Shown: one piece after another, positions 1 through 64,000 of the stretch
Numbering within the stretch: position 1 is the stretch's first letter
Layout of the letters: each line of letters begins with the position of its first letter
Virus record (IMG/VR): IMGVR_UViG_3300025413_001239
Length of the DNA: 64,000 nt
Strand: one strand, 5' to 3'
Origin: a virus
Taxonomy: Duplodnaviria; Caudoviricetes
Notes under the pieces: model-generated
The model's database searches: none
What the model saw: the letters and a program-made list of their open reading frames with translations, nothing else
What the model was told of the DNA's origin: nothing
Program-made: the position numbers and the translations under genes

Positions 1-34
1 AGTCAAGAAAAAAATAAGAATTTTAAAAAATAAA

Positions 35-65
35 TTTGGCGGTATAAAAAATAGCCGTACATTTG
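35..65 (+). promoter_or_regulatory. Bacteroidota-type primary sigma promoter
   Basis: TTTG (35-38), 19-nt spacer, TACATTTG (58-65); matches the TTTG-N19-21-TAnnTTTG consensus. Confidence 0.8.
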
Positions 66-97
66 CATCATTATTAACAATTTAAAGATTTAAAAAA

Positions 98-922
98 ATG
101 GAACAAGTATTAGAAATTAAGGAGTTTACAAAAGACCTTTTAGGTGACACAGCCACTGTAAGGGCTAATTCAACTAGGGGTGAAGAAGTTATTAAAATTG
201 CACTTGACAAAATTGTTGTTAGGGATAATTTTAACGTTAGGCAAAATTATGGTAACTTGGAAGAATTAGCTTACTCAATGATTGAGAATGGTCAAGTAAT
301 GCCTGGTCATGTTGATGTTCTTGCCGATGGTCGTTTCGTTTTAACTGATGGACACAGAAGGTTTAAAGCCTTAAAACTATTGGCTGAAATGGGTCACGAA
401 CCTTTATTTAAGGCGATTGTGAACCCTAAAAAAATGACAGAAGAGCAAAGGATTCTTCAAGTATTTACTACGCAAGATAACAAGCCTTTAGAACCAAACG
501 AAGTTGCGGAACTAATTAACCGTTTAATTAATTTGGGGTACAAACAAACCGATGTTGCGAAACGTATTGGGCGTACAGGTGCATACGTTTCACAGATGCT
601 TAACTATGTTACTGAAAGTCCTTTGATTAAAGAAGAAGTTAAAGAAGGCAATATTACAGTTGCAGCTGTTTTGGATTTGCAAAAGAAGATACCCAATAAA
701 GAAGAAAGGGTTAAGGCAGTTAAGGATGCTGTTGCAAAGAAAAAAGAAGAAACGAAAGACGATAAGAAACCAACGCCAGTTTCAGCAAATGAAGTAATTG
801 GTAAAAAAGATAAGGGTGCTATTGCTTTTGAGATTGTGTGTTTAATTGAACAGGCTTATAGCGAAGAACTTGAAGGTGCTGATTTGAAAATGATGGTTAG
901 CATTATTAAGGGTTATCTTTAA
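98..922 (+). CDS. parB: ParB/RepB/Spo0J family protein (ParB N-terminal domain plus HTH)
   Basis: LTDGHRRFKAL arginine-patch motif; HTH-like GYKQTDVAKRIGRTGAYVSQML. Confidence 0.8.
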   Translation: MEQVLEIKEFTKDLLGDTATVRANSTRGEEVIKIALDKIVVRDNFNVRQNYGNLEELAYSMIENGQVMPGHVDVLADGRFVLTDGHRRFKALKLLAEMGHEPLFKAIVNPKKMTEEQRILQVFTTQDNKPLEPNEVAELINRLINLGYKQTDVAKRIGRTGAYVSQMLNYVTESPLIKEEVKEGNITVAAVLDLQKKIPNKEERVKAVKDAVAKKKEETKDDKKPTPVSANEVIGKKDKGAIAFEIVCLIEQAYSEELEGADLKMMVSIIKGYL

Positions 923-944
923 TGGTTTAATTGAATAGGTTAAA

Positions 945-975
945 GTGGGATAGTAGAAATACTATCCCATTTTTA
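945..975 (+). terminator. Intrinsic terminator
   Basis: GTGGGATAGT-loop-ACTATCCCAT followed by a T run after parB. Confidence 0.8.
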
Positions 976-991
976 TTTTAAGAACTTAATA

Positions 992-1073
992 AAAATAAAT
1001 TTGCTCATATCAAATATACTAGTATATTTGCATTCTAATTAATTAACAATCTAAAAATTACAGATTATGACAA
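992..1073 (+). repeat. 82-bp promoter/leader cassette, copy 1
   Basis: Identical to 1964-2045 except one base; contains TTTG-N19-TATATTTG and ATTACAGATTATG. Confidence 0.9.
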
Positions 1074-1918
1074 AGGTACACGAAAGTTTTAAGTTAGTTT
1101 CTAAGGCTATTAGCCACAAAGGGGAATCAGGTATTAAGGTAGAAATTCCTGCTATCTACGAAACTACAAATGAAGATGTGATTAAATTCAGTCACGTTAA
1201 CAGGTTAACTAAAATCAATGGAATTATTACTTTGGGTAATAGTCTTATTGAACTAGCCCACAATCTTAGGGATATAGTTGTTGCTAAGATTGGTGATGAT
1301 TTTTACTACATTGATGGACAGCATTTGGCTAAAGCCTTATTCAAATTGGGGTTGCCAATAAGGTTTAAATTGGTTTATTTAAACGATGAAGAAGAAGCCC
1401 TTAAATTCATTACTAAAATGAATAGTAGTGCTAGAAATTGGTCTTTGAAGCAGTACATTGAAAGTTATTCAAAGGTTAATAAAGACTTGGTTTATTTAAA
1501 CGAGTTAAATGCTCAAACAAGTGTTAGTTATAGTACATTAGGTATTGTGCTAACTAATCAATCAATGTCCTATGTTAAGAAATCAATAAAGGATGGTACT
1601 TTCAAAATAACCGAAAAGAAGGCAGCAAAAATAAGAGTTGATGTTGTGATTAACTTTTATCAAATTACGGGTGTAAAGGTATCTCAATATTGCACTCACG
1701 GACTAATTGACTTTATTAAGAACTTACCAAACGGCTTGAATGATTACTTAGCTAATGAAGGTAGATTTTTAGCTGTTGTGGAATGTGGTAAAATCGTGCC
1801 AAAAGTACCACTAGGGCAACGTGAAACCTATGTCGAATTATTTTCAAAGTGTTGGAATAAAAGCAAAGGTGGTAAATTTAAAGCCTTAAAAGAAAGGTTG
1901 GCAGAAATGGAAAATTAA
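1067..1918 (+). CDS. ParB/Srx-like N-terminal domain protein
   Basis: IVVAKIGDDFYYIDGQH motif and MNSSARNWSLKQYIESY, typical of phage ParB-like proteins; the Arg after DGQH is replaced by Leu. Confidence 0.6.
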   Translation: MTKVHESFKLVSKAISHKGESGIKVEIPAIYETTNEDVIKFSHVNRLTKINGIITLGNSLIELAHNLRDIVVAKIGDDFYYIDGQHLAKALFKLGLPIRFKLVYLNDEEEALKFITKMNSSARNWSLKQYIESYSKVNKDLVYLNELNAQTSVSYSTLGIVLTNQSMSYVKKSIKDGTFKITEKKAAKIRVDVVINFYQITGVKVSQYCTHGLIDFIKNLPNGLNDYLANEGRFLAVVECGKIVPKVPLGQRETYVELFSKCWNKSKGGKFKALKERLAEMEN

Positions 1919-1930
1919 TGGTTTAAATAA

Positions 1931-1961
1931 ATGGGAAAGCCTAAAAAACTTTCCCATTTTT
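1931..1961 (+). terminator. Intrinsic terminator
   Basis: ATGGGAAAG-loop-CTTTCCCAT followed by a T run. Confidence 0.75.
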
Positions 1962-1963
1962 AT

Positions 1964-2045
1964 AAAATAAATTTGCTCATATCAAATATACTAGTATATT
2001 TGCATTCTAATTACTTAACAATCTAAAAATTACAGATTATGACAA
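1964..2045 (+). repeat. 82-bp promoter/leader cassette, copy 2
   Basis: Near-identical to 992-1073. Confidence 0.9.
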
Positions 2046-2449
2046 TTTACGAACAAACGAAAAAAGATGCTTTAGAATTTATTCAGAATGGTGGTAAAGC
2101 ACAACAAGCTACTAATGAAAATCAAAGATTGGTTGCTGAGAATATTTTAGATTTTCTAAGGTTTAATGGCTTAAATGTTGTATTAGTGGCTGATGGTTGT
2201 GTTATTGATATTCACGTTCAAGTTTATAACGCATTTCAAGATTCAAAGCATAATGGGGTCGTGAGGGTATTCTACAAGTCTGCTAGTGATGTTATAAAAA
2301 ATAATAAGGTGCAGTATTTACCTTCGTTAATTACTAATAGTATTGTAGGTTATACAAGAGAATGGAAAGACTTTAACGGCAATGATGAGTTATTGGGTTT
2401 AATTAAACAAGAAATATTTGAGGTCTATAAATACAAAATTAAAAAATAA
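2039..2449 (+). CDS. Hypothetical early protein
   Basis: 136-aa ORF directly behind the promoter cassette. Confidence 0.7.
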   Translation: MTIYEQTKKDALEFIQNGGKAQQATNENQRLVAENILDFLRFNGLNVVLVADGCVIDIHVQVYNAFQDSKHNGVVRVFYKSASDVIKNNKVQYLPSLITNSIVGYTREWKDFNGNDELLGLIKQEIFEVYKYKIKK

Positions 2450-2502
2450 ATTTGCTCATATCAAAAATACTCATATCTTTGCATCACAATAAAACAGAAT
2501 AT

Positions 2503-2724
2503 ATGTTAAGTAGTTTAATCAAAAGAAATGCAGGTTCAAATGAACCAAAGTCGTTAAGGGTTGGTAATAGTACTTTTCCCGAAAATCAACCTAGCTTAAA
2601 TGAATCATTAAAGATTGGTAAAACTGTATTACCCAACAACCAACCTAGTTTAAATGAATGGTGTAAAGAATTTAAAGTCTCTAGTCGTGTTCCAAAATAT
2701 TCGCAATTTTCACATCACGGTTAA
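2503..2724 (+). CDS. Hypothetical early protein (73 aa)
   Basis: ATG at 2503 follows TATCTTTG and an ACAGAATATATG leader; the track start at 2452 lies inside the promoter; internal repeat NQPSLNE x2. Confidence 0.6.
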   Translation: MLSSLIKRNAGSNEPKSLRVGNSTFPENQPSLNESLKIGKTVLPNNQPSLNEWCKEFKVSSRVPKYSQFSHHG

Positions 2725-2774
2725 TATAACTGCATAACGGTTGAAGATTGGTGTAATGGTTAAGAAAACTGAAA

Positions 2775-2800
2775 GGGGTTACCGAAAGGTAACTCTTTTT
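2775..2800 (+). terminator. Intrinsic terminator
   Basis: GGGGTTACC-GAAA-GGTAACTC-TTTTT. Confidence 0.8.
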
Positions 2801-2876
2801 AGTTTAATTAAACAGGTAAAAATAAATTTGTTTATATCAAATTAAGTCCTTAACTTTGCAGTAAATAAAACAGATT

Positions 2877-3011
2877 ATGATAGAAACACTTTTAACTTTC
2901 TTTTTGATGGGTATGGTTTATATAAATGGGGTTAAGCCATTACAAGGCTTTAAGGATAAGCCTTTCAGCGAAAAAAGACGCATTGTCTTGTCATTAAGAG
3001 ATATGGATTAA
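2877..3011 (+). CDS. Small hypothetical protein (44 aa, hydrophobic N-terminus), not in ORF track
   Basis: MIETLLTFFLMGMVYINGVKPLQG... preceded by a TAACTTTG promoter and ACAGATTATG. Confidence 0.6.
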   Translation: MIETLLTFFLMGMVYINGVKPLQGFKDKPFSEKRRIVLSLRDMD

Positions 3012-3072
3012 AAATAAATTTGGCTGAATCAAATTAAGTCCTTAACTTTGCAGTAAATAAAACATACAGAAT

Positions 3073-3447
3073 ATGGCTAAGAAACTTGTTAGACTTACAA
3101 CCCATCAAATAATTGATGAAACGGTTGCGTTTTACGAAAAAAATATTCGAGCAAAACAAGACAATTGGTGCGAGTATCTAACTGATGATGGTAGAATGTG
3201 TGCCGTTGGTAGATGCTTAACCCCTAAGAGTTTGCAGATAGCCCAAACAGAATTTGGAGGTAAGGACTTTGGTAGCTTAAACTTGAATAGGATTAAGTTT
3301 AAGGCTCAATATACAGGTAAATGTGACGACTTTTGGTCATCACTACAAAGCCTACACGATAGCGAGAAATATTGGAATGGTAACCATTTAAGTTATATGG
3401 GTGAAATTAAGGTTAAAGCCTTAAAAGAACGATTTGCAAATATTTAA
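3073..3447 (+). CDS. Hypothetical early protein (Cys/His-containing)
   Basis: Own promoter cassette; CEYLTDDGRMCAVGRCL and LQSLHD motifs. Confidence 0.7.
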   Translation: MAKKLVRLTTHQIIDETVAFYEKNIRAKQDNWCEYLTDDGRMCAVGRCLTPKSLQIAQTEFGGKDFGSLNLNRIKFKAQYTGKCDDFWSSLQSLHDSEKYWNGNHLSYMGEIKVKALKERFANI

Positions 3448-3463
3448 TCAAAAATGCTTGTAT

Positions 3464-3553
3464 ATGAATAAAACAATTTGGATTGGTATATCAATTATTG
3501 TTTCAGTTGAATTAATTGGTATTCTTATGGGTTTAATTAAACTAATAAACTAA
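3464..3553 (+). CDS. Small membrane peptide (29 aa), not in ORF track
   Basis: MNKTIWIGISIIVSVELIGILMGLIKLIN; TAATG coupling to the next ORF. Confidence 0.45.
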   Translation: MNKTIWIGISIIVSVELIGILMGLIKLIN

Positions 3554-3690
3554 TGAAAATTTTAATGTGTTTGGCACTAGTAGTGCTGTTAACAAGTTGT
3601 TCATTCAAGAACTTACACCGAGTACATAAGGGAGATAAGATATATCGCCCACCTTGTAATTGTGGTCCACACTTTGGTCCGTTTAATTAA
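3553..3690 (+). CDS. Mini-lipoprotein (45 aa), not in ORF track
   Basis: MKILMCLALVVLLTSC: basic N-terminus, hydrophobic core and LTSC lipobox. Confidence 0.55.
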   Translation: MKILMCLALVVLLTSCSFKNLHRVHKGDKIYRPPCNCGPHFGPFN

Positions 3691-3753
3691 ACAGGTAAAA
3701 ATAAATTTGGTTGATTGAAATTAATTCCTTAATTTTGTTGAAAATTACAGATT

Positions 3754-4062
3754 ATGATTAAAGCAATTAAGATTGATGTTCAGAACAGAACAGTTACTGA
3801 GGTTGAAATTCAAAACAACTTGGAAGCCTATTATAAGGAGATAGGCTGCGATTTAGTTGAGTTTGTTAAGGTCGATGAGGTTAACGACCTTATGGTTGAT
3901 GAAGAGGGTTTATTCACAAAGAATCCATTCTTTATAATGGAAGGCTTATATCAACCAATGAGAGGCAACGGCTTAATAGTTGGGGTTGATTTTGAAGAGG
4001 GTGAAACCATAAGCACAACCCTTACAGTAGATGAAGTAAAAGCAAGAGTACACTTTGTATAG
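3754..4062 (+). CDS. DUF3846-like phage protein
   Basis: LEAYYKEIGCDLVE...LMVDEEGL...MRGNGLIVG pattern. Confidence 0.55.
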   Translation: MIKAIKIDVQNRTVTEVEIQNNLEAYYKEIGCDLVEFVKVDEVNDLMVDEEGLFTKNPFFIMEGLYQPMRGNGLIVGVDFEEGETISTTLTVDEVKARVHFV

Positions 4063-4114
4063 ACACTTTTGTACTTTTTTGATTTTTCGTTATATTTATT
4101 AATAAATAGATATA

Positions 4115-4759
4115 ATGAAAAATCAAAAATTAACAAGTGAAGAACGCAAAGCAAAAAAAATTGAAGCTAATAAAGCTTATCGAGAAGCTAATAAAATTAA
4201 ATTAACCGAAACAAATAAAGCAAAATACGAAGCTAATAAGGTTAAGATAGCTGAAAGAGCTAAAATTTATTATGAAGCTAATAAAGCTAAGATAATTGAA
4301 AAAAAACAATTATATATCCAACTTAATAAAGAAACTATTGCAGCTAAGAAAAAAGCTTATTATGAAGCTAATAAAGAAAAGTTAAATAAATTAACTAGAG
4401 ATTGGGTTAAAAATAAATTAGCTACCGACCCTTTATATAAATTGAAAGCGAATATAAGAACTTTAGTCGGGAACTCTATTCGTAGAAACGGTTATAAAAA
4501 GTTAAGTAAAACCCATTTAATTTTAGGTTGCACATTTGAACAATTCAAAGAACATTTAGAGTCACAATTTGAGCCGTGGATGAATTGGAATAACCGTGGG
4601 TTATATAATGGTACTGAAAATTATGGTTGGGATATTGACCACATTATACCAGTATCTAGCGGCTTAACTGAACAAGAAGTGGTTCAATTAAACCATTATA
4701 CCAACTTAAAACCTCTATGTAGTTATATAAACCGTGACGTTAAAATAAATAAGGTATAA
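4115..4759 (+). CDS. HNH homing endonuclease-like protein
   Basis: WDIDHIIP...LNHYTNLKPL C-terminus; Lys-rich YEANK repeats at the N-terminus. Confidence 0.75.
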   Translation: MKNQKLTSEERKAKKIEANKAYREANKIKLTETNKAKYEANKVKIAERAKIYYEANKAKIIEKKQLYIQLNKETIAAKKKAYYEANKEKLNKLTRDWVKNKLATDPLYKLKANIRTLVGNSIRRNGYKKLSKTHLILGCTFEQFKEHLESQFEPWMNWNNRGLYNGTENYGWDIDHIIPVSSGLTEQEVVQLNHYTNLKPLCSYINRDVKINKV

Positions 4760-4802
4760 CATACACTTTTGTGTACACAAGGACGTTCGGTGCATTGAAT
4801 AC

Positions 4803-4840
4803 AAATAACCCCCAACCGATTTGATTGGGGGTTTATTTAA
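4803..4840. terminator. Bidirectional terminator between convergent genes
   Basis: AAATAACCCCCAA-loop-TTGGGGGTTTATTT. Confidence 0.7.
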
Positions 4841-4845
4841 ACCTA

Positions 4846-4938
4846 TTAAGGTTCATTCATAAAGTCAGAAATGTTTAATGGTTCAATCAATTCCTCGCAT
4901 TGAATGAACAAGTCAAAATCATCATAATCCAAAAGCAT
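4846..4938 (-). CDS. Small acidic peptide (30 aa), not in ORF track
   Basis: MLLDYDDFDLFIQCEELIEPLNISDFMNEP, preceded by ACAGCTATG, a variant of the early leader. Confidence 0.4.
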   Translation of the reverse strand: MLLDYDDFDLFIQCEELIEPLNISDFMNEP

Positions 4939-4994
4939 AGCTGTTTATTTAAACGTAAAAAAATAGGGGTGCGATTGCTCACACCCCAGAGTTA

Positions 4995-5255
4995 TTATTT
5001 GATGGCTGCTTTCAATTCAGCCTTTAATCTCTTAGCATCTTCGCCCTTGAAGGTTGAAGCATTACCTAAGAAATAAATTACAATGCTTTCAGCTGTATCA
5101 TAGCCATAAGCATCGTTTTTGTCTTGTAGGGTGCATAAAGCATCTAAATAAGGCTTTGCACCAAAGTAAACCTTTGCACCCCAAACACGCTTAATTTCAC
5201 GTCCTATAACACATAAAGAACGAAAGTTAACTACTGCATTTTTTGTCTTTGTCAT
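4995..5255 (-). CDS. Conserved phage hypothetical protein (86 aa)
   Basis: Start after an ATTACAGTTTATG leader and TTTG-N19-TATCTTTG (5322-5292); AKPYLDAL...YGYD...IVIYFLGNASTFKGE pattern. Confidence 0.7.
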   Translation of the reverse strand: MTKTKNAVVNFRSLCVIGREIKRVWGAKVYFGAKPYLDALCTLQDKNDAYGYDTAESIVIYFLGNASTFKGEDAKRLKAELKAAIK

Positions 5256-5423
5256 AAACTGTAATTTTATTAAGTGATTAAGAAATTTCAGCAAAGATAA
5301 GTAGTTTATTTAAACCAACAAATTTATTTTATCCCTTTTTATAAACCTATTAACATAACTACAATAAGGGCGTATATTTATACGATTTTTTAAAAAGTTT
5401 TTGTTTATGTTATTTTACACCCT

Positions 5424-5500
5424 TATCTTTGCAATGTTATTATAACAGGACGACATAAAAAATCGGGAGGTGTACTCCACTATGCGCTTTATTTTTATAT
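5424..5500 (+). ncRNA. Putative ~65-75-nt small RNA, copy A (coordinates include the -7 promoter element)
   Basis: TTTG-N20-TATCTTTG promoter, no ORF, core ATCGGGAGGTGTACTCC (5462-5478) shared with copy B, T-rich end. Confidence 0.45.
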
Positions 5501-5552
5501 AACCATACATACGTTGGAATTTACAATATTATTCTAATACCGCCAAATAAAG

Positions 5553-5585
5553 TTATCCCCAAAATGATTTTTAAAATGTGGATAA
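5553..5585. promoter_or_regulatory. Inverted DnaA-box pair upstream of the DUF932 promoter
   Basis: TTATCCCCA (5553) and TGTGGATAA (5577), 24 bp start-to-start. Confidence 0.6.
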
Positions 5586-5667
5586 CTTTATTGCAGTTTA
5601 TTTAAACCATAACCTATCTTTGCTGAAATTTATTAACCGCTTCGAGAGAAGCACAATATTACAGATT

Positions 5668-6534
5668 ATGAAATATGTTAATTTAAAAGGTCAAAAATTA
5701 CAAAATGATGACGTGTTCCCAACAGTAGAAATTAAGTCATTTAGCGAGGCAATTAACCTCAAAACTAGGAAAGGTTATGATAATTTAGTTATCAGTAACG
5801 GCGAAGTAGTTAACGTTTGTAGTGATAGTTATGCACTACTTAAAAATGAAGACTTTTTTTTAAAGGTAGAAGAAAAGTTAATTGTTGACGCTGATGTAGA
5901 ATACACTAAAAGGAGTATAAACCGAAATAACCGTTCTTTTGCGGTTGATTACATTTTAAATGACGATAGGTATGATATTGTAATTAATAGCGGCAAAAAG
6001 GACGTTATTAAACCAATGCTTCGCTTTGTTAACTCTTATGATGGTAGTGCCAAAACAAAGGGTTCTTTTGGGTATTTTAGACAAGTTTGCACTAATGGTT
6101 TACACATTGCTGAAACAATGTTAAACTTTGATGTTAAACATAGGGGTGCAATAGCTGAAATAGTTCTCCCTAAGATGGATAACCTAATTTCAAATTTTAT
6201 GGAAAACGAATACTACACGTTAAAAAGTAAAGCTGAAACCCTTACAAATAGCAAAATTAGTGATGTAGCTAAATTTGTACAGGATATTTGTAAAAAAACC
6301 AATATCTTTAAATTTGAAAAAAGCGAAAAGAACCCCGAACCTTCAAAGTACGCTGAACAGGTAATAAACACAATTTTTAGTGAGGCAAATTACCTAAACG
6401 TTGTACCTAATTTGTGGCTGGGTTATAACTCATTTAATTCAATCCTTACCGATGGAACGTTTAGCAAAACATTCGAGAAAGAAACCGAATTTGATAACCT
6501 TATATTCAATAGGGTGCTTGAAATGGCAGGTTAA
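5668..6534 (+). CDS. DUF932 (DUF945) family protein
   Basis: FVNSYDGS...GYFRQVCTNG signature; ATG at 5668 follows the promoter and ACAGATTATG. Confidence 0.75.
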   Translation: MKYVNLKGQKLQNDDVFPTVEIKSFSEAINLKTRKGYDNLVISNGEVVNVCSDSYALLKNEDFFLKVEEKLIVDADVEYTKRSINRNNRSFAVDYILNDDRYDIVINSGKKDVIKPMLRFVNSYDGSAKTKGSFGYFRQVCTNGLHIAETMLNFDVKHRGAIAEIVLPKMDNLISNFMENEYYTLKSKAETLTNSKISDVAKFVQDICKKTNIFKFEKSEKNPEPSKYAEQVINTIFSEANYLNVVPNLWLGYNSFNSILTDGTFSKTFEKETEFDNLIFNRVLEMAG

Positions 6535-6555
6535 GTACTTAACCGCTTAAAAGTA

Positions 6556-6583
6556 AGGGTAACAGAAATGTTACCCTTTTTTT
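6556..6583 (+). terminator. Intrinsic terminator
   Basis: AGGGTAAC-AGAAAT-GTTACCCT followed by a T run. Confidence 0.8.
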
Positions 6584-6839
6584 ATGCCCTTAACTATCCA
6601 TGTACACTAATGTGTACCATACGTGTGAAAATAGCCGTTTTTAGCCCATTTTGAGCCGTTTATTACCAAAATAAGGTAATCATATTAACAGCTTTATTTT
6701 AAGCCAAATTTGAGCCTTAAAATCAATTCTTTGATTACAATAAACCTATTTTTGCACAATAAAGCTATTAACTTTATTATAAGCCTATTAACTTTATTAA
6801 CCACTTAACAAAACATAAAAAAATCTTATGTTAGTAAAA

Positions 6840-6989
6840 TGTGGATAATTTTTAGATGTTAATAACTATGTGGATAAAATGTGGATAAGTACTTAGTAAC
6901 ATTTGTGGATAACTTATGTGGATAAAATGTGAATAACTTTTTTACTTATCCACATTTGTTAATAACGTATGCGGATAAAATGTGGATAA
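6840..6989. repeat. Array of DnaA boxes (oriC-like)
   Basis: Perfect TTATCCACA/TGTGGATAA at 6840, 6869, 6880, 6904, 6917, 6946 and 6981; near matches at 6928 (TGTGAATAA), 6970 (TGCGGATAA), 6857 and 6957 (TGTTAATAA). Confidence 0.85.
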
Positions 6990-7044
6990 CTTTTTTTGGT
7001 GGTATGAAAAAAAAGTTGTACCTTGCATCCGCATAGGCACATAT

Positions 7045-7127
7045 ATAAAAAAATAAAAGGCAGGTCGGAGTACACCTCCCGATGTCCTTTAGAACTATCG
7101 TCTTGTTATATTAACACTGCAAAGATA
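7045..7127 (-). ncRNA. Putative small RNA, copy B (inverted relative to copy A)
   Basis: Minus-strand TTTG-N20-TATCTTTG (7151-7120), the same GTTAwTATAACARGACGA 5' part, core at 7083-7067 and a U-rich end. Confidence 0.45.
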
Positions 7128-7156
7128 TAGCAGCAAAATGACATGGACAAAAAAAG

Positions 7157-7189
7157 TTATCCACATAAGTAAAATAAAAATGTGGATAA
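7157..7189. promoter_or_regulatory. Inverted DnaA-box pair between divergent promoters
   Basis: TTATCCACA (7157) and TGTGGATAA (7181), 24 bp start-to-start as at 5553/5577. Confidence 0.65.
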
Positions 7190-7276
7190 CTTTATCTTGT
7201 TTAATTAAACCAATATCAAAAATTTACCCTATCTTTGCAGTCTTATTAACCGCCGAAAGGCACTAAATTACAGATT

Positions 7277-7864
7277 ATGAATACAGTTGAAACGGTACAA
7301 ACTACTGAAATTGCAGTAAGCGAAGTAGCTGCAAAAGTGATTAACTTAGCTAAATTAGCTATCCAAAAATCGCCAACAGGTGTTAGTTTTGTTAGTATTA
7401 GGAATTATACTAATCAATACGGCGAAATTTCAAACCAAACAATTAATTTAGGCGAAAGCTATGAGAAAGCTAAATTAAGGGATATTGAAACGCTTGAAGG
7501 CTTGGACATTACCAATGCTGAATATGGCTTTAAAAGTAGTGTTTTAATGCTTGAAAAAGCAAGGGTTGAATTAATTGAGGCTTTTATTAAGCCAAACGAA
7601 ACCCGCTCAAAAGGGCAAACAGAAGCCTATACAAACATCTGTAAAGGTATAAGAGTGCATAACCAAACGGGATTGCTTTATTTATACGGCTATCGTATAA
7701 ATAAGAGTGTTTTGCAAAGTGGTACATACCCAACTAAAAATAGTAAGGAATTAACCATAGCGAAGGATGAATTAAGAAAGCTATTAAAGACAAATAAATT
7801 TGTAAACTTCTCTTTACAGGTCGGCAATGAATTAAGAATGGCTGGGGATACTTTAGAATTGTAG
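7277..7864 (+). CDS. Hypothetical phage protein
   Basis: 195-aa ORF with a TATCTTTG promoter (7230) and ACAGATTATG leader. Confidence 0.8.
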   Translation: MNTVETVQTTEIAVSEVAAKVINLAKLAIQKSPTGVSFVSIRNYTNQYGEISNQTINLGESYEKAKLRDIETLEGLDITNAEYGFKSSVLMLEKARVELIEAFIKPNETRSKGQTEAYTNICKGIRVHNQTGLLYLYGYRINKSVLQSGTYPTKNSKELTIAKDELRKLLKTNKFVNFSLQVGNELRMAGDTLEL

Positions 7865-7931
7865 TAAAAAAATAAGGTGGGTTAAATAGTGCTATGTCTA
7901 TTGATAACAATAGAGATTTTTAGACTTAAAT

Positions 7932-7965
7932 GGGCTGCAATACAATTTTGCAGCCCACTTTTTTA
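7932..7965 (+). terminator. Terminator-like hairpin, duplicated at 8237-8266
   Basis: GGGCTGCA-loop-TGCAGCCC-ACTTTTTTAA in both places. Confidence 0.65.
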
Positions 7966-7983
7966 ATAACTAAATTTTATAGT

Positions 7984-8229
7984 ATGAGAAATTTTAAAGT
8001 AGTTGATGGGGATGTTGATTTTGAAGTAGTCGAAAGGGTAATCAAAGGTCGTTTTACCAAAAAAAGGTTTAAGACGATACATAGAGCCGCAAGGGAAAGA
8101 TTAGGCGGCAAAGTGCCTTATTGTGGCTGCGTTTATGATTGTTGCGGCTGTTTAAGCAGCAAAGGCGTATCTTTCGACTTTCGTAATGGCGCACTTGTTA
8201 TTCAAGCATCAAGATATTACAACTACTAA
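7984..8229 (+). CDS. Small Cys-rich protein (81 aa)
   Basis: YCGCVYDCCGC motif; the track start at 7930 lies inside the upstream hairpin. Confidence 0.6.
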   Translation: MRNFKVVDGDVDFEVVERVIKGRFTKKRFKTIHRAARERLGGKVPYCGCVYDCCGCLSSKGVSFDFRNGALVIQASRYYNY

Positions 8230-8283
8230 ACTTAAAGGGCTGCATCCTTGCAGCCCACTTTTTTAACCACTTAAATAAAAAAA

Positions 8284-8424
8284 ATGAAAAAAATACTTCT
8301 TGCCTTATTGCTTATTGGATTTCTATCTAGTTGCAGTTATAGTGAGTACCAATGTGCTGCCCACTACAAAGTAACCGACTATTATAGTGGTCGGATTACT
8401 CCGAGATGGAAACTAGCCCACTAA
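8284..8424 (+). CDS. Mini-lipoprotein (46 aa), not in ORF track
   Basis: MKKILLALLLIGFLSSC: classical signal peptide II with LSSC lipobox. Confidence 0.6.
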   Translation: MKKILLALLLIGFLSSCSYSEYQCAAHYKVTDYYSGRITPRWKLAH

Positions 8425-8559
8425 AAATACCCTAAAAAACAGCTAAAAAGCCCAAAATTGGGCTTTTTTTATGCCCGTAAGGTAATCGTATCAAAAACAA
8501 CCAAACAGGCTAAAACAGGCTTAAAATGGCTATTTTAAGCTATATGACTATACGGCAGT

Positions 8560-8610
8560 CCCCCCTCCCGTCAAGGTGACAGTACCCCCTACCCGTAACC
8601 CCCCTCCCGT
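8560..8610. repeat. Three C-tract repeats (CCCCCCTCCCGT x2, CCCCCTACCCGT x1)
   Basis: 8560-8571, 8585-8596 and 8599-8610, read directly from the sequence. Confidence 0.85.
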
Positions 8611-8740
8611 ATGACAGATTGGCATAGCCATATGGGGGTGGCGATACTGTGTTCAAAATTTTTTTTTCATTTTCGGGGTCAAATAATAACTAATCTGAAA
8701 TTTTTGGTTTTTAATAAAATGAAAGTCATTTTAAAAAATT

Positions 8741-9103
8741 TTATTTTTTAAAATTTTTGAGGTCCATATGTTCATATATTGATTTTATTAAATCAATAAA
8801 ATCTAAATATGGTAAGTCATTTTTTAATAAGTTAATTTTTGTTCTAACTAAAACAACGTTATCTTTTGTATACCCAGCATTTGAATTAATTCTATCAATT
8901 GAGAATGCCTTATCATTGATTCTATAATCGGACAAATCATCTTCAGTTAAAGTATCCAATAATTCTTTACCAGTATATTTACATTTACAGTTTTGTTGTT
9001 CATATAATTCTTTAATAAAATCTGTTGTTAAGTCAAAGGCTATACCTTTTTTTATTGCTCGTGCACGTGCTGCGGCAACTCTAATTTTAATTAAGTTATT
9101 CAT
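8741..9103 (-). CDS. HNH-like endonuclease domain protein
   Basis: CKYTG...FSIDRINSNAGYTKDNVVLV..INLLK. Confidence 0.6.
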   Translation of the reverse strand: MNNLIKIRVAAARARAIKKGIAFDLTTDFIKELYEQQNCKCKYTGKELLDTLTEDDLSDYRINDKAFSIDRINSNAGYTKDNVVLVRTKINLLKNDLPYLDFIDLIKSIYEHMDLKNFKK

Positions 9104-9158
9104 TCGCCATTTTAATGCCTTTTCTTCTCTTAATTTTCGTTCATCTTCTGGTAAAGAA

Positions 9159-9758
9159 TTATAAATTTCTTTTTTTTCTAATGAAATACATTTTTTTGTT
9201 ATGAAGAAATTCTCTTAGTTCATTATCTTGTAATGAATTTATCTTATAGTAGAATTTTTTTTCTGGGTCAACGTTAGGGTATGTTATGTATCTTAATACG
9301 TTATATATAGCATCTTTTGTGACGTTATATTGCTCAGCGAGTTCTTTAGTTGATATGTTAGTATCATTGAATTTTTCTCTGATATCCTTAACGTTATCTT
9401 CATTTAATTTTTGGGCCCAACTTCTTGGTCTGAGTCCAGTTTGTATTGCGTGTGCGATATTTTCTTGTCTGGTCATCCATTCAAGGTTCTTAAAGTAGTT
9501 ATTGGTTTTTACACCATCGATATGGTTTACGGTTGTTTTACCTTCTACGTTTTCGATGAATAGGGTTGCGACTATTCTATGAACTTTAATGTTTTTGTAT
9601 CTACAAAACTTATCGCTATAAAGATTGGGTCTTACATAACCATCATCGTTAAGGATTTTCTTAAGTTCTTTTTTAGTCTTAGCGTTTCTAAGATTACCCA
9701 AATTAGAGAATTCATACTTTGTTAAGTCTGGGTGTTTTTTCCAAATTTCTTCTTCCAT
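9159..9758 (-). CDS. NUMOD4-HNH homing endonuclease with C-terminal HTH
   Basis: YEFSNLGNLR; VHRIVATLFI...VNHIDGVKTNN...NLEW; STKELAEQYNV. Confidence 0.85.
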   Translation of the reverse strand: MEEEIWKKHPDLTKYEFSNLGNLRNAKTKKELKKILNDDGYVRPNLYSDKFCRYKNIKVHRIVATLFIENVEGKTTVNHIDGVKTNNYFKNLEWMTRQENIAHAIQTGLRPRSWAQKLNEDNVKDIREKFNDTNISTKELAEQYNVTKDAIYNVLRYITYPNVDPEKKFYYKINSLQDNELREFLHNKKMYFIRKKRNL

Positions 9759-9779
9759 AGTCTTTTTTTTATATAAGTA

Positions 9780-9986
9780 TTAGTTTTCTTCGTCTTCCAA
9801 TTCAAAATTTTCTGCTCCAAAGTCCTTTATTCTTTCGTTAACAAGGTCTTGGTTATCTCTGAACTCGACTTCATCGAAGAATTGGTCAGGGTTATTCTGA
9901 AATAATTCAGCTTGTTCATCGGTGATTTCTGCGCTATAGTAAGCGGTTGTTGTGAAGCTTTCTGTCCACGTTAATTTTCTTGCCAT
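9780..9986 (-). CDS. Small acidic protein (68 aa, 19 Asp/Glu)
   Basis: Own minus-strand TTTG-N20-TATATTTG promoter (10032-10001). Confidence 0.65.
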   Translation of the reverse strand: MARKLTWTESFTTTAYYSAEITDEQAELFQNNPDQFFDEVEFRDNQDLVNERIKDFGAENFELEDEEN

Positions 9987-10167
9987 AAGTTTTTTTTTTG
10001 CAAATATACTTAATAATTTTTATTTTTGCAAATTTCGGAATAAATTTTTTTGGGGGGTCATTTTTTAAAAATTTTTTTGGAAAATTTTTGATTAAAATTA
10101 TTGGGGGTCTAAGAATAAATTTGTTAGTAATTAAAATTTCCTGTATCTTTGCAAAAAGTTTTTAGGT

Positions 10168-10542
10168 ATGCGAGCAATTCTTGCGATGAACAATTTGGGG
10201 TTTATTGGGCTTAATGATGCTTTGCCATGGAGATGCAAAGAAGACTTTAAGCATTTCAAAGCGTTAACGCTTAACTGTCGTCTTTTGGTTGGTTATAGAA
10301 CGTTTCAAACGCTTCCACCGTTAAAGGATAGGCTTATTGTGTTAGACGATAGTAATTTTTATGAGGGTGATGATATTGATTGGTGTATTGGTGGCAGGGC
10401 TACGTATGAGAAGTATGCGAGTCGGTTTACAGAGTTACATATATCACACATAGATGACAATACGTTAGGAGATACGTTGTTTCCCAATCTTAAGGATTTA
10501 AATTCAGAGTGTAAAATTTTTAATTATTATTTCAAGCCATAA
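10168..10542 (+). CDS. folA: Dihydrofolate reductase (short)
   Basis: IG..LPW..EDFKHFK, VGYRTF, IGGR..Y and DTLFP motifs. Confidence 0.9.
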   Translation: MRAILAMNNLGFIGLNDALPWRCKEDFKHFKALTLNCRLLVGYRTFQTLPPLKDRLIVLDDSNFYEGDDIDWCIGGRATYEKYASRFTELHISHIDDNTLGDTLFPNLKDLNSECKIFNYYFKP

Positions 10543-10544
10543 GT

Positions 10545-11732
10545 ATGCAGTACAAGTTAATTTTAGAGAGAAAATCGGATAAGTTAGATAAATTAATAGA
10601 AGTTTACAAGAAGGACCCTAAAAAGGCTAGGGTTTTATTTTTGAATCAGGGTAAGGGTTCATATTATATAGAAAGGCTTGTTTTATTTGAGGATGGTGAG
10701 GACTTTGAGATTTGCACGTTTAGGAAGAGTTTTGGTATAAGTATTACGAATCGTATGTATAGTTCTGAGAAGAAGCTTAAGTCGATAAAGTATAAGGATG
10801 GTAAATTTTGGTTCATTAATAATATGCTTTCGCAAAAAAATTTTTTTGTTCAGTTAACATATAATTGTGTGAAGTTATTTTTTAATGATTGGGGTTGGAA
10901 TGAGGCTTATTTATACTTGTTAAATAAGTTTACTTGGATTAGGTTTATAGGTGAGAATTCCAGTTTATTTGGCACTGCGTTTAATACTTTTACGAAGAAT
11001 AAGTTATATAATTTGAATGATGCTTTAAGGCATGTTTATGGTGCACCGTTGCCAGTTGTAAAGTTATATCTTTCAAATACTTTAAGTATTGATAACAATC
11101 ACAGTTATGAAAATCTCATAATTCGTTTTAAGAAATTTAAGCAGCGATTAATTAATATTGAGAATTTGCGTTTGGAGATGCTTGAGCATCCATTTTTTGT
11201 TGATACGTTAAGGCTTGGTAATATGCTTAACAAGAAAGTGAATTGTTCTTGGAGCCTTAATCGTCTTGTTGCTGAGCATGACAAGTGGTCAATTGAGGTT
11301 TCGGATATTCTTGCTGAGTTTGAGGAATTAAAGTACTTAAATATTTCTAAGGTTTACTTAGACTTCGCTGAGTTTTCAAATTTAAATCCATTAAAGACGA
11401 ATCAAGACTTAATACGTGAGGGTGCGGTTCAGCATCATTGTGTTGGTAGTTATTCAAGCAGTGTTGATGATGGTCGTTGTTGCATATATCATGTTGATGG
11501 TTTCACGCTTGAGTTAAGGTTTGAAAAGCGGTGGGTTGATGGTGCGTACACTGATACTGAGCAACTTTATATTGTTCAGTTTAGGGGTCTTAGAAACATC
11601 GATGCGCCAACGGAACTTAGGTTAAGAGTTCAAGCGCAAATAGATGAGTTTAATAAGGACTTAAAGGACTATGAGCCACGTAATAAATTAAGTTATACTG
11701 AAGACTTATTTGGTGTTCAGATTGAATGGTAA
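10545..11732 (+). CDS. PcfJ-like domain protein
   Basis: LIREGAVQHHCVGSY...TLEL...IVQFRGLRN. Confidence 0.75.
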   Translation: MQYKLILERKSDKLDKLIEVYKKDPKKARVLFLNQGKGSYYIERLVLFEDGEDFEICTFRKSFGISITNRMYSSEKKLKSIKYKDGKFWFINNMLSQKNFFVQLTYNCVKLFFNDWGWNEAYLYLLNKFTWIRFIGENSSLFGTAFNTFTKNKLYNLNDALRHVYGAPLPVVKLYLSNTLSIDNNHSYENLIIRFKKFKQRLINIENLRLEMLEHPFFVDTLRLGNMLNKKVNCSWSLNRLVAEHDKWSIEVSDILAEFEELKYLNISKVYLDFAEFSNLNPLKTNQDLIREGAVQHHCVGSYSSSVDDGRCCIYHVDGFTLELRFEKRWVDGAYTDTEQLYIVQFRGLRNIDAPTELRLRVQAQIDEFNKDLKDYEPRNKLSYTEDLFGVQIEW

Positions 11733-11733
11733 A

Positions 11734-13539
11734 TTAGCGTTTGTTTTTTTGTGCAAGGAATTTAGCATATCTTTCAGCTTTAGCTTTATCAGCTTCAATT
11801 TCTTCAGGTGTCTTAGTTATTGACAATTCTGGTTTTCTTTTTTCTGGGTTAGCTCTTCTGTACTGACTTGCAAGCAATTCAGCGGCTTTTCTAACGTCAA
11901 GGTTTTTAAAGTCTTCATCAGAAAGCATTTCTAAATTGGCTTTTTTCCAATTGACCCAGAAGGCTGATTTAGCTAACGGGAAATTAAGCAATTCTTCGGC
12001 ATCAAATCTTATCTTAGAGATTTTATGTTCTCTATCCATTTTTGTATTGGATATTTCCTGACCCTTTTTATCGGTGGTATAGGATTTGGATGGCTTAAGA
12101 AAGTTTGTTATTTCTTCATGATTAAGTGTTCTAACTTTGATAGCGGCATCGATTGCTGGGGTTTCGAATACTGAATAAACCTTTGTTTCGTTTTGAAATT
12201 TACCAGCTACACCAGCCTTAAGGTCAAAGTACTTGATTCTATCATCGAAGATTTTATTATAACCAGAATCTGTTGCGGCATCTAAGTCTGGTTGTTCTAG
12301 GTTAGGGTTGGTTCTAATATTAGAAACAATTATTTTTCCACTCTTATAGAGTTTTACTTGGAATCCACCGTCACCCATTGATGGTATATCAAAGTATCTT
12401 GACCAATCCATTGGTTTACCGTTAATGTCTATGCTGTTAAGCATATTTTCAGGTATACGGCCAATGTGTAATTTGCCTTGAAATTCTGCTTCAAATGTTG
12501 TTTGTCTTTTTTTTAGGGCTCTAGTGAAAGCGTTAGCGGCTTGTCTAGCTTGGATTATATCTATTGTTACTTCTCTAAATTTTGAATCGGATATAACATC
12601 TTTATTAGATACACCAGCTTTAGCTGCCGCTCTAAATTCAGGTTTTTCGTTATAAGGTATGATTTTATCATCTTTATTAACGCCGTACATTGATTCTTTT
12701 ATTGAGATTTCGTTATCGTAAGATTTGTTCTTATAGCTATCTAACAATTCCATAAAATCGGTTCTTCTTAGGACTTTAAATACAAGATTCTCAGTTGAGT
12801 ATTCGCCACCTTTTTCCAATCCAGACTTGCGCATATTCTTTATGAGTTCTTTAATTTTATCAATTTTTTTTATTGTTTTTTTAAAGTCCTTTTTTTCGTA
12901 GTCTTTTTTTATGTCTTTGATTTTATCGAAGATTTTTTGAACTTTTCTTTTGATAAGAGATTTATCTATTTTTAGTTTAGTTTTATCTGGTTCAACAATC
13001 CACTTATTGGATTTAACGGAATAAATAGCTGATGCGTAGAGTTTTTCTTTTACGTCTTGTATGTAGATTTCTACTGGAAATCCATCTATTTTAACATTAT
13101 GCTTAGAGTTCCAAAGGTTCTTTTCGGCATCGAAGTGTTTTTTAATAAAGTCTTTATCGTCTTTAAAGTCTTTAAAATCCATTACGATGTGTAAGTCAAT
13201 ATCTGAGAACTTGGACCAATTATAATTTGCGAGGCTACCAACAAAAAGTATGTCTTTCATTTTTACGTTAGGTGGTACATCAAGTGAATCAAAGAAATCC
13301 TTAGCTAATTTTGTTAGTGCTATTCTTATTTTAGGTATGAGTTTATTATCCTTAAAAATTTGTGGATTTAATTCATTTTTAATCTTAAGCGATTGCAGAA
13401 CATCATTCGGGATTTTAAGTTCCGTATTAAGGCTATTAATAGCCTTTTCGTTCATTTTATCTAATTCATTTAACTTGAAAATTGGTCTAGTTATAGCATC
13501 AGTATTTTCAAGTATGTATGGCTTTGTTAAGAATTTCAT
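11734..13539 (-). CDS. Pol-beta-superfamily nucleotidyltransferase with unknown C-terminal region
   Basis: LFVGSLANYNWSKFSDIDLH and PVEIYIQD catalytic motifs. Confidence 0.75.
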   Translation of the reverse strand: MKFLTKPYILENTDAITRPIFKLNELDKMNEKAINSLNTELKIPNDVLQSLKIKNELNPQIFKDNKLIPKIRIALTKLAKDFFDSLDVPPNVKMKDILFVGSLANYNWSKFSDIDLHIVMDFKDFKDDKDFIKKHFDAEKNLWNSKHNVKIDGFPVEIYIQDVKEKLYASAIYSVKSNKWIVEPDKTKLKIDKSLIKRKVQKIFDKIKDIKKDYEKKDFKKTIKKIDKIKELIKNMRKSGLEKGGEYSTENLVFKVLRRTDFMELLDSYKNKSYDNEISIKESMYGVNKDDKIIPYNEKPEFRAAAKAGVSNKDVISDSKFREVTIDIIQARQAANAFTRALKKRQTTFEAEFQGKLHIGRIPENMLNSIDINGKPMDWSRYFDIPSMGDGGFQVKLYKSGKIIVSNIRTNPNLEQPDLDAATDSGYNKIFDDRIKYFDLKAGVAGKFQNETKVYSVFETPAIDAAIKVRTLNHEEITNFLKPSKSYTTDKKGQEISNTKMDREHKISKIRFDAEELLNFPLAKSAFWVNWKKANLEMLSDEDFKNLDVRKAAELLASQYRRANPEKRKPELSITKTPEEIEADKAKAERYAKFLAQKNKR

Positions 13540-13601
13540 TTAATTAAATTTATTATAAATATTTGATTTATTTGAATAAAGTCGGTATATTTGCTGAAAA
13601 T

Positions 13602-14654
13602 ATGTATTTTATGGGTTTAGCAGGATTATTATTATCGTTAAGTGGTTTTTTTGGTTTTTTTGTATCGTTGAAGTTTATTTTGATAAATCACTTTAGGATA
13701 CCTAAAAGTATAGCTAAGTTGCTTTATAAGCAAATCAGCAATTCTAATTTTAAATTTGTTATGGAAGAGGAGTTGGTGTTTGACAAAAAGGACCCAAGCA
13801 TTTACAAATCTTTAGTTAAGTTAGATGGTGTATATGTGTTATTTGATAGGTCTGAGAGGCTATTTACAGCTGGTTGGCAATCTAAAGAAGGTCTTACCGA
13901 TATATACTTTTTTAGGTGGAATACTCAAAGGGTTAGGCATATTTTAGATGCTATTAGTAAGATAAAAAAAGAAGTAAGTGTTTATGCTATGTCACCGTAT
14001 GGTAATTCGCATATTGGCACTGTTGATTGTAAGGAATTTAGTATTGTCTTGGATAAGGAAATATATGAGGATATTGAAAACGATGTTTCTAGGGTAATAA
14101 AAGGTGAGTTATCTAAGACGAGTGCTTTATTGTATGGGCCGCCAGGTAACGGCAAATCACGTTTCATTCGTTACATATCACAAAAGTACGAGTTACCAAT
14201 ATATACGTTTTATTTTAATCCAGACTATACTAATTTGGATATACTTGAAGCATTTGCTATGATACCAAAGCATTCGATAGTTTTATTTGAGGATTTTGAT
14301 AATTACTTTGATGATAGGACATGTCTTATTAAAAGTGAGAATGTTAAGTTTACGTTTGATGTGCTTTTGAATTGCTTGGATGGTGTTTATAATGATTATA
14401 AGAAGACTATTTTCTTTATGACAGTGAATGACTTGGGTAAGGTTTCTGATGCGCTTAAAAAGCGTCCTAGCAGGTTTAAATACGTAAGAGAATTTAAGAA
14501 TCCAAGTACCGAATTAAAGTTGGAATTATTAGGCAATGAGGAATTAGCTGAGGGACTTGTTGATATTAGTCTTGACCAGACTTTCAAGATTAAGGATTTT
14601 ATTTCGATGAAGGGGTTGATAACGCTTAATGATGCAAAGGAATTAATAAATTAA
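13602..14654 (+). CDS. BCS1-like AAA+ ATPase with N-terminal TM segment
   Basis: LLYGPPGNGKS Walker A, LFEDFD Walker B, LLNCLDG and ALKKRPSR; ATG 13602 follows a TTTG-N20-TATATTTG promoter. Confidence 0.75.
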   Translation: MYFMGLAGLLLSLSGFFGFFVSLKFILINHFRIPKSIAKLLYKQISNSNFKFVMEEELVFDKKDPSIYKSLVKLDGVYVLFDRSERLFTAGWQSKEGLTDIYFFRWNTQRVRHILDAISKIKKEVSVYAMSPYGNSHIGTVDCKEFSIVLDKEIYEDIENDVSRVIKGELSKTSALLYGPPGNGKSRFIRYISQKYELPIYTFYFNPDYTNLDILEAFAMIPKHSIVLFEDFDNYFDDRTCLIKSENVKFTFDVLLNCLDGVYNDYKKTIFFMTVNDLGKVSDALKKRPSRFKYVREFKNPSTELKLELLGNEELAEGLVDISLDQTFKIKDFISMKGLITLNDAKELIN

Positions 14655-14656
14655 AT

Positions 14657-15025
14657 ATGGCAACAGTATTAGATAAGGATTTGGTTAGGGAATCAACGGT
14701 TAAGGTTGATGGTCGTGAGATTTTAGTTTCTCTTACAGAGAATCAATCGATTTCAATGAAGTTAAAGGGTTTAAAGTCTGGTGATGTGAGTATCAGTATT
14801 AATGACTTATATCATCAATTAGCTGGTACAGTTAAAGTTGATGTAAAGCCTGAGGTTAAAAAGGTTAAAAAAGCAAGCAATTCAGATATAAATCCGAATA
14901 TAAGTTTGCTTGAGTTAAGGACACATGCTTTAGTTACTAAGATGGATTTAAAGACCAAGGTTGAGTTAGAGGGTGTTATATGTGAATTAATTAAACAGCA
15001 AATAAAAATTTTTGAAGATGAGTGA
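14657..15025 (+). CDS. Hypothetical protein
   Basis: 122-aa ORF in operon. Confidence 0.65.
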   Translation: MATVLDKDLVRESTVKVDGREILVSLTENQSISMKLKGLKSGDVSISINDLYHQLAGTVKVDVKPEVKKVKKASNSDINPNISLLELRTHALVTKMDLKTKVELEGVICELIKQQIKIFEDE

Positions 15026-15239
15026 TACACAGAGTAGGTTAGAAGTTATTTTAGATAATACCATAGGTATTTTGTTAGTGATATTTGGTTCAGCCCTTAT
15101 ATTAGCATTTTTTGTAATGTGGACATGGAATTATGTTATTCCTAGTGTTTTTAATTTGCCTAAGATAGGTTATTGGCAAGCGTTTACGTTATATGTTTTA
15201 TCTGGGTTATTAATAAAGACAATAACGATTACGAGGTAA
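15018..15239 (+). CDS. Small two-TM membrane protein
   Basis: Two hydrophobic stretches around WNYVIPSVFNLPKIGYWQA. Confidence 0.6.
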   Translation: MSDTQSRLEVILDNTIGILLVIFGSALILAFFVMWTWNYVIPSVFNLPKIGYWQAFTLYVLSGLLIKTITITR

Positions 15240-15779
15240 TTACTTTTTACGTTTTTTTCTTTTCTTTTTAAATTTTGGCTTAACGTATTTTCGTTGAACA
15301 TTTTCTTTTATGGTTAGGCCGTAGGGTGGTTTTTTAAGTATTGATAAATCCAGCGACCATTGATACTTTGAGCGTTCTTTATAGAGTTCAAATGATTCTG
15401 CAACGTGTTGAACGACTTGTTTATGGTCCCAATTATTAACGGTTTCGAGTTGTTTAAAGACTTCTGGTTGTTTACCCATTGCGTTAGCTCTACCTATGTG
15501 TTTAACGAGGTGACAAATCACACAAAGTGAAGTTAATTTAGTTAATTTTTGTGTAAAATTAACTGTATCATATGCCCAAACTTCATGACATTCAACATTA
15601 TGCTTGTAACCTTGTTCCAACCCAGTTTTACCACATATCTCACACTTGTTATTTGCTAAATTATAGGTTAATTTTCTAATCCTATCCCAATCTTTTTTTG
15701 AAACCATTGTCCTAACAGATGAAAACCAACAACTCTTAGGTATTAATTCAACAATTAATTTCGGTATATATTTACACAT
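15240..15779 (-). CDS. HNH-like Zn-binding phage protein (full-length copy)
   Basis: CEICG...ECHEVW.YD...LCVICHLVKH. Confidence 0.7.
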   Translation of the reverse strand: MCKYIPKLIVELIPKSCWFSSVRTMVSKKDWDRIRKLTYNLANNKCEICGKTGLEQGYKHNVECHEVWAYDTVNFTQKLTKLTSLCVICHLVKHIGRANAMGKQPEVFKQLETVNNWDHKQVVQHVAESFELYKERSKYQWSLDLSILKKPPYGLTIKENVQRKYVKPKFKKKRKKRKK

Positions 15780-15889
15780 CTTTTACTATAAATATAAAAT
15801 ATTAAAACAAATAAAAAAATATTTTTTACATTATGCTACAAAAAACTAAACTTTTACATATTTCGAGATATTTATAATAAAGAAATATT

Positions 15890-16489
15890 ATGATTAGAAA
15901 ATGTAGAAATTGTTCAGAAGATAAAAATATTAGTGAATTTCATAAACATAACGGAAACTATAGATTAGACTGTAAAATTTGTTATAGAGAAAAGGAGCGA
16001 GGTAGAAGGGTTAATCGTTTATTAAAAATCGATAAAGACCACGCTACTAGAGTTATAGCACACCAAGAAAATATTAAAAATAGAGGTGAATGCCCAGTGG
16101 ATAGTTCTTGGTGTTATAAATGTAATCAGTATAAACTAAAAAAAGATTTTTCACCACATAATTATAAAAATAATGGTTGTTGTAGAGAATGTTCTACTAA
16201 TAATGACATACAACGGAATCGAATATTAAAAATAAGAGCGATTGATTATTTAGGCGGTAAATGTAAAAGATGCGGATTCACTGGACACTATTCGGCATAC
16301 GACTTTCACCATATAAATTATTTAGAAAAAGAATTTGATTGGGGTGTAGCTAGGAAAAAATCATTTTATAAAATAATATCAGAATTAGATAAATGTAACC
16401 TTTTATGTCGAAATTGTCATCAAATTATACACACTAAATTAAATAATGATGGTTCATTAAACCATGAATATATACCAACAAATATATAG
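15890..16489 (+). CDS. HNH homing endonuclease inserted between gene duplicates
   Basis: CxxC repeats; GGKCKRCG...YDFHH...CNLLCRNCHQIIH. Confidence 0.8.
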   Translation: MIRKCRNCSEDKNISEFHKHNGNYRLDCKICYREKERGRRVNRLLKIDKDHATRVIAHQENIKNRGECPVDSSWCYKCNQYKLKKDFSPHNYKNNGCCRECSTNNDIQRNRILKIRAIDYLGGKCKRCGFTGHYSAYDFHHINYLEKEFDWGVARKKSFYKIISELDKCNLLCRNCHQIIHTKLNNDGSLNHEYIPTNI

Positions 16490-16750
16490 AGGGCAAAGGC
16501 TTATAAGTCCTAGGAGTTTTTGTGTTAGTGTTTTATCGTCATATTTCCAAATTTCGTGACATTCAAGCTTGTGTTTAAAGCCTTTTTCCAACCCAGTTTT
16601 TCCGCATATTTCGCAAACGTTTTTTGCTTTTTCGTAGGATTGGAATCTTAGTTTATCCCATTCTTTTTGTGTTAGTGTTGAGCGAACCGATGACCACCAA
16701 CACGTTTTTGGGACGAGTTCTATTTCTAATTTTGGTTTTTCTTTTGCCAT
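16490..16750 (-). pseudogene. Truncated 5' half of the 15240-15779 gene family
   Basis: 50/88 identical residues to the N-terminus of 15240-15779; homology stops at SLCP, exactly at the stop codon of the HNH gene. Confidence 0.7.
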
Positions 16751-17214
16751 TTATGGATAATTACTTTATGTTTTATTGAGTCTCTAACGATAAAGTCATT
16801 ACGAAACATGTATTTATTTAGTAGGACACCTATTGTATTGCTATTAGCGTCACCACTTTGTTCAGCTATTTTATGTTCACACTTATTTAGTATTTCTTTA
16901 AGTTTATCTGTTTTTATGTACCATATTTCATTCAATTGTTTGAAGTATGTTACGAACCATTTGGCTTTAGTTACTAGTATACCAGATTCTTTACCTCGAC
17001 AATTTGTTTCTATGAACATGTTACCAGTATCATCATATATATCTGTTTTGCATTCATAGCTTATTTTTTCGTTATTGAATATTACGATGATGTCGTGTGT
17101 ATTATCCTTATTATTTGAGTCATAGATAGCACCCATTGAGATTAGGTCTTCGATTACGACATTTTCGCCAGCTTCACCTATTATTAGGTCTTTATTAAAA
17201 TTATAATTTGCCAT
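16726..17214 (-). CDS. PD-(D/E)XK nuclease-like phage protein
   Basis: GEAGE...HDII...YECKTD...GNMFIE. Confidence 0.55.
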   Translation of the reverse strand: MANYNFNKDLIIGEAGENVVIEDLISMGAIYDSNNKDNTHDIIVIFNNEKISYECKTDIYDDTGNMFIETNCRGKESGILVTKAKWFVTYFKQLNEIWYIKTDKLKEILNKCEHKIAEQSGDANSNTIGVLLNKYMFRNDFIVRDSIKHKVIIHKWQKKNQN

Positions 17215-17284
17215 GGTGTAAATATACTAATTAATTTTTAATTTGTCAAATTAATTTAAATTTCGTATATTTGCAAAAAAAGAA

Positions 17285-17452
17285 ATGGAAGAAGCATTTA
17301 AGCATTTTTTTGGTTTATGTGGTGAGGGTCATCCAAGTTTTTTATATGCTTGTGGTCTTACACCATTTTTGATATGGTTTAGGGATACGATTAAGTTGTA
17401 TTATAATTTGATTATTTCAAATTTAGGAAAGTTTTTAAGACGTTTTCTGTGA
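17285..17452 (+). CDS. Small hypothetical protein (55 aa), not in ORF track
   Basis: MEEAFKHFFGLCGEGHPSFLYACGLTP... directly behind a TATATTTG promoter. Confidence 0.5.
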   Translation: MEEAFKHFFGLCGEGHPSFLYACGLTPFLIWFRDTIKLYYNLIISNLGKFLRRFL

Positions 17453-17654
17453 TATTTTTATCTTCATTGAATATTAGTTCAAGGTTATTAAAGAGTTTTG
17501 AGTAAAGGAATTTTATATGTGCCTTATTGCTTAGTTGAAACTTATCGCCGTTTTCGGTTATTATTGTTCTTTTAAAGTGTTTTTTATCCTTAATTCTATG
17601 AACTGGATAGTTCATTTTTAGGTATTTAAGCATTAAATTTTGCATTGTTTGCAT
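17412..17654 (-). CDS. Hypothetical protein
   Basis: ATG 17654 with ATATTTAT just upstream. Confidence 0.5.
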   Translation of the reverse strand: MQTMQNLMLKYLKMNYPVHRIKDKKHFKRTIITENGDKFQLSNKAHIKFLYSKLFNNLELIFNEDKNITENVLKTFLNLK

Positions 17655-17667
17655 CTTATTTATAAAT

Positions 17668-17976
17668 ATGTTAAAGTTTGACAATTACGTTTTTTACGCT
17701 TTATGTGATTATTCTTATATTTTGTATAGGGACACACATTATCGTAGATATCGTTCATTTTGTTGTGGTTTTAGGTCAACAATTCAATTAGATAATTTTA
17801 GTAATGTTGATTGGGAGCGTTTATTTGCGATGTGTGGTTATTTGATGTTATTATTTGGGTTTAACGTAGAGGAAAGCATGGGTTATATTAAAAGATACTT
17901 TTTAGAGGATAAGTTTATTATTTTTGAATTACCGACAAGAAATATTAGAGAATATTTCCCAACTAGTTTTAATTAA
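17668..17976 (+). CDS. Hypothetical protein
   Basis: 102-aa ORF. Confidence 0.45.
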   Translation: MLKFDNYVFYALCDYSYILYRDTHYRRYRSFCCGFRSTIQLDNFSNVDWERLFAMCGYLMLLFGFNVEESMGYIKRYFLEDKFIIFELPTRNIREYFPTSFN

Positions 17977-18020
17977 TATTTATTTTAAATAATTATTTAG
18001 TATATTAAAAAGAAAAAATT

Positions 18021-18335
18021 ATGGCGTTACAAATTACTGATGGAAACCTGAATGAGGTTTTAAGTACAAATGAATTAGTTATGGTAGATTTTTTTGCTGA
18101 TTGGTGTGGTCCTTGTAAGATACTAGGCCCAGTAGTTGACGAATTATCTAATGAGATTACAGATGTTGCGATTGGAAAGTTGAATGTATCTGATAATCCA
18201 GAAAAATCTGCTGAATATGGGGTTACCAGTATTCCATGTTTAATTTTCTTCAAGAATGGCAAAGAAGTTGATAGGGTTAGGGGTGTCTTACCCAAATCAG
18301 CTTTAAGGAGCAAAATTGATGGATTAAAAAATTAA
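18021..18335 (+). CDS. trxA: Thioredoxin
   Basis: DFFADWCGPCK active site; GVTSIP. Confidence 0.95.
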   Translation: MALQITDGNLNEVLSTNELVMVDFFADWCGPCKILGPVVDELSNEITDVAIGKLNVSDNPEKSAEYGVTSIPCLIFFKNGKEVDRVRGVLPKSALRSKIDGLKN

Positions 18336-18338
18336 ATT

Positions 18339-18364
18339 AAGGAGCTGGAAACGGCTCCTTTTTT
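18339..18364 (+). terminator. Intrinsic terminator
   Basis: AAGGAGC-loop-GCTCCTT followed by a T run. Confidence 0.75.
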
Positions 18365-18387
18365 ATTTTTAAGGATATTTATGGTAT

Positions 18388-18729
18388 ATGGGTACTAAAT
18401 TAATAATAACTGAAAGACAGCTTGAAATTTTAAAGAATCATTTAAATGAATATTCTCACCATGAGTCTTTGGTGGAAAAGATTGTAAGCGATTTGAATAC
18501 AAATTATGAACCAATGATTGGCATTATGCGTGAGGATGGTGAGTATCATGAGAATCCGATGATTAAAATCAAGGTTGACGATAGTGAAATTGGGGTTGCT
18601 GATTTATATGAATATATGAAAAAGAAATACAAGCTTGGTGAAGAATTTATTAAGCAAGTAATAAAAGATTGGATGTTTGGTACTGTGAAGGATGGTAACA
18701 AACTATCTAAGAATGTTGCCATAAATTAA
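18388..18729 (+). CDS. Putative virion (head) protein
   Basis: N-terminal LIITERQLE leader; ATATTTAT at 18375. Confidence 0.55.
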   Translation: MGTKLIITERQLEILKNHLNEYSHHESLVEKIVSDLNTNYEPMIGIMREDGEYHENPMIKIKVDDSEIGVADLYEYMKKKYKLGEEFIKQVIKDWMFGTVKDGNKLSKNVAIN

Positions 18730-18735
18730 TTTGAT

Positions 18736-19059
18736 ATGGACATCAAGGTGAAAATTAGGCAAGCGTTACGTGAACAGTACGGTGAGTTTAATACGCATCT
18801 GGAGCATATCTATGAAGAAAAGGTTACTGATATTTTAGCTACTGGTAACAAAAAGAAAAAAGAAGCTTGGAGTACATATAATCAAGTAGTTTTAGAGTTA
18901 AAGCATTCGATTAAAGATACATTAAAGGTCAAAAAGTTACAATATGAATTAACTGATGATTTTAACCCAAATGAGGTTTGTATTGAGATTATAAGGGAGG
19001 TCGATAAGCCATCACCAGAGTTAGAAAGGCTCTATATTAAGATAATGAATTTTATTTAA
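18736..19059 (+). CDS. Hypothetical protein, paralog of 19119-19469
   Basis: W.TYN....E...TD..NPN.V.I.II shared with the next ORF; IRQALREQ leader. Confidence 0.65.
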   Translation: MDIKVKIRQALREQYGEFNTHLEHIYEEKVTDILATGNKKKKEAWSTYNQVVLELKHSIKDTLKVKKLQYELTDDFNPNEVCIEIIREVDKPSPELERLYIKIMNFI

Positions 19060-19118
19060 AATTAATGACCAAAGAGCATTCTCAAGATATTTATGAATAG
19101 ATAACATTTATTAAAATC

Positions 19119-19469
19119 TTGGCTATGCAATTTTCTGATTTTATAGTAAAAAATAGTTATGGTAAAAATACGTTACTTGATAAAGAATACAAAAAATTAA
19201 TCAATAATGTTATTGTTAATAGTTCTGAAGAGGAAGAGATAAGGTGGGAGACTTATAATTTAATCATCAAAGAGATGATAAAAATAAACGATTGTGAGTA
19301 CTTTGAGGAGATAAAATATAGGTTTACGGATGGTGAGAATCCAAATAAAGTTTTAATTGATATTATATCAAGGTACAAGCCAGAAAATCTTAATCACTTA
19401 ATTTTATATTTGATGGGTAGGGTTGAAGAGTATTTGGAAGAGGATTTCTTAAAAAGATTTTATTTATAA
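19119..19469 (+). CDS. Hypothetical protein, paralog of 18736-19059
   Basis: Shared motif as above. Confidence 0.65.
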   Translation: MAMQFSDFIVKNSYGKNTLLDKEYKKLINNVIVNSSEEEEIRWETYNLIIKEMIKINDCEYFEEIKYRFTDGENPNKVLIDIISRYKPENLNHLILYLMGRVEEYLEEDFLKRFYL

Positions 19470-19504
19470 TTGGATTAATTGAAAATATTTAGTATATTTG
19501 CATT

Positions 19505-20908
19505 ATGGTTGAAACTAAGTCAATAGATAGGTTAGAGTTTTTAGCTCAGAAATTTGATGTATTTGAAACTGATAAAGAAAGTTTGGATGCTAAGATATCT
19601 GGGTTAAAGAGTAATGGGTATTTTATAATACCGTTGACACATGATGAAAAAGTGTTAGCTTTGATTTATACTAAGGAGATTAATGATAATATAAAAAAAT
19701 ACGTTAGTGTTTCTTTAGAGGTATTTTCAGAGATTATTTCTGCGGACCCAAGTGTTAATAAATCATTTGTTCAATGGATGTTAAATATCTTTACAAAATT
19801 TTTATTAAATGGTAAGTATGATAATGCTACTAGATTTGTGATTGAGGATTTACCGTTGGCCAATGAATACATTAAGATATTTGAGGGTAACAAGCGTAAG
19901 AATAAATTTAAGGAATTTTGCGCCGCATCTTATTTAAATAAGCATGTTCAAGACCCAACTGATATTAATCAATATAAATCATTATCACAGTTATTTGATG
20001 CTGTTGACCCATTCATTAAAAAGAATCCAAGTGAGATGGAATCTTTATTAATGAGGTTTGTTAATATGAATCAAGCTATAATTGCGACTAAAGATAGAAA
20101 GTTTACGCTTTTTATTCCATTAAGTCTTGAGGCCTGTGTTGCTTTTAATGGTTATGCTAACTGGTGTACTACGAGACCTGGTAACGGTATGTTTAAAAGT
20201 TATACATCAAATAAGCGACCAGATGGTAAAGATTCAAAATTGTATATAATAATTAACAATAAGTTCTTTAATAATGAATCAAATGAATTATATCAGATTC
20301 ACTTTGAAACTAATCAGATAAAAGATAGAACTAACAGTTCAAATGTTGATATTTTTGAATCGGTTATAAGTCAAAGTGAATCATTATCGAATTACTTTTA
20401 TGATGAATTGATGGGGATGGCTAAGTTAGTTAAAAATGGCTTAGAAAATAACAAGTACTTAGATTATTTGATTAAGTTTGGTTTTTGTGAAAGTCTTTTT
20501 GAGTTTATAGATGGTAATTCTCCAGTGATTAAATTCTTGGGCAATAGTGGAAAAATGGAGATACCTAGATTACCAGATATGAGCAAATTTACCTCATTAG
20601 ACCAACTTATGCTTATTGAGGTAAAATTAAGTGAATTACATCCTTCAATTGGCAAATTAGAGTCATTAGAGATGTTGATATTGACTAATAATAGATTAAA
20701 GTCGTTACCAAGTGAGATTGGTAATTTAAAGAATTTAACATTTTTAAATATTACTGGTAATAAAATTGAATACATACCAGAGGAGATAAAGTATCTTGAT
20801 AAAAGCAACGGTGGCCAATTACTACGTATTGCGATGAAAAAAGATGAAATAGGTGAAGAGAATTATAAGAAGTTAAAAAGGTTGTTACCAACAACTTTAT
20901 TATCATAA
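19505..20908 (+). CDS. Leucine-rich-repeat protein with a phage NWCT-type N-terminal domain
   Basis: LESLEMLILTNNRLKSLPSEIGNLKNLTFLNITGNKIEYIPEEI = LxxLxxLxLxxNxLxxLPxEI repeats. Confidence 0.8.
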   Translation: MVETKSIDRLEFLAQKFDVFETDKESLDAKISGLKSNGYFIIPLTHDEKVLALIYTKEINDNIKKYVSVSLEVFSEIISADPSVNKSFVQWMLNIFTKFLLNGKYDNATRFVIEDLPLANEYIKIFEGNKRKNKFKEFCAASYLNKHVQDPTDINQYKSLSQLFDAVDPFIKKNPSEMESLLMRFVNMNQAIIATKDRKFTLFIPLSLEACVAFNGYANWCTTRPGNGMFKSYTSNKRPDGKDSKLYIIINNKFFNNESNELYQIHFETNQIKDRTNSSNVDIFESVISQSESLSNYFYDELMGMAKLVKNGLENNKYLDYLIKFGFCESLFEFIDGNSPVIKFLGNSGKMEIPRLPDMSKFTSLDQLMLIEVKLSELHPSIGKLESLEMLILTNNRLKSLPSEIGNLKNLTFLNITGNKIEYIPEEIKYLDKSNGGQLLRIAMKKDEIGEENYKKLKRLLPTTLLS

Positions 20909-20914
20909 CATAAT

Positions 20915-20942
20915 GGGTCTTCAGAAATGAGGACCCTTTTTT
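20915..20942 (+). terminator. Intrinsic terminator
   Basis: GGGTCTTCA-GAAA-TGAGGACCC followed by a T run. Confidence 0.75.
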
Positions 20943-20958
20943 ATTTAAAACAAAATTT

Positions 20959-21468
20959 ATGAAATGGAAAAGAGCAGGTAAAGAAATTACCGTACCGTTA
21001 GCCGACTATTTAGAAAATTTAATAAAAGAAGAAAAAGCATTAAATCATGATTTAATGGTTTCTGTTGGTACGGATTCACAAAGAGATGGTAAATCATACA
21101 AATTTGCAACTGTTATTCTTATAACTGTTAAAGAAGATTTGGGTGGTGGGGTTATTGTTGGTAGAGGTGGTAAAATAATTGCTTCAACATATAATATAAA
21201 AACACATCAAAAGAGTAAAGAAGGTGTTAATGAAAGAATGCTTACTGAAGTTGGTAAATCAATTGAGATAGCTTACGAAATAAACCCACTTTTAGAAAAA
21301 TATGGTATAAAAATGGAAATTCACGCAGATATTAATCCAGACCCAAAATGGGAATCCAATAAGGCGTTAAGCAATGCTATTGGTTGGATTTTAGGTATGG
21401 GTTATGATTTTAAGGTAAAGCCAAATGCATTCGCCGCATCATACGTGGGGGACCGTTACGCTCATTAA
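20959..21468 (+). CDS. Ribonuclease H-like YkuK (DUF458) family protein
   Basis: VSVGTDSQ, EIHADIN and KPNAFAAS motifs. Confidence 0.75.
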   Translation: MKWKRAGKEITVPLADYLENLIKEEKALNHDLMVSVGTDSQRDGKSYKFATVILITVKEDLGGGVIVGRGGKIIASTYNIKTHQKSKEGVNERMLTEVGKSIEIAYEINPLLEKYGIKMEIHADINPDPKWESNKALSNAIGWILGMGYDFKVKPNAFAASYVGDRYAH

Positions 21469-21552
21469 TTTTTTTTTATTATTTTTATAACTTTTATGAA
21501 ATTATACATATTTATATAGTAAGATAAAAGTATTTTTAAAAATATAAAAAAC

Positions 21553-21753
21553 ATGTCAAACACAAAAAAAACAGTTAGAATCTCAGAAAACGATTTGGTT
21601 AATTTAATCGATAACATTGTTGCAGAAGCGGTTAATGTTAAAAAGAAAGAATGGATTGCAGAACAAACTAAAAAGGGTGATAAAACAGCTATCTTAGAAT
21701 CTAAATTAGCAGCGTTAGAAGCCAAAATTAACGGTTTGACAAAAAGAAAGTAA
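21553..21753 (+). CDS. Small putative head protein
   Basis: VRISENDLVNLIDNIVAE leader; ATATTTAT at 21508. Confidence 0.6.
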   Translation: MSNTKKTVRISENDLVNLIDNIVAEAVNVKKKEWIAEQTKKGDKTAILESKLAALEAKINGLTKRK

Positions 21754-21774
21754 TCTAATTTAATTTAAAAATAT

Positions 21775-21811
21775 AAGCTAGGAGGTGTAATAATATGCCT
21801 CCTAGCTTTTT
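21775..21811. terminator. Terminator between convergent genes
   Basis: AAGCTAGGAGG-loop-CCTCCTAGCTT followed by a T run. Confidence 0.8.
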
Positions 21812-21880
21812 ATTTCTATACTTTACCTTTTTCCATGTGTATTTAATTATAAATATCTATATAAAAATGAAAAGTCGTTT

Positions 21881-22612
21881 TTATCGGTATATTTCAGGAT
21901 ATTTTTCTCCAAACTTACGAATTATTTCACCAGCCTTATAGTTTGCTTCATTTTCAATTGGTGAACCAGCTTTATTGTTAGCATCATGGTGTGATTGGTC
22001 AAGTCTACCTTCTATGTCTTGTTTCATGTGAGTTAATTCATGTGCTATGGACCTCATAATATCAACAACCGCTCTTTCTTTTGCGTAAACATGAACTTTC
22101 TTTTCACCGTAAGCGGCAGTTGTAACAAGTCCTTCACGACCATATTGCAACGTAACTTTTGTATGTGGAATTTCTAGGAAGTCACAAGCAAAATCAATAA
22201 ACTCATTCATCATAGCAACTTGGTCTTTTGAATGTCTATTGAAAAGGCCTTCTCTTAATAATTGTTTTATTTCTGGTTTCATATTTTCATTTAATTTTGG
22301 ATACCTAATCATTGATTGTGTGAATTGATAGCTCTTATGGTGTCCTTTGTTATGCTTAAATCCGAATCGTTTATAGAATTGGATAAGTCGATTTTTGGAA
22401 CCACCAAAATCGCTGGCTGGTGTTAAAGCGATTATTTGCTTGTTAGCATCAGCGTATTTAACAAGGTCTTCGAGTATTTTAGTACCAATTCCAGAATTTC
22501 TGGAGTCTTTTTTTATCACAATTCTGGTTAGAATTAGACTGCTAGTATTTTCATAAATGTCCAGACCGTCTAAGTATTCACCGTACTTGTTTATTAAAAT
22601 ATCCTCAATCAT
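21881..22612 (-). CDS. GNAT acetyltransferase fused to an HExxH zincin-like domain
   Basis: RNSGIGTKIL...LIQFYKRFGF (GNAT); RSIAHELTHMKQ (zincin). Confidence 0.75.
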   Translation of the reverse strand: MIEDILINKYGEYLDGLDIYENTSSLILTRIVIKKDSRNSGIGTKILEDLVKYADANKQIIALTPASDFGGSKNRLIQFYKRFGFKHNKGHHKSYQFTQSMIRYPKLNENMKPEIKQLLREGLFNRHSKDQVAMMNEFIDFACDFLEIPHTKVTLQYGREGLVTTAAYGEKKVHVYAKERAVVDIMRSIAHELTHMKQDIEGRLDQSHHDANNKAGSPIENEANYKAGEIIRKFGEKYPEIYR

Positions 22613-22665
22613 TATAATAAATATTTAATAGAAATAAAAAACCCCACATTTAGTGGGGTTCTTTA

Positions 22666-23937
22666 TTATTTTTTTGATTTTGTTTTATCAGATTTGATAG
22701 CGATTTCATTCTTATCACTATCAAAGGATATTTTAATTATTTCACCTTCCTTAACGTTACCGCTTAGTATTTCATCGGCAACTTGGTCTTCAACATAGCG
22801 TTGAATAGTTCTTGCTAGTGGTCTAGCACCGTAGTTTTCATCGTAGCCTTCTTTAGCTAAGAACTCAACAGCTTCTTTTTCAATCTCAAGTTTATAACCA
22901 ACTTCTTCAAGTCTTTTTTGAACTTCAGCAACTTCATTATAAATGATTTTGTTGATATCCTCTGGCTTAAGACTATTAAACACGATTGATTCGTCAATAC
23001 GGTTTAAGAATTCTGGTTTAAATTTCTTCTTTAGAGCTTTTTCAATGATGCTACGATTTCTAGCATCTTCACCAGCGATGGTTGTTGCGGTTTCGAATCC
23101 GATTGTTTTTCCAAAGGTATTTAATTCCTTAACACCAACATTAGATGTTAATATAATTAAAGCGTTTTTGAAATTAACTTTACGGCCAAGACCATCTGTT
23201 AATTGTCCTTCATCAAATAGTTGAAGCATAATGTTAAATACGTCATCATGCGCTTTTTCGATTTCATCGAATAGAATTACACAGTGTGGTTTACGTCTAA
23301 CTTTTTCAGTTAGTTGACCACCTTGGTCGTAACCAACATAACCTGGTGGTGGACCAATTAATCGTGATACTGAGTGTTTCTCCATGTATTCACTCATATC
23401 AACCTTTATAAGTGCTTCAACGTCACCATAAACGTGCTCAGCGAGTAGTTTAGCTAAATACGTGTTATGGCTTAAGATACCATTAGTGTAATATCTTCGA
23501 TTAGAACCTTCTTTTAATTCAAGGTCATACATAACCTCCTCATAACCTAAATTAATAACCTCAATAACTTTCGATTCAATTAATTTACCATCATTATCTG
23601 ATACCATTACAAATGACCCAATTTTTAAGTCTTTAACAAATACTTCAGTTAACCCAATTGGTTCAAATGTGGTTTCATTATATTCAGTAACAAATATAAT
23701 ATGATTATCAGCACATTTTAGTTCTTTACCATCAGATAATTTAAGTTGATATACTTCGTAAGGTATTGTTTCATGTAATGCTTCTATATCAACAAATCCA
23801 TCGTCAGTTAAGACTTCGTACTCGCTAATTTTGGTTGTTTTGGTAATCTTTTTTAAAGATTCTAATTCATGTTTATCAAATAATAAAATATTATCTGACC
23901 CATCAACTCTTTTTTTAATTTCTTCTATTCTACCCAT
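22666..23937 (-). CDS. clpC: ClpC C-terminal part: 158-aa C-intein plus the second AAA module and C-terminus
   Basis: Intein blocks CADNH, MYDLEL and GILSHN|T, then IKVDMSEYMEKHSVSRLIGPPPGYVGY, ILFDEIEKAH, IILTSNVG, PEFLNRID and YGARPL. Confidence 0.9.
   Translation of the reverse strand: MGRIEEIKKRVDGSDNILLFDKHELESLKKITKTTKISEYEVLTDDGFVDIEALHETIPYEVYQLKLSDGKELKCADNHIIFVTEYNETTFEPIGLTEVFVKDLKIGSFVMVSDNDGKLIESKVIEVINLGYEEVMYDLELKEGSNRRYYTNGILSHNTYLAKLLAEHVYGDVEALIKVDMSEYMEKHSVSRLIGPPPGYVGYDQGGQLTEKVRRKPHCVILFDEIEKAHDDVFNIMLQLFDEGQLTDGLGRKVNFKNALIILTSNVGVKELNTFGKTIGFETATTIAGEDARNRSIIEKALKKKFKPEFLNRIDESIVFNSLKPEDINKIIYNEVAEVQKRLEEVGYKLEIEKEAVEFLAKEGYDENYGARPLARTIQRYVEDQVADEILSGNVKEGEIIKISFDSDKNEIAIKSDKTKSKK
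23464..23937 (-). mobile_element. Split intein, C-fragment (158 aa)
   Basis: Ends His-Asn at 23464; Thr+1 at 23463-23461. Confidence 0.85.
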
Positions 23938-24069
23938 TTTATTTTATTTTTAAATTAAGATTCGTAAATTGGCATATATCTTTTCTAAAAGTCGTTTTAT
24001 GTAATGCTAAAGAATAACTTTTAATTACATAAATTAAATCATTTATATTATATATACTTTTTCCATTTT

Positions 24070-24282
24070 TTATAAATTTATTCTATTGATTAATTGAATA
24101 TATGAGTTAATACTTAATTTTTTAGATAGATATTTTTTTATTATTTCTGGATTATTGTATTTTTTTGGATTATCCAAAAACTCAAAAAGAATTTCTAGAA
24201 ATAAATCTTTTTCAATATCACTTTCACTACAACAACTCATAAAATCACCAAATGATGGGATAAAAGTATTAATATCAGTCAT
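24070..24282 (-). CDS. Hypothetical protein between the clpC halves
   Basis: 70-aa ORF overlapping the upstream small ORF. Confidence 0.45.
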   Translation of the reverse strand: MTDINTFIPSFGDFMSCCSESDIEKDLFLEILFEFLDNPKKYNNPEIIKKYLSKKLSINSYIQLINRINL

Positions 24283-24430
24283 TATTATTATTTATATGTT
24301 TTAGTATTTCTTTAATAACATCTACCCATTGATTGGTTTGAGTTATATGTTTAATTTTGTTTTCTGAAAAAGAAGATACTTGTCTAAGACCTTCTTTATC
24401 TGTAATAATAATCTCCATTTTATTTTCCAT
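24275..24430 (-). CDS. Hypothetical protein between the clpC halves
   Basis: MENKMEIIITDKEG..., start follows the endonuclease stop. Confidence 0.4.
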   Translation of the reverse strand: MENKMEIIITDKEGLRQVSSFSENKIKHITQTNQWVDVIKEILKHINNNND

Positions 24431-24452
24431 ATTATTTTTTTTTACAAATATA

Positions 24453-25673
24453 CTACTTTTTATTAAGGAAAGCAATACATTTATTTATTATTTCTTGTTT
24501 ATTTCCCCATCGATATTCTGAATCCCAAATTACTAACACTTTATAACCTTCTTCAAGTGCAACATCTAATTTTCGTTTATCTTTATCCCACATTTCTTGT
24601 GCTGTAATGGTTTTTCTAAACGGATGTGGATAATCATCAGCTTTATATTTATTTGGATTTCCATGAAACATATCACCATGAAATTCAATTATCCGTTTAT
24701 TTTTAATATCGGTAAAATCATATAACCAAACACCACCTTCTTTTTTAGTTAATTTAAACTCACTATTATGTGTTGCGAAATGAACTTTATCCCTATCACT
24801 AATATCATATGTTTCTAAAATTTTATAGAACAAATCTTGAGATATTTTAGAATATCCAATAACTATATTACCATTGGTTAATAACGATTTTAACCATTTA
24901 TTTTGTCTTTCAGTAAAACGTTTTTTACCTTCTTCTTCACCATACTTTGCAATGCATTTTTCAAGACTAAAAGTTGACTGATGTTCTGATACATTTTGTT
25001 TTGCATCTTCTTTTGAATAACCTTTATTAACCCAATATTCTATATTGGATGGTATTAATCTAGTTTCAAAATCAACTTGTTTCGCAGCTTCAGTTTGGTT
25101 TTTACTAATTATATCTTTCGCCTCGTTTTCAGAATATCCTTTATTAACCCAGAAATCAGAATTTGTTGGTGTTAAACAAATACGTTTTATATCTTCATCA
25201 GAGTAACCTTTTTCTTTTAACATTTTTTTAGATTTACCATGATAAGTTTTAACACATTTAGATGATTTTTGTTGTTGTTTAGAAATTTCATTAATAGCTT
25301 CTTCTTTAGTGTAACCTTTATTAACCCAATATTCCTCACATAAACGATTCCTTTGTTTTAATTCTTCATTACGTTTATCCAATTCAACCAAAGCGTCTTT
25401 ATCATTCCAACCACGTTCAATCCAATATCCTAATTCTCCCCATTTTTTAGTTTTAAAACCATAATTTTTAACCAACCAACCACGCATTAACGATAACGAA
25501 ACAACACCTTCTTGTTCTTGTAATTTAATCATTAATGATTCCATTTTTTTTTTAATCGTTTCATTATCGTAGTGTATGTTTTTATCTAATTTTAAAACAT
25601 GGTCTTTAAACGTTTCTAAATCTGGAAACACTTCATTCACTTCTTTAATTCCTTTACTTGTTTTTATCTTCAT
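24453..25673 (-). CDS. Vsr-like (EDxHD-type) free-standing homing endonuclease
   Basis: LYDF...IIEFHGDMFHGNP...DKRK...GYKVLVIWDSE; four (Y/F)WxxKG(Y/W)-type repeats. Confidence 0.7.
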   Translation of the reverse strand: MKIKTSKGIKEVNEVFPDLETFKDHVLKLDKNIHYDNETIKKKMESLMIKLQEQEGVVSLSLMRGWLVKNYGFKTKKWGELGYWIERGWNDKDALVELDKRNEELKQRNRLCEEYWVNKGYTKEEAINEISKQQQKSSKCVKTYHGKSKKMLKEKGYSDEDIKRICLTPTNSDFWVNKGYSENEAKDIISKNQTEAAKQVDFETRLIPSNIEYWVNKGYSKEDAKQNVSEHQSTFSLEKCIAKYGEEEGKKRFTERQNKWLKSLLTNGNIVIGYSKISQDLFYKILETYDISDRDKVHFATHNSEFKLTKKEGGVWLYDFTDIKNKRIIEFHGDMFHGNPNKYKADDYPHPFRKTITAQEMWDKDKRKLDVALEEGYKVLVIWDSEYRWGNKQEIINKCIAFLNKK

Positions 25674-25719
25674 GACATCTATTTTATAATAAATATCATG
25701 AAGTTTTAAAAAGTTCGGA

Positions 25720-27531
25720 CTAATTGGTGTCGGGTACGATATTTTTTATATTAATAATTTTAATCTCACCAGTTAGTTTATTTCTAACTGTTATTTCTGT
25801 ATCACCACAAATACACTTACCAACACCTGTTGGACCTAAAAAGATGAATGTACCAACTGGTTTATTTTTAGGCTTAATACCAATACGATTTCTCTTGATG
25901 GCTTTAACAACTTTAGCAACAGCTTCGTCTTGACCTATGACTTTACCAGTTAACTCCTTATCAAGGGTAAGTAATTTTTTACTTTCTTGGGTTGAGATTT
26001 TAGTTAATGGGATACCAGTCATCATCGATACAACTTCGGATATTTGTTCAACACCAACAATTGTTTCTCTTTTTTCAAGCTTAGTAGTCCAAGCTTTCAT
26101 AGCGGCTTCTAGTTGCTCATTGATTTTGTTTTGTTCATCCCTAATTTTTGCAGCGTCTTCGTATTTTTGTTTGCTAACAACTTCTTTTTTCCTGATGATA
26201 AGTTTGTTTTTCTTATCTTCAAGGTCCTTAATATTCTGTGGTTTTTCAAGACTAATATTAGTTGCAGCACCAGCTTCATCCATAACATCTATGGCCTTAT
26301 CTGGCATTGACCTTTCCATGATGTATCTATCAGAAAGCTTCACACATTCTTCAATAGCTTCGTCAGTATAAACAACGTTATGGTGTTTTTCATACTTTTC
26401 TTTAATATTTTGAAGAATAACCTTAGTTTCTTCGAGGGTTGGTTCCTCAACAAGAACTTGTTGAAATCTTCTTGTTAAAGCACCATCTTTTTCGATGTGC
26501 TCACGATATTCATCAAGGGTTGTTGCGCCGATGATTTGTATTTCACCACGAGCCAATGCTGGTTTAAAGATGTTACTAGCATCTAAGGCACCAGATGCGT
26601 TACCAGCACCAACGATTGTATGTAATTCATCGATGAATAAAATGATATCTGTGTTTGCTTTACATTCTTCAAGAACGGCTTTCATTCTTTCTTCAAATTG
26701 ACCACGATACTTGGTGCCAGCAACAAGAGAAGCTAATTCAAGTGAATAAATCTTTTTATTAGCTATAATTCTAGGTGCGTTACCTTCTTTAATAAGAAGT
26801 GCAAGCCCTTCAACGATTGAGGATTTACCAACACCTGGTTCACCGATGATAACTGGGTTGTTTTTCTTTCTACGAGAAAGAATTTGTGAAATCCTCTTGA
26901 TTTCGTTAGTACGCCCAACTACTGGGTCGATTTCATTTTTTTCTACTGCTTTGCTGATATCTCTACAGAAATTATCCAACACTGGTGTTTTACCACCATC
27001 AGATTTTCTTTTAGATTTTCTAAAACGTTCTGAATCGTTTGTAAAATCATCTTGTACATCTTCATCGTCCATCGGACCGTTTTTAAAGTTTTCTTTACTT
27101 TGCATTATCATTTTTTTAAATGTTACATAATTGACACCGAATTCATTTAATATATCAGAAATCGGTGTTTTAAAGGCTAAAATAGACAATAATAAGTGTC
27201 TTGTGTCGATTACTTTATCATTAAGTTTCTCACATTCACTATCTATTATTTTAAATACATGTTTAGCATCTTCAGAGAAGATTATATTATTACTAAATTT
27301 GACTAGTACTCTTGGTGTTAAATCGCTTCTTAGGTAATCATAAACAGCGATTTGTAATGCACTAATATCAATTTTATTCTTTGTTAGAATTTCTACACAC
27401 TCATTATCGTTATCGTTTAATAGTGATATAACTAAGTGTTCTGGTTTAACTTTATTATCATCAAAGCTTTTAGCTTCTTCATTAGCTTTATTAATAATAA
27501 ATTTAACCTTAGGATATATTTCTCTATTCAT
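25720..27531 (-). CDS. clpC: ClpC N-terminal part (Clp-N, AAA1, UVR-like coiled coil, start of AAA2) plus a 31-aa N-intein
   Basis: [49 protein letters not shown] and [11 protein letters not shown]|CICGDTEI. Confidence 0.92.
25723..25815 (-). mobile_element. Split intein, N-fragment (31 aa)
   Basis: Cys1 directly after the Walker A Lys; block [11 protein letters not shown]; stop codon after 31 residues. Confidence 0.8.
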
Positions 27532-27621
27532 TAATTATTTTTTGCAAAGATACGGTAAAAAAACTTAAATATCAAGTTGACATTATAATTTTTTTTTAGT
27601 ATCTTTGCATAAATAAAATAT

Positions 27622-27807
27622 ATGTACGAAAAAAAAATTGAATTATTATTAATAAGTGGTTCTTCTGTGATTAAAGTTGAACACTTAGAATGTAGTTACA
27701 GTTATCAAAGTAACTATATTATAATCTGTGAAAATAAAGATGATTCACTGATATGTACCCCTTACGAATTATCGAGGGTTAAATCGTTTAAAATTACACG
27801 TCAATGA
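27622..27807 (+). CDS. Hypothetical protein
   Basis: Behind a TATCTTTG promoter (27600); ATGA overlap with the next gene. Confidence 0.55.
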   Translation: MYEKKIELLLISGSSVIKVEHLECSYSYQSNYIIICENKDDSLICTPYELSRVKSFKITRQ

Positions 27808-28250
27808 TATTAAAAAAACAAGAGAAAGATGGTTTAGTAAAAGCAATGTATGATTCATCAAACATAATTGCTTCAATTTATAACTCTAAAAATAATGATT
27901 TAGAGATTGTATTTAAGTCTGGTACAAAATATAGATATAGTAATGTATCTAAATCAGATTACATGAGATTTGAAATTGATGAAAGTCAAGGCAAAATTTT
28001 TAATAGTCACATTAAAAAATATGATGCGACAAAATTAGAGAATGTCGATATTACTAAGATTCTGGATGAAACAACTTCATTAAAAAAACAAGAGCATGAA
28101 GCTTTGGTTTTAGCTAAAAAAGAACGTCTTATAAAAACAATGAAAGGTATTGTATTATTAGCTGATGGTGGAAGACCATTTGTTGATAATCTTGAAACAC
28201 TTAAAACTGAAATTGACGAATACGTCAATAAATTAAAAGAAGAGGTGTGA
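27804..28250 (+). CDS. KTSC domain protein
   Basis: DSSNI...Y....LEIVFKSG..YRY..V....Y..F....SQGKIFN. Confidence 0.8.
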   Translation: MILKKQEKDGLVKAMYDSSNIIASIYNSKNNDLEIVFKSGTKYRYSNVSKSDYMRFEIDESQGKIFNSHIKKYDATKLENVDITKILDETTSLKKQEHEALVLAKKERLIKTMKGIVLLADGGRPFVDNLETLKTEIDEYVNKLKEEV

Positions 28251-28300
28251 GTAATAAATCAACAAGATGATAAAGGAATTAATTTTAAATTTATAATATT

Positions 28301-30724
28301 ATGAAAAATGGGTTAGATGAACAATATATCGAATTATTAGAGGATATATTAAAAAATGGTATTGAAAAAGAAACCAGAAATGGTAAGGTATTATCTGTTT
28401 TTGGACGTGAAATTAGATATAAATTTAAAGATGGTAAATTTCCACTTATAACTACCAAAAAAATGTACTTTAAGGGTATTGTAACTGAATTACTATGGTT
28501 CTTACAAGGACGTACTGATTTACGTTATTTACTTGAGAACGATTGTAATATTTGGACGGGAGACGCTTATAAGAGATATATTTTTAATTCAGAATGGTAT
28601 CCAATTGCTGGTTCACCTAGTGGATTTATTGGCACTAAATCTGATAGTGATGAAATAATGACACAAGGAATATTCATTGAACGTATTAAAACAGACGATG
28701 AGTTTTCAAGGACATGGGGTGATTTAGGACCTGTGTATGGGTCTGGTTGGCGTAATTGGAAGTTCACAGATAAGTTTACAAATGGAGAACAGATTACTTA
28801 TGTAAATGGAAAGGTAGACCAGATTGCAAACTTAATCGAAGACCTTAAAACAAATCCAGATTCTCGCAGACTTATGGTAAATGCGTGGAATTGTTCAGAG
28901 CTCGACCAAATGGTTTTACCACCATGCTTTACTGAAGATATGATGGTTGCATGTGTGGATGGTTATAGGAAAATATCTGAAATAACCACTAACGATTTGG
29001 TGTTAACTGAAGATTGTTCTTATCAAAAAGTTTATGAACTACATGAAACAATGTATAATGGCGATTTAATTAAATTTAAAGTATTTGGCAATACTAAATA
29101 TATAACATGCACCCCTAATCATCCGTTTTTAATTAAAGATAAAGGTTATATTAGTGCTAATGAAATAATTGAAGATGATTACTTAGCGATACCTATAAAT
29201 AGAAATTCAATTATACCGTCATTTGATACGTTGTTAAAATGCAACCAATATGGTGAAAAATTAGTAACCACAAAATTAGATAATTTTGATTATTGGTTTT
29301 TAATGGGGTATTTTATGGGAGATGGTTGGTTAATAAGTTCAAAAGAAGAGGTTTGTTTTGTAATAAATGACAACCAAACGGATTTAATACTACCTAGATT
29401 AAAAAATATAATAGGTTTAGCTAAATTAAATAATTCTGGTATTAATTGCACAAAATATGTCGGTAAGAAAAAACAAGTTTTTGAAATTTTATCTATGTTT
29501 GGAAAATATGCTGATGGCAAATTTATACCAAAATTTGTTTATGATGCGCCTAAGGAGTACATTGAACAATTTATTGAAGGTTATTTTATGGCCGATGGGT
29601 GTAAAACAAAAGACGGTATAAGTTATAGTACAGTATCTGAAAATATTGCGTATGGGGTACAATTACTATATGCAAAGTTAGGTGTTAAAGTTAGTGTATA
29701 TTTTCAAAATAGACCTAAAAAAAAGGTTATTGAGGGGCGTGAGGTAAACCAAAAAAATACATTTTCAATAAATGTATACAAACAAAAAAATAAAACAAAA
29801 AAATATATTTTAGACACCGACTATTTGTGGGTTAAAATTAAAGAAATTAATAAAATTAATTTTAATGGTTATGTTTATAATATATCGGTTGGTAACAATC
29901 ACACGTATAACGTGTACAATCTAATCAACCATAATTGTCATTATGGATTTCAATGTTATACTAGAGAATTGGGTTTGGAAGAAAGAAGAGAGATTGCTAG
30001 AAATAAATTAAATTCTATAGAATGGGGTGATGTTATTAAATTAGCTCATTACAATGAGACTTATGATAAGTATAATATACCAACCAGAGCATTATCATTG
30101 AAATGGAATCAACGTTCAGTTGATACACCATTAGGTTTGCCATTTAATATAGCATCTTATGGTCTATTGTTAGAGATACTTGCAAAAGAAGTTAACATGG
30201 TACCAGATGAATTGATTGGTGGTCTTGGTGATTGTCATATTTACTTAAACCAAATTGAAGGTGTTAAAGAACAGATTGGAAGAGAATATACAGTTGAAGA
30301 GGGTTTACCTAAAACGATTAAATTAATAGGTTACGGTAAAGAATTGGAATTTTCATTGACAGATAAAAGAGAAATAGAATATTATGGTAAAACCGAAGGT
30401 AGCAATGAAACTTTGTGGAGAACTGAAAAATTTAAAGATAATGAAGTATTCTACCAGACAGAATTTGGATGGGGTGTTTTTCTAAATACTGACACTTTTG
30501 AAACTGTCACATACGATGGAACTGAATGGGGTGGTCAAAAAATAAACATCTCTAAGAGAACTCGTGAACCGTTTCCGTTACCAAGACTTAAGCACATGAA
30601 AACTGATGCTTTCTATAAGTCATTATCTGAAGACCAATCGTTGTATGGACATTTAGATAATAAAGATTTTCAAATTGAGAATTATCAATCACATCCGTCA
30701 ATTAAATTTCCGTTAAGTAACTAA
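28301..30724 (+). CDS. thyA: Thymidylate synthase with intein
   Basis: FPLITTKK, ELLWFL, DLGPVYG, PDSRR, LPP|..|CH, QRSVD..LGLPFN and GDCHIY. Confidence 0.95.
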   Translation: MKNGLDEQYIELLEDILKNGIEKETRNGKVLSVFGREIRYKFKDGKFPLITTKKMYFKGIVTELLWFLQGRTDLRYLLENDCNIWTGDAYKRYIFNSEWYPIAGSPSGFIGTKSDSDEIMTQGIFIERIKTDDEFSRTWGDLGPVYGSGWRNWKFTDKFTNGEQITYVNGKVDQIANLIEDLKTNPDSRRLMVNAWNCSELDQMVLPPCFTEDMMVACVDGYRKISEITTNDLVLTEDCSYQKVYELHETMYNGDLIKFKVFGNTKYITCTPNHPFLIKDKGYISANEIIEDDYLAIPINRNSIIPSFDTLLKCNQYGEKLVTTKLDNFDYWFLMGYFMGDGWLISSKEEVCFVINDNQTDLILPRLKNIIGLAKLNNSGINCTKYVGKKKQVFEILSMFGKYADGKFIPKFVYDAPKEYIEQFIEGYFMADGCKTKDGISYSTVSENIAYGVQLLYAKLGVKVSVYFQNRPKKKVIEGREVNQKNTFSINVYKQKNKTKKYILDTDYLWVKIKEINKINFNGYVYNISVGNNHTYNVYNLINHNCHYGFQCYTRELGLEERREIARNKLNSIEWGDVIKLAHYNETYDKYNIPTRALSLKWNQRSVDTPLGLPFNIASYGLLLEILAKEVNMVPDELIGGLGDCHIYLNQIEGVKEQIGREYTVEEGLPKTIKLIGYGKELEFSLTDKREIEYYGKTEGSNETLWRTEKFKDNEVFYQTEFGWGVFLNTDTFETVTYDGTEWGGQKINISKRTREPFPLPRLKHMKTDAFYKSLSEDQSLYGHLDNKDFQIENYQSHPSIKFPLSN
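28925..29935 (+). mobile_element. Intein (337 aa) with LAGLIDADG endonuclease in thyA
   Basis: CFTEDM start, TPNHPF, LMGYFMGDG, FIEGYFMADG, VYNISV and NHN|C. Confidence 0.9.
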
Positions 30725-30918
30725 TGACATTAGAATCACAATATAAGCAGTATTTAGAACAACATCCAGAATCTACGTTTACTTTTGAAGAATGGAAAAC
30801 TTGGTTTGGACTTAAAATAAAGGAAGCGTTCAAGGATAAAATACTCTGTCATAAACATGGAACGATGTATCAAATACATGAGCCATGTCCGAAGTGTTTA
30901 GAAGAAAAAAATAATTAA
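30724..30918 (+). CDS. Small Zn-finger-like protein
   Basis: CHKH...CPKC; coupled to the thyA stop. Confidence 0.5.
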   Translation: MTLESQYKQYLEQHPESTFTFEEWKTWFGLKIKEAFKDKILCHKHGTMYQIHEPCPKCLEEKNN

Positions 30919-30960
30919 TTGTAAAAAACACATATTTATTAATAAGAAAAATAAAATAAA

Positions 30961-31323
30961 ATGAAAGATTTCTCACTATCAAAATTAAACGATTATATAG
31001 CGGATAAATTATCCTTGATTTTATCAATGATGATAACTTTTTATCTTGTTACAGCATTAGTTATAATCCCATTGTTTTATCCTGGTGCACCAACTACTCT
31101 TGTAACTTGGGCACAATATTTATGTTCGGTTGTATTTCAAGGTATTGCTTTACCAGTGTTAGGTTATACTGCTAGGAAAGCATCAGATAAATCCGATGCG
31201 TTAATGGCTAAGATGTTTGAAATGACAGAAGAAATCGACCGTTTAGTTAAGAATATAAAAGTACAAGAAGATATTATTGAAAAAGAAGTTGGGGAAGTTT
31301 TAATACTAGAAAAAAATAAATAA
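30961..31323 (+). CDS. Membrane protein
   Basis: Two hydrophobic segments and a coiled-coil tail. Confidence 0.6.
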   Translation: MKDFSLSKLNDYIADKLSLILSMMITFYLVTALVIIPLFYPGAPTTLVTWAQYLCSVVFQGIALPVLGYTARKASDKSDALMAKMFEMTEEIDRLVKNIKVQEDIIEKEVGEVLILEKNK

Positions 31324-31346
31324 TTTATGTAAAACCCTATAAAAAG

Positions 31347-32042
31347 ATGAATCAGGAATTAACTATTGTTATACCTTGTAAAAATGAAGGTAGATTGGTT
31401 ATCACTACATTAAAATTGTTACAAAAACAAGAAATTGATTGTGAGATAATAATTGCTGATTCATCGACAGATGATACTATAAGTTCATTAATTAACTATA
31501 AGAATAATTCATTACAAGATATAAAATTAGTTGGTGGTGGTTTACCATCAATCGCTAGAAATAATGGTGCTAAATTTGTTACAACACCTTATGTTTTATT
31601 TTTAGATGCTGATATTCTTTTACGTAATCATAATGTAATTATTAATTGTTTAGATACAATTATTAAGAAAGACTTAGATTTAGTTACTTGTAAGTTTCAC
31701 ACATCAGAAAAAAAATTTGATTACATATATCGTTGGTTTGATGTTATACAATGGGTTTCATCTAAAACTAAGCCATTTGCTATTGGTGGGTTTATGTTAT
31801 TTAATGTTGAGACATTTAGAAAGTTAGGTGGGTTTAATGAAAATGATAAAATAGCTGAAGATTATCATTTAAGCTCTAAAATACAACCAAAAAAATTTAA
31901 AATAGTAAACGTTTACGCACACACGCCAGCAAGAAGATTTATTAAAAAAGGTCTTTCTTATATGGTTAAATTAGCTTGGAATTCATGGTTAAATAGAAAT
32001 AACGATGAGTGGTTTACACACGATTACAATTACTGGAAATGA
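31347..32042 (+). CDS. Glycosyltransferase family 2
   Basis: IVIPCKNE, IIADSS, ARNNGA, LFLDAD and GGFNE...AED. Confidence 0.9.
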   Translation: MNQELTIVIPCKNEGRLVITTLKLLQKQEIDCEIIIADSSTDDTISSLINYKNNSLQDIKLVGGGLPSIARNNGAKFVTTPYVLFLDADILLRNHNVIINCLDTIIKKDLDLVTCKFHTSEKKFDYIYRWFDVIQWVSSKTKPFAIGGFMLFNVETFRKLGGFNENDKIAEDYHLSSKIQPKKFKIVNVYAHTPARRFIKKGLSYMVKLAWNSWLNRNNDEWFTHDYNYWK

Positions 32043-32761
32043 AATATAAAGCTATTATAGTATCTGATTTACACTTAGGTACAAAGGATTCTAAGGCCAA
32101 GGAATTTATTGACTTTTTAGATACACATCAAACTGATTTACTAATACTTAATGGTGATATTGTTGATGGTTGGGCTTTAAATAGAGGTGCTAAATGGAGA
32201 AAACAACATACAAAGGTTGTATCAAAGATTCTTAAACTCTCCAATAAAACAAAAATAATTTGGATAAGAGGTAACCACGATGAATTTCTTACAGAATTTA
32301 TTGGTTCTAGTTTTGGAAATATAGAAATTCGTGAAGATTATAAATTACAATTAGGAGAATTAAGTTATTACGTATTTCATGGTGACGTTATTGATGTATT
32401 CATAACAAAGTATAAGTGGCTTGCAAAATTAGGTTCTATTGGTTATGATTTAGCCTTATGGGTTAATAGACTTTATAATCGTTATAGGAAGCTTAGGAAA
32501 TTACCATATCAATCAATATCACAGGATATAAAAGCTAAAGTTAAAGCAGCAACTAATTACATTAACGATTTTGAAACCGCTGCAATTAAGTTAGCAAATC
32601 AGCATGGTTGTCAAGGAGCAATATGTGGGCATATTCATCAACCAGCAAATACGTTAGTTTCGAACGCACATTATTTAAACTCTGGTGATTGGGTTGAGAA
32701 TAGAACCGCAATCATTTTGGATTCTGAAAATACCTTCACTTTATTTACATTCAAAGAATAA
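32039..32761 (+). CDS. UDP-2,3-diacylglucosamine hydrolase-like metallophosphoesterase
   Basis: SDLHLG, NGDIVD, GNHD, HGD, CGHIH and NSGDWVE; ATGA overlap with GT2. Confidence 0.8.
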   Translation: MKYKAIIVSDLHLGTKDSKAKEFIDFLDTHQTDLLILNGDIVDGWALNRGAKWRKQHTKVVSKILKLSNKTKIIWIRGNHDEFLTEFIGSSFGNIEIREDYKLQLGELSYYVFHGDVIDVFITKYKWLAKLGSIGYDLALWVNRLYNRYRKLRKLPYQSISQDIKAKVKAATNYINDFETAAIKLANQHGCQGAICGHIHQPANTLVSNAHYLNSGDWVENRTAIILDSENTFTLFTFKE

Positions 32762-32888
32762 AAAAATTTTCTAAAAAATGGTGGAATTAAGTGTGTAGTT
32801 GAATAACTCTATAAAGCTAAAATAAATTAAAAGCACCATTTTTTGGTGCTTTTTTTATTTTGTTGATATTTATAATAAAACATAGATT

Positions 32889-33140
32889 ATGCCATTATTA
32901 AATGATATACATTCGATTATTGTACCAGCATCACAAGCAAATTTTTCAGCACATTCATATACTGAAATTTATTCTGGTAACGGTGACTGGACTTACATAA
33001 ATGGGTCTGGCCCAATATTCTTGGGTGGTGGTTCATCGGTTAAAGTTAAATTAGGTAGTTACAGTGCTGCAACATCAAATACGCTTTCCTTTATGGGTGA
33101 AAATGTTAATAACAGAACGGATGGTCCAATATTCTTATAA
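32889..33140 (+). CDS. Hypothetical late protein
   Basis: ATATTTAT at 32866. Confidence 0.55.
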   Translation: MPLLNDIHSIIVPASQANFSAHSYTEIYSGNGDWTYINGSGPIFLGGGSSVKVKLGSYSAATSNTLSFMGENVNNRTDGPIFL

Positions 33141-33181
33141 TATTTGGATTTAAGCTAATATTTATTTAAAAACAAAAACAT

Positions 33182-34147
33182 ATGCAAAATAGAATAGTAC
33201 CAGTTGGCCTTAAGGGTAAAGAAATAACTGAACGTATGATACAATTAATGGGTATTACACCTATTAATGAAAACAGAAAAACTTCTGTTGTTGAATTAAC
33301 AAAAAAAGGACCAGATGGTAAAATTTATGGTATCGTAAGAGAAAACCATGAATATTATATCAAAACAACAAATAAGACTAAAGACCTTGTTGTTGAGGAT
33401 TTTACATACATTGGTGGTCTTAAGAATAAAAAATCTGAAGCTTATAGTTCATATGCTAAGGCTATTAAGCAATTAAATCTTAAATTTAAGAGTCTTAATG
33501 AAGCTTACGGTGTATCTGAAAATATTAATGTATTTGAAAGTGATAGACTTCTTAAAGAAGATGTTGCTGGTTTTTATCAACCAACGGGTTCTGGATTTTC
33601 AAATGAAGGAAATATGGAAGGTCATAATATGAGTGAATGTTGCGGTGCACCAATGATGGAAGGTATGTGTTCAGAATGTGGTGGTACAGGTATGTATAAT
33701 GGCATGGGTGGTATGGAAGAAGAATCTATGAAAATGGATGAATTTGACAAGCCAACTATGGATAAATTTAAAGACCAATATGGTGATAAAAGAGGTCAAG
33801 CAGTTTACTACGCTACAGCTAATAAGCAAGACCGTGACCCAGAAACATTTGAAAAGAATGAAGGCTTCGGTATGGAAGATGAAGGTTGGGGTATGGAAGA
33901 AGGTTATGACTTAGATGAAGTTAATCAAGCAGTTCAAGATATGATGGATGAAGAAGAAGAAATGTCAGCAAAAGATAAAGAATTTGCGGCTTTAGCTAAA
34001 CCATACGATAAGATTACATATGCTGATAAGATTGCTGGTGCAAAAATGCATGAAAACAAATTATCGATAGCTAGGTCTATTGAACAAATGGATGATATTA
34101 TTGACTATGTTTTGGGTGGTAAAAAAAAAGTCTATACGTTAAAATAA
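33182..34147 (+). CDS. Acidic head-region protein
   Basis: Many (I/L/M)xE motifs; ends just after an A9 run. Confidence 0.75.
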   Translation: MQNRIVPVGLKGKEITERMIQLMGITPINENRKTSVVELTKKGPDGKIYGIVRENHEYYIKTTNKTKDLVVEDFTYIGGLKNKKSEAYSSYAKAIKQLNLKFKSLNEAYGVSENINVFESDRLLKEDVAGFYQPTGSGFSNEGNMEGHNMSECCGAPMMEGMCSECGGTGMYNGMGGMEEESMKMDEFDKPTMDKFKDQYGDKRGQAVYYATANKQDRDPETFEKNEGFGMEDEGWGMEEGYDLDEVNQAVQDMMDEEEEMSAKDKEFAALAKPYDKITYADKIAGAKMHENKLSIARSIEQMDDIIDYVLGGKKKVYTLK

Positions 34148-35115
34148 ACGAAACAAAATATAAGTTGAAGTTGGGTGGGTCTAAGCCTACCCAAACTCCA
34201 GCTAAAGAATCCCCAATGCCATCAACCGATGATTTAGATTTCGGTGGTGATACTGAAGAAACTCCTGAAGAAACCCCAGAAGAGACTCCAGACCAAACTC
34301 CAGACGCAGCATCCTCTACTGCACCAGAAAAATCTCAAGCACCAAATCCTTTAGACAAAGAACCATTTGACGCTGGTGTTGAGGCTGATGAAGAATCAGA
34401 CCCCAAAAAATACATTGAACAATTAACTGGAAAGTTAGGTCAATCCCTAAGAACTTACACAAAAGACCAAGGTCAACCAGATTTCGAATTAGAGAAATTT
34501 GCGATTAATTCCTTGCTATCCGCAACTCATACCGCTGAAATGGATGATGAAGATAAAAAAGACATCATTAAAAAAGTTGAATCATCTGGAAAAGGTGATG
34601 ATTTTCAATCAGATGAGGAACCAGCTGAAGAACCATCTGAGGAATCTTCTGAAGATGATGATGATGATAATAACATGTTTGAAGATTTAATGGTTTATGA
34701 AAATGAAAACTTTATGTTGGCTAATCCTAAAAAAAATAATATGTTTCAAGAAGGTTCTAACGATATATTAGATGAAACATGTTGGAAGGGTTATAAGCAA
34801 GTTGGTATGAAGGACAAGAATGGTAAAAAAGTTCCTAATTGTATTAAAGAAAGTGAATCATTAAGTGAAAATGATGATAGATGTACTAGAATTGCTAAAA
34901 GAAAATATGATGTTTGGCCATCAGCTTATGCATCAGGTGCTGTTGTAAAGTGTAGACAAGGAAAAATTTGGAAAAACGTTGATGAAAATTACTTAGATGA
35001 GTTGGATAGTTTAAAAGAAAAATGGTCAGCAAAATATAAAAAAAGCATAGATTGTAATAACCCAAAAGGCTTTAGCCAAAGAGCACATTGTCAAGGTAAG
35101 AAAAAAAATGATTAA
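34129..35115 (+). CDS. Modular head-region protein; frame opens at the A9 run (possible -1 fusion with 33182)
   Basis: Frame is open from 34123 after a TAA at 34120; modules CWKGY..VPNC, PSAYASG..KC and DCNNPKGFSQRAHC. Confidence 0.65.
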   Translation, partial: SLYVKINETKYKLKLGGSKPTQTPAKESPMPSTDDLDFGGDTEETPEETPEETPDQTPDAASSTAPEKSQAPNPLDKEPFDAGVEADEESDPKKYIEQLTGKLGQSLRTYTKDQGQPDFELEKFAINSLLSATHTAEMDDEDKKDIIKKVESSGKGDDFQSDEEPAEEPSEESSEDDDDDNNMFEDLMVYENENFMLANPKKNNMFQEGSNDILDETCWKGYKQVGMKDKNGKKVPNCIKESESLSENDDRCTRIAKRKYDVWPSAYASGAVVKCRQGKIWKNVDENYLDELDSLKEKWSAKYKKSIDCNNPKGFSQRAHCQGKKKND

Positions 35116-36229
35116 TATGAATGAGGTGAATAAAACTGATTTTTCAAAAGAGAAATCACAAGGATTACATGGTTGGTTTGCTAGACAAGGTGGTTCTGGC
35201 AAATCTAAAGGATGGGTTGATTGTAATACATGTAGAAAAGACCCAGAAACTGGTAAAAAAAAGTGTAAATCATGTGGTAGAAAATCTGGCGAAGAACGTT
35301 CAAAATATCCAGCATGTAGACCAACTCCGTCTGCTTGTGGTACAAGCGGTAAGGGTGAAAAATGGGGTAAAAAAACTAATAATGAATCTAAAAATCAAAA
35401 CACAATGAAAGATTTAAAAACAAAAAATCTAACCAAAATTTCTGAGGGAAATATGGGTGAAAGTAATAACTACATGTTCTTTAACAATCTTAAAACAATA
35501 CATGAATCTATTACTAATTTATTAAAAATGGACCAATCAGCGGTTGATGAAATTTTATCTGATGGTCATGGTTGGGCTTTGGACCACATGGCAACGTCTG
35601 CCGATGATATTGAAGAAGTTTACCATTTTTTAAGTGCTACATTAAGTGGTCAGGATGGTTATAACGGTAACACACCTGATGGTTACAATGATGAATATGG
35701 TTCTGTTGAACTAGTAAACATGAATGAAGCTGAATATAAGGGTAAAGAAGTTAGTCTTGGTAAGCCTTCACATGGTGACGTTAAGAAGTTTAAAGTTTAT
35801 GTTAAAAACGATAAGGGTAATGTTGTTAAGGTTAACTTTGGTGACCCTAACATGGAAATCAAGAGAGATAATCCAGAAAGAAGAAAATCGTTTAGAGCTA
35901 GACATAAGTGTAGCCAAGCGCATGATAGAACAACACCTAAATACTGGTCTTGTAAAATGTGGTCAAGTAAACCAGTTTCTGATATTGTTGGTGAGAATTT
36001 GACTCAATCAAAAAAAAGTGGTATATTTGCAGATATGATTAAAAATAAATTAACAGAAGCATTTAACCCTGAAAGTATGGCAGAACCGTTTATTGAACCA
36101 CCAGTTGTTAAACCTGAAACAAAACCTAGTGTTAAACCTAACGAAACACCTAAACCAAAAAGAAGAGATGCACCATTTTTACCGAATGTTGCACCAGGTG
36201 TACAACCACAACCAAAAGCTAAAAAATAA
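35108..36229 (+). CDS. Modular head-region protein with Cys-rich basic modules
   Basis: GLHGWF..GWVDC..YPACRP; EAEYKGKEV..NFGDP..RRKSFRARHKC..YWSC. Confidence 0.8.
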   Translation: MINMNEVNKTDFSKEKSQGLHGWFARQGGSGKSKGWVDCNTCRKDPETGKKKCKSCGRKSGEERSKYPACRPTPSACGTSGKGEKWGKKTNNESKNQNTMKDLKTKNLTKISEGNMGESNNYMFFNNLKTIHESITNLLKMDQSAVDEILSDGHGWALDHMATSADDIEEVYHFLSATLSGQDGYNGNTPDGYNDEYGSVELVNMNEAEYKGKEVSLGKPSHGDVKKFKVYVKNDKGNVVKVNFGDPNMEIKRDNPERRKSFRARHKCSQAHDRTTPKYWSCKMWSSKPVSDIVGENLTQSKKSGIFADMIKNKLTEAFNPESMAEPFIEPPVVKPETKPSVKPNETPKPKRRDAPFLPNVAPGVQPQPKAKK

Positions 36230-36639
36230 TGAAAGATTTATTTTTGATATATATTAATCATGTTGGGAAAGATTATAAGGGTAATTACATTTACGAATTT
36301 ATTTTTTCTGATTCAACTGATAATGTTGATGGTGATGATTGGGATACATTTCCAGCATCTGGTCGTCCAGAACCACCAAATGAGGTATGTATTAAGAGTG
36401 TTGGAAAGTTAGAATCTGAATTATTTTTAGATGTTGTTCAAAATAGTGATACCTTTGCTGTGTGGGACGCTGTTGACGGTGTTATAGCATTAGCTTGGGA
36501 GAATATAAATTCATATGATTCTTATCCAGAACATAGATTATCATTTAGATTTGGTGAAACAAAAGAAGAAGTTGAATCCAAGCTATATGAAAAAGACCTA
36601 ATACTTACATATAATACTGTAAAAAATGAAAAAAAATAA
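36229..36639 (+). CDS. Hypothetical protein
   Basis: 136-aa ORF in operon. Confidence 0.7.
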   Translation: MKDLFLIYINHVGKDYKGNYIYEFIFSDSTDNVDGDDWDTFPASGRPEPPNEVCIKSVGKLESELFLDVVQNSDTFAVWDAVDGVIALAWENINSYDSYPEHRLSFRFGETKEEVESKLYEKDLILTYNTVKNEKK

Positions 36640-37690
36640 ATTAAAAGAAGGTGCTTTAAATACTGGTATTCAAAGTTACCAAACAAGTTCGGTACAACAA
36701 ACTTCATCATCAAGTGGTAAAAGACCAACCGTAAATATTAAAAAGAATGATTTAAAAACAGTTATCCCACAACTTAAAGGTGACGATATTAATGTTAACG
36801 TTGTTGAGGGTGCTGAAAAACCTAAAAAATACCAATACATATCAGATATTATCGATGAAAACGGTGAATTATCTAAGCCATTTACAATTAACGGTAAAAA
36901 CTATCAAATGGTTAGAGCTTTAAGTCCTAAAAATGAAAAAGTTCTTGGGGTTTATTCATTGGATGAAGTTGATGGGGATGGTGACAATGTTATTCACGAT
37001 GTTAATGAATTTGAAAAAGCACTTAATAAAAAACAATTTCAAAATGAGGAAGGTGTTGTTGAACCAGATGGTCCTGAAATGGATACATTAAATCCAATTG
37101 AATCGGTGGATGAGGAAGCTAAAACAGAGCATCCAAGTTTTGCTGGTCACAAGCATTTTATTGTGAATAAAAAAACTGGTAAAGCTAGAAAGTTTAAAGA
37201 CATTTCTGAATTGGCAAAGGCTCAAATGACACCAGATGAACAATACATGGGTATTAGAGAATTTAAAAAATATGTTGATGAAACTCTTTTTGGTGCTGGT
37301 AGAAAACAAAATGTTGATGAAGTAGCACCTACTGGTGAGGAAAGTGAAGAAGAAATGAGTGTTAAGGCTAAAAAACTTATGAACCTTATTGAAAAAAGAG
37401 TTCCTGCTGGTATATTTAAAACAATTAGAACTCCAGTGGCACAAAGACAAGTTATTGCTGCTTTTGCTGAAATGATTGGTGTACCAAGAGCTGGCCTTAG
37501 TAATCTTATTGCTGGTCTTAAGGATTTAGCACATAATAATATGGCTGGTACTGCTAGTAATCCAGTTAAGGCTCAAAAACAACAAGCTGCTGCAACTCCA
37601 GCTGCCCCAGAAACACAAGCAACTGGTGCAATACAAGAAAGTAAAAAAAGTATTAAGGTTAAAAATGTTAAAATATTAAAAAATGGGTAG
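36626..37690 (+). CDS. Hypothetical head-region protein
   Basis: 354 aa with LKE/IQE motifs. Confidence 0.75.
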   Translation: MKKNKLKEGALNTGIQSYQTSSVQQTSSSSGKRPTVNIKKNDLKTVIPQLKGDDINVNVVEGAEKPKKYQYISDIIDENGELSKPFTINGKNYQMVRALSPKNEKVLGVYSLDEVDGDGDNVIHDVNEFEKALNKKQFQNEEGVVEPDGPEMDTLNPIESVDEEAKTEHPSFAGHKHFIVNKKTGKARKFKDISELAKAQMTPDEQYMGIREFKKYVDETLFGAGRKQNVDEVAPTGEESEEEMSVKAKKLMNLIEKRVPAGIFKTIRTPVAQRQVIAAFAEMIGVPRAGLSNLIAGLKDLAHNNMAGTASNPVKAQKQQAAATPAAPETQATGAIQESKKSIKVKNVKILKNG

Positions 37691-38885
37691 TTATAAAAGT
37701 TTAGTTGAGAAAGCCTTGGCCAAGAATGTAAAAATTCAATCCGAAAAAACGTTAAATGAAGGTATTTTATATCCAGAAGGATTAAGTGAAAGAATGCATC
37801 CAGAACTTGAAGAGGATTTAAGGTTGCAAAGACATTCTTTGGGTAAGCATCCAGCTATTCCAGAAGGTGATGAAAATTCATTTGAGCAAAAGATTATGGG
37901 TGAACGTTTTACTGAGGTAGCTAACAGATACAAAAGAGCCTTTGATGTTGATTCTATTGATAAAAACAAACTAATGCGTGAAATGATGCCAATGGTTATG
38001 GAATGTATGCAATTAGAATCTAAAAACAAAAAAGAACTTCAAGATTTGGCCATAAAGATGATTAGAGAAGAATATGACATGGGTGAAGATGTTGTTGAAA
38101 TCGTTGCTGAATTAACACCACAAATTTCCTTAGAAGGTGCAAATAAGAATCCAAAACCAATGCCTGTTGAGGGTATGGAATTTGATTCGCATGACCATAT
38201 TGAGAATGCTAATCAAGAGGTTTATAAGAGAAGACTTTTGAATGCAATGACACAAGGTGCGGCAAAAAAATGTAACCATATGTTTCACATGGTTGATGAT
38301 GAGCTGACAAATATTAATCCAAAATTACCTAACAGATACGCTAAAATGATGGCGGCTGCTGATTATATGTATTATGTAATACCTAAATTAGATAATGGAA
38401 TTAGTGGTGGTGTTGTTAAAGTAGAATTTCCAACTAAGGATAATCCAAAAGCTAAAATACATGCTCAAGCAATGGTATTTCCAGTTTTAATACATGAGAT
38501 TGTTAAGGGTGTAATGGAATTATTATCAGCACATGGTTTACCAAAGGATAAAAAACTAGCTAAATTTGTATTAAATAAAGCAGATTTTCTAGCAGCTGAA
38601 CCATGGGATATGCGACTTGGTCCTGCTATATGGAGTAAGTTTACTGATGCCATAGATGTTGATGATTTCAATTTAAAACATCATATTTATAGTGATTTAG
38701 CTAAACTTCCAGCAAAAGAATTGCACAATAATATGCGAGAAATAATGGCTGGAACGAAAAAGGGCAAGAAGATAATTAAGGATATTGTTGATGCTGTTAG
38801 AAAAGATATACAGTTAGATGAATACGGTGAAGCGATGGGTAATAATGAAGACAACGATGATTTTGATATTGAAGAATTTCTATAA
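37683..38885 (+). CDS. Hypothetical protein upstream of terminase
   Basis: 400-aa ORF with an HEIVKG motif. Confidence 0.8.
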   Translation: MGSYKSLVEKALAKNVKIQSEKTLNEGILYPEGLSERMHPELEEDLRLQRHSLGKHPAIPEGDENSFEQKIMGERFTEVANRYKRAFDVDSIDKNKLMREMMPMVMECMQLESKNKKELQDLAIKMIREEYDMGEDVVEIVAELTPQISLEGANKNPKPMPVEGMEFDSHDHIENANQEVYKRRLLNAMTQGAAKKCNHMFHMVDDELTNINPKLPNRYAKMMAAADYMYYVIPKLDNGISGGVVKVEFPTKDNPKAKIHAQAMVFPVLIHEIVKGVMELLSAHGLPKDKKLAKFVLNKADFLAAEPWDMRLGPAIWSKFTDAIDVDDFNLKHHIYSDLAKLPAKELHNNMREIMAGTKKGKKIIKDIVDAVRKDIQLDEYGEAMGNNEDNDDFDIEEFL

Positions 38886-38955
38886 AATTAAGGCACTCAA
38901 TTTGAGTGCTTTTTTGTTTTAAGGAATTTTATTATCTATCAGCATATTTATAGGT

Positions 38956-40731
38956 ATGCTTACAAAACAAGAAATATTGTTTGAATATGGGAAATGTTTA
39001 TCAAATCCAATCTATGCTATCGAAACATACTTAGAAACATTCGATAAAACTAGAGAGGGATTTGTTCAATTTAAGTTATTCCCAAGACAAAAAGAAATTA
39101 TTCAATGTTACCAAAAACATAGGTTTAATCTTGTAACTAAACCAAGACAAGCTGGGGTTTCTACAACTACAGCTGCTTATATGTCAATTAAAGTTGGTTT
39201 TGCTGATGAAGATAATCCAGAGGCTATTTTGATTGTTGCAAATAAACAAGAGTTGGCTTTTGAATTCTTAGCTAAAATTAAGGACTTTTTATCACAGTTA
39301 CCTAGATGGGTTTGGGGCTCTGAGTATTACGGTACTAATAAAGCTGAATCTAAGGATATATTCAGTATAAATTCAAAGGGTGAAATTAAATTACCTAATG
39401 GTAGTCGTGTTAAAGCGGTTGCCACATCTAAGGATGCACTTCGTGGTTTTACTCCTACTTATCTTATTATGGATGAGGCTGCATATATTGATAATGGTGC
39501 TGTAGTTTTTGGTGCTGCGTTAACCGCTTTAGGTACTGGTGGTAAAGCAACACTTATTTCAACACCTAACGGTATGGATAAATTGTACTATGAAACATAT
39601 GCACAATCTAAAGCTGGTAAAAATAACTTTAATATCGTTGAAATGAAATGGTATGAGGATTTAAGGTATAATAAGGACCTTAGATGGCTTAAAGATGATA
39701 ATGTTGAATATGAAATTGAATACACATTTGATTCATATAAATTCATGATTTCTCAAGGTTATAAACCAACATCTTCATGGTATGAGGAAATGTGTCGTGG
39801 TATGAATAACGATGCGAGAATGATTGCTCAAGAACTTGATGTATCCTTTATTGGTTCTGGGGGTAATGTAATCAGTGAGGAAGATATTCAAGCACAAGAA
39901 TTACTTAACGTTAAGGACCCAGAATTCTATGGTAATGATAAGGATATATGGATATGGAAAAAACCAGAAGAAGGACATCAGTATATAATGGGTGTCGATG
40001 TATCTAGAGGTGACGGTGAGGACTCATCAACAATGATAATTTATGATTTCACAGCTATGGAACAAGTTGTTGAATATCAAGGTAAAATACGACCAGACCT
40101 TTTAGCACAATTGGTGGAAGAATATGGTGATTTATACAAGGCTTATACTGTCGTGGATATTACTGGTGGTATGGGTGTAACAACTGTTTTAAAATTAATT
40201 GAATTTGATTACAAGCGTTTGCATTACGATACACCTAATGGTAAGATACTTTCAAATAAGAAAAAGCAAATGGAAGCTTATATGAAAGATGATAAAACAC
40301 CAGGTCTACAAGTATCCACCATACGTCTTGCAATGATTGCAAATTTTGAAGAGAAGATTAGGAACAACATCGTTAAAATTAGGTCTATAAGGCTTATTAA
40401 CGAGATGAAAACGTTTGTGTATAAGAATGGTCGTCCAGACCACATGGATGGTTACCACGATGATTTAATTATGGCTTTGGCCATGTGTCTTTGGGTTCTT
40501 GAACATTCATTTAAAAACTTAGAAAAACTTGAAAAACAAACTAAGGCTATGCTTAATAGTTGGGTTGGTAGTTCTAGTAGTGATAATGCTGATGTTAAAG
40601 GAAGCGGATTTGTTTCACAAGCATCAAGAAATAAGGCGGCAATGCCAAAACCTAAATTTAGCCCAGTAGTTGCAAAGAATATGCAAGACCCAACAGGTCA
40701 ATACATGTGGTTATTTAGTGGTACAAAATAA
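38956..40731 (+). CDS. terL: Terminase large subunit (T4 gp17-like)
   Basis: KPRQAGVSTT, LIMDEAA, ISTPNG, MGVDVSRG and HDDLIMA nuclease motifs. Confidence 0.93.
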   Translation: MLTKQEILFEYGKCLSNPIYAIETYLETFDKTREGFVQFKLFPRQKEIIQCYQKHRFNLVTKPRQAGVSTTTAAYMSIKVGFADEDNPEAILIVANKQELAFEFLAKIKDFLSQLPRWVWGSEYYGTNKAESKDIFSINSKGEIKLPNGSRVKAVATSKDALRGFTPTYLIMDEAAYIDNGAVVFGAALTALGTGGKATLISTPNGMDKLYYETYAQSKAGKNNFNIVEMKWYEDLRYNKDLRWLKDDNVEYEIEYTFDSYKFMISQGYKPTSSWYEEMCRGMNNDARMIAQELDVSFIGSGGNVISEEDIQAQELLNVKDPEFYGNDKDIWIWKKPEEGHQYIMGVDVSRGDGEDSSTMIIYDFTAMEQVVEYQGKIRPDLLAQLVEEYGDLYKAYTVVDITGGMGVTTVLKLIEFDYKRLHYDTPNGKILSNKKKQMEAYMKDDKTPGLQVSTIRLAMIANFEEKIRNNIVKIRSIRLINEMKTFVYKNGRPDHMDGYHDDLIMALAMCLWVLEHSFKNLEKLEKQTKAMLNSWVGSSSSDNADVKGSGFVSQASRNKAAMPKPKFSPVVAKNMQDPTGQYMWLFSGTK

Positions 40732-40737
40732 TTTATT

Positions 40738-40980
40738 ATGAAAGCATTAGGTAAATACGGAATTAAGGGTTATACACCAATTTTATATACTTGGTCACCA
40801 GATAAAACAAAAATAAAAAATACGAATAAAATAGTAACTAGTCCACCACCAAGTTATTGTACAGCTGTTGCTGGTTCACAAGGTGAGGATTATAAAACAA
40901 CATATGTTTACAATATAATATTAAATTCAAAAAATATATTTGAGAGACTTGCATACGTAGAGTGCGATTATGTGGAGTAA
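40738..40980 (+). CDS. Hypothetical protein
   Basis: 80-aa ORF between terminase and portal. Confidence 0.5.
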   Translation: MKALGKYGIKGYTPILYTWSPDKTKIKNTNKIVTSPPPSYCTAVAGSQGEDYKTTYVYNIILNSKNIFERLAYVECDYVE

Positions 40981-41024
40981 CTATTTATTTTACAAATAAA
41001 AATCATATGTTTTAAAAAAAAATT

Positions 41025-44000
41025 ATGGCTAAACAAAATTTAACAATATTCCAAAAATTGGGTCAAATACTAGGTCCAGAAGGAGTAAAACAAAAACAAC
41101 AATTACCAGCTCAAAATCAACCGCAAAGATACAACATTGGTAAGGATGTCTTATTAAAGACTGATGACAAAAAAGCTTATGAATTAGCTAAACTACAAGC
41201 ACAACAAAATAAGTACTTGGGTCAAGTTTGGAAAAAAGTTGAACACGGACTTTTTCAACAAGCTGTTAACTATGAAACCACACGTATTGGTTCTTATTCT
41301 GATTTTGAATCGATGGAATTTTATCCAGAAATAGCTGCTGCTTTAGACATTATGATGGAAGAATCGACTACACTTAATGGTAATGGTCGTATGGTTAATG
41401 TTTATTCTGATAGTGTTAGGGTTAAGGGTATTATTGAAGACCTTTTATTTAATAGGCTTGATATGCATACATCATTACCAATGTGGACCAGAAATACTCC
41501 AATACGTGAAGATAGTATTATACCATTATTAGATGGTACTGAAATTACTATCAAGGAACTATCTAATAGAGTTAAAAATGGTGAAGAAATATGGTCTTAT
41601 GCAATTCAAGATGTTACCAAGGCAATTGTACCAAGTAAAATAATTTGGTGTGACCTTACTAGAAAGGATAGTGAATTATATCGAGTAACACTTGATGATG
41701 GTTCATATATTGATACAACACCAGACCATGAATATATGCTTAGAGATGGTTCATATAAAAGAGCTGATGAATTAACTGAAGGACAGTCTTTAATGCCTTT
41801 TTATACTAGAAAAAGTGAAAAGAAAAAAGATTGTATTGTAGGTTATGAAAAAATTTATAATCCAAGTACAACTAAATATAAGTTTACTCATTCTTTAGTT
41901 GCACATGAGTTATCAAATTGGAAAAATAGTAAATTTATAGAACAAACCAAAAAAGGTATGACTATAGAAATTACCGATGATTGTTTTGATTATATTTCAA
42001 CTATAATAAAAAATAATGAAAATTATGTTGGTGTAAATAAATTAACTAAATTACTTAGAGCTGATTCTAATTTTATTACGTTGTTTAAAGAAAATTATTC
42101 TTTAAAAAAAGATATTATTAAATCTATTAACCCAACAACATTAACTAAAGTATTATTTAGAAAAACAAATCAGAATTATTTTGATTTTGTTTTATCAATA
42201 AAACCAAGTTTAGTATTAGATAAATCATATATCAAAGCTAAAGCAATTTATTTAGGTAAAACTAAATCAAACGTATTATTAAATCATAAAGTTGTTTCAA
42301 TTATTAAACTTTCAGAGACTTCTGATGTATATTGTTTAGAAGCGGTTGGACCTAATGGCGAACATGATAGACATAATTTTCCAGTGTTAGGTAAAGATGT
42401 AAATGGTTCAGTATCAAGAAGTTCTGGTGTATTTTTAGCCAACTGTAAATACGGTGATAATTTCGTTTATTTAAATATTTCAGATACTAATGGTGTTATA
42501 GGTGCAAAGCAAATGCCTAACTATGAAATGGAACGTAGAGATGGTGGTCTTTTTGATATGATTTCACAAAGAACTGATGAAGATTATAAAACAGATAAAA
42601 CTAAGTATTATTGGAGAGGTCGTGATGTTGAATTTAACTCATGGCAAATAGCACACTTTAGACTTCTTGGTGATGATAGAAGATTACCTTACGGTACATC
42701 GGTGCTAGAAAAAGCTAGAAGAATTTGGAAACAATTATTATTATCTGAAGATGCTATGCTTGTTTATCGTGTTACACGTGCACCTGAGCGTAGAATATAT
42801 AAAATATATGTTGGTAATATTGATGATAAGGACGTTGAAGCATACGTAAATGAAATTGCTAACAGGTTTAAAAGAACCCCAATGGTTGACCCACAAACTG
42901 GGCAAGTTGATTTAAGATATAATCAACTTTCAAATGACCAAGATTACTTTATTCCAGTTAGAAGTGAAGATGCTCCAAGTCCTATCGATACATTACCTGG
43001 TGCTTGTTTATCTTTGGATACGAGGATTCCACTATTAGATGGTAGAATACTTGAACTACAAGAAATTATTTCTGAATGGGATAATGGTAATAAGGACATG
43101 TGGGTTTATTCTGTTGACCCTCAAACTGGTGCATCAACAGTTGGTCCAATCACTTGGGCTGGAGTTACACGTAAAAATACTCAAGTTTTGAAGATAACCC
43201 TTGATAACGGTAAATCAATAACTACAACACCAGACCATAAGTTTGTACATAGAACCAATGGGTTTGTGGAGGCACAAAATCTTGTTATTGGTGATAGTCT
43301 GATGCCGTTTTATACTGATATCGCTAAAATAAAATCAAATTCTAATAATGGTTATCAGAGAATTTGGGATACGGCTACTCAAAAATGGGTTTTTACACAT
43401 AGATTAGTCAAAGAAATTTTATCCAATACTGGGTTAATAAAAGATTTTGAATTTGATACAAAATATATTGGTACTGATAAAAAAATAATACATCATAAGG
43501 ACCATAATAGATTTAATAACGCACCAAACAATTTGGTAATGATGAATGTTGGTGACCATATGAAATATCATCAATCAGTTATTAAAGAAACTATTTGGGC
43601 TAACCCAGAACTTAATAAGGCTAAAATTACACTTGGCGTTAATAAATTCATTTCAAATTTGACTGATGAGGAAAGAGCAATAAGGGCTAAAAAATCAAGA
43701 AATAATTCCGTTACCACAAGAGATAAGGCTAATAAAACGTTTAATGGCAATATTAATAAAGTAGAAATTATTTCAAAAAGAGGTAAGGCTATTGCTGAAG
43801 CAAAGTCAATCCCAGAGTTTAAAGAAAAATTATCTAAGATAGCAGCTAATAATTGGCTAGTTGATGGTTATAAAGAAAGAGTATTCTCAAAAAAACAAAC
43901 ACTTACTTTTTCCGAAAATCTTTATATGATGTTTTTTGAGATGTTTAAACAGCATGGTAAAGCTGATGCTACACTTGCTGAATTAAATCAATCGATTGAG

Positions 44001-45362
44001 TTCATGAACGAATTCACTTCTAGTAATCGAGACATTAGAAGTTCAATTACTAATTTTAATGAATTTACACATAATCATCTTGAAAAGATGTTAAAGAGGA
44101 GAGGATTTAAAAATTATCGTGATTGGTGCAAGGTAACCGCTAAACAACTGGGATACAAGAATGTTAGAGCTTGGAGGTACAGTATAGAAAAAGGCTCTAA
44201 AGTACTTCTATATAATCATAAGATTGTATCAATTGAATGGTTAACTGATTTACAAGATACAGGAACAATCACTGTTGATGGTGAGGAAAAATATCAATCA
44301 ACTCACACATTTGCTTGTGAATCAGGCATTTATGTAAAAAATTCTAATCTAGACCAAATTGCTGATATTGAATACTTACAAAAGAAATTATTTACAGCCT
44401 TAAGGGTACCGAAACCATTCTTAGGTTTTGAAGAAACAACTGGTGATGGTAAGAATTTAGCGTTACAGGATATTCGTTTTTCTAGAACAATCAATAGGAT
44501 TCAACAGGCCATGCTTCAAGAGCTTAATAAGATTGTTATTATACACTTATATTTACTAGGATTTGAAGATGATTTAGATAACTTTACTTTAACACTTAAT
44601 AATCCATCTACACAAGCTGAAATGCTTAAGGTTGAGCATTTACAATTGAAGATGACATTGTTCAAGGATGCTGTATCTGACGCTGGTAATGGCTTTGCTC
44701 CAATGTCAATGACTAGAGCTAAACGAGAAATTCTTGGTTGGGCCGATAATGATATTAAACAAGACCTTCTTGAACAACGTATGGAAAAAGCTGCCGCAGC
44801 TGAATTGGCTAACTCAGCAAATGTTATTAAGCATACTGGTATGTTTGACGTTGTTGATAGACTTTATGGTGATATGAAATTAGCACTTAAGGGTGGTGGA
44901 ACTCCACCAGAAGGTGCTGAAGGTGGTGCTGCTGGTGGTGCTGCTGGTGGTGCCGCTGGCGGTGGAGCTGGTGGCGGCGGTGGATTCGGTGGTGGTGGAA
45001 TTAGCCCAGAAGACTTAGATTTTGGAGCTGAAGGTGGTGAAACGCCAGAAGCTGGTGAGGCTGCTGGTGGTGAGGCTGCTGGTGGTGAAACACCAGCAGC
45101 TGGTGGTGAGGTCGCACCAGAAACGACTGCTGAAGCAATTATTAAAATTGAAAATTTATTAACTGAAAGTAAATCAAAAATTACTAAAAAGTTAAATGAT
45201 AGAACTGAAAAGTATAAAAATAGATTTTTTAATAATTTAATTGATATGGTTGACCATGAGCAAAAACCATTAGATAATGTGAAAATAATTGATAAAAACG
45301 TAAAAATTAATGAAACTGTTAATTCTATGATTAAAGACATTGATGATATGTTAAAAGATTAG
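41025..45362 (+). CDS. gp20: Portal protein (T4 gp20-like) with two inteins
   Basis: MEFYPEIAAALDI, CKYGDNF, EDAMLVYRVTRAPERR, QDYFIP, IDTLPG and DIEYLQKKLFTALRVPK; about 684 aa after removing both inteins. Confidence 0.92.
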   Translation: MAKQNLTIFQKLGQILGPEGVKQKQQLPAQNQPQRYNIGKDVLLKTDDKKAYELAKLQAQQNKYLGQVWKKVEHGLFQQAVNYETTRIGSYSDFESMEFYPEIAAALDIMMEESTTLNGNGRMVNVYSDSVRVKGIIEDLLFNRLDMHTSLPMWTRNTPIREDSIIPLLDGTEITIKELSNRVKNGEEIWSYAIQDVTKAIVPSKIIWCDLTRKDSELYRVTLDDGSYIDTTPDHEYMLRDGSYKRADELTEGQSLMPFYTRKSEKKKDCIVGYEKIYNPSTTKYKFTHSLVAHELSNWKNSKFIEQTKKGMTIEITDDCFDYISTIIKNNENYVGVNKLTKLLRADSNFITLFKENYSLKKDIIKSINPTTLTKVLFRKTNQNYFDFVLSIKPSLVLDKSYIKAKAIYLGKTKSNVLLNHKVVSIIKLSETSDVYCLEAVGPNGEHDRHNFPVLGKDVNGSVSRSSGVFLANCKYGDNFVYLNISDTNGVIGAKQMPNYEMERRDGGLFDMISQRTDEDYKTDKTKYYWRGRDVEFNSWQIAHFRLLGDDRRLPYGTSVLEKARRIWKQLLLSEDAMLVYRVTRAPERRIYKIYVGNIDDKDVEAYVNEIANRFKRTPMVDPQTGQVDLRYNQLSNDQDYFIPVRSEDAPSPIDTLPGACLSLDTRIPLLDGRILELQEIISEWDNGNKDMWVYSVDPQTGASTVGPITWAGVTRKNTQVLKITLDNGKSITTTPDHKFVHRTNGFVEAQNLVIGDSLMPFYTDIAKIKSNSNNGYQRIWDTATQKWVFTHRLVKEILSNTGLIKDFEFDTKYIGTDKKIIHHKDHNRFNNAPNNLVMMNVGDHMKYHQSVIKETIWANPELNKAKITLGVNKFISNLTDEERAIRAKKSRNNSVTTRDKANKTFNGNINKVEIISKRGKAIAEAKSIPEFKEKLSKIAANNWLVDGYKERVFSKKQTLTFSENLYMMFFEMFKQHGKADATLAELNQSIEFMNEFTSSNRDIRSSITNFNEFTHNHLEKMLKRRGFKNYRDWCKVTAKQLGYKNVRAWRYSIEKGSKVLLYNHKIVSIEWLTDLQDTGTITVDGEEKYQSTHTFACESGIYVKNSNLDQIADIEYLQKKLFTALRVPKPFLGFEETTGDGKNLALQDIRFSRTINRIQQAMLQELNKIVIIHLYLLGFEDDLDNFTLTLNNPSTQAEMLKVEHLQLKMTLFKDAVSDAGNGFAPMSMTRAKREILGWADNDIKQDLLEQRMEKAAAAELANSANVIKHTGMFDVVDRLYGDMKLALKGGGTPPEGAEGGAAGGAAGGAAGGGAGGGGGFGGGGISPEDLDFGAEGGETPEAGEAAGGEAAGGETPAAGGEVAPETTAEAIIKIENLLTESKSKITKKLNDRTEKYKNRFFNNLIDMVDHEQKPLDNVKIIDKNVKINETVNSMIKDIDDMLKD
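41499..42443 (+). mobile_element. Portal intein 1 (315 aa), Pro at position 1, class-3-like
   Basis: WTRNT|PIREDSIIPLLDG aligns with CLSLDTRIPLLDG of intein 2; TTPDHEY, VYCLEA and FLAN|CKYGD. Confidence 0.8.
43005..44342 (+). mobile_element. Portal intein 2 (446 aa) with HNH endonuclease
   Basis: TLPGA|CLSLDT, TTPDHKF, THRLV...IHHKDHNRFNN.PNNL and GIYVKN|SNLDQ. Confidence 0.88.
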
Positions 45363-45408
45363 GAGTTTTTTCAAGACAAATAAGATATTTATTATTAAAT
45401 AAAAGAAC

Positions 45409-46179
45409 ATGCAGAATTTTGGTAATATAAAGAATATTTTCAATGATTTGTTAGCTGAGGGCATTTCTAAAAAAGATGTTAAAAGTAAAAAATTATTTAA
45501 AAAATACATTAAGACTATTAAGGAGAGTGAAATTCTAAAGACTCAATTTTTAGTTTATAATAACATTGAAAATAAAGTAGATAATGACGTAATTTCAGCT
45601 AATCTTTTTGTTTCTGAAAATATTAGATTAATGGAAAAATACCCTAAATCAGAAATATTAAAAGAAAACGAAAAATTAGTTAAGTTATTAGGTGAAAATA
45701 TTAACACTAGTGATTATGATTTATCTAAATTACATGAATCATTAACTCAATTAATTTTTACTGAAAGAAAGGCAAAGAATATAGAAAAGATTACATCTGA
45801 GATTAAGAATGTTTCAAATTTTATTGTTTCAAATAAACGTAAAGAAATTAAGGAAAGCATTGATTTACCAATAAGTTTTTTAACCAAATTTATTGTTCAA
45901 AGATACAACGAAAAATACAATACTCTGGACGAATCAGATAAGAAAATGTTAAAAATTATTCTTAATTCAAATTTAGATGAAAAAAAGAAAATCTATGCTG
46001 AAACTGTAAGTGAGTGTATAAGTTTAGTTAATAATTTAATTACTGAATCTGATGAAGAATCAAAGGATAAATTACTTAAGGTTAAGGTTAAACTTGAAGA
46101 AGTTGTTGATATAGACGATAGTAATTTTATTAATAAATTTTCTAAGATAGTTGAACTAAAAAATAATTTAGAAAAGTAA
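45409..46179 (+). CDS. Hypothetical head-module protein
   Basis: 256 aa; ATATTTAT at 45385. Confidence 0.7.
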   Translation: MQNFGNIKNIFNDLLAEGISKKDVKSKKLFKKYIKTIKESEILKTQFLVYNNIENKVDNDVISANLFVSENIRLMEKYPKSEILKENEKLVKLLGENINTSDYDLSKLHESLTQLIFTERKAKNIEKITSEIKNVSNFIVSNKRKEIKESIDLPISFLTKFIVQRYNEKYNTLDESDKKMLKIILNSNLDEKKKIYAETVSECISLVNNLITESDEESKDKLLKVKVKLEEVVDIDDSNFINKFSKIVELKNNLEK

Positions 46180-46192
46180 ATTAAAAACAATT

Positions 46193-46426
46193 ATGGCTTC
46201 TGAAAACATTTATAAATTGAGGGTATTGGTTGAGGAGCTTTCTAGACAAGATGATGAGAGTTTAAAAAGCGAAGAATACAAAGATATACTTAACAATATT
46301 AAATATGTATTTGATATTGAGACCAGTAAAATTAATAATGAGAATGATAAAGAAGATAGGTTAAGATGTTATGAAAAAATGTGTTCCACAATTCAAATAA
46401 TATTAAATAAAATTAAAATTGCTTAA
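46193..46426 (+). CDS. Hypothetical protein
   Basis: 77-aa ORF in operon. Confidence 0.55.
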   Translation: MASENIYKLRVLVEELSRQDDESLKSEEYKDILNNIKYVFDIETSKINNENDKEDRLRCYEKMCSTIQIILNKIKIA

Positions 46427-46429
46427 AAA

Positions 46430-46768
46430 ATGCCAAACGAAGAAACATGGGGTGATTACAGCAAGTTAGTGTTAAGGGAACTTGAAAGACTTAATGATAA
46501 CTATGAAAAAATGAGAGAAGATATTGATTCTCGTTTTAAAGAAATGAATACTGTACTTTCAGAATTTAAAAATACTGAAAAAGTTGTAAATGACCATAAA
46601 ATTTGGATTGAAAAAGTTAATGATGTTTGGTCACCAGCTCAAATGAAAGAAGCTAAAGATGAAATATATGCACAAAAGAATAAGTGGGTGGCTACAATTG
46701 CCGTTATGACATTTTTAGAAATATTAATAGGTGTAATTTTATCACTATGGGGTAAAATTAAATTCTAA
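46430..46768 (+). CDS. Coiled-coil protein with C-terminal TM helix
   Basis: WVATIAVMTFLEILIGVILSLW at the C-terminus. Confidence 0.6.
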   Translation: MPNEETWGDYSKLVLRELERLNDNYEKMREDIDSRFKEMNTVLSEFKNTEKVVNDHKIWIEKVNDVWSPAQMKEAKDEIYAQKNKWVATIAVMTFLEILIGVILSLWGKIKF

Positions 46769-46821
46769 AATTACTTGACCTATTCAATTTTTTTCACTAT
46801 ACTTGTATAAAAATACCAGGT

Positions 46822-47262
46822 ATGAAAAAAGGAAAAGAATTAAAGGTTAACACATTTAAAAATTATAATGTATTTTACGGTAGCGTAAATAACAAAGAAC
46901 CCAAAGCATTATATATTAATATATCTGCTTGGGCTCAACCTGAAGAGGATGATGATATAAATTACTTTAGAGTAATAAGAGATTTAGATAAGAAGATTAG
47001 ACAAACAGTTTATAACGAATTATCTCAAAATTACAATTTATTTTTAAAGGAAAGAACAATTGTTGATTTTGATATAAGAGAGTCTGGGGTTAGATATGGT
47101 AAGCGTAGTTTTACAAATTGTGAGATTACATTATTCATGAAATATGAAACCCCAATTAATTCTGAAGAAATAAAATTAATATTAGAAAATTTAATTAAAA
47201 CGATTATTGAAAATAACTTTGATAATTGTGACAAATTTAAATTTCATAAAAAGAAGAAATAA
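46822..47262 (+). CDS. Hypothetical protein
   Basis: 146-aa ORF. Confidence 0.65.
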   Translation: MKKGKELKVNTFKNYNVFYGSVNNKEPKALYINISAWAQPEEDDDINYFRVIRDLDKKIRQTVYNELSQNYNLFLKERTIVDFDIRESGVRYGKRSFTNCEITLFMKYETPINSEEIKLILENLIKTIIENNFDNCDKFKFHKKKK

Positions 47263-47328
47263 GTAAAGAAACCTCAATTTTTGAGGTTTTTTTTATTTAC
47301 AACCATATTTATTGTAATAAGAATAATT

Positions 47329-48018
47329 ATGGATGTAAAAATATTAAAAGCTGGTGAAAGTGGTTTTGGGGTAATGATTGAACATGACGCTGGGTTCATT
47401 TCACCAACTGATGTTAGAAATCAAAATCTTATTAGAGAATTTAAAAATATGGATATTGGTGATGCCAGTACCATTACCGTATATGTTGTTCTTCAAAAAT
47501 ATGGTGTAAAAAATAGAAATGGTAGAATTTATCCAGAACAAATCCTTAAAACACAAAACGAAATTTATCAACAAGCTATTAGAGAAAGAAGAGCTTTAGG
47601 TGAATTAGACCACCCAGAAACATCTATTATTTCTGGTGATAGAATATCACACAACATTATTGAAACATGGTGGGAAGGTCATACTCTTATGGGTAAGATG
47701 GAAATTCCTATGACTAGAGGTTTTGTAAAATTAGGTATCGTATCAACTAAAGGTGATTTAGTCGCACATTACTTAGAGCATAACTATATGATTGGTGTAT
47801 CATCAAGAGGTGTTGGTTCTTTAAAAGAAGTTAAGGGTGATTTTATCGTACAAGATGATTTCGAACTTATTTGTTGGGATATCGTTACGGCACCGAGCAC
47901 TCCAGGGTCATGGATTTTTAAAGATAAAGCAGAAGCTAGACCTTATGTTGAAAATTTCTCAATAAACAAACCAAAACTTAATGAAACTTTAGATAATTTT
48001 TTATCTGATATTATTTAA
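47329..48018 (+). CDS. gp21: Prohead core protease (T4 gp21-like)
   Basis: KNRNGRIYP, ALGELDHP, RISH, IGVSSRGVGSL and WDIV..PSTPG; ATG 47329 follows the terminator and ATATTTAT. Confidence 0.92.
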   Translation: MDVKILKAGESGFGVMIEHDAGFISPTDVRNQNLIREFKNMDIGDASTITVYVVLQKYGVKNRNGRIYPEQILKTQNEIYQQAIRERRALGELDHPETSIISGDRISHNIIETWWEGHTLMGKMEIPMTRGFVKLGIVSTKGDLVAHYLEHNYMIGVSSRGVGSLKEVKGDFIVQDDFELICWDIVTAPSTPGSWIFKDKAEARPYVENFSINKPKLNETLDNFLSDII

Positions 48019-48114
48019 TTTTTTTTTAAAAAAAATGATTTTTTAAATAATTACACATATTTATAATGTAAGTAGGTAACACTACACAATAAAAGTTAAA
48101 ACAACCCAATTAAA

Positions 48115-49545
48115 ATGGCAGAAAAAAAATCAATTTTAGAAGAGGCTTTATTAGATGTTAAAAAAATCCAAGAAGCTTTAGATGCCAACGCCAAAGAAAT
48201 ACTTCGTTCTTTAACGAAAGAAGAAATTGATGGTATGTTGAAAGAATCACTTGAAGATGAGAGTGATTATGAAGAAGAAACTGTTAGCGATGATGATGAA
48301 TCAACTGAACCAGAAGAAGATGAAGAATCAACTGAAGGTGACGAAGATGAAATTGAAATCGGTGACGAAGATTCTGATGATGATGACGAAGAAGATATTG
48401 ACTCCTTAGAGAATGTTGGCGATGACGACCAAGAAGATGAAATGGACATAGATGATATGTCAGATGAGGATGAAATTGACATGACAGATGCATCTGATGA
48501 TGATGTTATCGCTATTTACAAGAAATTGAGTGGTGATGACGAAATTGAAATCGTAGGTGATGAAATTCACATGAACATTTCTCAACCAGGTGAATACATT
48601 GTTAAAAAAGGAGCTTTAGGTGGTGGAGCAGTAGCTGCAACAGCTGAACCAGAATTTGATGATGAATTTGGTGATGAATTAGATGAAGAAATGGATGAGT
48701 CTGAAGAAGATGAGTCTGAAGAAGATGAGTCTGAAGGTTTAACTTACGAAATCGCAATGGATGACGAAGACACTATGACTGAAGAGGAAGAAGAAGACGA
48801 ATCTATGTACGAATCTGAAGAAGATGACGAAGAAGATGAATCTATGAACGAATCTGAGGAAGATGAATCTATGAACGAATCTGAGGAAGATGATGAGGAA
48901 GAAGAAGATGAATCTATGAACGAATCTGAAGATGATGAGGAAGAAGATGAAACTATGACTGAAGAAGAGGAAGAAGAAGATGAAACAATCGAAGAAAAAA
49001 TTGGTGTTGGTATTGGGATGAGTGTGGGTAATCACCGTAATCCAACTGCGAATACAAAAGCTCCAATGAATCCGAAAGCTAAAAACGAATCTACATCAGC
49101 TAAAAAAGTTCTTTCAGAAACTGAAGTTAAGTACAAAAAGTTATTACAAGAGTCTACACAACTTAAGACTGAAAATGAAGAATTTAGAAAAGCTCTTAAG
49201 AAATTTAGAAATATGTTAGTTGAAACTGTAGTGTTCAATTCTAATTTAAGTTATGTAACTAAATTATTCATGGAACATGCAACAACTAAAGAAGAAAAAC
49301 AAACAATTATAAAAAGATTTGATGAGGAAGTAACTAACCTTAAAGAATCTAAAAAGTTATACAAAACTATTGTTAATGAATTAGGTGCAAGAAAACCTAT
49401 GACAGAATCAGTAGACAGAAAAATAAATAATTTGGTTACCACAAGCACTTCAAAACAATTAAATGAAGCAACAGCTTATGTTGACCCTTCTACTCAAAGA
49501 ATTAAGGATTTAATTTCTAGAGTGGAAAATAAGGATAAATACTAA
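48115..49545 (+). CDS. Prohead scaffold/core protein (very acidic)
   Basis: Position between protease and MCP; long D/E tracts; coiled-coil C-terminus. Confidence 0.8.
   Translation: MAEKKSILEEALLDVKKIQEALDANAKEILRSLTKEEIDGMLKESLEDESDYEEETVSDDDESTEPEEDEESTEGDEDEIEIGDEDSDDDDEEDIDSLENVGDDDQEDEMDIDDMSDEDEIDMTDASDDDVIAIYKKLSGDDEIEIVGDEIHMNISQPGEYIVKKGALGGGAVAATAEPEFDDEFGDELDEEMDESEEDESEEDESEGLTYEIAMDDEDTMTEEEEEDESMYESEEDDEEDESMNESEEDESMNESEEDDEEEEDESMNESEDDEEEDETMTEEEEEEDETIEEKIGVGIGMSVGNHRNPTANTKAPMNPKAKNESTSAKKVLSETEVKYKKLLQESTQLKTENEEFRKALKKFRNMLVETVVFNSNLSYVTKLFMEHATTKEEKQTIIKRFDEEVTNLKESKKLYKTIVNELGARKPMTESVDRKINNLVTTSTSKQLNEATAYVDPSTQRIKDLISRVENKDKY
48694..48933 (+). repeat. Coding tandem repeats in the scaffold (15-bp x3; 27-bp x3)
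   Basis: GATGAGTCTGAAGAA repeats at 48694-48735; GATGAATCTATGAACGAATCTGA.GA. at 48835, 48862 and 48907. Confidence 0.8.
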
Positions 49546-49562
49546 AATAAAATTAAAAAACT

Positions 49563-51503
49563 ATGTCATTATTAACATCAGGACAAGTAGGTAACATCGG
49601 CCTTAACCACATGAAGGCTGTACGTCAAGAAACACAAGCAAAATGGAATTCATTAGGTTTCTTGGAAGGTCTTAAAGGCCACGTAAAAGAAAACATCGCT
49701 CAATTGTATGAGAACCAAGCTTCTATGCTTTTAAGCGAATCAACAACTGCAACATCATCAGGTTCTTTCGAAACTGTAGTGTTCCCAATTGTACGTAGAG
49801 TATTCTCTAAATTATTAGCTAATGATGTAGTATCAGTACAAGCTATGAACATGCCAATCGGTAAATTGTTCTATTTCGTACCACAAACATCAATGCGTCA
49901 AGATGGTAGTAACCCAGGTAACTACGGTAGCGATTACGCAACTGCACTAGGTAATGATACTTATTACACCACTTACTCAGCTCACACTGGTCTTAACGGT
50001 GAACACAATGGTGTAATTACCGCTGCTGCAACTCCAGTTGCTGACGTAGCAAACGCTTACCCAATTACCAAATTTGCTAATAAGAATTTGTATGATATAT
50101 TCTACAATGACGGTTTATTTGATAACTCTAAGGGTACAATGGCTATTAGGACTCTTACAGTTTCATCAATTGGACAAATTTTCACATTTGATAACAATGG
50201 TACCCTTAACGGTGTTACTGGTGCTTCACAAACACTTCCATTAGCTACTGACGGTTCACTTAGACACGCAATTATCGGTTTAAGTGGTTTCTCTGGTGGT
50301 GCTGGTTATCAAGGTAGAGAAGTATTAACAGGTCCAGATGGTAACAACATGGATACTGAATCATTCTTAGCTTCATTGCACATTGTTAACGGTTCTAACG
50401 CAATTTTAGATGCTCAAGGTAACACAATTATCGCTGCTTATTCTGAAATACCTTTCCGTTTAGTAACTCAACAATATGGTAAATCAATTGTACAAAATAC
50501 TGCTAACATATCTGTTTCCAACCAATTTGGTGGTTCAGCTGTTAACGTTCCAAACTTGGTACAACCAGGTGGTATCTTATACATCGAATTAGATTTCAGA
50601 CACCCAGTAGGAACAACAGCTGGTGCTGGTGCTGCTATTACAACTGGTACAACTTACGATGGTTATATCGGTGCTAATATTTCAGTTGCTAGTGGTGTTA
50701 CAAATTTCTCACCAGTAGCTGCTTGGGCTGAATACGCTTCATTAGAGCTTGAAACTGAACTTGGTGAGGTTTCTTTCACACTTAACGAAGTTGTAGTTGC
50801 TGTTGAAGAAAGAAAATTAAGAGCAACATGGTCTCCAGAATTGGCTCAAGACGTTAGTGCATTCCACAACATCGATGCTGAAGCTGAATTGACTGCAATG
50901 TTGTCTGAACAAGTTGCTGCTGAAATTGACCGTGAAATCCTTAGAGATTTACGTAAAGCTGCTGCATGGCAATTACGTTGGGATTACAATGGTTGGAGAA
51001 GAGCTTCTTCATCTGCTAGTCCTTACACACAAAAAGACTGGAACCAAACTCTTATCACAAGAGTAAACCAACTTTCTGCTCAAATCCATAAATCAACTCT
51101 TCGTGGTGGTGCTAACTTCATCGTTGTATCTTCTGAAATTTCTGCAATCTTCGATGATTTAGAATATTTCCACGTAAGTGATGCTAATCCAGAGCAAGAC
51201 CAATATAACATGGGTATCGAAAGAATCGGTACATTAGGTGGACGTTATCAAGTATATCGTGACCCTTATGCTCCAGCTTACTCAGCTATTATCGGTCATA
51301 AAGGTAAATCATTGTTAGATACAGGTTATATCTACGCACCATATGTGCCATTGCAATTAACCCCTACAATGTACAATCCTTTTAACTTCGCTCCAGTTAA
51401 AGGTATCATGACAAGGTATGCGAAAAAAGTTGTGAACAATAGGTTCTATGCTCATTTACGTGTAGACGGTGTTGTAACATTCAATACACAAGAATTAAGA
51501 TAA
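49563..51503 (+). CDS. gp23: Major capsid protein (T4 gp23-like)
   Basis: FPIVRRVF, VSVQAMNMPIGKLFY, RKLRATWSPELAQD, EIDREI, YAPYVP and GIMTRYA. Confidence 0.95.
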   Translation: MSLLTSGQVGNIGLNHMKAVRQETQAKWNSLGFLEGLKGHVKENIAQLYENQASMLLSESTTATSSGSFETVVFPIVRRVFSKLLANDVVSVQAMNMPIGKLFYFVPQTSMRQDGSNPGNYGSDYATALGNDTYYTTYSAHTGLNGEHNGVITAAATPVADVANAYPITKFANKNLYDIFYNDGLFDNSKGTMAIRTLTVSSIGQIFTFDNNGTLNGVTGASQTLPLATDGSLRHAIIGLSGFSGGAGYQGREVLTGPDGNNMDTESFLASLHIVNGSNAILDAQGNTIIAAYSEIPFRLVTQQYGKSIVQNTANISVSNQFGGSAVNVPNLVQPGGILYIELDFRHPVGTTAGAGAAITTGTTYDGYIGANISVASGVTNFSPVAAWAEYASLELETELGEVSFTLNEVVVAVEERKLRATWSPELAQDVSAFHNIDAEAELTAMLSEQVAAEIDREILRDLRKAAAWQLRWDYNGWRRASSSASPYTQKDWNQTLITRVNQLSAQIHKSTLRGGANFIVVSSEISAIFDDLEYFHVSDANPEQDQYNMGIERIGTLGGRYQVYRDPYAPAYSAIIGHKGKSLLDTGYIYAPYVPLQLTPTMYNPFNFAPVKGIMTRYAKKVVNNRFYAHLRVDGVVTFNTQELR

Positions 51504-51526
51504 TAAAAATCTTTAAAATAAAACTT

Positions 51527-51557
51527 AAAACCCTGCACTTATGTGTGGGGTTTTTTG
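51527..51557 (+). terminator. Terminator after MCP
   Basis: AAAACCCTGCAC-TTAT-GTGTGGGGTTTT. Confidence 0.75.
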
Positions 51558-51580
51558 TTTTCTGTTGGATATTTATTTAT

Positions 51581-51919
51581 ATGAAAAGTCTAATAAAAAA
51601 ACTACTTAGGGAATCGTTAAGTGATTATCCATCTAAATGGATGGAAGAAAAAGACCAGAATAACCAAAAAAGAGTATTTATTGAAGACGCTTCGTCTAAA
51701 TTAAACACTTATTTTGGTGAGGTTAATGATTTATTTAAGATTAAAAAAATACAAAGTATTTTAGGTATTATCTTTAATTATAAGACAAGTCACAACGATG
51801 AATTTGAAGAGAATAATGAAGAATTAAGAGATTATAAATTACAACTTGGTAAGTACTTTAAAACAAACGATATTTATACGATAACCGTAATAATAGATAA
51901 CACATTTAATGGAGATTAA
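51581..51919 (+). CDS. Putative internal head protein (KKLLRE leader)
   Basis: MKSLIKKLLRES; ATATTTAT at 51569. Confidence 0.6.
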   Translation: MKSLIKKLLRESLSDYPSKWMEEKDQNNQKRVFIEDASSKLNTYFGEVNDLFKIKKIQSILGIIFNYKTSHNDEFEENNEELRDYKLQLGKYFKTNDIYTITVIIDNTFNGD

Positions 51920-51922
51920 TAT

Positions 51923-52423
51923 ATGAAAAACATTATAAAAAAATTACTTAGAGAAACATTTGAGATTGATGAAATGGATTATCAAAGTTATAAGAAAATG
52001 GACGAATTACAATCGGCTTTAAGTCGTGGTCTTATTGTTAGTGTTGTAACAGTTAAGGATGATGGTACCGTAAGACACATGGCCGCTAAAAAATTCTTAA
52101 GTGCTTATCAAGCTAGTACAGCTGAAAAATCTGAAAAACAAAAGTTTATTAAGCCTAACAATGACATAGAAAAGTTTATCGATATAAACATATATAATGA
52201 CTTAGTTAGAAAGACTGGTGATAAAGCTGATGCAGCAAAAAAAGCGTGGAGAATTATACGTCTTGGTAATGTCCTAGCATTCATGGTTAAGGGTCGTTTA
52301 TATGATATGCGTGAAGAAAATAACATAAAGGAAAGATACGGTGAAGAAATTTATAATTCATTAACGAAATCAATGGTTAATGTTATGAATAGAGACATAA
52401 ATCAACCAATAGAAGGAATATGA
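51923..52423 (+). CDS. Putative internal head protein (KKLLRE leader)
   Basis: MKNIIKKLLRET. Confidence 0.65.
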   Translation: MKNIIKKLLRETFEIDEMDYQSYKKMDELQSALSRGLIVSVVTVKDDGTVRHMAAKKFLSAYQASTAEKSEKQKFIKPNNDIEKFIDINIYNDLVRKTGDKADAAKKAWRIIRLGNVLAFMVKGRLYDMREENNIKERYGEEIYNSLTKSMVNVMNRDINQPIEGI

Positions 52424-53241
52424 AAATAGGTAAAATATTTAATCAATTATTAAAAGAAGAATATAACGGTCATAAATTACTTGGTTATCACGTTACCAGT
52501 GAGGCTAATATTGAATCAATTAGACGCAATGGTTTCTTTGTTGGTAATAGAGCTATGCAAGGTCGTGGTTTTTATTCTTTTTATGAATATGAACGAGCAA
52601 CTGGTTATGGTTGTAAATCTGGTAATTCAACTGCGATTGTTAAATTTTTAGTTACGAGACCAAAATCATTAATATACTTAAATATGGATATTGCTAAACA
52701 AGTTTTAGGTGATAAATACCATTTAATTGACCAAGTAGAAAATTATTATAAATATTATGGTGGGGTTGAATATTTTTTAGAAAATTGTTTAAGTTCTTCA
52801 TATGTTAATGAATACGGTAGAGGTATTGAAAACTTAACTAATTATCTTAATAATATAGAAAATACATACCCTAAACATTTTAGAATTACATTGATTAGTA
52901 GTAGAGAAGATGATAAGTTAAATGTTTTGTATGACGGTGAATATGGTATTGAGATGCGGTTTAATAATGTTAATTTATTAAAACCAATTGGTTTTAATAT
53001 AATTAGTTGTTTAAATGGAAATAATTTAAAAAATGTTGAATTTAGTATATTAGACGATATACCAAATACTGATGAATTTAAACCACTTAGAGATTTTATC
53101 ATCAATCTTAATTTACAAGATGCAACATTTGATATAGTTAAAAATAAACTTGATAAATTGCTTGAAACTATACGTAGCAGTAGGGAATTTAATGAACTAA
53201 ATAAAATATGGGACTTAATATATAAAATAAAAAAAAGCTGA
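52420..53241 (+). CDS. ADP-ribosyltransferase-fold protein, putative capsid cargo
   Basis: GYHVT...IRRNGF...GRGFYS...ATGY, resembling the H-Y-[E] ART/PARP core; QLLKEE leader. Confidence 0.55.
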   Translation: MKIGKIFNQLLKEEYNGHKLLGYHVTSEANIESIRRNGFFVGNRAMQGRGFYSFYEYERATGYGCKSGNSTAIVKFLVTRPKSLIYLNMDIAKQVLGDKYHLIDQVENYYKYYGGVEYFLENCLSSSYVNEYGRGIENLTNYLNNIENTYPKHFRITLISSREDDKLNVLYDGEYGIEMRFNNVNLLKPIGFNIISCLNGNNLKNVEFSILDDIPNTDEFKPLRDFIINLNLQDATFDIVKNKLDKLLETIRSSREFNELNKIWDLIYKIKKS

Positions 53242-53284
53242 GTAAATCTCAGCTTTTTTTATTTACGTTAACTCTAGTTATTTT

Positions 53285-54163
53285 TTAGGCTTTCTTGCCG
53301 CAAGATGGGCAAAATTTATTTGTCTTATTAATTTTAGCACCACAATTAGGGCAGTATCTTTTAACATTAATATCATCAGCGGTATTAACCTTTTGTGATA
53401 TTGGAAGTAATTTATATTCTACCGTATGGAATGGGTAATAATTAAATGACTTGTTAACAGTTTGTAATTTTTGGTCTGATTCACTACCAGCTTCAACACG
53501 GCCAGTTTCAACAGTTTTAGAACTTCTAACAATTTTTGAAGTTGCATCGGATGAATAGTTACCAATTGATGATGTGAATGTAGCTGAAGTACTATTTAAA
53601 TACGAATTAGATGAACTAGACCCATTAGCCATACCAGTAAGATTTACAGTGCCACTATAATTAGTATTAGATGTGGTAACTCCCATTGGCGTTGATAACG
53701 TACCGCTATTTGAAAAATAAGTTATTGGGTTACAATAATCATAATAAGTCCAAGTAGGATTATTAGAAATAGTTATTGTTGAATTTAATGGCGTAGTTTC
53801 AGTGTAAAACTCTACTTTAAAGTCACCATTTTTTTCAATAGCCTTTTGTACCTCTTGAGTATTAGATACTTCATAAACGTCAAATTTAAAGCGTTTAGCA
53901 ACATCTATGTAACGGTCAAGAAATACTCTTTCACCAGGTCTAAGCACTAGACCACCTTGTGAGATTATGTTGTTATTAAGATAGATTTTAGCCAACACAG
54001 AATTTGATGTTGGATTAAAGAGTTCAATTTGGAACGAATCACCATTATTCAAAAAAAATGTTGGGTCTGATTCTTTATTATATATTTTTAATCTAGATTT
54101 ATTTATACATATAAACGCACTTGGCATTTCAGTATTTGTGATGTATTTTTTTTCGTTTTTCAT
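53285..54163 (-). CDS. Hypothetical protein with C-terminal double zinc ribbon
   Basis: CPNCG...FCPSCG. Confidence 0.7.
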   Translation of the reverse strand: MKNEKKYITNTEMPSAFICINKSRLKIYNKESDPTFFLNNGDSFQIELFNPTSNSVLAKIYLNNNIISQGGLVLRPGERVFLDRYIDVAKRFKFDVYEVSNTQEVQKAIEKNGDFKVEFYTETTPLNSTITISNNPTWTYYDYCNPITYFSNSGTLSTPMGVTTSNTNYSGTVNLTGMANGSSSSNSYLNSTSATFTSSIGNYSSDATSKIVRSSKTVETGRVEAGSESDQKLQTVNKSFNYYPFHTVEYKLLPISQKVNTADDINVKRYCPNCGAKINKTNKFCPSCGKKA

Positions 54164-54424
54164 TTTTTTAACTTTTAATGTTTTATTATGTACTAATATT
54201 TTTGTTGCCTAGACAACTCTAAAGTCATTTCTGACTCAATACTAATACTTGAGTTAACGTAAATATAAATATATAACTATTTTAAAAATAGTCAAGTACT
54301 TTATTGAAATTCTGGACCTTGTTCACAAAGGGTTGATTGTATTGTGGCCCAATAAGTATCAGCTTCATCAGCCATACAATCACCAGTGATGCCATAGGGT
54401 TTTGAAATATGATTACCAAGCATA

Positions 54425-54658
54425 TTAGTATGCTTTATTAATTTCAAAATTAGCTTGTTTAAGCATAGTTAATGGTTTTTGTATTTTAGCACATAATTCT
54501 GGTGCTTCATCCCTAGAACCGATTGCTGCTGTAATTCTACTGATAACCTCATCATAACTATTAACTGAAATTGTATCACATAGTGATTGTAATTGTGGGT
54601 TCATATTCTCACCATCAATTAATTGTTCTCTGAGTAATTTTTTTATAAAACTTTTCAT
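54425..54658 (-). CDS. Small protein with KKLLRE leader
   Basis: MKSFIKKLLREQ. Confidence 0.55.
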   Translation of the reverse strand: MKSFIKKLLREQLIDGENMNPQLQSLCDTISVNSYDEVISRITAAIGSRDEAPELCAKIQKPLTMLKQANFEINKAY

Positions 54659-56058
54659 TATTGTGACATTCTTGAATCTGATTGATTTGTTATATCAAAA
54701 TTAATTACATTTTTAATAGTTGTTACTTCAAGATTTGATTCATAAAGTACATCTAAGTAATATGTATTAGGTATAAGACTATTTGTATCTAATAAGAAGT
54801 AATTGTAATTGGTTGCCATTTCTACTGGGTGATAATCAATTACGGTAACCTCACTTAAACCTTCTTTAACATAAAGTCTATACTTAAGACTAGTTATTTT
54901 TTGTGTTTGATTAACAGTATATGGTACTCTTGCGGATACAATAATTTTTCTTACATCACCACGTTTAATTGTATCTTGTTGACGTATACCAGAAATCGAA
55001 ATTCCGACCTTTTTAGGGCCTATATCGTTCGCTCCTATGTCGTAGTACCCAAGACTATCTTTAAGCTCAAAATTGAGCCTTATATCGGGTCTTGAGACAC
55101 CATTAATTGTGATACCAGTCCATACATCATTATATAAATAACCAGCTGATGCTAAATTTGATGGTATTAGTAAATCTATTGAGTAAACACCTTTGGTTAT
55201 TTGATTAACATCTGAAGAGGTATAAGCTGATATTAAATTTTCACTGTTATCGTATATATTTACGGCAGGGATTGTATCTAAATTAGTTGGGTTACCAGCT
55301 AAATTAACGTAGAGATAAAGTTTATTTGGTTTATCTAAATAAAAGTCATTTCTATCATCAGTTATAAAATTATTATAAATGGTTTCAATATAGGGTTCAT
55401 AGTATGTTTGAGAATTTCTACTGAAGAAACCAACGTATTGTAAATTATTTGTGCTAGTTTTTTCAAACCCAGTATTATAAGCAACACCCATACCATAGTT
55501 TGGGTTACCCATTAATATACTATTAACAAAATCAGTTACATCAATTGAAATATTTTCGTTTCCAGCATCAAAGTGTTGTGTACCGATTACGGTTGGGTCA
55601 CCAGAATAAACACCAGCACCATTATCCCAATAAGAGCCACTTTGTGGATTAATCCAGTTTGATGGCATAACTGATACTGTGGTATTTATGTTTCCAATAT
55701 TAGAAATATTATAATCATAACCAACACCTTCATCCCATGGTTGGTTGATGGGGAATACAATTAAATCGAAGGATGATGTTCTATCAAACGTATCCATTGT
55801 ACCGTTTAATAATCCACTATCAAATGCACCAGTATTCGTCATTTTAAGTGTATGTGTTACTTTTGAAAGGTCGGCTATGGTACCGTTTGTGTAAAGATTA
55901 ACTAAGTTTGTTTCATCAAAATGAAATAAGTAACGACTATAAGAATTTTCACCATTTGGACCACCATAAAATAATTCGGTTATTGGGTTTAGTCCAGTGT
56001 TAATATTACTGTTTACAATTATTGTATTATCCTTATCAAAATATGTTCTAAATACCAT
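54658..56058 (-). CDS. Virion structural protein (beta-rich, tail/baseplate-associated)
   Basis: 466 aa, Asn/Thr/Gly-rich; SRYLFHFD and WDEGVGYD motifs; position next to the gp5-like gene. Confidence 0.5.
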   Translation of the reverse strand: MVFRTYFDKDNTIIVNSNINTGLNPITELFYGGPNGENSYSRYLFHFDETNLVNLYTNGTIADLSKVTHTLKMTNTGAFDSGLLNGTMDTFDRTSSFDLIVFPINQPWDEGVGYDYNISNIGNINTTVSVMPSNWINPQSGSYWDNGAGVYSGDPTVIGTQHFDAGNENISIDVTDFVNSILMGNPNYGMGVAYNTGFEKTSTNNLQYVGFFSRNSQTYYEPYIETIYNNFITDDRNDFYLDKPNKLYLYVNLAGNPTNLDTIPAVNIYDNSENLISAYTSSDVNQITKGVYSIDLLIPSNLASAGYLYNDVWTGITINGVSRPDIRLNFELKDSLGYYDIGANDIGPKKVGISISGIRQQDTIKRGDVRKIIVSARVPYTVNQTQKITSLKYRLYVKEGLSEVTVIDYHPVEMATNYNYFLLDTNSLIPNTYYLDVLYESNLEVTTIKNVINFDITNQSDSRMSQ

Positions 56059-56085
56059 TTTCTTTTAATAATAAATATCCAGATA

Positions 56086-57066
56086 TTAGTTAATGTTGAT
56101 ATTTTTTGATAACATGGCATTCTCTAAATTTTCAGCATTATTTTTAAATTCACGAACATTTAGTACATTTCCTTCTGTTGCTAAATCGGTTGGTGGGATT
56201 CCATTATTATTATGAACATGGTTTAAAAAGGCTTTTTTGAGTAATTTTAAATATTGTACTAGTATATCACCAAATGGTAATGGGTGTGCATTTTGTATAA
56301 TATTTAAAATTTCATCATTACTAATTAAATCATTTTGATTGGTTAAATTAAATCTTGGTGAACCATTCTCATGTGTTAATAAATTAATTTTGTTTGCAAC
56401 AATATTAGTAACAGAACCAATTAGTTGTTTTGTGTTTGAATTGGCTTGGGTAATTGGTATATTATTTTTAATTTGTATATAACCTTGCGTAGTTTTATTA
56501 AATTGAAATGGGTATGGGTTACTGTTATTAATTGCTGATTCAACAAATTTACCAGCCCTTAATACGATTTCATTGTGTTTAAATGTTAAGTCGGTATTAT
56601 ATCTTCCTTGAATGGCAATATCATCATTAGATGGAAAAACTCCATCCAATGCTGGAACTCTATTTACATTAGTTTGTGGGGTTAATAAATTAAATGTGAA
56701 TGGGTTTAAACCAGTTGTTTGTATTGGGTCAATATTTAATCTATCAAAACTAGAAATAATTGGACCAAAATATAGTCTATCACTATGTGTTTTTGTTTTA
56801 TCTAGTATCATTACAAAAACACCTTCACCAACTTTTGGTGATGAAAAAAAGAATTTGGGTACCATTGGGTAGGCCCAAGCTAAATCATCTGTTGTTAAAC
56901 CATTGTCACCACCTTTGTGTGTCGGTCCAGGGATTCTAACCTTAATTCTACCCATAGAGGTTGGGTCATCGATACTTTCAACAGAACCAATTTGGATAAT
57001 CCTCATTGAATCTGAAGCTTGTACGACATTACCAAGATTAGTTATATATTGATTATCACCAGCCAT
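56086..57066 (-). CDS. Baseplate hub/spike protein with gp5/VgrG-type OB-fold N-terminus
   Basis: DDPTSMGRIKVRI...WAYPM...PKVGEGVFV...RLYFG; IQGRYNTD; HVH near the C-terminus. Confidence 0.65.
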   Translation of the reverse strand: MAGDNQYITNLGNVVQASDSMRIIQIGSVESIDDPTSMGRIKVRIPGPTHKGGDNGLTTDDLAWAYPMVPKFFFSSPKVGEGVFVMILDKTKTHSDRLYFGPIISSFDRLNIDPIQTTGLNPFTFNLLTPQTNVNRVPALDGVFPSNDDIAIQGRYNTDLTFKHNEIVLRAGKFVESAINNSNPYPFQFNKTTQGYIQIKNNIPITQANSNTKQLIGSVTNIVANKINLLTHENGSPRFNLTNQNDLISNDEILNIIQNAHPLPFGDILVQYLKLLKKAFLNHVHNNNGIPPTDLATEGNVLNVREFKNNAENLENAMLSKNININ

Positions 57067-57242
57067 TATTTACCCTTTAATCTATTTATAATTATTTCAT
57101 TTGCCTTTGCGAATCTTTCTTCGATTTCAACAAGGGCATCATAATCTTTAACCATTTTTAATTTTAAAGCTTCATGGTCAGCTTCTAATTGCTTTATAAT
57201 AAGCAAGATTTCATTTGAACTTAAATTTTCTAATTCTTTCAT
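57066..57242 (-). CDS. Small coiled-coil protein (58 aa), not in ORF track
   Basis: MKELENLSSNEILLIIKQLEADHEALK...; TAATG coupling to 57066. Confidence 0.55.
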   Translation of the reverse strand: MKELENLSSNEILLIIKQLEADHEALKLKMVKDYDALVEIEERFAKANEIIINRLKGK

Positions 57243-57254
57243 ATAACAATATTT

Positions 57255-57704
57255 TTAACGTATTACACCAACACCAACGGCTAAATTTGTTGTAATACCT
57301 TGTGATACAACTGGTGCACCTAAATTACCGACACCAATTGTGGTTACTGTAATTCCAGGTGGAATTACAATTTCTATTTTTGCTTCTGTTAATAAAGCAT
57401 TAACAATTTCTTGAATTCTAATTAACTCCATTGCTTGTGCGGTATTATCACCATCAGCAAACACATTACCAACTGGTAAACCAGCTTCTGATTGTCTTGT
57501 AATAATTCTAGATGTAATATCACTTGCTGTAATTCCTGGTCTTAAATTAGCACCAGTTAATACTAATGGTGGTGGTAAAGGTGTTACAGGCACATTAGGG
57601 ACACTAAATGCAGCATTTATCATATTAATAATACCACTAATTGATGCCATACTAATATTATCATTAGTGGTAGACGATTGTCTATTTGTATTTACATCAC
57701 TCAT
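57255..57704 (-). CDS. Hypothetical structural protein
   Basis: 149 aa in operon. Confidence 0.6.
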   Translation of the reverse strand: MSDVNTNRQSSTTNDNISMASISGIINMINAAFSVPNVPVTPLPPPLVLTGANLRPGITASDITSRIITRQSEAGLPVGNVFADGDNTAQAMELIRIQEIVNALLTEAKIEIVIPPGITVTTIGVGNLGAPVVSQGITTNLAVGVGVIR

Positions 57705-59140
57705 AATAATTTTTTAATTTGTCTTGTGGCATTTGGTGGGATGCCAAGTAAGCTTAATAATTGCGCTTGATTATTTTGACCTTTTTCAAATATTTTTTTA
57801 ATTACAGCTTTAGAAACAAGATTTTCAATTTCTTTTAAAGCTAATTTTAATAAAACGTTTATCACAGCATTACTAATTGACTTGGTAATACTTTGTATAA
57901 GATTTTTATTTTTTTTCATAAAATCAATAGCATCAGTATATACAGCATCTGGACCATAAATTATTTTAAAATTTAATGCAAATAAAGTAATTACTTTTGG
58001 TGATAAAATAATATTTGTAATAACATTTATTAAATTGTTTATAATTTCTTGAATAAAATTTAAACCTATTGCATGGTTATCAGCTGGATTTTTTGAAGGT
58101 GATGATAATTGATTTGAAAATCCGTTTAATGAAGATGTTAAAGCTGTATTTTTTTGTGCTGTTGATTTTGCACTAGAAATGCTTGTATTCATATTGGTAA
58201 CAGATTGTAATGACAACGATGTTTTTATTGTTGATGTTGTGACAATTGACTTAGTACCATTACTCTTAGATATTGCCTCAGCTTGATGTGCTGCGTTTTC
58301 AACATTATTAAATTTAAAATAACTGTTATTAATTATATCGTTACTATTAGAATTAGCAATTTTTTTAATTACTGTGTTTGTTTTGGCTTGATTTTCTAAC
58401 TGACTTAATGATTTACCAGCAGCACTTGAAACAGTTCCAAAAATTGAATCAATAACATTAGTTAATATATTTTCTGTATTGAATAATGTTATACTGTCAA
58501 TGAAATTATTATTTAAATCTGTAAGACTTTTATTATCGTAAGATGAATCAGCTTTTATATTTAAAGTATTATTTGGTTTTTTTCGAGCAATATCACTTGA
58601 ACTAAATTCAAATGTAAGTATATTTGATTGTGTGGTTTGTGAACCCCAAGATTCTGGGGTACCATCGTTTTGAATTGTTTGGTAAAGAAACGTATTAAAA
58701 TCCGTACTCTTAATTAAATCAGATTTTAAATCATTATATAGGAGTTTACCTGCGCTTGAATTAGGGTTAATTAACATTAAGCCAGTAAAATCTATTTGAT
58801 TTACATTTATATTAATACCGTCACCTGTTGATTTAATAAAATATGGTAAAGATGGGTTAGTACCACAATTAACTATTGATTTTAATTCACTTTTTAATGC
58901 AATTTTGATATCTTTTTCAATTTCATGTAAAGAATAAACTAATGTATCATTAATAGTTTCTTGTAATTTTTGATAACCAATAAGAGATTTAATTAAATCG
59001 GTTAAAAATGAAATTGTATTACCATTATTATTAACGGATGGGAATGAAGATGTGGTATTTAACTTAGGCATCCCCTCAGTTAAAGTTTTAGCGGCAGCTA
59101 TTTGCCCAAATATTTGTTTTTTTTGACTTACTACTGACAT
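57701..59140 (-). CDS. Hypothetical structural protein
   Basis: 479 aa in operon. Confidence 0.65.
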   Translation of the reverse strand: MSVVSQKKQIFGQIAAAKTLTEGMPKLNTTSSFPSVNNNGNTISFLTDLIKSLIGYQKLQETINDTLVYSLHEIEKDIKIALKSELKSIVNCGTNPSLPYFIKSTGDGININVNQIDFTGLMLINPNSSAGKLLYNDLKSDLIKSTDFNTFLYQTIQNDGTPESWGSQTTQSNILTFEFSSSDIARKKPNNTLNIKADSSYDNKSLTDLNNNFIDSITLFNTENILTNVIDSIFGTVSSAAGKSLSQLENQAKTNTVIKKIANSNSNDIINNSYFKFNNVENAAHQAEAISKSNGTKSIVTTSTIKTSLSLQSVTNMNTSISSAKSTAQKNTALTSSLNGFSNQLSSPSKNPADNHAIGLNFIQEIINNLINVITNIILSPKVITLFALNFKIIYGPDAVYTDAIDFMKKNKNLIQSITKSISNAVINVLLKLALKEIENLVSKAVIKKIFEKGQNNQAQLLSLLGIPPNATRQIKKLL

Positions 59141-59142
59141 AA

Positions 59143-59526
59143 TTATTCAAAATCAAGATTAACATCTTTATCGTTTTTAAGCATTTCTCTAATTGATTTA
59201 AAATCATTTTGAGAAACTTTTCCATCAACTCTTTCACTAATAGTGGCATCAACATCACCTCTATTTTTTATTATATCACTTTGTAATTTAGCTAATTCAA
59301 GTTTTATTCTAATAGCTGATTCTTTAACTTTTAGAAGACCACCTTTTTCTTTTGCAATTTTGGTTAGGTCATCAACATCCGTGGGTTCAACACTTACTGA
59401 TAATTCGTTAATTGTTTTTTGTGCATCATTGATTTGTAGACAAGCATCATTATAGGTTTCTTGCATTAGTCCTTCAAGACTATCAACACTATTAACTTTA
59501 ACTTCTTGTTTCTTTTTTCTCGGCAA
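59143..59526 (-). CDS. Hypothetical helical protein
   Basis: 127 aa; the track start is a non-ATG codon. Confidence 0.6.
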   Translation of the reverse strand: MPRKKKQEVKVNSVDSLEGLMQETYNDACLQINDAQKTINELSVSVEPTDVDDLTKIAKEKGGLLKVKESAIRIKLELAKLQSDIIKNRGDVDATISERVDGKVSQNDFKSIREMLKNDKDVNLDFE

Positions 59527-59539
59527 AATTTATATTTTT

Positions 59540-60208
59540 TTAGTTAATTATTATTTTATTACTCTTGTTTATATTACCTTCATAAATGACACCATTTATT
59601 CGCCTTGTTGTTGCCCATAGAGGTTGCAAATTAGATAGTGCATTGACAACATTGATTGGAATGGTTTTGTCAAAACTGGATACTGGTTTTATATGGTCTA
59701 TATGCCACTCACCATAATTACCCCAATTCATACCATCTGTAAATAAAGATTCTAAATGTTGCTTAAGTTCTAATGCGGAATATCCTAATAAATCAATTGT
59801 TTTACCTTCTTTAGGTCTACCTAATCTTTTTAAAGTATTATTTAAAAATAAACGCCATTTTAACGTGTATGAATTTTTATTATAGTTATAACGATATTTT
59901 TTACGTTCTTCAGTTTTTTCAATATTTTTATAATATTGAATATTATTATCGTAATATTGTCTTTTTTTCTGTTTAGATTTTAACGTTGAATTATAGATTA
60001 ATTGGTACTCTTTGTTTTTTTCACTATTAGATAATCGATAATCTTTATGATATTTAGTTATTGTATCTAAATTAGCTTCTTTATATGAGATTATGTATTT
60101 TCTGGTACACAATTTACATGTGTTTCTAAAACCGTTAGAGCAAGGTTTACATTTGGTAAACTCATCTAATCGTTTAGGTAAATTACATTTATTACATATT
60201 TTGTCCAT
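59540..60208 (-). CDS. HNH homing endonuclease-like protein
   Basis: CNKC..CKLC N-terminus; NYGEWHIDHIKP...LSNLQPLW; same family as 4115-4759. Confidence 0.8.
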   Translation of the reverse strand: MDKICNKCNLPKRLDEFTKCKPCSNGFRNTCKLCTRKYIISYKEANLDTITKYHKDYRLSNSEKNKEYQLIYNSTLKSKQKKRQYYDNNIQYYKNIEKTEERKKYRYNYNKNSYTLKWRLFLNNTLKRLGRPKEGKTIDLLGYSALELKQHLESLFTDGMNWGNYGEWHIDHIKPVSSFDKTIPINVVNALSNLQPLWATTRRINGVIYEGNINKSNKIIIN

Positions 60209-60333
60209 AATAATAAATATTAGTATTTTTATTATTATATTTATTTTGGAGTCACTTAATGCTTTTTTCTCACTTAAATTAGTTTCAGTTAGATAGTTTA
60301 TATATAAATACCTATTAAAGTATTTTTTATTAA

Positions 60334-61059
60334 CTATTCTTGATTCTTTATAAGGTCATAAAGGTCTTTGAATCTTTTTATAGCTAACCTAATATCTTTC
60401 GTTGATAAATTTGTGTAATTGCGCATTGTTTCCAATATGGCATTTTTATTATACTTACTACCACTATTTAATGATGTGAAGGATGTTTGCCAATTTTCAA
60501 GAATTTCTATTAATGCTTGACCAACTTTACGTTCGTTTTCGTTTAATTTTTTCTTTTGAGGTAGATTTTCATCGTTTAATTCAGCTTTAATATTATTTAC
60601 AAGTTTTTTAAAAAAAGAATCCATATCGAATTCATCTTCATCTATTACATAACTAAATTTTTCATTTTCTTCAATATCTGAAGAAATGTCTTCATAAGAA
60701 GCTGTTTGCCTCATATATTTTTCATCTTTAATAAGAAGCCCTAAAATATAGTGTTTGCAAATTGTACCATAATAAGAATAAGCCTTTTTACCTCTACCAT
60801 GTTCAAATTTATGAGCTTTGGTCATTAGAAATGAAAGGGTGTCGCCATGTAAATCTTCAAAGCTCTCACCCTTTCTATATAATTTATATTTTCTAATTAT
60901 TGATTCTATCATTTTGTCCAACGGTTCTTTGAGCCATTGGTTGTAAATTAAGTTTCTCTCTTTATCATTTGTTGAGGCTAAATAATCGTTAACAGCTTTT
61001 TCTTCATCAGGGCCAAAATAGACTTCATTTTTTCTCTTTCGTCCTCTTCTGTTAACCAT
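60334..61059 (-). CDS. Putative late sigma factor (T4 gp55-like)
   Basis: YFG..EE.A, KMIESIIRKY and KF....GKKAYSYYGTICK resemble sigma region 2 of gp55-like proteins. Confidence 0.5.
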   Translation of the reverse strand: MVNRRGRKRKNEVYFGPDEEKAVNDYLASTNDKERNLIYNQWLKEPLDKMIESIIRKYKLYRKGESFEDLHGDTLSFLMTKAHKFEHGRGKKAYSYYGTICKHYILGLLIKDEKYMRQTASYEDISSDIEENEKFSYVIDEDEFDMDSFFKKLVNNIKAELNDENLPQKKKLNENERKVGQALIEILENWQTSFTSLNSGSKYNKNAILETMRNYTNLSTKDIRLAIKRFKDLYDLIKNQE

Positions 61060-61851
61060 TTAAACCGTTTGTGTTTCATATGTTATTTTTCTGTCCTTAT
61101 CAAAATAATATTCTTTTTTAGCTTGAGCTAACCACCACCTTGCTTCAGTAGGGTCCATTGTTTCTTTGTATGAAGCAAACAATGAATCAGGTCTTTGATT
61201 GACGTGCTTGTAACCAAATTTAGGGATAACCATAATCCTAACATCTTTAAATGCCATTCTTAATAAGAATTCATAAATAAAGGTTAATTTAATTGTTGAT
61301 TTAAAACCACCATATTCTTCATAAATTGACTTCTTAATTACAATACCATCAATATTAAAGTTTTGGTAAGCTAAAAGAGCGTTAAGGTCTAAAATACCTA
61401 ATTCATCAGAAAAGCTAGTGGCCCATACAGCTTCATTGGTAAAGCCATTGAACACACCCTCAGCATTAACATCAATAACAATTGGCATAAATAGGTCAAC
61501 GTTTGTATGTGCTGCTCTATATTCAACAACATTCTTAAACCAGATGTTAGCATATTCATCATCATATTCTAGGAATGAAACCCATTCAGATTTAGCATTA
61601 GCAACACCTAAGTTTACTTGGCTTGCAAAGTCTGTTTCACCATCATTTTCTACGATGGTAACTATATCTTTAATTTCAGCAAAATCATAAGCCTTTACAT
61701 AAGCACTTACTTCACTGTCTTTAGGTACAACAATTACCAATTCATCTGGTAATGTTTTTTGTAATTCAACACTCTTAACTGCATTTGCAAAAAGTGGTTT
61801 TGTGGTATCATCTAATTGATGAACTGGTAGTATAACTGAGATTTGTGTCAT
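61060..61851 (-). CDS. Glycosyltransferase, GT-A/GT2-like
   Basis: ISVILPVH, VNLGV...SEWVSFLEYDD and YEEYGGF. Confidence 0.75.
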   Translation of the reverse strand: MTQISVILPVHQLDDTTKPLFANAVKSVELQKTLPDELVIVVPKDSEVSAYVKAYDFAEIKDIVTIVENDGETDFASQVNLGVANAKSEWVSFLEYDDEYANIWFKNVVEYRAAHTNVDLFMPIVIDVNAEGVFNGFTNEAVWATSFSDELGILDLNALLAYQNFNIDGIVIKKSIYEEYGGFKSTIKLTFIYEFLLRMAFKDVRIMVIPKFGYKHVNQRPDSLFASYKETMDPTEARWWLAQAKKEYYFDKDRKITYETQTV

Positions 61852-61868
61852 ATTGTTTTAATTTTTAA

Positions 61869-62990
61869 TTAAGCTTCTGTGTTAGTCAATTGACCTAACA
61901 TGTTATTAAATTCTTGTTTTCTTTCATCAACTAAAGCAGCGTAAACGTTTGAAAGAATTTGTTTTTGATTTTCTGGTGTATATTGTCCAGTTGATTCTTT
62001 AATACTTTCAGTTAATTCTGTTGGTACTGAATCTTCTAACCAAACTTTCATATAGGTTGCAATTAATTCTGGGATATTAATTGTTGTATTAGTCCAAACA
62101 CCGTTATTCTTAATTGTTGGATTACCATTTTCATCTTTTCCTTCAAGCCATTCTGGAACTAGATTTGGGATTTTACCAATAATTGGTGTACCACATTCCA
62201 TTGCTTCAATTGGGAAAGTACCGAAACCAGCACTATCATCAACCCAAACAGCCAAACATGATTTGCTTAATTCATCAGCAAATTGTTGTCTTGAAAGACC
62301 TCTTAATTCCTTAAATGTAATCCACTTATAAATTGGGAATTGCAAATAGAAAGATTTAGCGATTTTAGCTGCATCACCTTGGTTTCTAGTAAGGATACTT
62401 ACAACTGGGATTTTAGGTTTATCACTAGGTTTAAAATAGGTTGGGATTGATACTGGAACTACTGAAGTTTTAAGTGCTGGGAAAATAGTTTTAAGGTAAT
62501 TAGCTTGTCTTTCACTTGTTGTAATTGCGTGTGTGAAACCATAATCACTATCCCATCTTTTACCAATTGGTAATAATTCCAAAAGATAATCATAACTTTG
62601 ACTTAAAACAACTTTTCTACATGGAAAAGCTTTAACTTGGTCCATAATAGTTGCAAATACTTCTGGTATGATAATGAAATCAGCTGGGTTAATATTAAGG
62701 TTTTGGCTTTCAATTGAAGCGTGCGGCAAAGCAGCATATTCTTCACCCAGCCAATCTGAAATACCCATACCACTTTCATCACCGATTAGTTTGTAATCAT
62801 TTTTTTCGTGTAAAATAAATGCATTATAACCTAATTCGTTAAGTAACTTAACATGTTCGTAAATGTTTGCGATACCAGCTGTTGGGTTACCCTTTGTGTC
62901 TAACGTGAAAAAATACAGACTAAAGTTTTTTGTGTCTAATTTTTCAATAATCTCATTGATTTGTTCAATTTGTTTTTTTTGTTCTTCCAT
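61869..62990 (-). CDS. Glycosyltransferase, GT-B-like
   Basis: AGIANIYEHV, IIIPE and AGFGTFPIEAMECG. Confidence 0.7.
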   Translation of the reverse strand: MEEQKKQIEQINEIIEKLDTKNFSLYFFTLDTKGNPTAGIANIYEHVKLLNELGYNAFILHEKNDYKLIGDESGMGISDWLGEEYAALPHASIESQNLNINPADFIIIPEVFATIMDQVKAFPCRKVVLSQSYDYLLELLPIGKRWDSDYGFTHAITTSERQANYLKTIFPALKTSVVPVSIPTYFKPSDKPKIPVVSILTRNQGDAAKIAKSFYLQFPIYKWITFKELRGLSRQQFADELSKSCLAVWVDDSAGFGTFPIEAMECGTPIIGKIPNLVPEWLEGKDENGNPTIKNNGVWTNTTINIPELIATYMKVWLEDSVPTELTESIKESTGQYTPENQKQILSNVYAALVDERKQEFNNMLGQLTNTEA

Positions 62991-63013
62991 TTTTGTTTTT
63001 TGTTTGTAAAACG

Positions 63014-63364
63014 TTATTCTTTTTCTTTTATTATACCTTCTTTATAAAGTGTATTAAAAACCATTTTATATCCGAATGAAGCTTCTTGAAATGCTCTTTC
63101 GGCACCTAAAGCATCATCAGTGATTTCTTCACTATCAATAATATACTCAATAAATGTTTTAAGTAAATCATATTTAGCACCATCAATTTCTTTATTTTTA
63201 GGTGTTGTTCTTTCGTAATTTTCAACCGTTGTATTACCATCATGTGTGGTGGTTGTTTTACACTCTTTTTCAATAGATGTTTTATCCTTACCATCTGTAA
63301 GTGTAATTGCTTTATCAAAAGCCTTAAGGTCTATGTAATAGACTGAGTCTCCAAATTCAATCAT
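63014..63364 (-). CDS. Hypothetical protein
   Basis: 116-aa ORF in operon. Confidence 0.6.
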   Translation of the reverse strand: MIEFGDSVYYIDLKAFDKAITLTDGKDKTSIEKECKTTTTHDGNTTVENYERTTPKNKEIDGAKYDLLKTFIEYIIDSEEITDDALGAERAFQEASFGYKMVFNTLYKEGIIKEKE

Positions 63365-63366
63365 AA

Positions 63367-63972
63367 TTAAATTTCTTCGTAAGTTGTTATTTTATTTGTT
63401 AAGATTCTTTCTCTTAGAGATTCATCTTTTATAAATTCTAGTATTGAATCTAATTCGTAATCGGATGGAGCATCTGAATTATAACTTGCTTTTATCTTTA
63501 CACTTATTTTACCAGATGGTTTATTTTTAAGTGCGTCTGGGTTAGCGGTAACTAAGATATCAACACCATCCCATTCCTTAGCTGAATCTTGAATAAAATT
63601 CACTTTTTCAATTCTACAACCAGTCTTAGATAAAAAAAAGAACGTTGAGGGAATACTCTTATTAGCTTCTTTACTAACAAGAATTATCTCGTGTTCTTCA
63701 TCATCTTTAATATCGGATAAGAATTGATTAAGGTGGGTCATTAATCCGTCAGATGTTTGGTCTGCGTGACCAAATATTTCTAGCGGTGCCTCTAAATACA
63801 AAAATTGATTTAATTCTGTTAAGTTTTTAAAATTAAAGTGGTCAAGCAGATTAAAGCTTGTAATATCACTTTCTTTAATTGTAGTTGGACCAATATACTT
63901 GCTATAAGTATAAACGAATTGAAATAAGAAGTCACGCAAGACTTCGTTAATTGATATTCCGATAACTGCCAT
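63367..63972 (-). CDS. 5'(3')-deoxyribonucleotidase-like HAD-fold protein
   Basis: VIGISINEVLRDF resembles HAD motif I with the Asp residues lost; DILVTANP and KIKASYN. Confidence 0.45.
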   Translation of the reverse strand: MAVIGISINEVLRDFLFQFVYTYSKYIGPTTIKESDITSFNLLDHFNFKNLTELNQFLYLEAPLEIFGHADQTSDGLMTHLNQFLSDIKDDEEHEIILVSKEANKSIPSTFFFLSKTGCRIEKVNFIQDSAKEWDGVDILVTANPDALKNKPSGKISVKIKASYNSDAPSDYELDSILEFIKDESLRERILTNKITTYEEI

Positions 63973-64000
63973 AAATTAAATATTTTCGATTTTTATTTTA

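Follow-up and report, generated by a model that had tools for sequence, protein, structure and literature searches.

DnaA boxes wired to early promoters beside an orphan ParB-family gene: a possible host-sensing control island in a T4-like jumbo phage

Why a jumbo phage should carry a ParB-type gene, palindromes with parS-like arms, clustered DnaA boxes and small-RNA units within a few kilobases is the question raised by this locus. Bacterial chromosomes place oriC beside parS and parB; a plasmid prophage, P1, combines oriR, with its DnaA boxes, with RepA and parABS. The initial annotation interpreted the phage locus in the same terms, as a plasmid-like or carrier-state replication and segregation module, or else as a decoy that takes DnaA from the host origin. 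The locus lies in a window of 64,000 nucleotides, the whole stretch of DNA analysed, from a large T4-like phage with Bacteroidota-type hosts and promoters of Bacteroidota type (TTTG / TAnnTTTG). Comparisons covered five related genomes (G001-G005, including two complete 362-kb genomes) and a set of L-numbered metagenomic lineages. The reading favoured here is that of an accessory island controlling early genes, in which two families of protein-binding sites are wired to host-type promoters. Its features suggest a control region that senses the host, more than origin and partition functions of plasmid style. The first site family accompanies two genes of ParB-like fold:

98..922, + strand: orphan ParB/KorB-family protein, 274 aa, with CTP-pocket motif DGHRRFKA and HTH
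1067..1918, + strand: second gene of ParB/Srx fold, 283 aa, motif DGQHLAKA, without the arginine patch
1373..7210, no strand: 12-bp palindrome family GTTTA(A/T)TTAAAC, possible operators of, or loading sites for, the phage's ParB-type protein, starting at 1373, 1490, 2397, 2802, 3531, 3681, 4831, 4943, 5304, 5596 and 7199

The first gene had been described as a ParB with an intact GHRR patch and HTH, and independent comparisons agree. Pfam HTH_ParB (1.5e-6) and KorB (5.3e-6) both score over their cut-offs, phrog_1033 matches at 6e-33, and Spo0J (1vz0, 4e-7), KorB (8qa8, E=5e-6) and Noc align among PDB entries, with GHRRFKA placed against GERRYRA. The TIGR00180 score of 49.7 bits lies under the cut-off of 58.45. 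Orthologues with 69-80% identity are found in L189, L195 and L200. The N-terminal LG[KR]GL ParA-binding motif is absent from the protein. The neighbouring gene was also correctly recognised as having a ParB fold: it matches phrog_12305 (3e-15), its profile retrieves sulfiredoxin (1e-5), SbnI and ParB (4umk, 4e-4) from the PDB, and Foldseek matches to its AF2 model (pLDDT 92) are all ParB, Noc, KorB or Srx chains. Its coding sequence contains two of the palindromes, and tblastn gave no match to it in the related islands of L189, L195 and L200.

As first reported, no ParA is visible in the window. Extending the search for ParA and DnaA homologues to the full record (G000, a 148.7-kb fragment) and to G001-G005, including both complete genomes, found neither. 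A tyrosine integrase was likewise not found in the record or the two complete relatives. Since the record is about 44% complete, a ParA or an initiator could sit in the unseen remainder.

The palindromes themselves are real and far above chance, and the earlier count of seven was too low, with 11 exact copies of GTTTAWTTAAAC starting between 1373 and 7199. In the whole record there are 14 exact copies against 0.3 expected, and 32 with one mismatch against 8.9 expected, 24 of which fall in one 18-kb stretch. For six palindromes the distance to a -7 promoter box is 4-38 nt; for others it varies, and some lie within coding sequence. At several sites they overlap promoter cores, like KorB operators. 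They occur alongside the ParB orthologues in L189 (11), L195 (8) and L200 (11), and are missing where ParB is missing or at most 66% identical. The suggested link between protein and palindrome is drawn solely from this co-occurrence in one sub-clade, which shared descent could explain.

KorB of plasmid RK2, a ParB-family CTP clamp that acts as a global repressor from dispersed OB palindromes, provides a precedent for an operator role (PMC11790492). The phage protein resembles it in combining a ParB N-domain, with its CTP motif, and an HTH, and in being accompanied by one palindrome in many copies, some at core promoters and some far away or intragenic. Unlike the KorB system, no IncC/ParA partner or KorA-like clamp lock was identified here, the putative site is 12 bp long and AT-rich, and the carrier is a lytic-type phage. 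Orphan ParBs are known on mobile elements and phages (PMC12704722). In conjugative plasmids, the leading-region protein HerB/YfjB is ParB-like (preprint PMC13370423); it too is an orphan with a CTP domain and HTH, and its expression starts as soon as the mobile element enters the cell. However, HerB binds host chromosomal sites, whereas here a dense family of candidate sites lies on phage DNA. By analogy with KorB on RK2, the phage protein would load at dispersed palindromes, several of them over promoter cores, and would silence or organise the island rather than partition DNA with ParA.

The second site family, the DnaA boxes, is concentrated around a non-coding cassette and its flanking genes:

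5398..5496, + strand: small-RNA unit 1, with -33 TTTG at 5400-5403, -7 box TATCTTTG at 5424-5431 and a U-run
5553..5585, no strand: convergent DnaA-box pair, TTATCCCCA, 15-nt spacer, TGTGGATAA, boxes starting at 5553 and 5577
5586..5622, + strand: DUF932 promoter, with a palindrome (5596-5607) downstream of the -33 region and upstream of the -7 box TATCTTTG at 5615-5622
5668..6534, + strand: DUF932 protein, 288 aa (PF06067, 9e-14; phrog_21518, 5e-87)
6546..6839, no strand: left part of the cassette, with, in this order, terminator hairpin, GTACAC..GTGTAC palindrome, T-tract/AGCC repeats and AT-rich tract
6840..6989, - strand: DnaA-box array with 7 perfect, 2 one-mismatch and 2 two-mismatch boxes
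6990..7027, + strand: promoter P_as, with a 5-nt gap after the last array box, TTTG at 6995-6998, 20 nt, and TACCTTGC at 7019-7026
7055..7153, - strand: small-RNA unit 2, with -7 box at 7127-7120 and -33 TTTG near 7150
7157..7189, no strand: convergent perfect DnaA-box pair, boxes at 7157 and 7181, 15-nt spacer
7190..7237, + strand: promoter of gene 7277, with a palindrome (7199-7210) at the -33 position and -7 box TATCTTTG at 7230-7237
7277..7864, + strand: gene 7277, conserved phage protein, 195 aa, 172 homologues

The window holds 11 copies of the perfect box TTATCCACA, where 0.84 would be expected, and none of 100 shuffles reached 11. Ten of these lie in 5577-7189, which bears out the previous figure of at least ten. 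The core array is composed of 22-nt double-box and 53-nt repeats, and includes three direct pairs at 11 bp spacing and one inverted box (6946). In the convergent pair upstream of the DUF932 gene, the right box is flush with the promoter, and both boxes are perfect in L189. The second pair separates two divergent promoters, that of small RNA 2 reading leftwards and that of gene 7277 reading rightwards; either box directly abuts the promoter towards which it is oriented (7157-7165 directly upstream of the small-RNA promoter). A third inverted pair (29148/29173 in G000) is located upstream of the window. Across lineages, 9 of 13 convergent pairs keep the 15-nt spacer. Homologous arrays of 1 to 10 boxes each are present in L192-194, L189, L198, L195 and L200, and the 9-mers remain perfect while spacers and neighbouring proteins drift to 67-78% identity.

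The arrangement of boxes relative to promoters was scored with a pattern of box, 4-7 nt, (T)TTG, 17-22 nt and TAnnTT(T/G)(G/C). Of 48 perfect boxes in the phage and its relatives, 13 fitted, and none did so in the opposite orientation; in the fitting boxes, TGTGGATAA reads towards the promoter and ends just before the -33 element. Within the window, boxes 5577, 6981 and 7165 (bottom strand) fit, while box 7181 is upstream of the gene 7277 promoter and misses the strict pattern because a palindrome occupies the -33 position. P_as is a weak promoter directed antisense through small RNA 2 towards gene 7277. Its 26-nt box-promoter junction is kept in more distant relatives that retain this single junction box only (G001, L169, L170) and in the unrelated viral contigs L173 and L174, and has no match in 185,579 bacterial genomes.

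Small-RNA promoters aimed at the boxes had been proposed from the start, and two inverted, promoter-driven units are indeed present (5424-5496, +; 7127-7055, -), with a third copy upstream of the window. All three point at boxes 25-65 nt downstream. The predicted transcript of unit 1 is about 60-65 nt long; it folds a 5' hairpin and contains the invariant core GGGAGGTGTACTCC. There are 18 distinct copies of the unit in six lineages, 3-6 per genome, and the hairpin folded in all 17 copies tested, with at least seven different stem sequences. The unit corresponds to no Rfam family and no tRNA.

DnaA is well known as a transcription factor, for example at dnaA, nrdAB and mioC of E. coli, at dnaA and sda of B. 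subtilis, and in the stimulation of lambda pR. The phage locus is like these systems in having consensus 9-mers directly upstream of or between promoters, where an initiator can double as a sensor of replication state. It is unlike them in its Bacteroidota-type phage promoters, fixed gap between box and -33 element, strict orientation, 15-nt convergent pairs, arrays that can reach 10 perfect boxes, and a link to an antisense small RNA. No published description of this promoter-coupled layout (fixed gap, 15-nt pairs, arrays, antisense small RNA) was found.

The sites, their statistics, their geometry and their conservation are direct observations, as is the failure to find ParA, DnaA or an integrase. 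From these we infer which proteins bind, whether the regulation is positive or negative, and what it is for. With confidence a little short of even, it is proposed that DnaA of the host acts as a gate on early promoters and on a convergent pair of promoter and small RNA, with the orphan ParB-type protein as a second operator layer. Host DnaA, in a clade without its own dnaA, would oligomerise on the boxes and switch the adjoining promoters, with the expandable array upstream of P_as forming part of the switch. The convergent pair of P_as and the small RNA would then convert DnaA occupancy into an either-or output for downstream early genes. If true, early expression would be tied to the host's free-DnaA level, the signal being host replication state or DnaA freed by destruction of the host chromosome. 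Against this, 7-10 perfect boxes exceed the need of known DnaA-regulated promoters, and the array resembles origins or datA in this respect.

This raises the question of whether the cassette is instead a replication origin, as the initial annotation held, an explanation that is unlikely, if still a serious one. DnaA on the array would open the AT-rich tract or stabilise an R-loop made from the short promoter-driven transcripts, after which a phage DnaB-type helicase would be loaded; ParB, the palindromes and canonical parS would position or condense replicating DNA, possibly in a carrier state. As at oriC or in P1, a dense box cluster lies by AT-rich DNA, and within a few kilobases are a gene for ParB and palindromes whose arms read GTTT...AAAC. 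The gap is gene-free for 742 bp, box density is oriC-like, and the box pairs are phased at 11 bp. The array is flanked by T-tract/AGCC repeats with a phase of 10-11 bp, at about 6630-6730, and by the AT-rich tract (6740-6839), and the order of elements from terminator hairpin to AT-rich tract is kept in 5 of 6 aligned cassette copies, from five lineages. The array has the same orientation towards the adjoining AT-rich tract that box R1 of E. coli has towards the unwinding element. One L189 gene is flanked by arrays on both sides, reminiscent of a bipartite oriC. Perfect copies of canonical host-type parS are present in the clade, inside the box cassette in L189 and L200, and ParB is about 7 kb distant in every island-bearing lineage. 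At least five related metagenomic lineages retain these elements together, so the argument from a lack of co-conservation fails for this near clade.

However, G001-G005, including the complete genomes, are without the island despite sharing the replication genes. The easiest-melting 100-bp window of 5.3-7.3 kb, starting at 6765, reaches only the 97.7th percentile of the record (96-98th percentile overall), with no DnaA-trio in the cassette and no outstanding unwinding element. Unlike oriC or P1, there is no RepA, and no Rep-type match was found. The cassette, about 700 bp, moves and duplicates between lineages and is missing from most of the clade. In L189 it is repeated before one gene after another, in L195 it follows gene 7277, and in L200 just one box and a pair are left, a pattern more in keeping with a portable regulatory element than with a single fixed origin. 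Nor would an origin require one-orientation, promoter-flush boxes. Overall, the initial interpretation is supported in part: co-conservation and parS beside the boxes speak for an origin/partition role, while its plasmid-like part is weakened by the missing ParA, DnaA, integrase and ParA-binding motif, the mobility of the cassette and the promoter-operator positions.

In ColE1-type origins, a DnaA box lies just past the transcript. T4 oriF and oriG likewise send a short promoter-driven non-coding transcript into AT-rich DNA (PMC3016281), and extrachromosomal mycobacteriophages join parABS to RNA-based origins (PMC7157519). Unlike the T4 and ColE1 transcripts, those of the phage end in U-runs, as terminated transcripts do; each genome has several copies, whose 5' hairpin is conserved and whose core is invariant, as for a trans-acting small RNA. 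Since T4-type origins consist of a promoter and an AT-rich element (PMC3016281), regulation and priming are not exclusive.

The abundance of perfect boxes also suggests a sink, in which amplified phage DNA would titrate host DnaA, and host ParB via parS, off the host origin, as datA titrates DnaA in E. coli, blocking host initiation and segregation or freeing resources. This is improbable. Nearly all boxes are the perfect, highest-affinity 9-mer, whereas oriC typically has graded affinities. Box number is highly variable (1, 3-5, 6-9 or 10 per array; 20 perfect boxes in total across L189) and grows by tandem duplication, which suggests dosage selection. Boxes are found even within terminator stems (the third pair of G000; L197 10589/10604), and canonical parS occurs in G002, a genome without a phage ParB homologue. 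Strict orientation and fixed promoter-flush geometry would, however, be superfluous for a sink. Moreover, the boxes are restricted to about 2-3 kb rather than genome-wide, with 6 of the record's 16 lying elsewhere, near control level, and most relatives do without them.

A further role, as a membrane anchor or injection pause at which membrane-bound DnaA would hold entering DNA at the box pairs and let the leading early genes alone be expressed first, is very improbable. T5-like phages, also lytic and without dnaA, carry 8 consensus DnaA boxes, grouped in pairs inside inverted repeats, in the injection-stop region, which is large, early and untranslated (bioRxiv 10.1101/866236), and inverted pairs are found here too, in a repeat- and palindrome-rich early island. 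However, the T5 model is itself a proposal, T5 pairs are spaced by 3 bp rather than 15 nt, T5 boxes differ in genome position and are not described as promoter-flush, and there is no evidence that the island is near a genome end. Headful packaging, as used by T4-like phages, means that no particular end has to enter first.

The DUF932 protein is 50% identical to Flavobacterium psychrophilum phage 6H-type proteins, whose genes have no nearby boxes, and 22 DUF932 loci in IMG/VR showed no box clusters. DUF932 and ParB-like genes are neighbours in plasmid leading regions as well. The gene 7277 protein (AF2 pLDDT 86) has no PDB fold match; its gene, found without boxes in G003 and G004, is the one most constantly flanked by the cassette.

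Perfect DnaA 9-mers are strongly enriched in the window, where TTATCCACA occurs 11 times against 0.84 expected. Ten of these copies fall within 5577-7189, which bears out the initial annotation's count of at least 10. An array at 6840-6989, whose building blocks are a 22-nt double-box unit and a 53-nt repeat, packs 7 perfect and 2 one-mismatch boxes into 150 bp. Two convergent box pairs, 5553/5577 and 7157/7181, have their boxes 15 nt apart, with a third pair located before the start of the window. The array is part of a non-coding cassette within an early-gene region, referred to here as the island, whose main features are as follows.

98-922: ParB gene
1067-1918: second gene of ParB/Srx fold
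5577: DnaA box serving the DUF932 promoter
5668-6534: DUF932 gene
6535-7276: non-coding cassette of about 700 bp
6981: DnaA box serving P_as
6990-7027, plus strand: P_as, a promoter directed antisense through small RNA 2
7165, bottom strand: DnaA box serving the small-RNA 2 promoter
7181: DnaA box upstream of the gene 7277 promoter, where a palindrome takes the -33 position
7277-7864: gene 7277

The position of the boxes relative to promoters is regular. Read as TGTGGATAA, a box is followed after 4-7 nt by a -33 element (TTG or TTTG) and then by a -7 box, a strict pattern that fits 13 of 48 perfect boxes and 0 in the reverse orientation. The arrangement is that expected of DnaA-regulated promoters, with the box abutting the core promoter in a conserved register. 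Promoters throughout the island match TTTG, 19-21 nt, TAnnTTTG, the Bacteroidota promoter pattern. Because its two boxes precede the small-RNA 2 and gene 7277 promoters, the pair at 7157/7181 is, judged from its layout, a putative operator between divergent promoters. The best reading of the island is an early promoter cassette gated by host DnaA, with a KorB-like orphan ParB as a further layer, to which we give somewhat less than an even chance. If host DnaA gates these promoters, they would provide a clear case of a lytic-type phage sensing the replication state of its host through the initiator protein.

The 26-nt junction between box and P_as is kept in G001, one of five long relatives found by their large terminase (TerL; G001-G005), and in contigs L169 and L170. 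An identical junction occurs in two unrelated viral contigs (L173:1435-1460 and L174:4378-4403; sample 3300020045), and a wider class of DnaA-box phage promoters is suggested. The DNA grammar of box, short spacer and -33 element is simple and testable, and it recurs in unrelated freshwater phage contigs. A host origin of the junction was rejected, as the 26-mer has 0 matches in 185,579 bacterial genomes and a shorter 20-mer has 14 scattered matches in unrelated phyla. DUF932, for which the literature gives no function, was likewise rejected as the partner of the boxes, since no box cluster was found at 21 other IMG/VR DUF932 loci or in phage 6H. At the related DUF932 locus of G001, one perfect box remains together with 8 that have one mismatch. 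L173 and L174 share no island genes with the window phage, and in L173 the junction directly precedes a terminase-like gene that contains a Walker A motif.

Two small-RNA units, inverted relative to each other, lie on either side of DUF932 and the array, in agreement with the two small-RNA promoters first reported to point towards the box array. Across six lineages, 18 distinct copies of these RNAs were found with a common consensus promoter, and they share a conserved GACGA stretch, an invariant core (GGGARGTRTACTCC) and a U-run. The stem sequence of their 5' hairpin varies (at least 7 versions), and 17 of 17 tested sequences fold. RNAalifold on a MAFFT alignment recovered a 3-bp invariant stem only; the hairpin emerges when the sequences are folded individually (mean z -1.3), and structure is weak in the 3' part. 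The window gave 0 Rfam matches (Rfam 15) at the gathering score and 0 tRNA or tmRNA genes with ARAGORN. The P_as transcript would form the antisense strand of the small RNAs. For the gene 7277 protein, neither a PDB fold match nor a usable Atlas match was obtained.

The ParB protein resembles KorB in several respects. Its CTP-binding GxxRxxA box, DGHRRFKA, aligns with GERRYRA of Spo0J and GARRYRG of KorB, HTH_ParB scores over its cut-off, and an alignment with Noc was also obtained; the intact GHRR patch and HTH described from the sequence therefore hold. A KorB-type DNA-binding domain is also present (PF08535, 26.7 bits against a cut-off of 22.3; PDB 8qa8, E=5e-6). The neighbouring gene had been proposed as a second ParB-fold gene, and both its profile and a confident model support the ParB/Srx fold; it lacks an arginine patch and is unique to the window's lineage.

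Against an expectation of 0.3, the record holds 14 copies of the palindrome GTTTAWTTAAAC. Tolerating one mismatch raises the number to 32, of which 24 are concentrated in a single 18-kb stretch; elsewhere the record is at chance level. The existence of the 12-bp palindromes reported by the initial annotation is thus secure, but the window holds 11 sites rather than seven. Six of the 11 lie 4-38 nt from a -7 box, and the rest are 100-580 nt away or within coding sequence. Their strong clustering and co-occurrence with ParB orthologues across lineages make them candidate ParB sites. Around the distant ParB of G003 and the ParB homologues at 60-66%, palindromes are not enriched. Operators of KorB on RK2 are similarly found both at core promoters and in distal positions or inside genes (PMC11790492), and two features of a KorB-like global regulator, fold with DNA-binding domain and multiple identical palindromic operators, are matched here. 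Many orphan ParBs on mobile elements and phages have been documented (PMC12704722). If the KorB-like reading is true, orphan phage ParBs would gain both a KorB-like role and a concrete family of candidate sites.

The window covers bases 37870-101869 of a 148,708-bp IMG/VR virus record, the completeness of which is estimated at 44% (CheckV). The record contains genes for a T4-type large terminase, a portal and a major head protein. Among GenBank phages, megablast gave no match to window 1-9000, and IMG/VR single-protein locus searches with gene 7277, DUF932 and ParB gave none either. Relatives were reached through TerL, a DUF932 alignment, and protein look-ups with encoding contigs (gene 7277 and ParB homologues). 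The window is syntenic with G001-G005 downstream of about 10.5 kb, and 0-10 kb forms a variable early region. None of these five relatives carries a box array. Looking for the arrangement in related phage genomes, a check proposed at the outset, showed the island to be co-conserved in at least five lineages.

Lineages carrying the island, with percent identity of gene 7277 and ParB (L-numbers denote other contigs or lineages)
L192-194: gene 7277 97%; 10 perfect boxes and 6 palindromes (both in L192); layout as in the window
L189/L190: gene 7277 91%, ParB 69%; 20 perfect boxes; 11 palindromes; cassette both before and after gene 7277
L198/199: gene 7277 67%; 9 perfect boxes; 3-4 palindromes; two small RNAs
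L195: gene 7277 72%, ParB 73%; 3 perfect boxes and 2 near boxes; 8 palindromes; cassette behind gene 7277
L200: ParB 80%; 3 perfect boxes (one box and one pair); 11 palindromes; 276-kb contig

These counts indicate that the features are co-conserved in a sub-clade and that box number is very plastic. L197 (gene 7277 63%) is without ParB, DUF932, palindromes and small RNAs, and keeps one box pair, which forms a terminator stem adjoining the next promoter. Between three and six small-RNA units, and one perfect box only, remain in G001, L169 and L170; G001 has five or six of the units. Six aligned cassette copies show a constant order of elements: terminator, GTACAC..GTGTAC palindrome, phased T-tract/AGCC repeats, AT tract, box array, P_as, small RNA on the other strand, box pair, palindrome and gene promoter.

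The initial annotation had interpreted the region as a chromosome-like origin and partition module. Its observation is confirmed and its interpretation partly supported: the elements are real and co-conserved in the near clade, but ParA, a ParA-binding motif and a conserved single locus are lacking. ParA is the Walker-type ATPase encoded with ParB in type I ParABS partition systems. Its absence, first noted for the window, extends to the whole record (PF13614; none in the 44% complete G000, which holds the window, or in G001-G005, including the two complete 362-kb genomes with terminal repeats among the TerL relatives), and the search was positive in 14 of 14 control genomes. DnaA (PF00308) is missing from G000-G005 and tyrosine integrase (PF00589) from G000, G001, G003 and G004, with controls positive in both cases. 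The ParA-interaction motif (L/F/I)G(K/R)G(L/F/I), as defined in PMC12704722, does not occur in residues 1-40 of the ParB translation. As for a single locus shared with relatives that have the same replisome, the module is missing from G001-G005, L189 and L195 have it in duplicate or at another place, and L200 retains a reduced form. The presence of a DnaB-type helicase of the clade's own also argues against a canonical module. A Pfam search for T4 gp59 gave no match in any genome, controls included, and is therefore uninformative.

A DnaA-assisted, transcription-primed origin is possible but doubtful. The array is denser than any promoter needs and adjoins bent and AT-rich DNA, and all three small-RNA units in this genome have DnaA boxes 25-65 nt downstream. 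An R-loop origin of the T4 oriF/oriG type has an A+T-rich unwinding element within about 100 bp downstream of a promoter and forms a persistent R-loop; seen here are a promoter, a T/A-rich run and a transcript of some 65 nt, whose U-run suggests termination. Origins of T4 consist of a promoter and an AT-rich element (PMC3016281). Melting ease tells somewhat against a canonical origin: the AT-rich tract (6740-6839) ranks no higher than the 97.7th percentile for 100-bp melting energy (96-98th for the region), and neither a DnaA-trio nor a trinucleotide-repeat tract is visible beside the array.

Perfect canonical parS 16-mers (TGTTNCACGTGNAACA), of which 0.0013 would be expected in the 515 kb examined, also occur in the clade, which lends some weight to an origin or mimicry of one. 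The sites are as follows.

G000:C1:26853-26868 (11,016 bases before the window start)
L189:9737
L200:14407
G002:89503 and 89541
L174:3258

Those of L189 and L200 lie inside the DnaA-box cassette. As G002 lacks any phage ParB homologue, its two sites are probably bound by host ParB. Such sites beside DnaA boxes raise the question of whether large phages recruit host origin machinery. The island might mimic the origin-proximal region of the host, combining DnaA-box arrays, canonical host parS sites and a phage ParB with derived palindromes of its own. It would then recruit host DnaA and ParB/SMC, serving either as a DnaA-dependent auxiliary origin with DNA placement or maintenance (e.g. in a carrier state) or in a takeover of host replication and segregation control; this we consider unlikely. 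A sink for DnaA and ParB is a more improbable explanation, and anchoring of the T5 kind (bioRxiv 10.1101/866236) is highly improbable. The promoter cassette with its KorB-like ParB remains preferred, and it carries a caution for annotation: a DnaA-box cluster and a ParB gene in a phage do not amount to an origin and partition system without checks of ParA, promoter geometry and conservation.

Several further observations concern the same genomes. A scan of IMG/VR for tandem double boxes returned 43 contigs, none of them related, so such tandems recur in viral contigs. An 807-aa ORF (window 28301-30724) has thymidylate synthase matches at both ends and an unrelated middle of about 350 residues, with hits there to PHROGs for an anaerobic ribonucleotide reductase and a head protein; it looks like an intein or inserted domain in thyA. 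Residues 773-859 of the 1445-aa portal ORF (window 41025-45362) match an HNH endonuclease, suggestive of an intein or in-frame homing element. Four 45-nt tandem repeats (window 4169-4400) lie in frame within the gene at 4115-4759 and encode a repeat of about 15 residues; a paralogue of this gene shortly precedes the window, on the minus strand of G000 (about -924 to -211 in window coordinates). At L197:10589-10612 and G000:C1:29148-29181, two perfect boxes form the arms of an intrinsic-terminator-like hairpin at a gene end, and in L197 the second arm also adjoins the next promoter. Finally, a family of short palindromes, CACTTTTGTGTAC or GTACAC-N-GTGTAC, recurs in several lineages immediately after terminators, where intergenic cassettes begin (window 4763-4780 and 6601-6618; G000 26700-26760; also L147 and L189).

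Follow-up and report, generated by a model that had tools for sequence, protein, structure and literature searches.

What is the function of two inverted copies of a short, promoter-driven unit that flank a DUF932 gene and a cluster of DnaA boxes in an uncultured phage of the class Caudoviricetes? The two copies, A and B, lie in a 64,000-nucleotide stretch of the IMG/VR record IMGVR_UViG_3300025413_001239 (hereafter the window; the source phage is termed G000). The original observation of two inverted, promoter-driven copies is confirmed, with four corrections. Both copies occupy the positions claimed for them, and a full promoter of the form TTTG-N20-TATCTTTG precedes each one. The exact 17-mer ATCGGGAGGTGTACTCC occurs twice in the window (5462-5478 on the + strand and 7067-7083 on the - strand) against a chance expectation of 0.01, and the block GTTAWTATAACARGACGA is found at 5436-5453 (+) and 7098-7115 (-). 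The similarity between A and B spans the region from the promoter to the U-rich end, with a mean column identity of 82% over 165 columns. Transcription of copy A would start about 4-6 nt past the -7 box and the RNA would end in the U-run of 5488-5496; the U-run of copy B ends at 7047. In addition, a third copy, C (G000:C1:29200-29271, - strand), is located outside the window, 8.6 kb upstream of it, and shares 88% identity with copy B over 66 nt, giving three copies in the source phage. The features of the locus are listed in Table 1.

Table 1. Features of the locus bracketed by RNA copies A and B (window coordinates)
Feature	Position	Strand	Details
Promoter of copy A	5400-5431	+	-33 TTTG 5400-5403, 20-nt spacer, -7 box TATCTTTG 5424-5431
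Small RNA copy A	5432-5496	+	RNA 5435-5496 with inferred start; covariance model R1, 68.9 bits, E 1.5e-17
P1 of copy A	5435-5447	+	5' hairpin UGUUA-UUA-UAACA, predicted fold
P2 of copy A	5451-5465	+	Basal CGA/UCG pairs only, A-rich 9-nt loop
Core of copy A, GGAGGUGUACUCC	5466-5478	+	Column counts, 35 distinct copies
DUF932 gene	5668-6534	+	Pfam PF06067, E 8.8e-14; 288 residues; bracketed by A and B
Terminator-like hairpin and T-run after the DUF932 gene	6555-6583	+	AAGGGTAAC-AGAAAT-GTTACCCTT-TTTTT, read from the sequence
DnaA-box array	6840-6990	.	Between the DUF932 gene and copy B; specific to the source phage
Last DnaA box TGTGGATAA fused to promoter-like TTTG-N20-TACCTTGC	6981-7026	+	Points into copy B, antisense
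Core of copy B	7067-7079	-	
P2 of copy B	7080-7100	-	-4.6 kcal/mol, z -2.4
P1 of copy B	7104-7116	-	Predicted fold
Small RNA copy B	7119-7047	-	RNA 7116-7047; covariance model R1, 82.2 bits, E 1.5e-21
Promoter of copy B	7120-7151	-	-7 box TATCTTTG 7127-7120, 20-nt spacer, -33 TTTG 7151-7148

Comparison against Rfam agreed with the initial impression that the unit belongs to no known family. The whole window gave no match at gathering score in Rfam 15, and a search of 5300-7300 at E up to 10 gave no hit over copy A. At this relaxed threshold, sRNA_2410 overlaps copy B on the opposite strand with 24.3 bits, compared to its gathering score of 61, and mir-5014 clips the 3' U-run of copy B at a score far under its gathering score. 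A search of the window for tRNA and tmRNA genes found none. The exact 17-mer has one viral match and 15 genome matches in public collections, which are attributed to chance; three of them were inspected, and their surroundings read like GC-rich coding DNA.

A search with a covariance model added about 60 copies, spread over five metagenome contigs and at least 30 contigs of uncultured phages, with one to seven copies per record; the matches in related contigs numbered 18, 28 and 27, some of them identical rows or overlapping loci. The surroundings of the copies are single-gene early cassettes. A, B and C appear to be genes for an uncatalogued multicopy family of non-coding RNAs of about 65-72 nt, which seem to be present several times over in the early gene regions of T4-like and jumbo phages of Bacteroidota. 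Searches of viral contigs for relatives via the DUF932 protein, the next protein or a three-sequence DUF932 alignment found none, and BLAST of two copies against cultured phages gave chance matches only. In the cultured Flavobacterium phage 6H, which has a DUF932 gene, the covariance model detected no copy near that gene; it also gave no match anywhere in the genome of Flavobacterium phage immuto, whose capsid protein, at about 40% identity, makes it the nearest cultured relative. Moreover, 185,579 prokaryote genomes, one per species, contain no exact match to a degenerate 20-mer of the core.

The RNA has two supported hairpins, P1 and P2, followed by a conserved core. The variable P1 helix covaries across the family (GUC/GAC, AUC/GAU, ACC/GGU and GUUA/UAAC), and P2 folds over its full length in 31 of the 35 distinct copies, with a mean z of -2.43; the C-G/G-C pairs at its base are constant, and its tip varies freely with compensating changes. 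The P2 of copy A, with a folding energy of 0, is a weak member, because only its basal pairs remain. Within P1 and P2 together, 88% of the cells are paired, compared to 32-51% in slid controls, and 51 cells are changed on both sides, compared to 14.6 in shuffles (0 of 500 shuffles reach 51), counts that derive from an alignment fitted to eight of the 11 pairs and from cells that are not independent events, since many rows are paralogues or related phages. Three inner P2 pairs that are absent from the model covary as well. G.U cells outnumber A.C cells by 43 to 13, and the folded strand is therefore the promoter-side strand. The supposedly free linker between the conserved blocks is the tip of the P2 hairpin, which is kept by compensatory changes. 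As was also proposed, selection acts on an RNA, given the covariation of P1 and P2, the strand bias of G.U pairs and the promoter retained in 34 of 35 copies. In A and B, P1 forms a palindrome at the transcription start, and in some L045 copies a P1-like palindrome overlaps the -7 box.

The core has the family consensus GGRRGURUACUCC, of which G, GU and ACUCC are invariant among the 35 distinct copies, and GURUACUCC constitutes the invariant core element. The GGAG/CUCC hairpin, once put forward as the conserved structure, is possible, but it is disrupted in 12 of the 35 distinct copies and does not covary; two terminator registers counted along with it and a third register tallied by script do not covary either. 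The 3' domain, including the stem before the U-run, has no single supported structure. From the fitted alignment, RNAalifold predicts no more than the base of P2 and two weak pairs, and folding of the entire RNAs of A and B is no better than that of shuffles (z -0.75 to +0.15). K-turn and loop-E readings were looked at by eye and not established.

The copies resemble independent small RNA genes, nearly all having their own promoter at a fixed distance and most a terminator-like end. The full Bacteroidota-type promoter, TTTG-N19-21-TAnnTTTG, occurs 18 times in the window against 3.5 expected, a five-fold enrichment that none of 100 shuffles reaches, and the promoters of A and B are among the 18. 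Of the 35 distinct copies, 34 keep the TAnnTT[TC][GA] box, which in almost every case precedes ACUCC by 38-55 nt, and 24 have the -33 element as well; the sequences between the boxes differ from copy to copy. A U-run of at least four residues is found in 25 of the 35 distinct copies, mostly exactly 13 nt past ACUCC, and is lacking in the other ten. The claim that the units hold no ORF needs qualifying for A and B, where antisense ORFs of 31 and 35 codons (translated by eye) keep the same frame across both conserved blocks, but it is correct for the family, in which a conserved ORF is found on neither strand. The length of P2 ranges over 12-21 nt without regard to multiples of three, every remainder being represented, a single nucleotide is missing from the core of copy C, and the ORF of copy B starts only at TTG. 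On the evidence of these indels, which are not divisible by three, and of the deletion in copy C, the reading as an antisense micro-ORF appears largely refuted. Altogether, we consider it very probable that A and B are genuine structured non-coding RNA genes.

The conserved neighbour of the RNA family is typically a DUF932 gene, not a replication origin. Among the DUF932 genes of RNA-bearing records, eight of nine have a convergent RNA copy at the 3' end (L055 and L046 counted once), and five of these nine have an additional co-oriented copy upstream; the same bracket as in the window is seen in L033, L045, L046, L052 and L055. All three copies of G000 adjoin two DUF932 paralogues, which share only 16-20% identity, and two of the three copies of G005 flank a DUF932 gene. 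DUF932 is a family of unknown function in phages and prophages, which is also present in plasmids and integrative elements, and its function is addressed in none of the listed titles or abstracts of 13 papers that mention it. The protein has no PDB relative by sequence. Foldseek, with an E limit of 0.001, gave no match for its predicted model (pLDDT 90.3), and VIA-align reached a Z of 8.3 at best, which is within noise. The ends of the DUF932 gene and of the convergent RNA gene are 57-512 nt apart and both are terminator-like, so that no overlap of transcripts is expected; RNA duplexes with DUF932 mRNAs are overall no better than with shuffled sequence, at inconsistent positions.

The pair had been thought to be organised around the DnaA-box array, a view not supported by the conserved DUF932 neighbour, or by the relatives' contigs examined first, four of which contain no DnaA box. 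A perfect DnaA box is absent from 11 of the 16 RNA-bearing sources tallied (L024, L028, L031, L033 and seven further loci), and only G000 among them has an array. Elsewhere, the boxes near RNA copies are single and attached to promoters, and in L036 the arms of a terminator-like hairpin behind the DUF932 gene consist of two boxes. A perfect box lies within 150 nt downstream of seven of the 37 copies tallied, whereas an upstream one is found for copy B only; in L042, L043 and L045, the sole perfect box of the locus has this downstream position. Some of the boxes are part of promoters that face an RNA gene. Facing copy B is a DnaA box combined with -33 and -7 elements, of which the -7 box TACCTTGC is degenerate; by eye, not by alignment, this composite resembles TGTGGATAA-CTTTATTTGG-N20-TACCTTTG in L045 and TAACTTTG in L042. 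In three phages, a promoter with a DnaA box is directed antisense into an RNA gene. At L033a, L045c and L042b a full promoter points into the RNA gene, its -7 box ending 22 nt outside the stretch matched by the model; L028c has a facing -7 box, also at 22 nt, and L052a a full facing promoter at 29 nt. Counting every -7-type box that converges on an RNA gene from within 75 nt, 10 of the 35 distinct copies have one, compared to about five expected.

Taken together, we propose that the RNA is an uncatalogued multicopy small RNA with a trans-acting role early in infection, a statement to which, as a whole, we give about an even chance; its trans-acting mechanism is much less certain than the existence of the RNA genes. 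The RNA would be made early and in quantity from several promoters, and the P1 and P2 hairpins would provide scaffold and protection. The invariant GURUACUCC would be the working part, recognised in trans by a protein, for which the RNA may serve as decoy or cofactor, or pairing with a host RNA. A protein-binding ('sponge') role is possible, and DUF932 is the best candidate for a putative protein partner because the bracket is conserved.

Several other explanations have to be weighed against this trans-acting role. The convergent promoters suggest a switch in cis, in which the facing promoter, often with a DnaA box, transcribes antisense through the RNA gene towards the next gene, and the small RNA and its promoter restrain this antisense leader by collision and duplex formation; copies elsewhere could add to the effect by pairing through the shared core. 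This is consistent with the facing promoters at the common 22-nt distance, with the likeness of the three DnaA-box composites, and with the complementary sites of at least 9 nt in G000, L033, L028 and L024, which are none other than the opposite strands of the RNA genes themselves. However, facing promoters occur at only about a quarter of the copies, a roughly two-fold enrichment, the one facing B is degenerate and copy A has none, and a role in cis leaves both the covariation of P1 and P2 and the invariant core unexplained, which makes such a switch rather unlikely. Equally doubtful to us is that the bracket, an RNA gene reading towards the DUF932 gene and a second one converging on its end, is a dedicated module, in which DUF932 binds, processes or uses the RNA or its DNA hairpins; in its RNA-protein form, an improbable one likewise, DUF932 would recognise the P2 hairpin and GURUACUCC. 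The frequent convergent and upstream copies argue for such a module, as do the three G000 copies and two G005 copies beside DUF932 genes, and B and C remain closely alike although the adjoining paralogues have diverged. By contrast, 19 RNA loci are without a DUF932 hit, though their flanks are short (1-15 kb), DUF932 is widespread in phages without the RNA, its confidently predicted model matches no nucleic-acid enzyme or RNA-binding fold, and the promoter kept by essentially every copy would be needless for a purely DNA-level repeat. An RNA linked to the origin, namely the primer or R-loop transcript suggested originally and aimed at the DnaA-box array, could account for the orientation of A, B and C, which all point at DnaA boxes, and for the perfect boxes downstream of some copies, including the sole ones of L042, L043 and L045. 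It is nevertheless very unlikely, as a constant tie to an origin-like cluster is missing: 11 loci hold the RNA without a perfect box, the boxes of other phages are single ones on promoters or, in L036, hairpin arms, and the U-run ends the RNA short of the boxes.

The remaining explanations concern targets in the host, or deny that an RNA is at work. A 30S decoy, in which GGAGGUG would pair with the anti-Shine-Dalgarno sequence, was suggested by the presence of this motif in A and B, and GGAGG is kept in 20 of the 35 distinct copies. In the other 15, however, it is replaced by GGAAG (12 copies), GGGGG, GUAGG or GAAGG, more distant members have GAGAG or AAAGG, the invariant part is GURUACUCC rather than the purine tract, and Shine-Dalgarno pairing is little used by Bacteroidota, so that we give this decoy hardly any weight. 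An RNA anti-CRISPR, or some other imitation of a host RNA such as a solitary CRISPR-repeat unit, would fit short, structured, promoter-driven and multicopy units on phages, but P2 is free in length and sequence, unlike a repeat mimic, and the 20-mer core has no exact match among the prokaryote species genomes; we regard this as a slim prospect. Finally, the units might act as DNA, such as an operator or recombination cassette, or encode an antisense micro-protein. The frame shared by the antisense ORFs of A and B and the position of the P1 palindrome, at the transcription start or over the -7 box, would be in line with this, whereas the indels and the TTG start speak against a micro-protein, and compensatory changes with an excess of G.U on one strand are unexpected for a protein-binding site in duplex DNA; either form seems highly improbable.

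Comparison with known systems further delimits the family. The RNAs FopS and GibS of Bacteroides thetaiotaomicron have a single-stranded 5' seed (R1) followed by a terminator hairpin, and the consensus structure of FopS is stated to be deposited in Rfam (PMC11697453). Like these RNAs (PMC11697453), the phage units are paralogous genes of about 65-70 nt with the canonical Bacteroidota promoter TTTG/TAnnTTTG, a terminator end and one highly conserved stretch. Unlike FopS, the phage RNA opens with a hairpin in place of a seed, has a second covarying hairpin, and keeps the invariant stretch within the 3' domain; it is carried by phages, its 20-mer core was not found as an exact match in bacterial genomes, and it has no Rfam match. 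RNA anti-CRISPRs (Racrs), which are solitary repeat units, are short, structured, promoter-driven phage RNAs thought to be decoys of host proteins. The present RNA is likewise short, structured, promoter-driven and phage-borne but differs in its freely varying hairpin tip, and its 20-mer core has no exact match in the prokaryote genomes searched.

The arrangement of the genes also has precedents. In the type I toxin-antitoxin pairs txpA/RatA and bsrG/SR4 of Bacillus subtilis, a convergent antisense RNA is encoded at the 3' end of the toxin gene, and the small RNA gene described here likewise converges on the 3' end of a protein gene. However, DUF932, a protein of about 290 residues, is no small membrane toxin, the gene ends are separated by 57-512 nt, and the predicted duplexes with the mRNA are overall no better than those with shuffled sequence. 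In the 'REPtron', the RAYT transposase gene lies between inverted REP copies and further copies are dispersed; in T4-type phages, promoter/stem-loop cassettes (PeSL) lie between small early genes. The present family shares with REP/RAYT a gene bracketed by inverted hairpin-bearing repeats that are also dispersed between genes, and with PeSL the short regulatory cassettes among small early genes. Unlike both, it has a promoter before essentially every copy, usually a U-run behind it, and a folded strand that is the transcribed one; unlike RAYT, the modelled DUF932 protein could not be matched with confidence to an HUH transposase or to any other fold that has been solved.

Bacteroidota phages are abundant in lakes, seas and the gut, but phage regulatory RNAs are little known beyond a few model phages, and for Bacteroidota phages there is next to no knowledge of them. 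Here, dozens of large uncultured phages carry several promoter-driven copies of one RNA with a 9-nt invariant element, and the retention of such a structured RNA in multiple copies points to a function in early infection important enough to be multiplied. The fixed position of the RNA around DUF932 genes ties together two unknowns, both of which are open to simple binding and expression assays; if DUF932 is indeed its partner, the RNA would provide the first functional handle on DUF932. In addition, DnaA-box promoters face RNA genes in the source phage and in two relatives, which suggests that the 'origin-like' DnaA boxes of the source phage may in part be transcription control sites.

The record that contains the window (148,708 bp, estimated completeness 44%) encodes, within the window, a T4-type major capsid protein, a portal protein and a large terminase. 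The window also carries 18 full matches to the Bacteroidota promoter TTTG-N19-21-TAnnTTTG, compared to 3.5 expected (none of 100 shuffles reached 18), and 16 of them lie within its first ~17 kb. By capsid protein, the closest cultured relative is Flavobacterium phage immuto, with an identity of about 40%. Altogether, the promoters, the T4-type proteins and this relative identify the source as a large T4-like phage whose host belongs to the Bacteroidota and is probably a flavobacterium. No tRNA or tmRNA gene was found in the window. In addition, the window encodes a thymidylate synthase with an intein carrying a LAGLIDADG endonuclease and a T4-type portal protein (1,445 residues) with intein-splicing domains (28301-30724 and 41025-45362), the latter with a weak HNH match under Pfam's cut-off, and a ClpB/ClpA-like AAA+ protein with a Clp_N domain (25720-27531).

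Copies A and B of the small-RNA gene sit in an early region built of single-gene cassettes. The two inverted, promoter-driven copies of the original prediction were both recovered, each with the 17-mer and a full promoter ahead of it, and they align with a mean column identity of 82% over 165 columns, from the -33 region through the U-rich end. An nhmmer search of the 148-kb record found A, B and a third copy, C, as its only full copies. The Rfam scan returned nothing at gathering score, in agreement with the earlier failure to recognize a known family. At E-values up to 10 over 5300-7300, no hit covered copy A, and copy B had two weak chance overlaps, namely sRNA_2410 on the opposite strand (24 bits vs a gathering score of 61) and mir-5014, which clips the 3' U-run. 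On the opposite strand, A and B have ORFs of 31 and 35 codons, respectively, in the same frame; a coding role is excluded by the 1-nt core deletion in copy C and by P2 hairpin length differences that are not multiples of three.

Positions of the small-RNA copies and associated features (window coordinates unless a whole record, G, or a locus, L, is named)
Feature	Position	Strand or direction	Remark
17-mer ATCGGGAGGTGTACTCC	5462-5478 and 7067-7083	+ and -	exactly two occurrences vs 0.01 expected
Upstream conserved block	5436-5453 and 7098-7115	+ and -	one per copy
Full promoters preceding A and B	5400-5431 and 7120-7151	+ and -	one per copy
Copy C	G000:C1:29200-29271	-	8.6 kb before the window; 88% identity to B over 66 nt
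Further full DUF932 brackets	L033; L045 (G003); L046 (G008); L052 (G005)		L055 is apparently the same phage as L046 (G008)
Convergent downstream copy alone	second DUF932 paralogue of the window phage (copy C); G006; L059
DnaA box-promoter composite	L045, about 3990-4045	antisense into RNA gene	TGTGGATAA-CTTTATTTGG-N20-TACCTTTG
DnaA box-promoter composite	L042, about 1450-1515	antisense into RNA gene	TAACTTTG
Last array box plus TTTG-N20-TACCTTGC	6981-7026	antisense into small-RNA gene	looks like a degenerate composite; by eye, unaligned

Scanning metagenome contigs with a gapped pattern revealed six genuine homologues (L023, L024, L028, L029, L031 and L033), all AT-rich and all but L024 ending in a U-run; the standard -7 box was seen in five and the variant TAACTTCG in two. 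Exact 17-mer matches elsewhere were rejected as chance, the three inspected lying in GC-rich, coding-like DNA. A covariance model, R1, built from nine copies, found 18 copies in the metagenome contigs and the phage itself. In IMG/VR it found 28 further copies (12 loci, 10 contigs) and, in a wider search, 27 more and ever more divergent ones on about 20 further contigs of up to 362 kb, the counts taking in identical rows and overlapping loci. The divergent members fit the pattern GGG-hairpin-AGAGTAGACTCC. Searches of whole records gave one to seven copies each, often within a few kb of each other. Among cultured phages, the family was missing from the immuto genome and from the surroundings of the DUF932 gene of 6H, and a degenerate 20-mer core had no exact match in 185,579 prokaryote species, one genome each. 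IMG/VR lists one record with two copies, G004 (IMGVR_UViG_3300027754_005987), as a provirus, which could be of use in finding a host.

Among 35 distinct copies, the -7 box is present in 34, nearly always 38-55 nt upstream of ACUCC. It is followed by the 5' hairpin P1 (3-7 bp, loop variable, 3' arm mostly GACA), a short purine linker (ARGA), the hairpin P2 of 12-21 nt with closing pairs C-G and G-C, and the core GG-RR-GURUACUCC. The 13 nt 3' of the core commonly read RACCUAC..., with a U-run thereafter in 25 copies. P2 occurs in many compensated forms, including CGAUGUU/GAUAUCG, CGAUAUC/GAUAUCG, CGAAUCU/GGGUUCG, CAAUAUU/GAUAUUG, CGGCACU/GGUGUCG, CGCU-GCGA-AGCG, CGGU/ACCG and CGUUUUUC/GGAGAACG. 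On the model alignment P1 and P2 are 88% paired, compared to 32-51% in slid controls, and 51 cells have both sides changed vs 14.6 in shuffles (0 of 500 reach this). Covariation also extends to three inner P2 pairs left outside the model and, independently of the alignment, P2 closes end to end in 31 of the 35 copies (mean z -2.43). The excess of G.U over A.C cells (43 vs 13) indicates that the promoter-side strand is the folded one. Hence a non-coding RNA with its own promoter stands as first proposed, but the stretch taken for a free linker forms the tip of P2; in copy A, a weak member, only the CGA/UCG base is retained. In three copies of L045 (1909-1976, 3420-3491 and 3903-3971), a P1-like palindrome CTTTGC...GCAAAG overlaps the -7 box, so that its 5' arm would stay untranscribed; P1 may be missing here, or the palindrome may work as a DNA element.

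The core is certainly invariant in sequence at G, GU and ACUCC, even in the more distant members, among them GAGAGUAUACUCC and AAAGGUAUACUCC. The GGAG-GUGUA-CUCC hairpin first read here is formable in most copies but without covariation; 12 of the 35 copies have A-C as the closing pair, and three have the second pair broken. If GGRRGURUA paired with the variable 3' tail instead, CUCC would come to lie in a terminator loop; such alternatives are ~70% paired, and their covariation is not significant. In copy C, the 3' arm is shortened in step with the A deleted from the core (GGGUA/UACCC), which hints at a stem of this kind. The proposal of a 30S decoy fails, because GGAGG is not kept across the family.

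The gene flanked by A and B encodes a DUF932 protein (PF06067), with A lying upstream in the same orientation and B downstream in the convergent one. Taking brackets and downstream-only cases together, a convergent copy sits at the 3' end of eight of the nine DUF932 genes, the sole exception being record G002, with a divergent copy upstream. In the window phage, A, B and C all adjoin its two DUF932 paralogues, which share just 16-20% identity, and in G005 the gene is flanked by two of the three copies. Conversely, no DUF932 hit was obtained at 19 RNA-bearing loci, although these are short flanks. An own promoter and a terminator-like end are present at each DUF932 gene. The confident AlphaFold model (5668-6531; pLDDT 90.3, pTM 0.86) predicts an α/β sandwich with a helical C-terminal half, and nearly invariant residues include R138, C141, N143, H158 and E239. 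Comparison of the model with PDB folds gave nothing above noise, the sequence search found no PDB relative, and a literature search yielded no function. A conserved 5' leader, made up of TTATTAACCGC, a small hairpin and then AATTACAGATTATG, is common to the DUF932 gene (5620-5670) and the gene that follows (7240-7279). In a rival reading, the RNA may be a partner of DUF932. DUF932 is also common among phages without the small RNA, and pairing of the RNA core with DUF932 mRNA is overall no better than with shuffled sequence.

A possible antisense switch is the other rival reading. DnaA boxes, where present near copies in other phages, are single and fused to a promoter that points into the RNA gene. 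By eye, the composites of the three phages resemble one another, reading TGTGGATAA-CTTTATTTGG-N20-TAcCTTTG with the DnaA box joined to the -33 element, and the -7 box of the L045 and L042 composites ends 22 nt past the model match. Convergent -7-type boxes lie behind 10 of the 35 distinct copies, compared to about 5 expected. Orientation towards the DnaA array thus reflects, at least partly, a facing promoter that carries a DnaA box, and is poor evidence for an origin. The replication-primer idea fails on where DnaA boxes occur, a perfect box being absent from 11 of 16 sources tallied, all RNA-bearing. The DnaA boxes of this phage may be transcription control sites. Similar composites lie at 5578-5620, ahead of the DUF932 gene, and at 7180-7240, ahead of the gene after it. 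Behind the first DUF932 paralogue, at L036 10143-10200 (G000:C1:29142-29199), two inverted DnaA boxes make up the arms of a long hairpin with a T-run behind it; by its sequence, this element looks like the intrinsic terminator of that gene.

The FopS/GibS RNAs of Bacteroides are likewise multicopy and built with a promoter and a terminator, but their 5' seed is single-stranded, unlike the phage RNA; the Rfam models, which by the FopS paper's account should include FopS, gave no match. The likeness to RNA anti-CRISPRs would be one of analogy. Altogether, A, B and C are real, transcription-ready, structured non-coding RNA genes of a multicopy, phage-borne, uncatalogued family positionally tied to DUF932. 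We propose that the small RNA would be made early and at high dosage, with P1 and P2 as scaffold and the invariant GURUACUCC as the putative working element, which would be recognized by a protein or would base-pair with a host RNA.

Follow-up and report, generated by a model that had tools for sequence, protein, structure and literature searches.

A dense array of predicted DnaA boxes in an early-region cassette of a tailed phage

An intergenic region of a tailed phage contains a dense array of DnaA boxes, arranged in tandem units next to a small-RNA gene. The array is one module of a cassette repeated in the early region, which runs from the terminator of a gene through a palindrome, a variable spacer, the box array, a box-gated promoter (only in some copies), a convergent small-RNA gene and a box-pair hairpin to the promoter of the next gene. 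The boxes very probably bind the DnaA protein of the host, and we tentatively propose that the array could be a DnaA-loaded regulatory or roadblock platform in an early control cassette, its loading more probably affecting transcription than replication.

The phage and the context of the array

The window, i.e., the whole stretch of DNA that was analysed (64,000 nt), is contained in a virus record of 148,708 bp from IMG/VR (G000), with an estimated completeness of ca. 44 %. The source is a genuine tailed phage, with genes in the window for a large terminase (38956-40731), a major head protein (49563-51503) and a thymidylate synthase. The terminase, TerL, has 235 relatives, among them complete genomes of 362 kb with terminal repeats, and no match by DNA similarity was found among GenBank phages. 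Promoters of the Bacteroidota type (TTTG, 18-21 nt, TAnnTTTG) occur 19 times in the window, against 4.5 expected, and are densest around the array; 40 of the 47 present in the whole record fall in one plus-strand block around it, suggesting that this block is an early region read by the host polymerase. From the promoter motifs only, the host would be a member of the Bacteroidota.

The two genes that flank the region served as synteny anchors (Table 1). The downstream gene codes for a protein of 195 aa that was modeled confidently by AlphaFold2 (pLDDT 88), with no informative structural match in PDB or in the AFDB clusters. Just downstream of the cassette region, on the minus strand (window 8741-9758), there are two genes of the HNH or endonuclease VII type, which may be homing endonucleases adding to local shuffling. 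Elsewhere in the window, a Lon-like ATP-dependent protease is apparently split (22666-27531, minus strand): the ORF at 25720-27531 corresponds to positions 5-510 of the phrog_4871 profile and that at 22666-23937 to positions 510-761, while an ORF of 406 aa between both parts (24453-25673) may be an inserted element. The thymidylate synthase (807 aa, 28301-30724, plus strand) contains its ThyA halves in residues 3-210 and 592-665, ca. 350 residues apart; a similar segment to this insert is present in entries for ribonucleotide reductase, which suggests a possible intein or inserted domain.

The array is identical, base for base and within the same gap, in L286, L287 and L288, which are assemblies from three other samples. 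Additionally, the junction between a box and a promoter described below did not match any of 185,579 bacterial species genomes, and it was present in five other phage contigs; G001, L273 and L282-L285 all carry it. These results indicate that the array is neither an artefact nor host contamination, the latter having been judged unlikely in the preliminary description; its flanks are phage cassettes in the four assemblies. For the same reasons, the bacteria-free junction and the phage-cassette flanks, capture of a host oriC or a chimeric join can be ruled out.

Table 1. Features of the early region around the box array (coordinates of the window)
Feature	Coordinates	Strand	Remarks
ParB/Spo0J-family protein, 274 aa	98..922	+	Pfam HTH_ParB and KorB; DGHRRF arginine patch, HTH
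Inverted box pair (TTATCCCCA, 15 nt, TGTGGATAA)	5553..5585		Small-RNA copy A on one side, DUF932 promoter on the other; hairpin of -15.1 kcal/mol
DUF932 gene	5578..6534	+	Pfam PF06067, phrog_21518; upstream synteny anchor
Intrinsic terminator of the DUF932 gene	6555..6583	+	10-bp stem plus T-run
GTACAC-N4-GTGTAC palindrome	6602..6617		Marks the left border of the cassette; a conserved leader segment comes next
AT-rich variable tract	6725..6835		20-bp direct repeats at 6759-6798; candidate unwinding element of the preliminary description
DnaA-box array	6802..6995	-	Tandem 53-bp units U0 (decayed), U1 (partial), U2 and U3
Stretch of the preliminary description	6840..6989	-	7 perfect boxes, 2 one-mismatch boxes, 2 weak sites
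Bacteroidota-type promoter (TTTG, 20 nt, TACCTTGC)	6995..7026	+	Starts 5 bp past the last box
Small-RNA gene, copy B	7040..7151	-	Promoter at 7151-7120, ORF-less transcript of ca. 75 nt, T-run
Perfect inverted box pair	7153..7193		Hairpin with a 14-bp stem, -18.4 kcal/mol, z -7.6
Promoter of gene 7277	7199..7237	+	GTTTAATTAAAC palindrome at the -33 position, TATCTTTG as -7 box
Early protein, 195 aa	7277..7864	+	172 homologues, family-wide; downstream synteny anchor

Units, promoters and hairpins of the cassette

Our recount agrees with the seven perfect and four near-consensus boxes in 150 bp counted previously. The perfect boxes (TTATCCACA) are at 6840, 6869, 6880, 6904, 6917 and 6981 on the minus strand and at 6946 on the plus strand; those with one mismatch are at 6928 (TTATTCACA) and 6970 (TTATCCGCA), and two weak sites with two mismatches (TGTTAATAA) are at 6857 and 6957. 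The three direct pairs spaced by 11 bp (6869/6880, 6917/6928 and 6970/6981) and the single inverted box (6946) are also as claimed. Nine sites with up to one mismatch in 150 bp compare with two at most in 30 simulated genomes (Poisson probability of ca. 1e-16 per window). The whole record contains 16 perfect boxes, against five copies of the reversed control word; four of the 16 are intragenic, at a background-like level, and the other 12 lie in three intergenic places of the early region, including boxes beyond the preliminary list at 7157 (plus) and 7181 (minus), at 5577 (minus), and at 29148 and 29173 in G000.

The array consists of ca. 3.8 tandem copies of a 53-bp unit (period 53, 2.8 copies and 80 % match with Tandem Repeats Finder), each of which combines a box in inverted orientation with three direct boxes at gaps of 2-4 bp, and probably grew by tandem duplication of this unit. 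The order within the unit is slot a (the inverted box), 2 bp, slot b, 3-4 bp, slot c, 2 bp and slot d, slots c and d being the 11-bp tandem pair; closely spaced boxes in the same direction are thus separated by 2 bp (c-d) and 3-4 bp (b-c). Slot b is TGTTAATAA in most units and a perfect box in U2, and the sequence of this weak site does not vary between this phage, the two L290 modules and L293, suggesting that it is a maintained low-affinity site and not a product of decay. One-mismatch variants in module positions affect mainly position 5 (five cases) and position 3 (three cases), which correspond to N and W, respectively, in the relaxed consensus TTWTNCACA; TTTTCCACA, responsible for two of the three changes in position 3, fits W, whereas TTGTCCACA does not. 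The boxes are very probably host DnaA sites, given their exact match to the consensus, the gaps of 2-4 bp, the variants at degenerate positions and the presence of parS in the same lineage. In E. coli, ChIP-seq shows that DnaA binds in vivo almost only to box pairs 2-3 bp apart (PMC11317965), and the gaps between the direct boxes of the phage come close to this. The arrangement of one inverted and three direct boxes would seat DnaA dimers or oligomers in a head-to-tail manner.

The gap of 740 bp reported as gene-free corresponds to 6535-7276 (742 bp) and contains no ORF longer than 42 aa, but two promoters, the small-RNA gene and a hairpin are situated in it. The 6995 promoter, whose -7 box (TACCTTGC) is non-consensus, is convergent with the small-RNA gene, which is read towards the array; the box at 7157 is situated 5 bp before the -33 element of this gene and its terminator (7082-7065) is weak. 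A junction formed by TGTGGATAA-CTTTW-TTTG or TTG, 20-21 nt and a -7 box was found at 5553 (minus), 5577 (plus), 6981 (plus) and 7157 (minus), so that four early promoters (6995, small RNA, DUF932 and the leftward one at 5553) have a box 5 bp from the -33 element. To our knowledge, a fixed 5-bp junction of a DnaA box to a Bacteroidota -33 element has not been described. In the pair at 5553..5585, each arm continues into CTTTA and from there into the -33 element (TTTG or TTG) of one of two diverging promoters, and the arms of 7153..7193 are the upstream elements of the leftward small-RNA promoter and of the rightward promoter of gene 7277. Each inverted pair thus constitutes back-to-back upstream elements of diverging promoters.

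The inverted pairs can also form strong hairpins; at 29148/29173 in G000, a stem of 15 bp, a UUCG loop and a T-run make up a textbook terminator. In L287, a phage 97 % identical, positions 1467-1499 (equivalent to 7157-7189 of the window) show a symmetric double substitution, TTTTCCACA … TGTGGAAAA, which is compatible with the hairpin as well as with the relaxed consensus of DnaA. Compensatory and wobble changes are present in the stem of the box pair of a paralogous G007 cassette, and the pair of G001 has a non-compensatory T-T at position 5. These changes suggest that the pairs are under both structural and sequence constraint. An RNA hairpin as the sole cause of the boxes was ruled out by the direct repeats and by the non-compensatory variant of G001.

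The small RNAs belong to a promoter-driven, ORF-less family of ca. 75 nt with a shared core (…CGGGAGGTGTACTCC…) plus a T-run; a search in Rfam gave no family match within the gap. In this phage there are copies at 7040-7151 (minus) and 5400-5500 (plus) of the window and at ca. 29190-29290 (minus) of G000; elsewhere, copies are found at 15570, 16200, 16690 and 17370 of L132, G001 having four, and also in L290 and L293. Their terminators are weak, and the transcript runs towards DnaA boxes in all three copies of this phage and in one of the four of G001. The distance from the 3′ end of the small RNA to the array or box pair beyond it is 20-130 nt for the three copies here, the two modules of L290, L293 and one of the G001 copies, and the majority direction of the boxes relative to the small RNA is the same in this phage, in the two modules of L290 and in L293. 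The GTACAC-N4-GTGTAC palindrome and its leader are likewise present in both L290 modules and in L293. Separately, the palindrome GTTTAWTTAAAC has 16 strand matches in 11 sites within 1373-7210 of the window, against 0.23 expected; several copies are at the -33 position of early promoters, resembling operators for a phage repressor, and the KorB-like ParB is a candidate binder.

Turnover among relatives and the presence of parS

We compared 27 loci sharing the DUF932 gene together with close homologues of the 195-aa gene. These relatives were recovered with an alignment-based search, and single-protein locus searches with the two flanking genes gave no match. Most relatives have no boxes at all, and G001/L272 and L273 have a single box with the same promoter junction. 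L290, from a 91 % lineage, has two units separated by an insert of 85 bp and, after the 195-aa gene, a second complete module with nine perfect boxes, which makes ca. 20 sites in modules 1.3 kb apart; the second module contains an array without a promoter at its last box. L293, from a 72 % lineage, has nothing before the 195-aa gene and ca. 1.5 units after it. Regulatory cassettes behave in this way, with duplication in L290, relocation in L293 and reduction to one box in G001. Only scattered boxes are present in ten large relatives, two of which are complete genomes, and no array was found in the complete 362-kb relatives, which encode PolB and a DnaB-like helicase. We found no phage DnaA in searches for its AAA+ domain in the 149-kb fragment (ca. 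44 % complete) and in relatives, and for its domain IV in the fragment; the AAA ATPase at 13563-14654 was discarded as a DnaA or a DnaC-like loader because its matches were to generic AAA proteins only. An exact tandem box pair occurs in 43 other phage contigs, which have no protein in common with this phage.

A second element of bacterial origin regions occurs in this lineage. A canonical parS (TGTTCCACGTGAAACA; TGTTNCACGTGAAACA) is situated at 26853-26868 in G000, in an early intergenic region ca. 11 kb before the start of the window, with ca. 3e-4 copies expected by chance per record. The insert of 85 bp between the L290 units (4687-4760) carries three GTGTCATG repeats and a parS site, so that a perfect parS (TGTTTCACGTGAAACA, 4737-4752) lies inside the first L290 array; L293 has a degenerate parS beside the array (5828-5843), and G003 contains two palindromic parS copies, at 89503 and 89541, 38 bp apart. 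The co-occurrence of parS and DnaA boxes in the same cassettes makes it very unlikely that the identity of the 9-mer with the DnaA box is due to chance, and leaves room for an interaction of these phages with host proteins of chromosome maintenance. The ParB-family protein encoded at 98..922, which matched TIGR00180 (parB_part) with an E value of 3.6e-13, below the curated cut-off, is a possible partner of the canonical parS sites of the lineage. The GTTTAWTTAAAC palindromes were rejected as parS sites, because they are not canonical and the consensus site is elsewhere (26853 in G000). Additionally, ca. 280 bp upstream of this parS (26540-26580), the box-like words TGTGGTAAA, GTGGGTAAA and TGTGGTAAA appear in tandem with a spacing of ca. 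10-11 bp, and may be a decayed or variant box array.

Candidate functions and comparison with known systems

From sequence, we infer binding of DnaA and an effect on promoters and elongation. DnaA bound to the array could contact or occlude RNA polymerase at the 6995 promoter, whose -33 element lies 5 bp past the last box. With this junction also in use at three more early promoters, among them that of the small RNA, expression of the sense/antisense small-RNA unit and of early genes nearby would in this way respond to the level of host DnaA. A DnaA roadblock, a mode of termination cited in PMC11317965, could keep the strong, weakly terminated small-RNA transcript from entering the upstream gene on which it converges; as a side effect, DnaA would be sequestered on the many copies of the phage genome. 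Since the second module of L290 lacks a box-gated promoter, control of a promoter cannot be the only role of the array. Further points run counter to a platform of this kind: the -7 box of the 6995 promoter departs from the consensus, the 11 sites seem above what a promoter or a roadblock needs, and the inverted pairs act in part as RNA or DNA hairpins.

The preliminary description proposed instead an origin dependent on host DnaA or a datA-like sink. We consider the origin rather unlikely. In such an origin, possibly assisted by transcription, DnaA would oligomerise on the array and melt the adjacent AT-rich DNA; transcripts of the small RNA or from the promoter could aid opening or priming, as in oriF and oriG of T4, in T7 and in lambda, and the origin might have an accessory role in lytic growth or, with ParB and parS, be used in a plasmid-like carrier state. 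The dense, oriC-like cluster with gaps of 2-4 bp is in agreement with this, as are bacterial clusters with the same grammar, such as an intergenic one of a Chryseobacterium MAG with three direct boxes and one inverted; tandem pairs and tandem triplets with such spacing are each present in more than 120 species of bacteria. With respect to the AT-rich tract, the direct boxes are oriented as in the left half of E. coli oriC, which places the tract on the expected side; also, a strong promoter is directed towards the array, and the lineage has a phage ParB and canonical parS sites, one of them perfect and within the L290 array. Beyond box density, however, there is no positive support for an origin. 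Neither cumulative GC nor AT skew has an inflection at the array, although transcription direction can dominate the skew of phages and the GC skew climbs steadily through the array, tracking gene direction. We found no TAG/GAT DnaA-trio repeat beside the array (at least three units of the 3′-GAT-5′ type within ca. 16 bp of the proximal box, in a strand geometry that we take to be the one deduced from E. coli oriC). A looser rule, (NAN)3, published for the basal unwinding system (PMC8287927), is satisfied here by an A-run only, and also by 44 % of random genome positions. The AT-rich flank is not exceptional, its least stable window being only within the 5-6 % of genome windows of lowest stability, and it is not conserved: other DNA takes its place in L290, and in L293 the AT-rich tract and the boxes have exchanged sides. 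Two modules 1.3 kb apart, as in L290, would be odd for an origin, no gene for DnaA or its domain IV was found in the searches described above, and the complete relatives replicate with no array and have their own PolB and DnaB-like helicase. This last argument is weak, since T4-type origins are multiple, dispensable and poorly conserved, and the present phage family may likewise use several.

It is also conceivable, if improbable, that the array modulates the DnaA of the host, as a sink similar to datA or to the DnaA-box clusters (DBCs) of Bacillus subtilis or as an exchanger similar to DARS, titrating or converting DnaA while phage genomes multiply and thereby shutting off or deregulating host initiation. 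The genome would offer many sites of high-affinity type in the early region (11 in the array, more nearby, ca. 20 in L290), the fast change in the number of units fits selection on dosage, and the opposed box beside boxes in the same direction recalls the DARS core (PMC6868365), although the a-b gap is 2 bp and that in DARS is 5 bp; box clusters outside oriC restrain initiation in B. subtilis (PMC3245932). Nevertheless, a sink needs neither fixed promoter junctions nor a constant place beside a small-RNA gene, and would bring no clear gain to a large lytic phage. Quite improbable, in turn, is that the 9-mer has nothing to do with DnaA and is bound by a transcription factor of the phage or of its host, or is the homogenised stem of shuffling terminator-and-promoter cassettes similar to the PeSLs of T4, matching the box by coincidence. 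The inverted pairs are stable hairpins, up to a textbook terminator, with pairing preserved by compensatory changes, the cassettes are repeated and shuffled, and some chance identities are expected among the ca. 250,000 windows scanned. But hairpins cannot account for direct tandem boxes, the spacing and the variant positions fit DnaA rules, and the stem sequence is kept in lineages whose intergenic DNA is otherwise unalignable; in addition, canonical parS is found within the same modules and no candidate phage binder was found.

Compared with oriC and the basal unwinding system (PMC8287927), the phage array shares the consensus boxes, the neighbours in the same direction 2-4 bp apart, the mix of strong and weak sites and the AT-rich neighbour, but it lacks a trio repeat, a standout unwinding element and a skew switch, is not conserved in relatives, is duplicated in one of them, and lies between convergent promoters of the early region. 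The datA, DARS1 and DARS2 loci of E. coli and the DBCs of B. subtilis are non-origin clusters of high affinity that regulate neighbouring genes and DnaA availability (PMC3245932, PMC6868365). Their hallmark, several predicted high-affinity boxes beside promoters and genes, is present here, and the phage unit shares the grammar of DARS, apart from the spacing of the opposed pair; unlike all of these, the phage element is phage-borne and tandemly amplified, and it has no identifiable partner site for IHF or Fis, proteins for which we know of no Bacteroidota motif. As for promoters and roadblocks, the DnaA regulon of E. coli includes the dnaA, nrdAB and mioC promoters and termination at asnC and guaB (PMC11317965), and DnaA stimulates lambda pR and activation of ori-lambda. 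The phage resembles these cases in having a box directly upstream of core promoter elements and boxes in the path of transcripts, although the known ones use one or two boxes and the phage array has 11 sites.

Among virulent phages, the published case that comes closest is the set of DnaA boxes of the injection-stop (iss) region of T5, with eight paired boxes in the early DNA of first-step transfer, which its author judged unrelated to replication (bioRxiv 10.1101/866236). Both are non-coding early regions rich in repeats and palindromes, with close box pairs and a weak variant, TTATTAACA. However, T5 has its boxes in inverted-repeat blocks within the terminal repeat, and all T5-like phages retain them, whereas the array is ca. 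32 kb from TerL, the syntenic position in the complete relatives of 362 kb is at a long distance from either genome end, and the array is lineage-specific, absent from most relatives and tied to promoters and a small RNA. The overall organization also recalls the PeSLs of T4-type phages, which Arbiol, Comeau and Krisch reportedly described in 2010 as modules of an early promoter plus a stem-loop that shuffle small early genes. The cassettes analysed here are likewise repeated modules of a terminator hairpin and an early promoter, flanking single small genes of a hyperplastic early region and subject to duplication and relocation, but their hairpin stems are DnaA boxes and they add a small-RNA gene and an array of direct repeats. 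The tandem-unit architecture, the promoter junction, the linkage to a small RNA and the co-occurrence with parS are new.

More broadly, jumbo phages of freshwater Bacteroidota might have built, within their early control cassettes, mimics of the host origin region (arrays expanding by duplication of the 53-bp unit, parS and ParB) that capture the initiator and perhaps ParB or condensin, with the arrays acting as an evolvable sponge or exchanger of DnaA or as a newborn origin; we find this idea somewhat doubtful. If it were true, the intermediates (no boxes, one box, two units, four units and duplicated modules) would still be visible in metagenomes. In any case, this cluster warns that motif density alone is insufficient to annotate oriC-like box clusters of phages as origins. 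The co-occurrence of parS and ParB suggests a wider use of host origin-region proteins by jumbo phages, and close relatives, with their naturally graded arrays, provide ready-made constructs for relating the number and grammar of DnaA sites to function. DnaA is the main readout of the replication and growth state of a bacterium: if the early promoters and the small-RNA unit are wired to it, the phage would have a direct sensor of host physiology, and if the array titrates or converts DnaA, the phage would also be able to act on the replication of its host.
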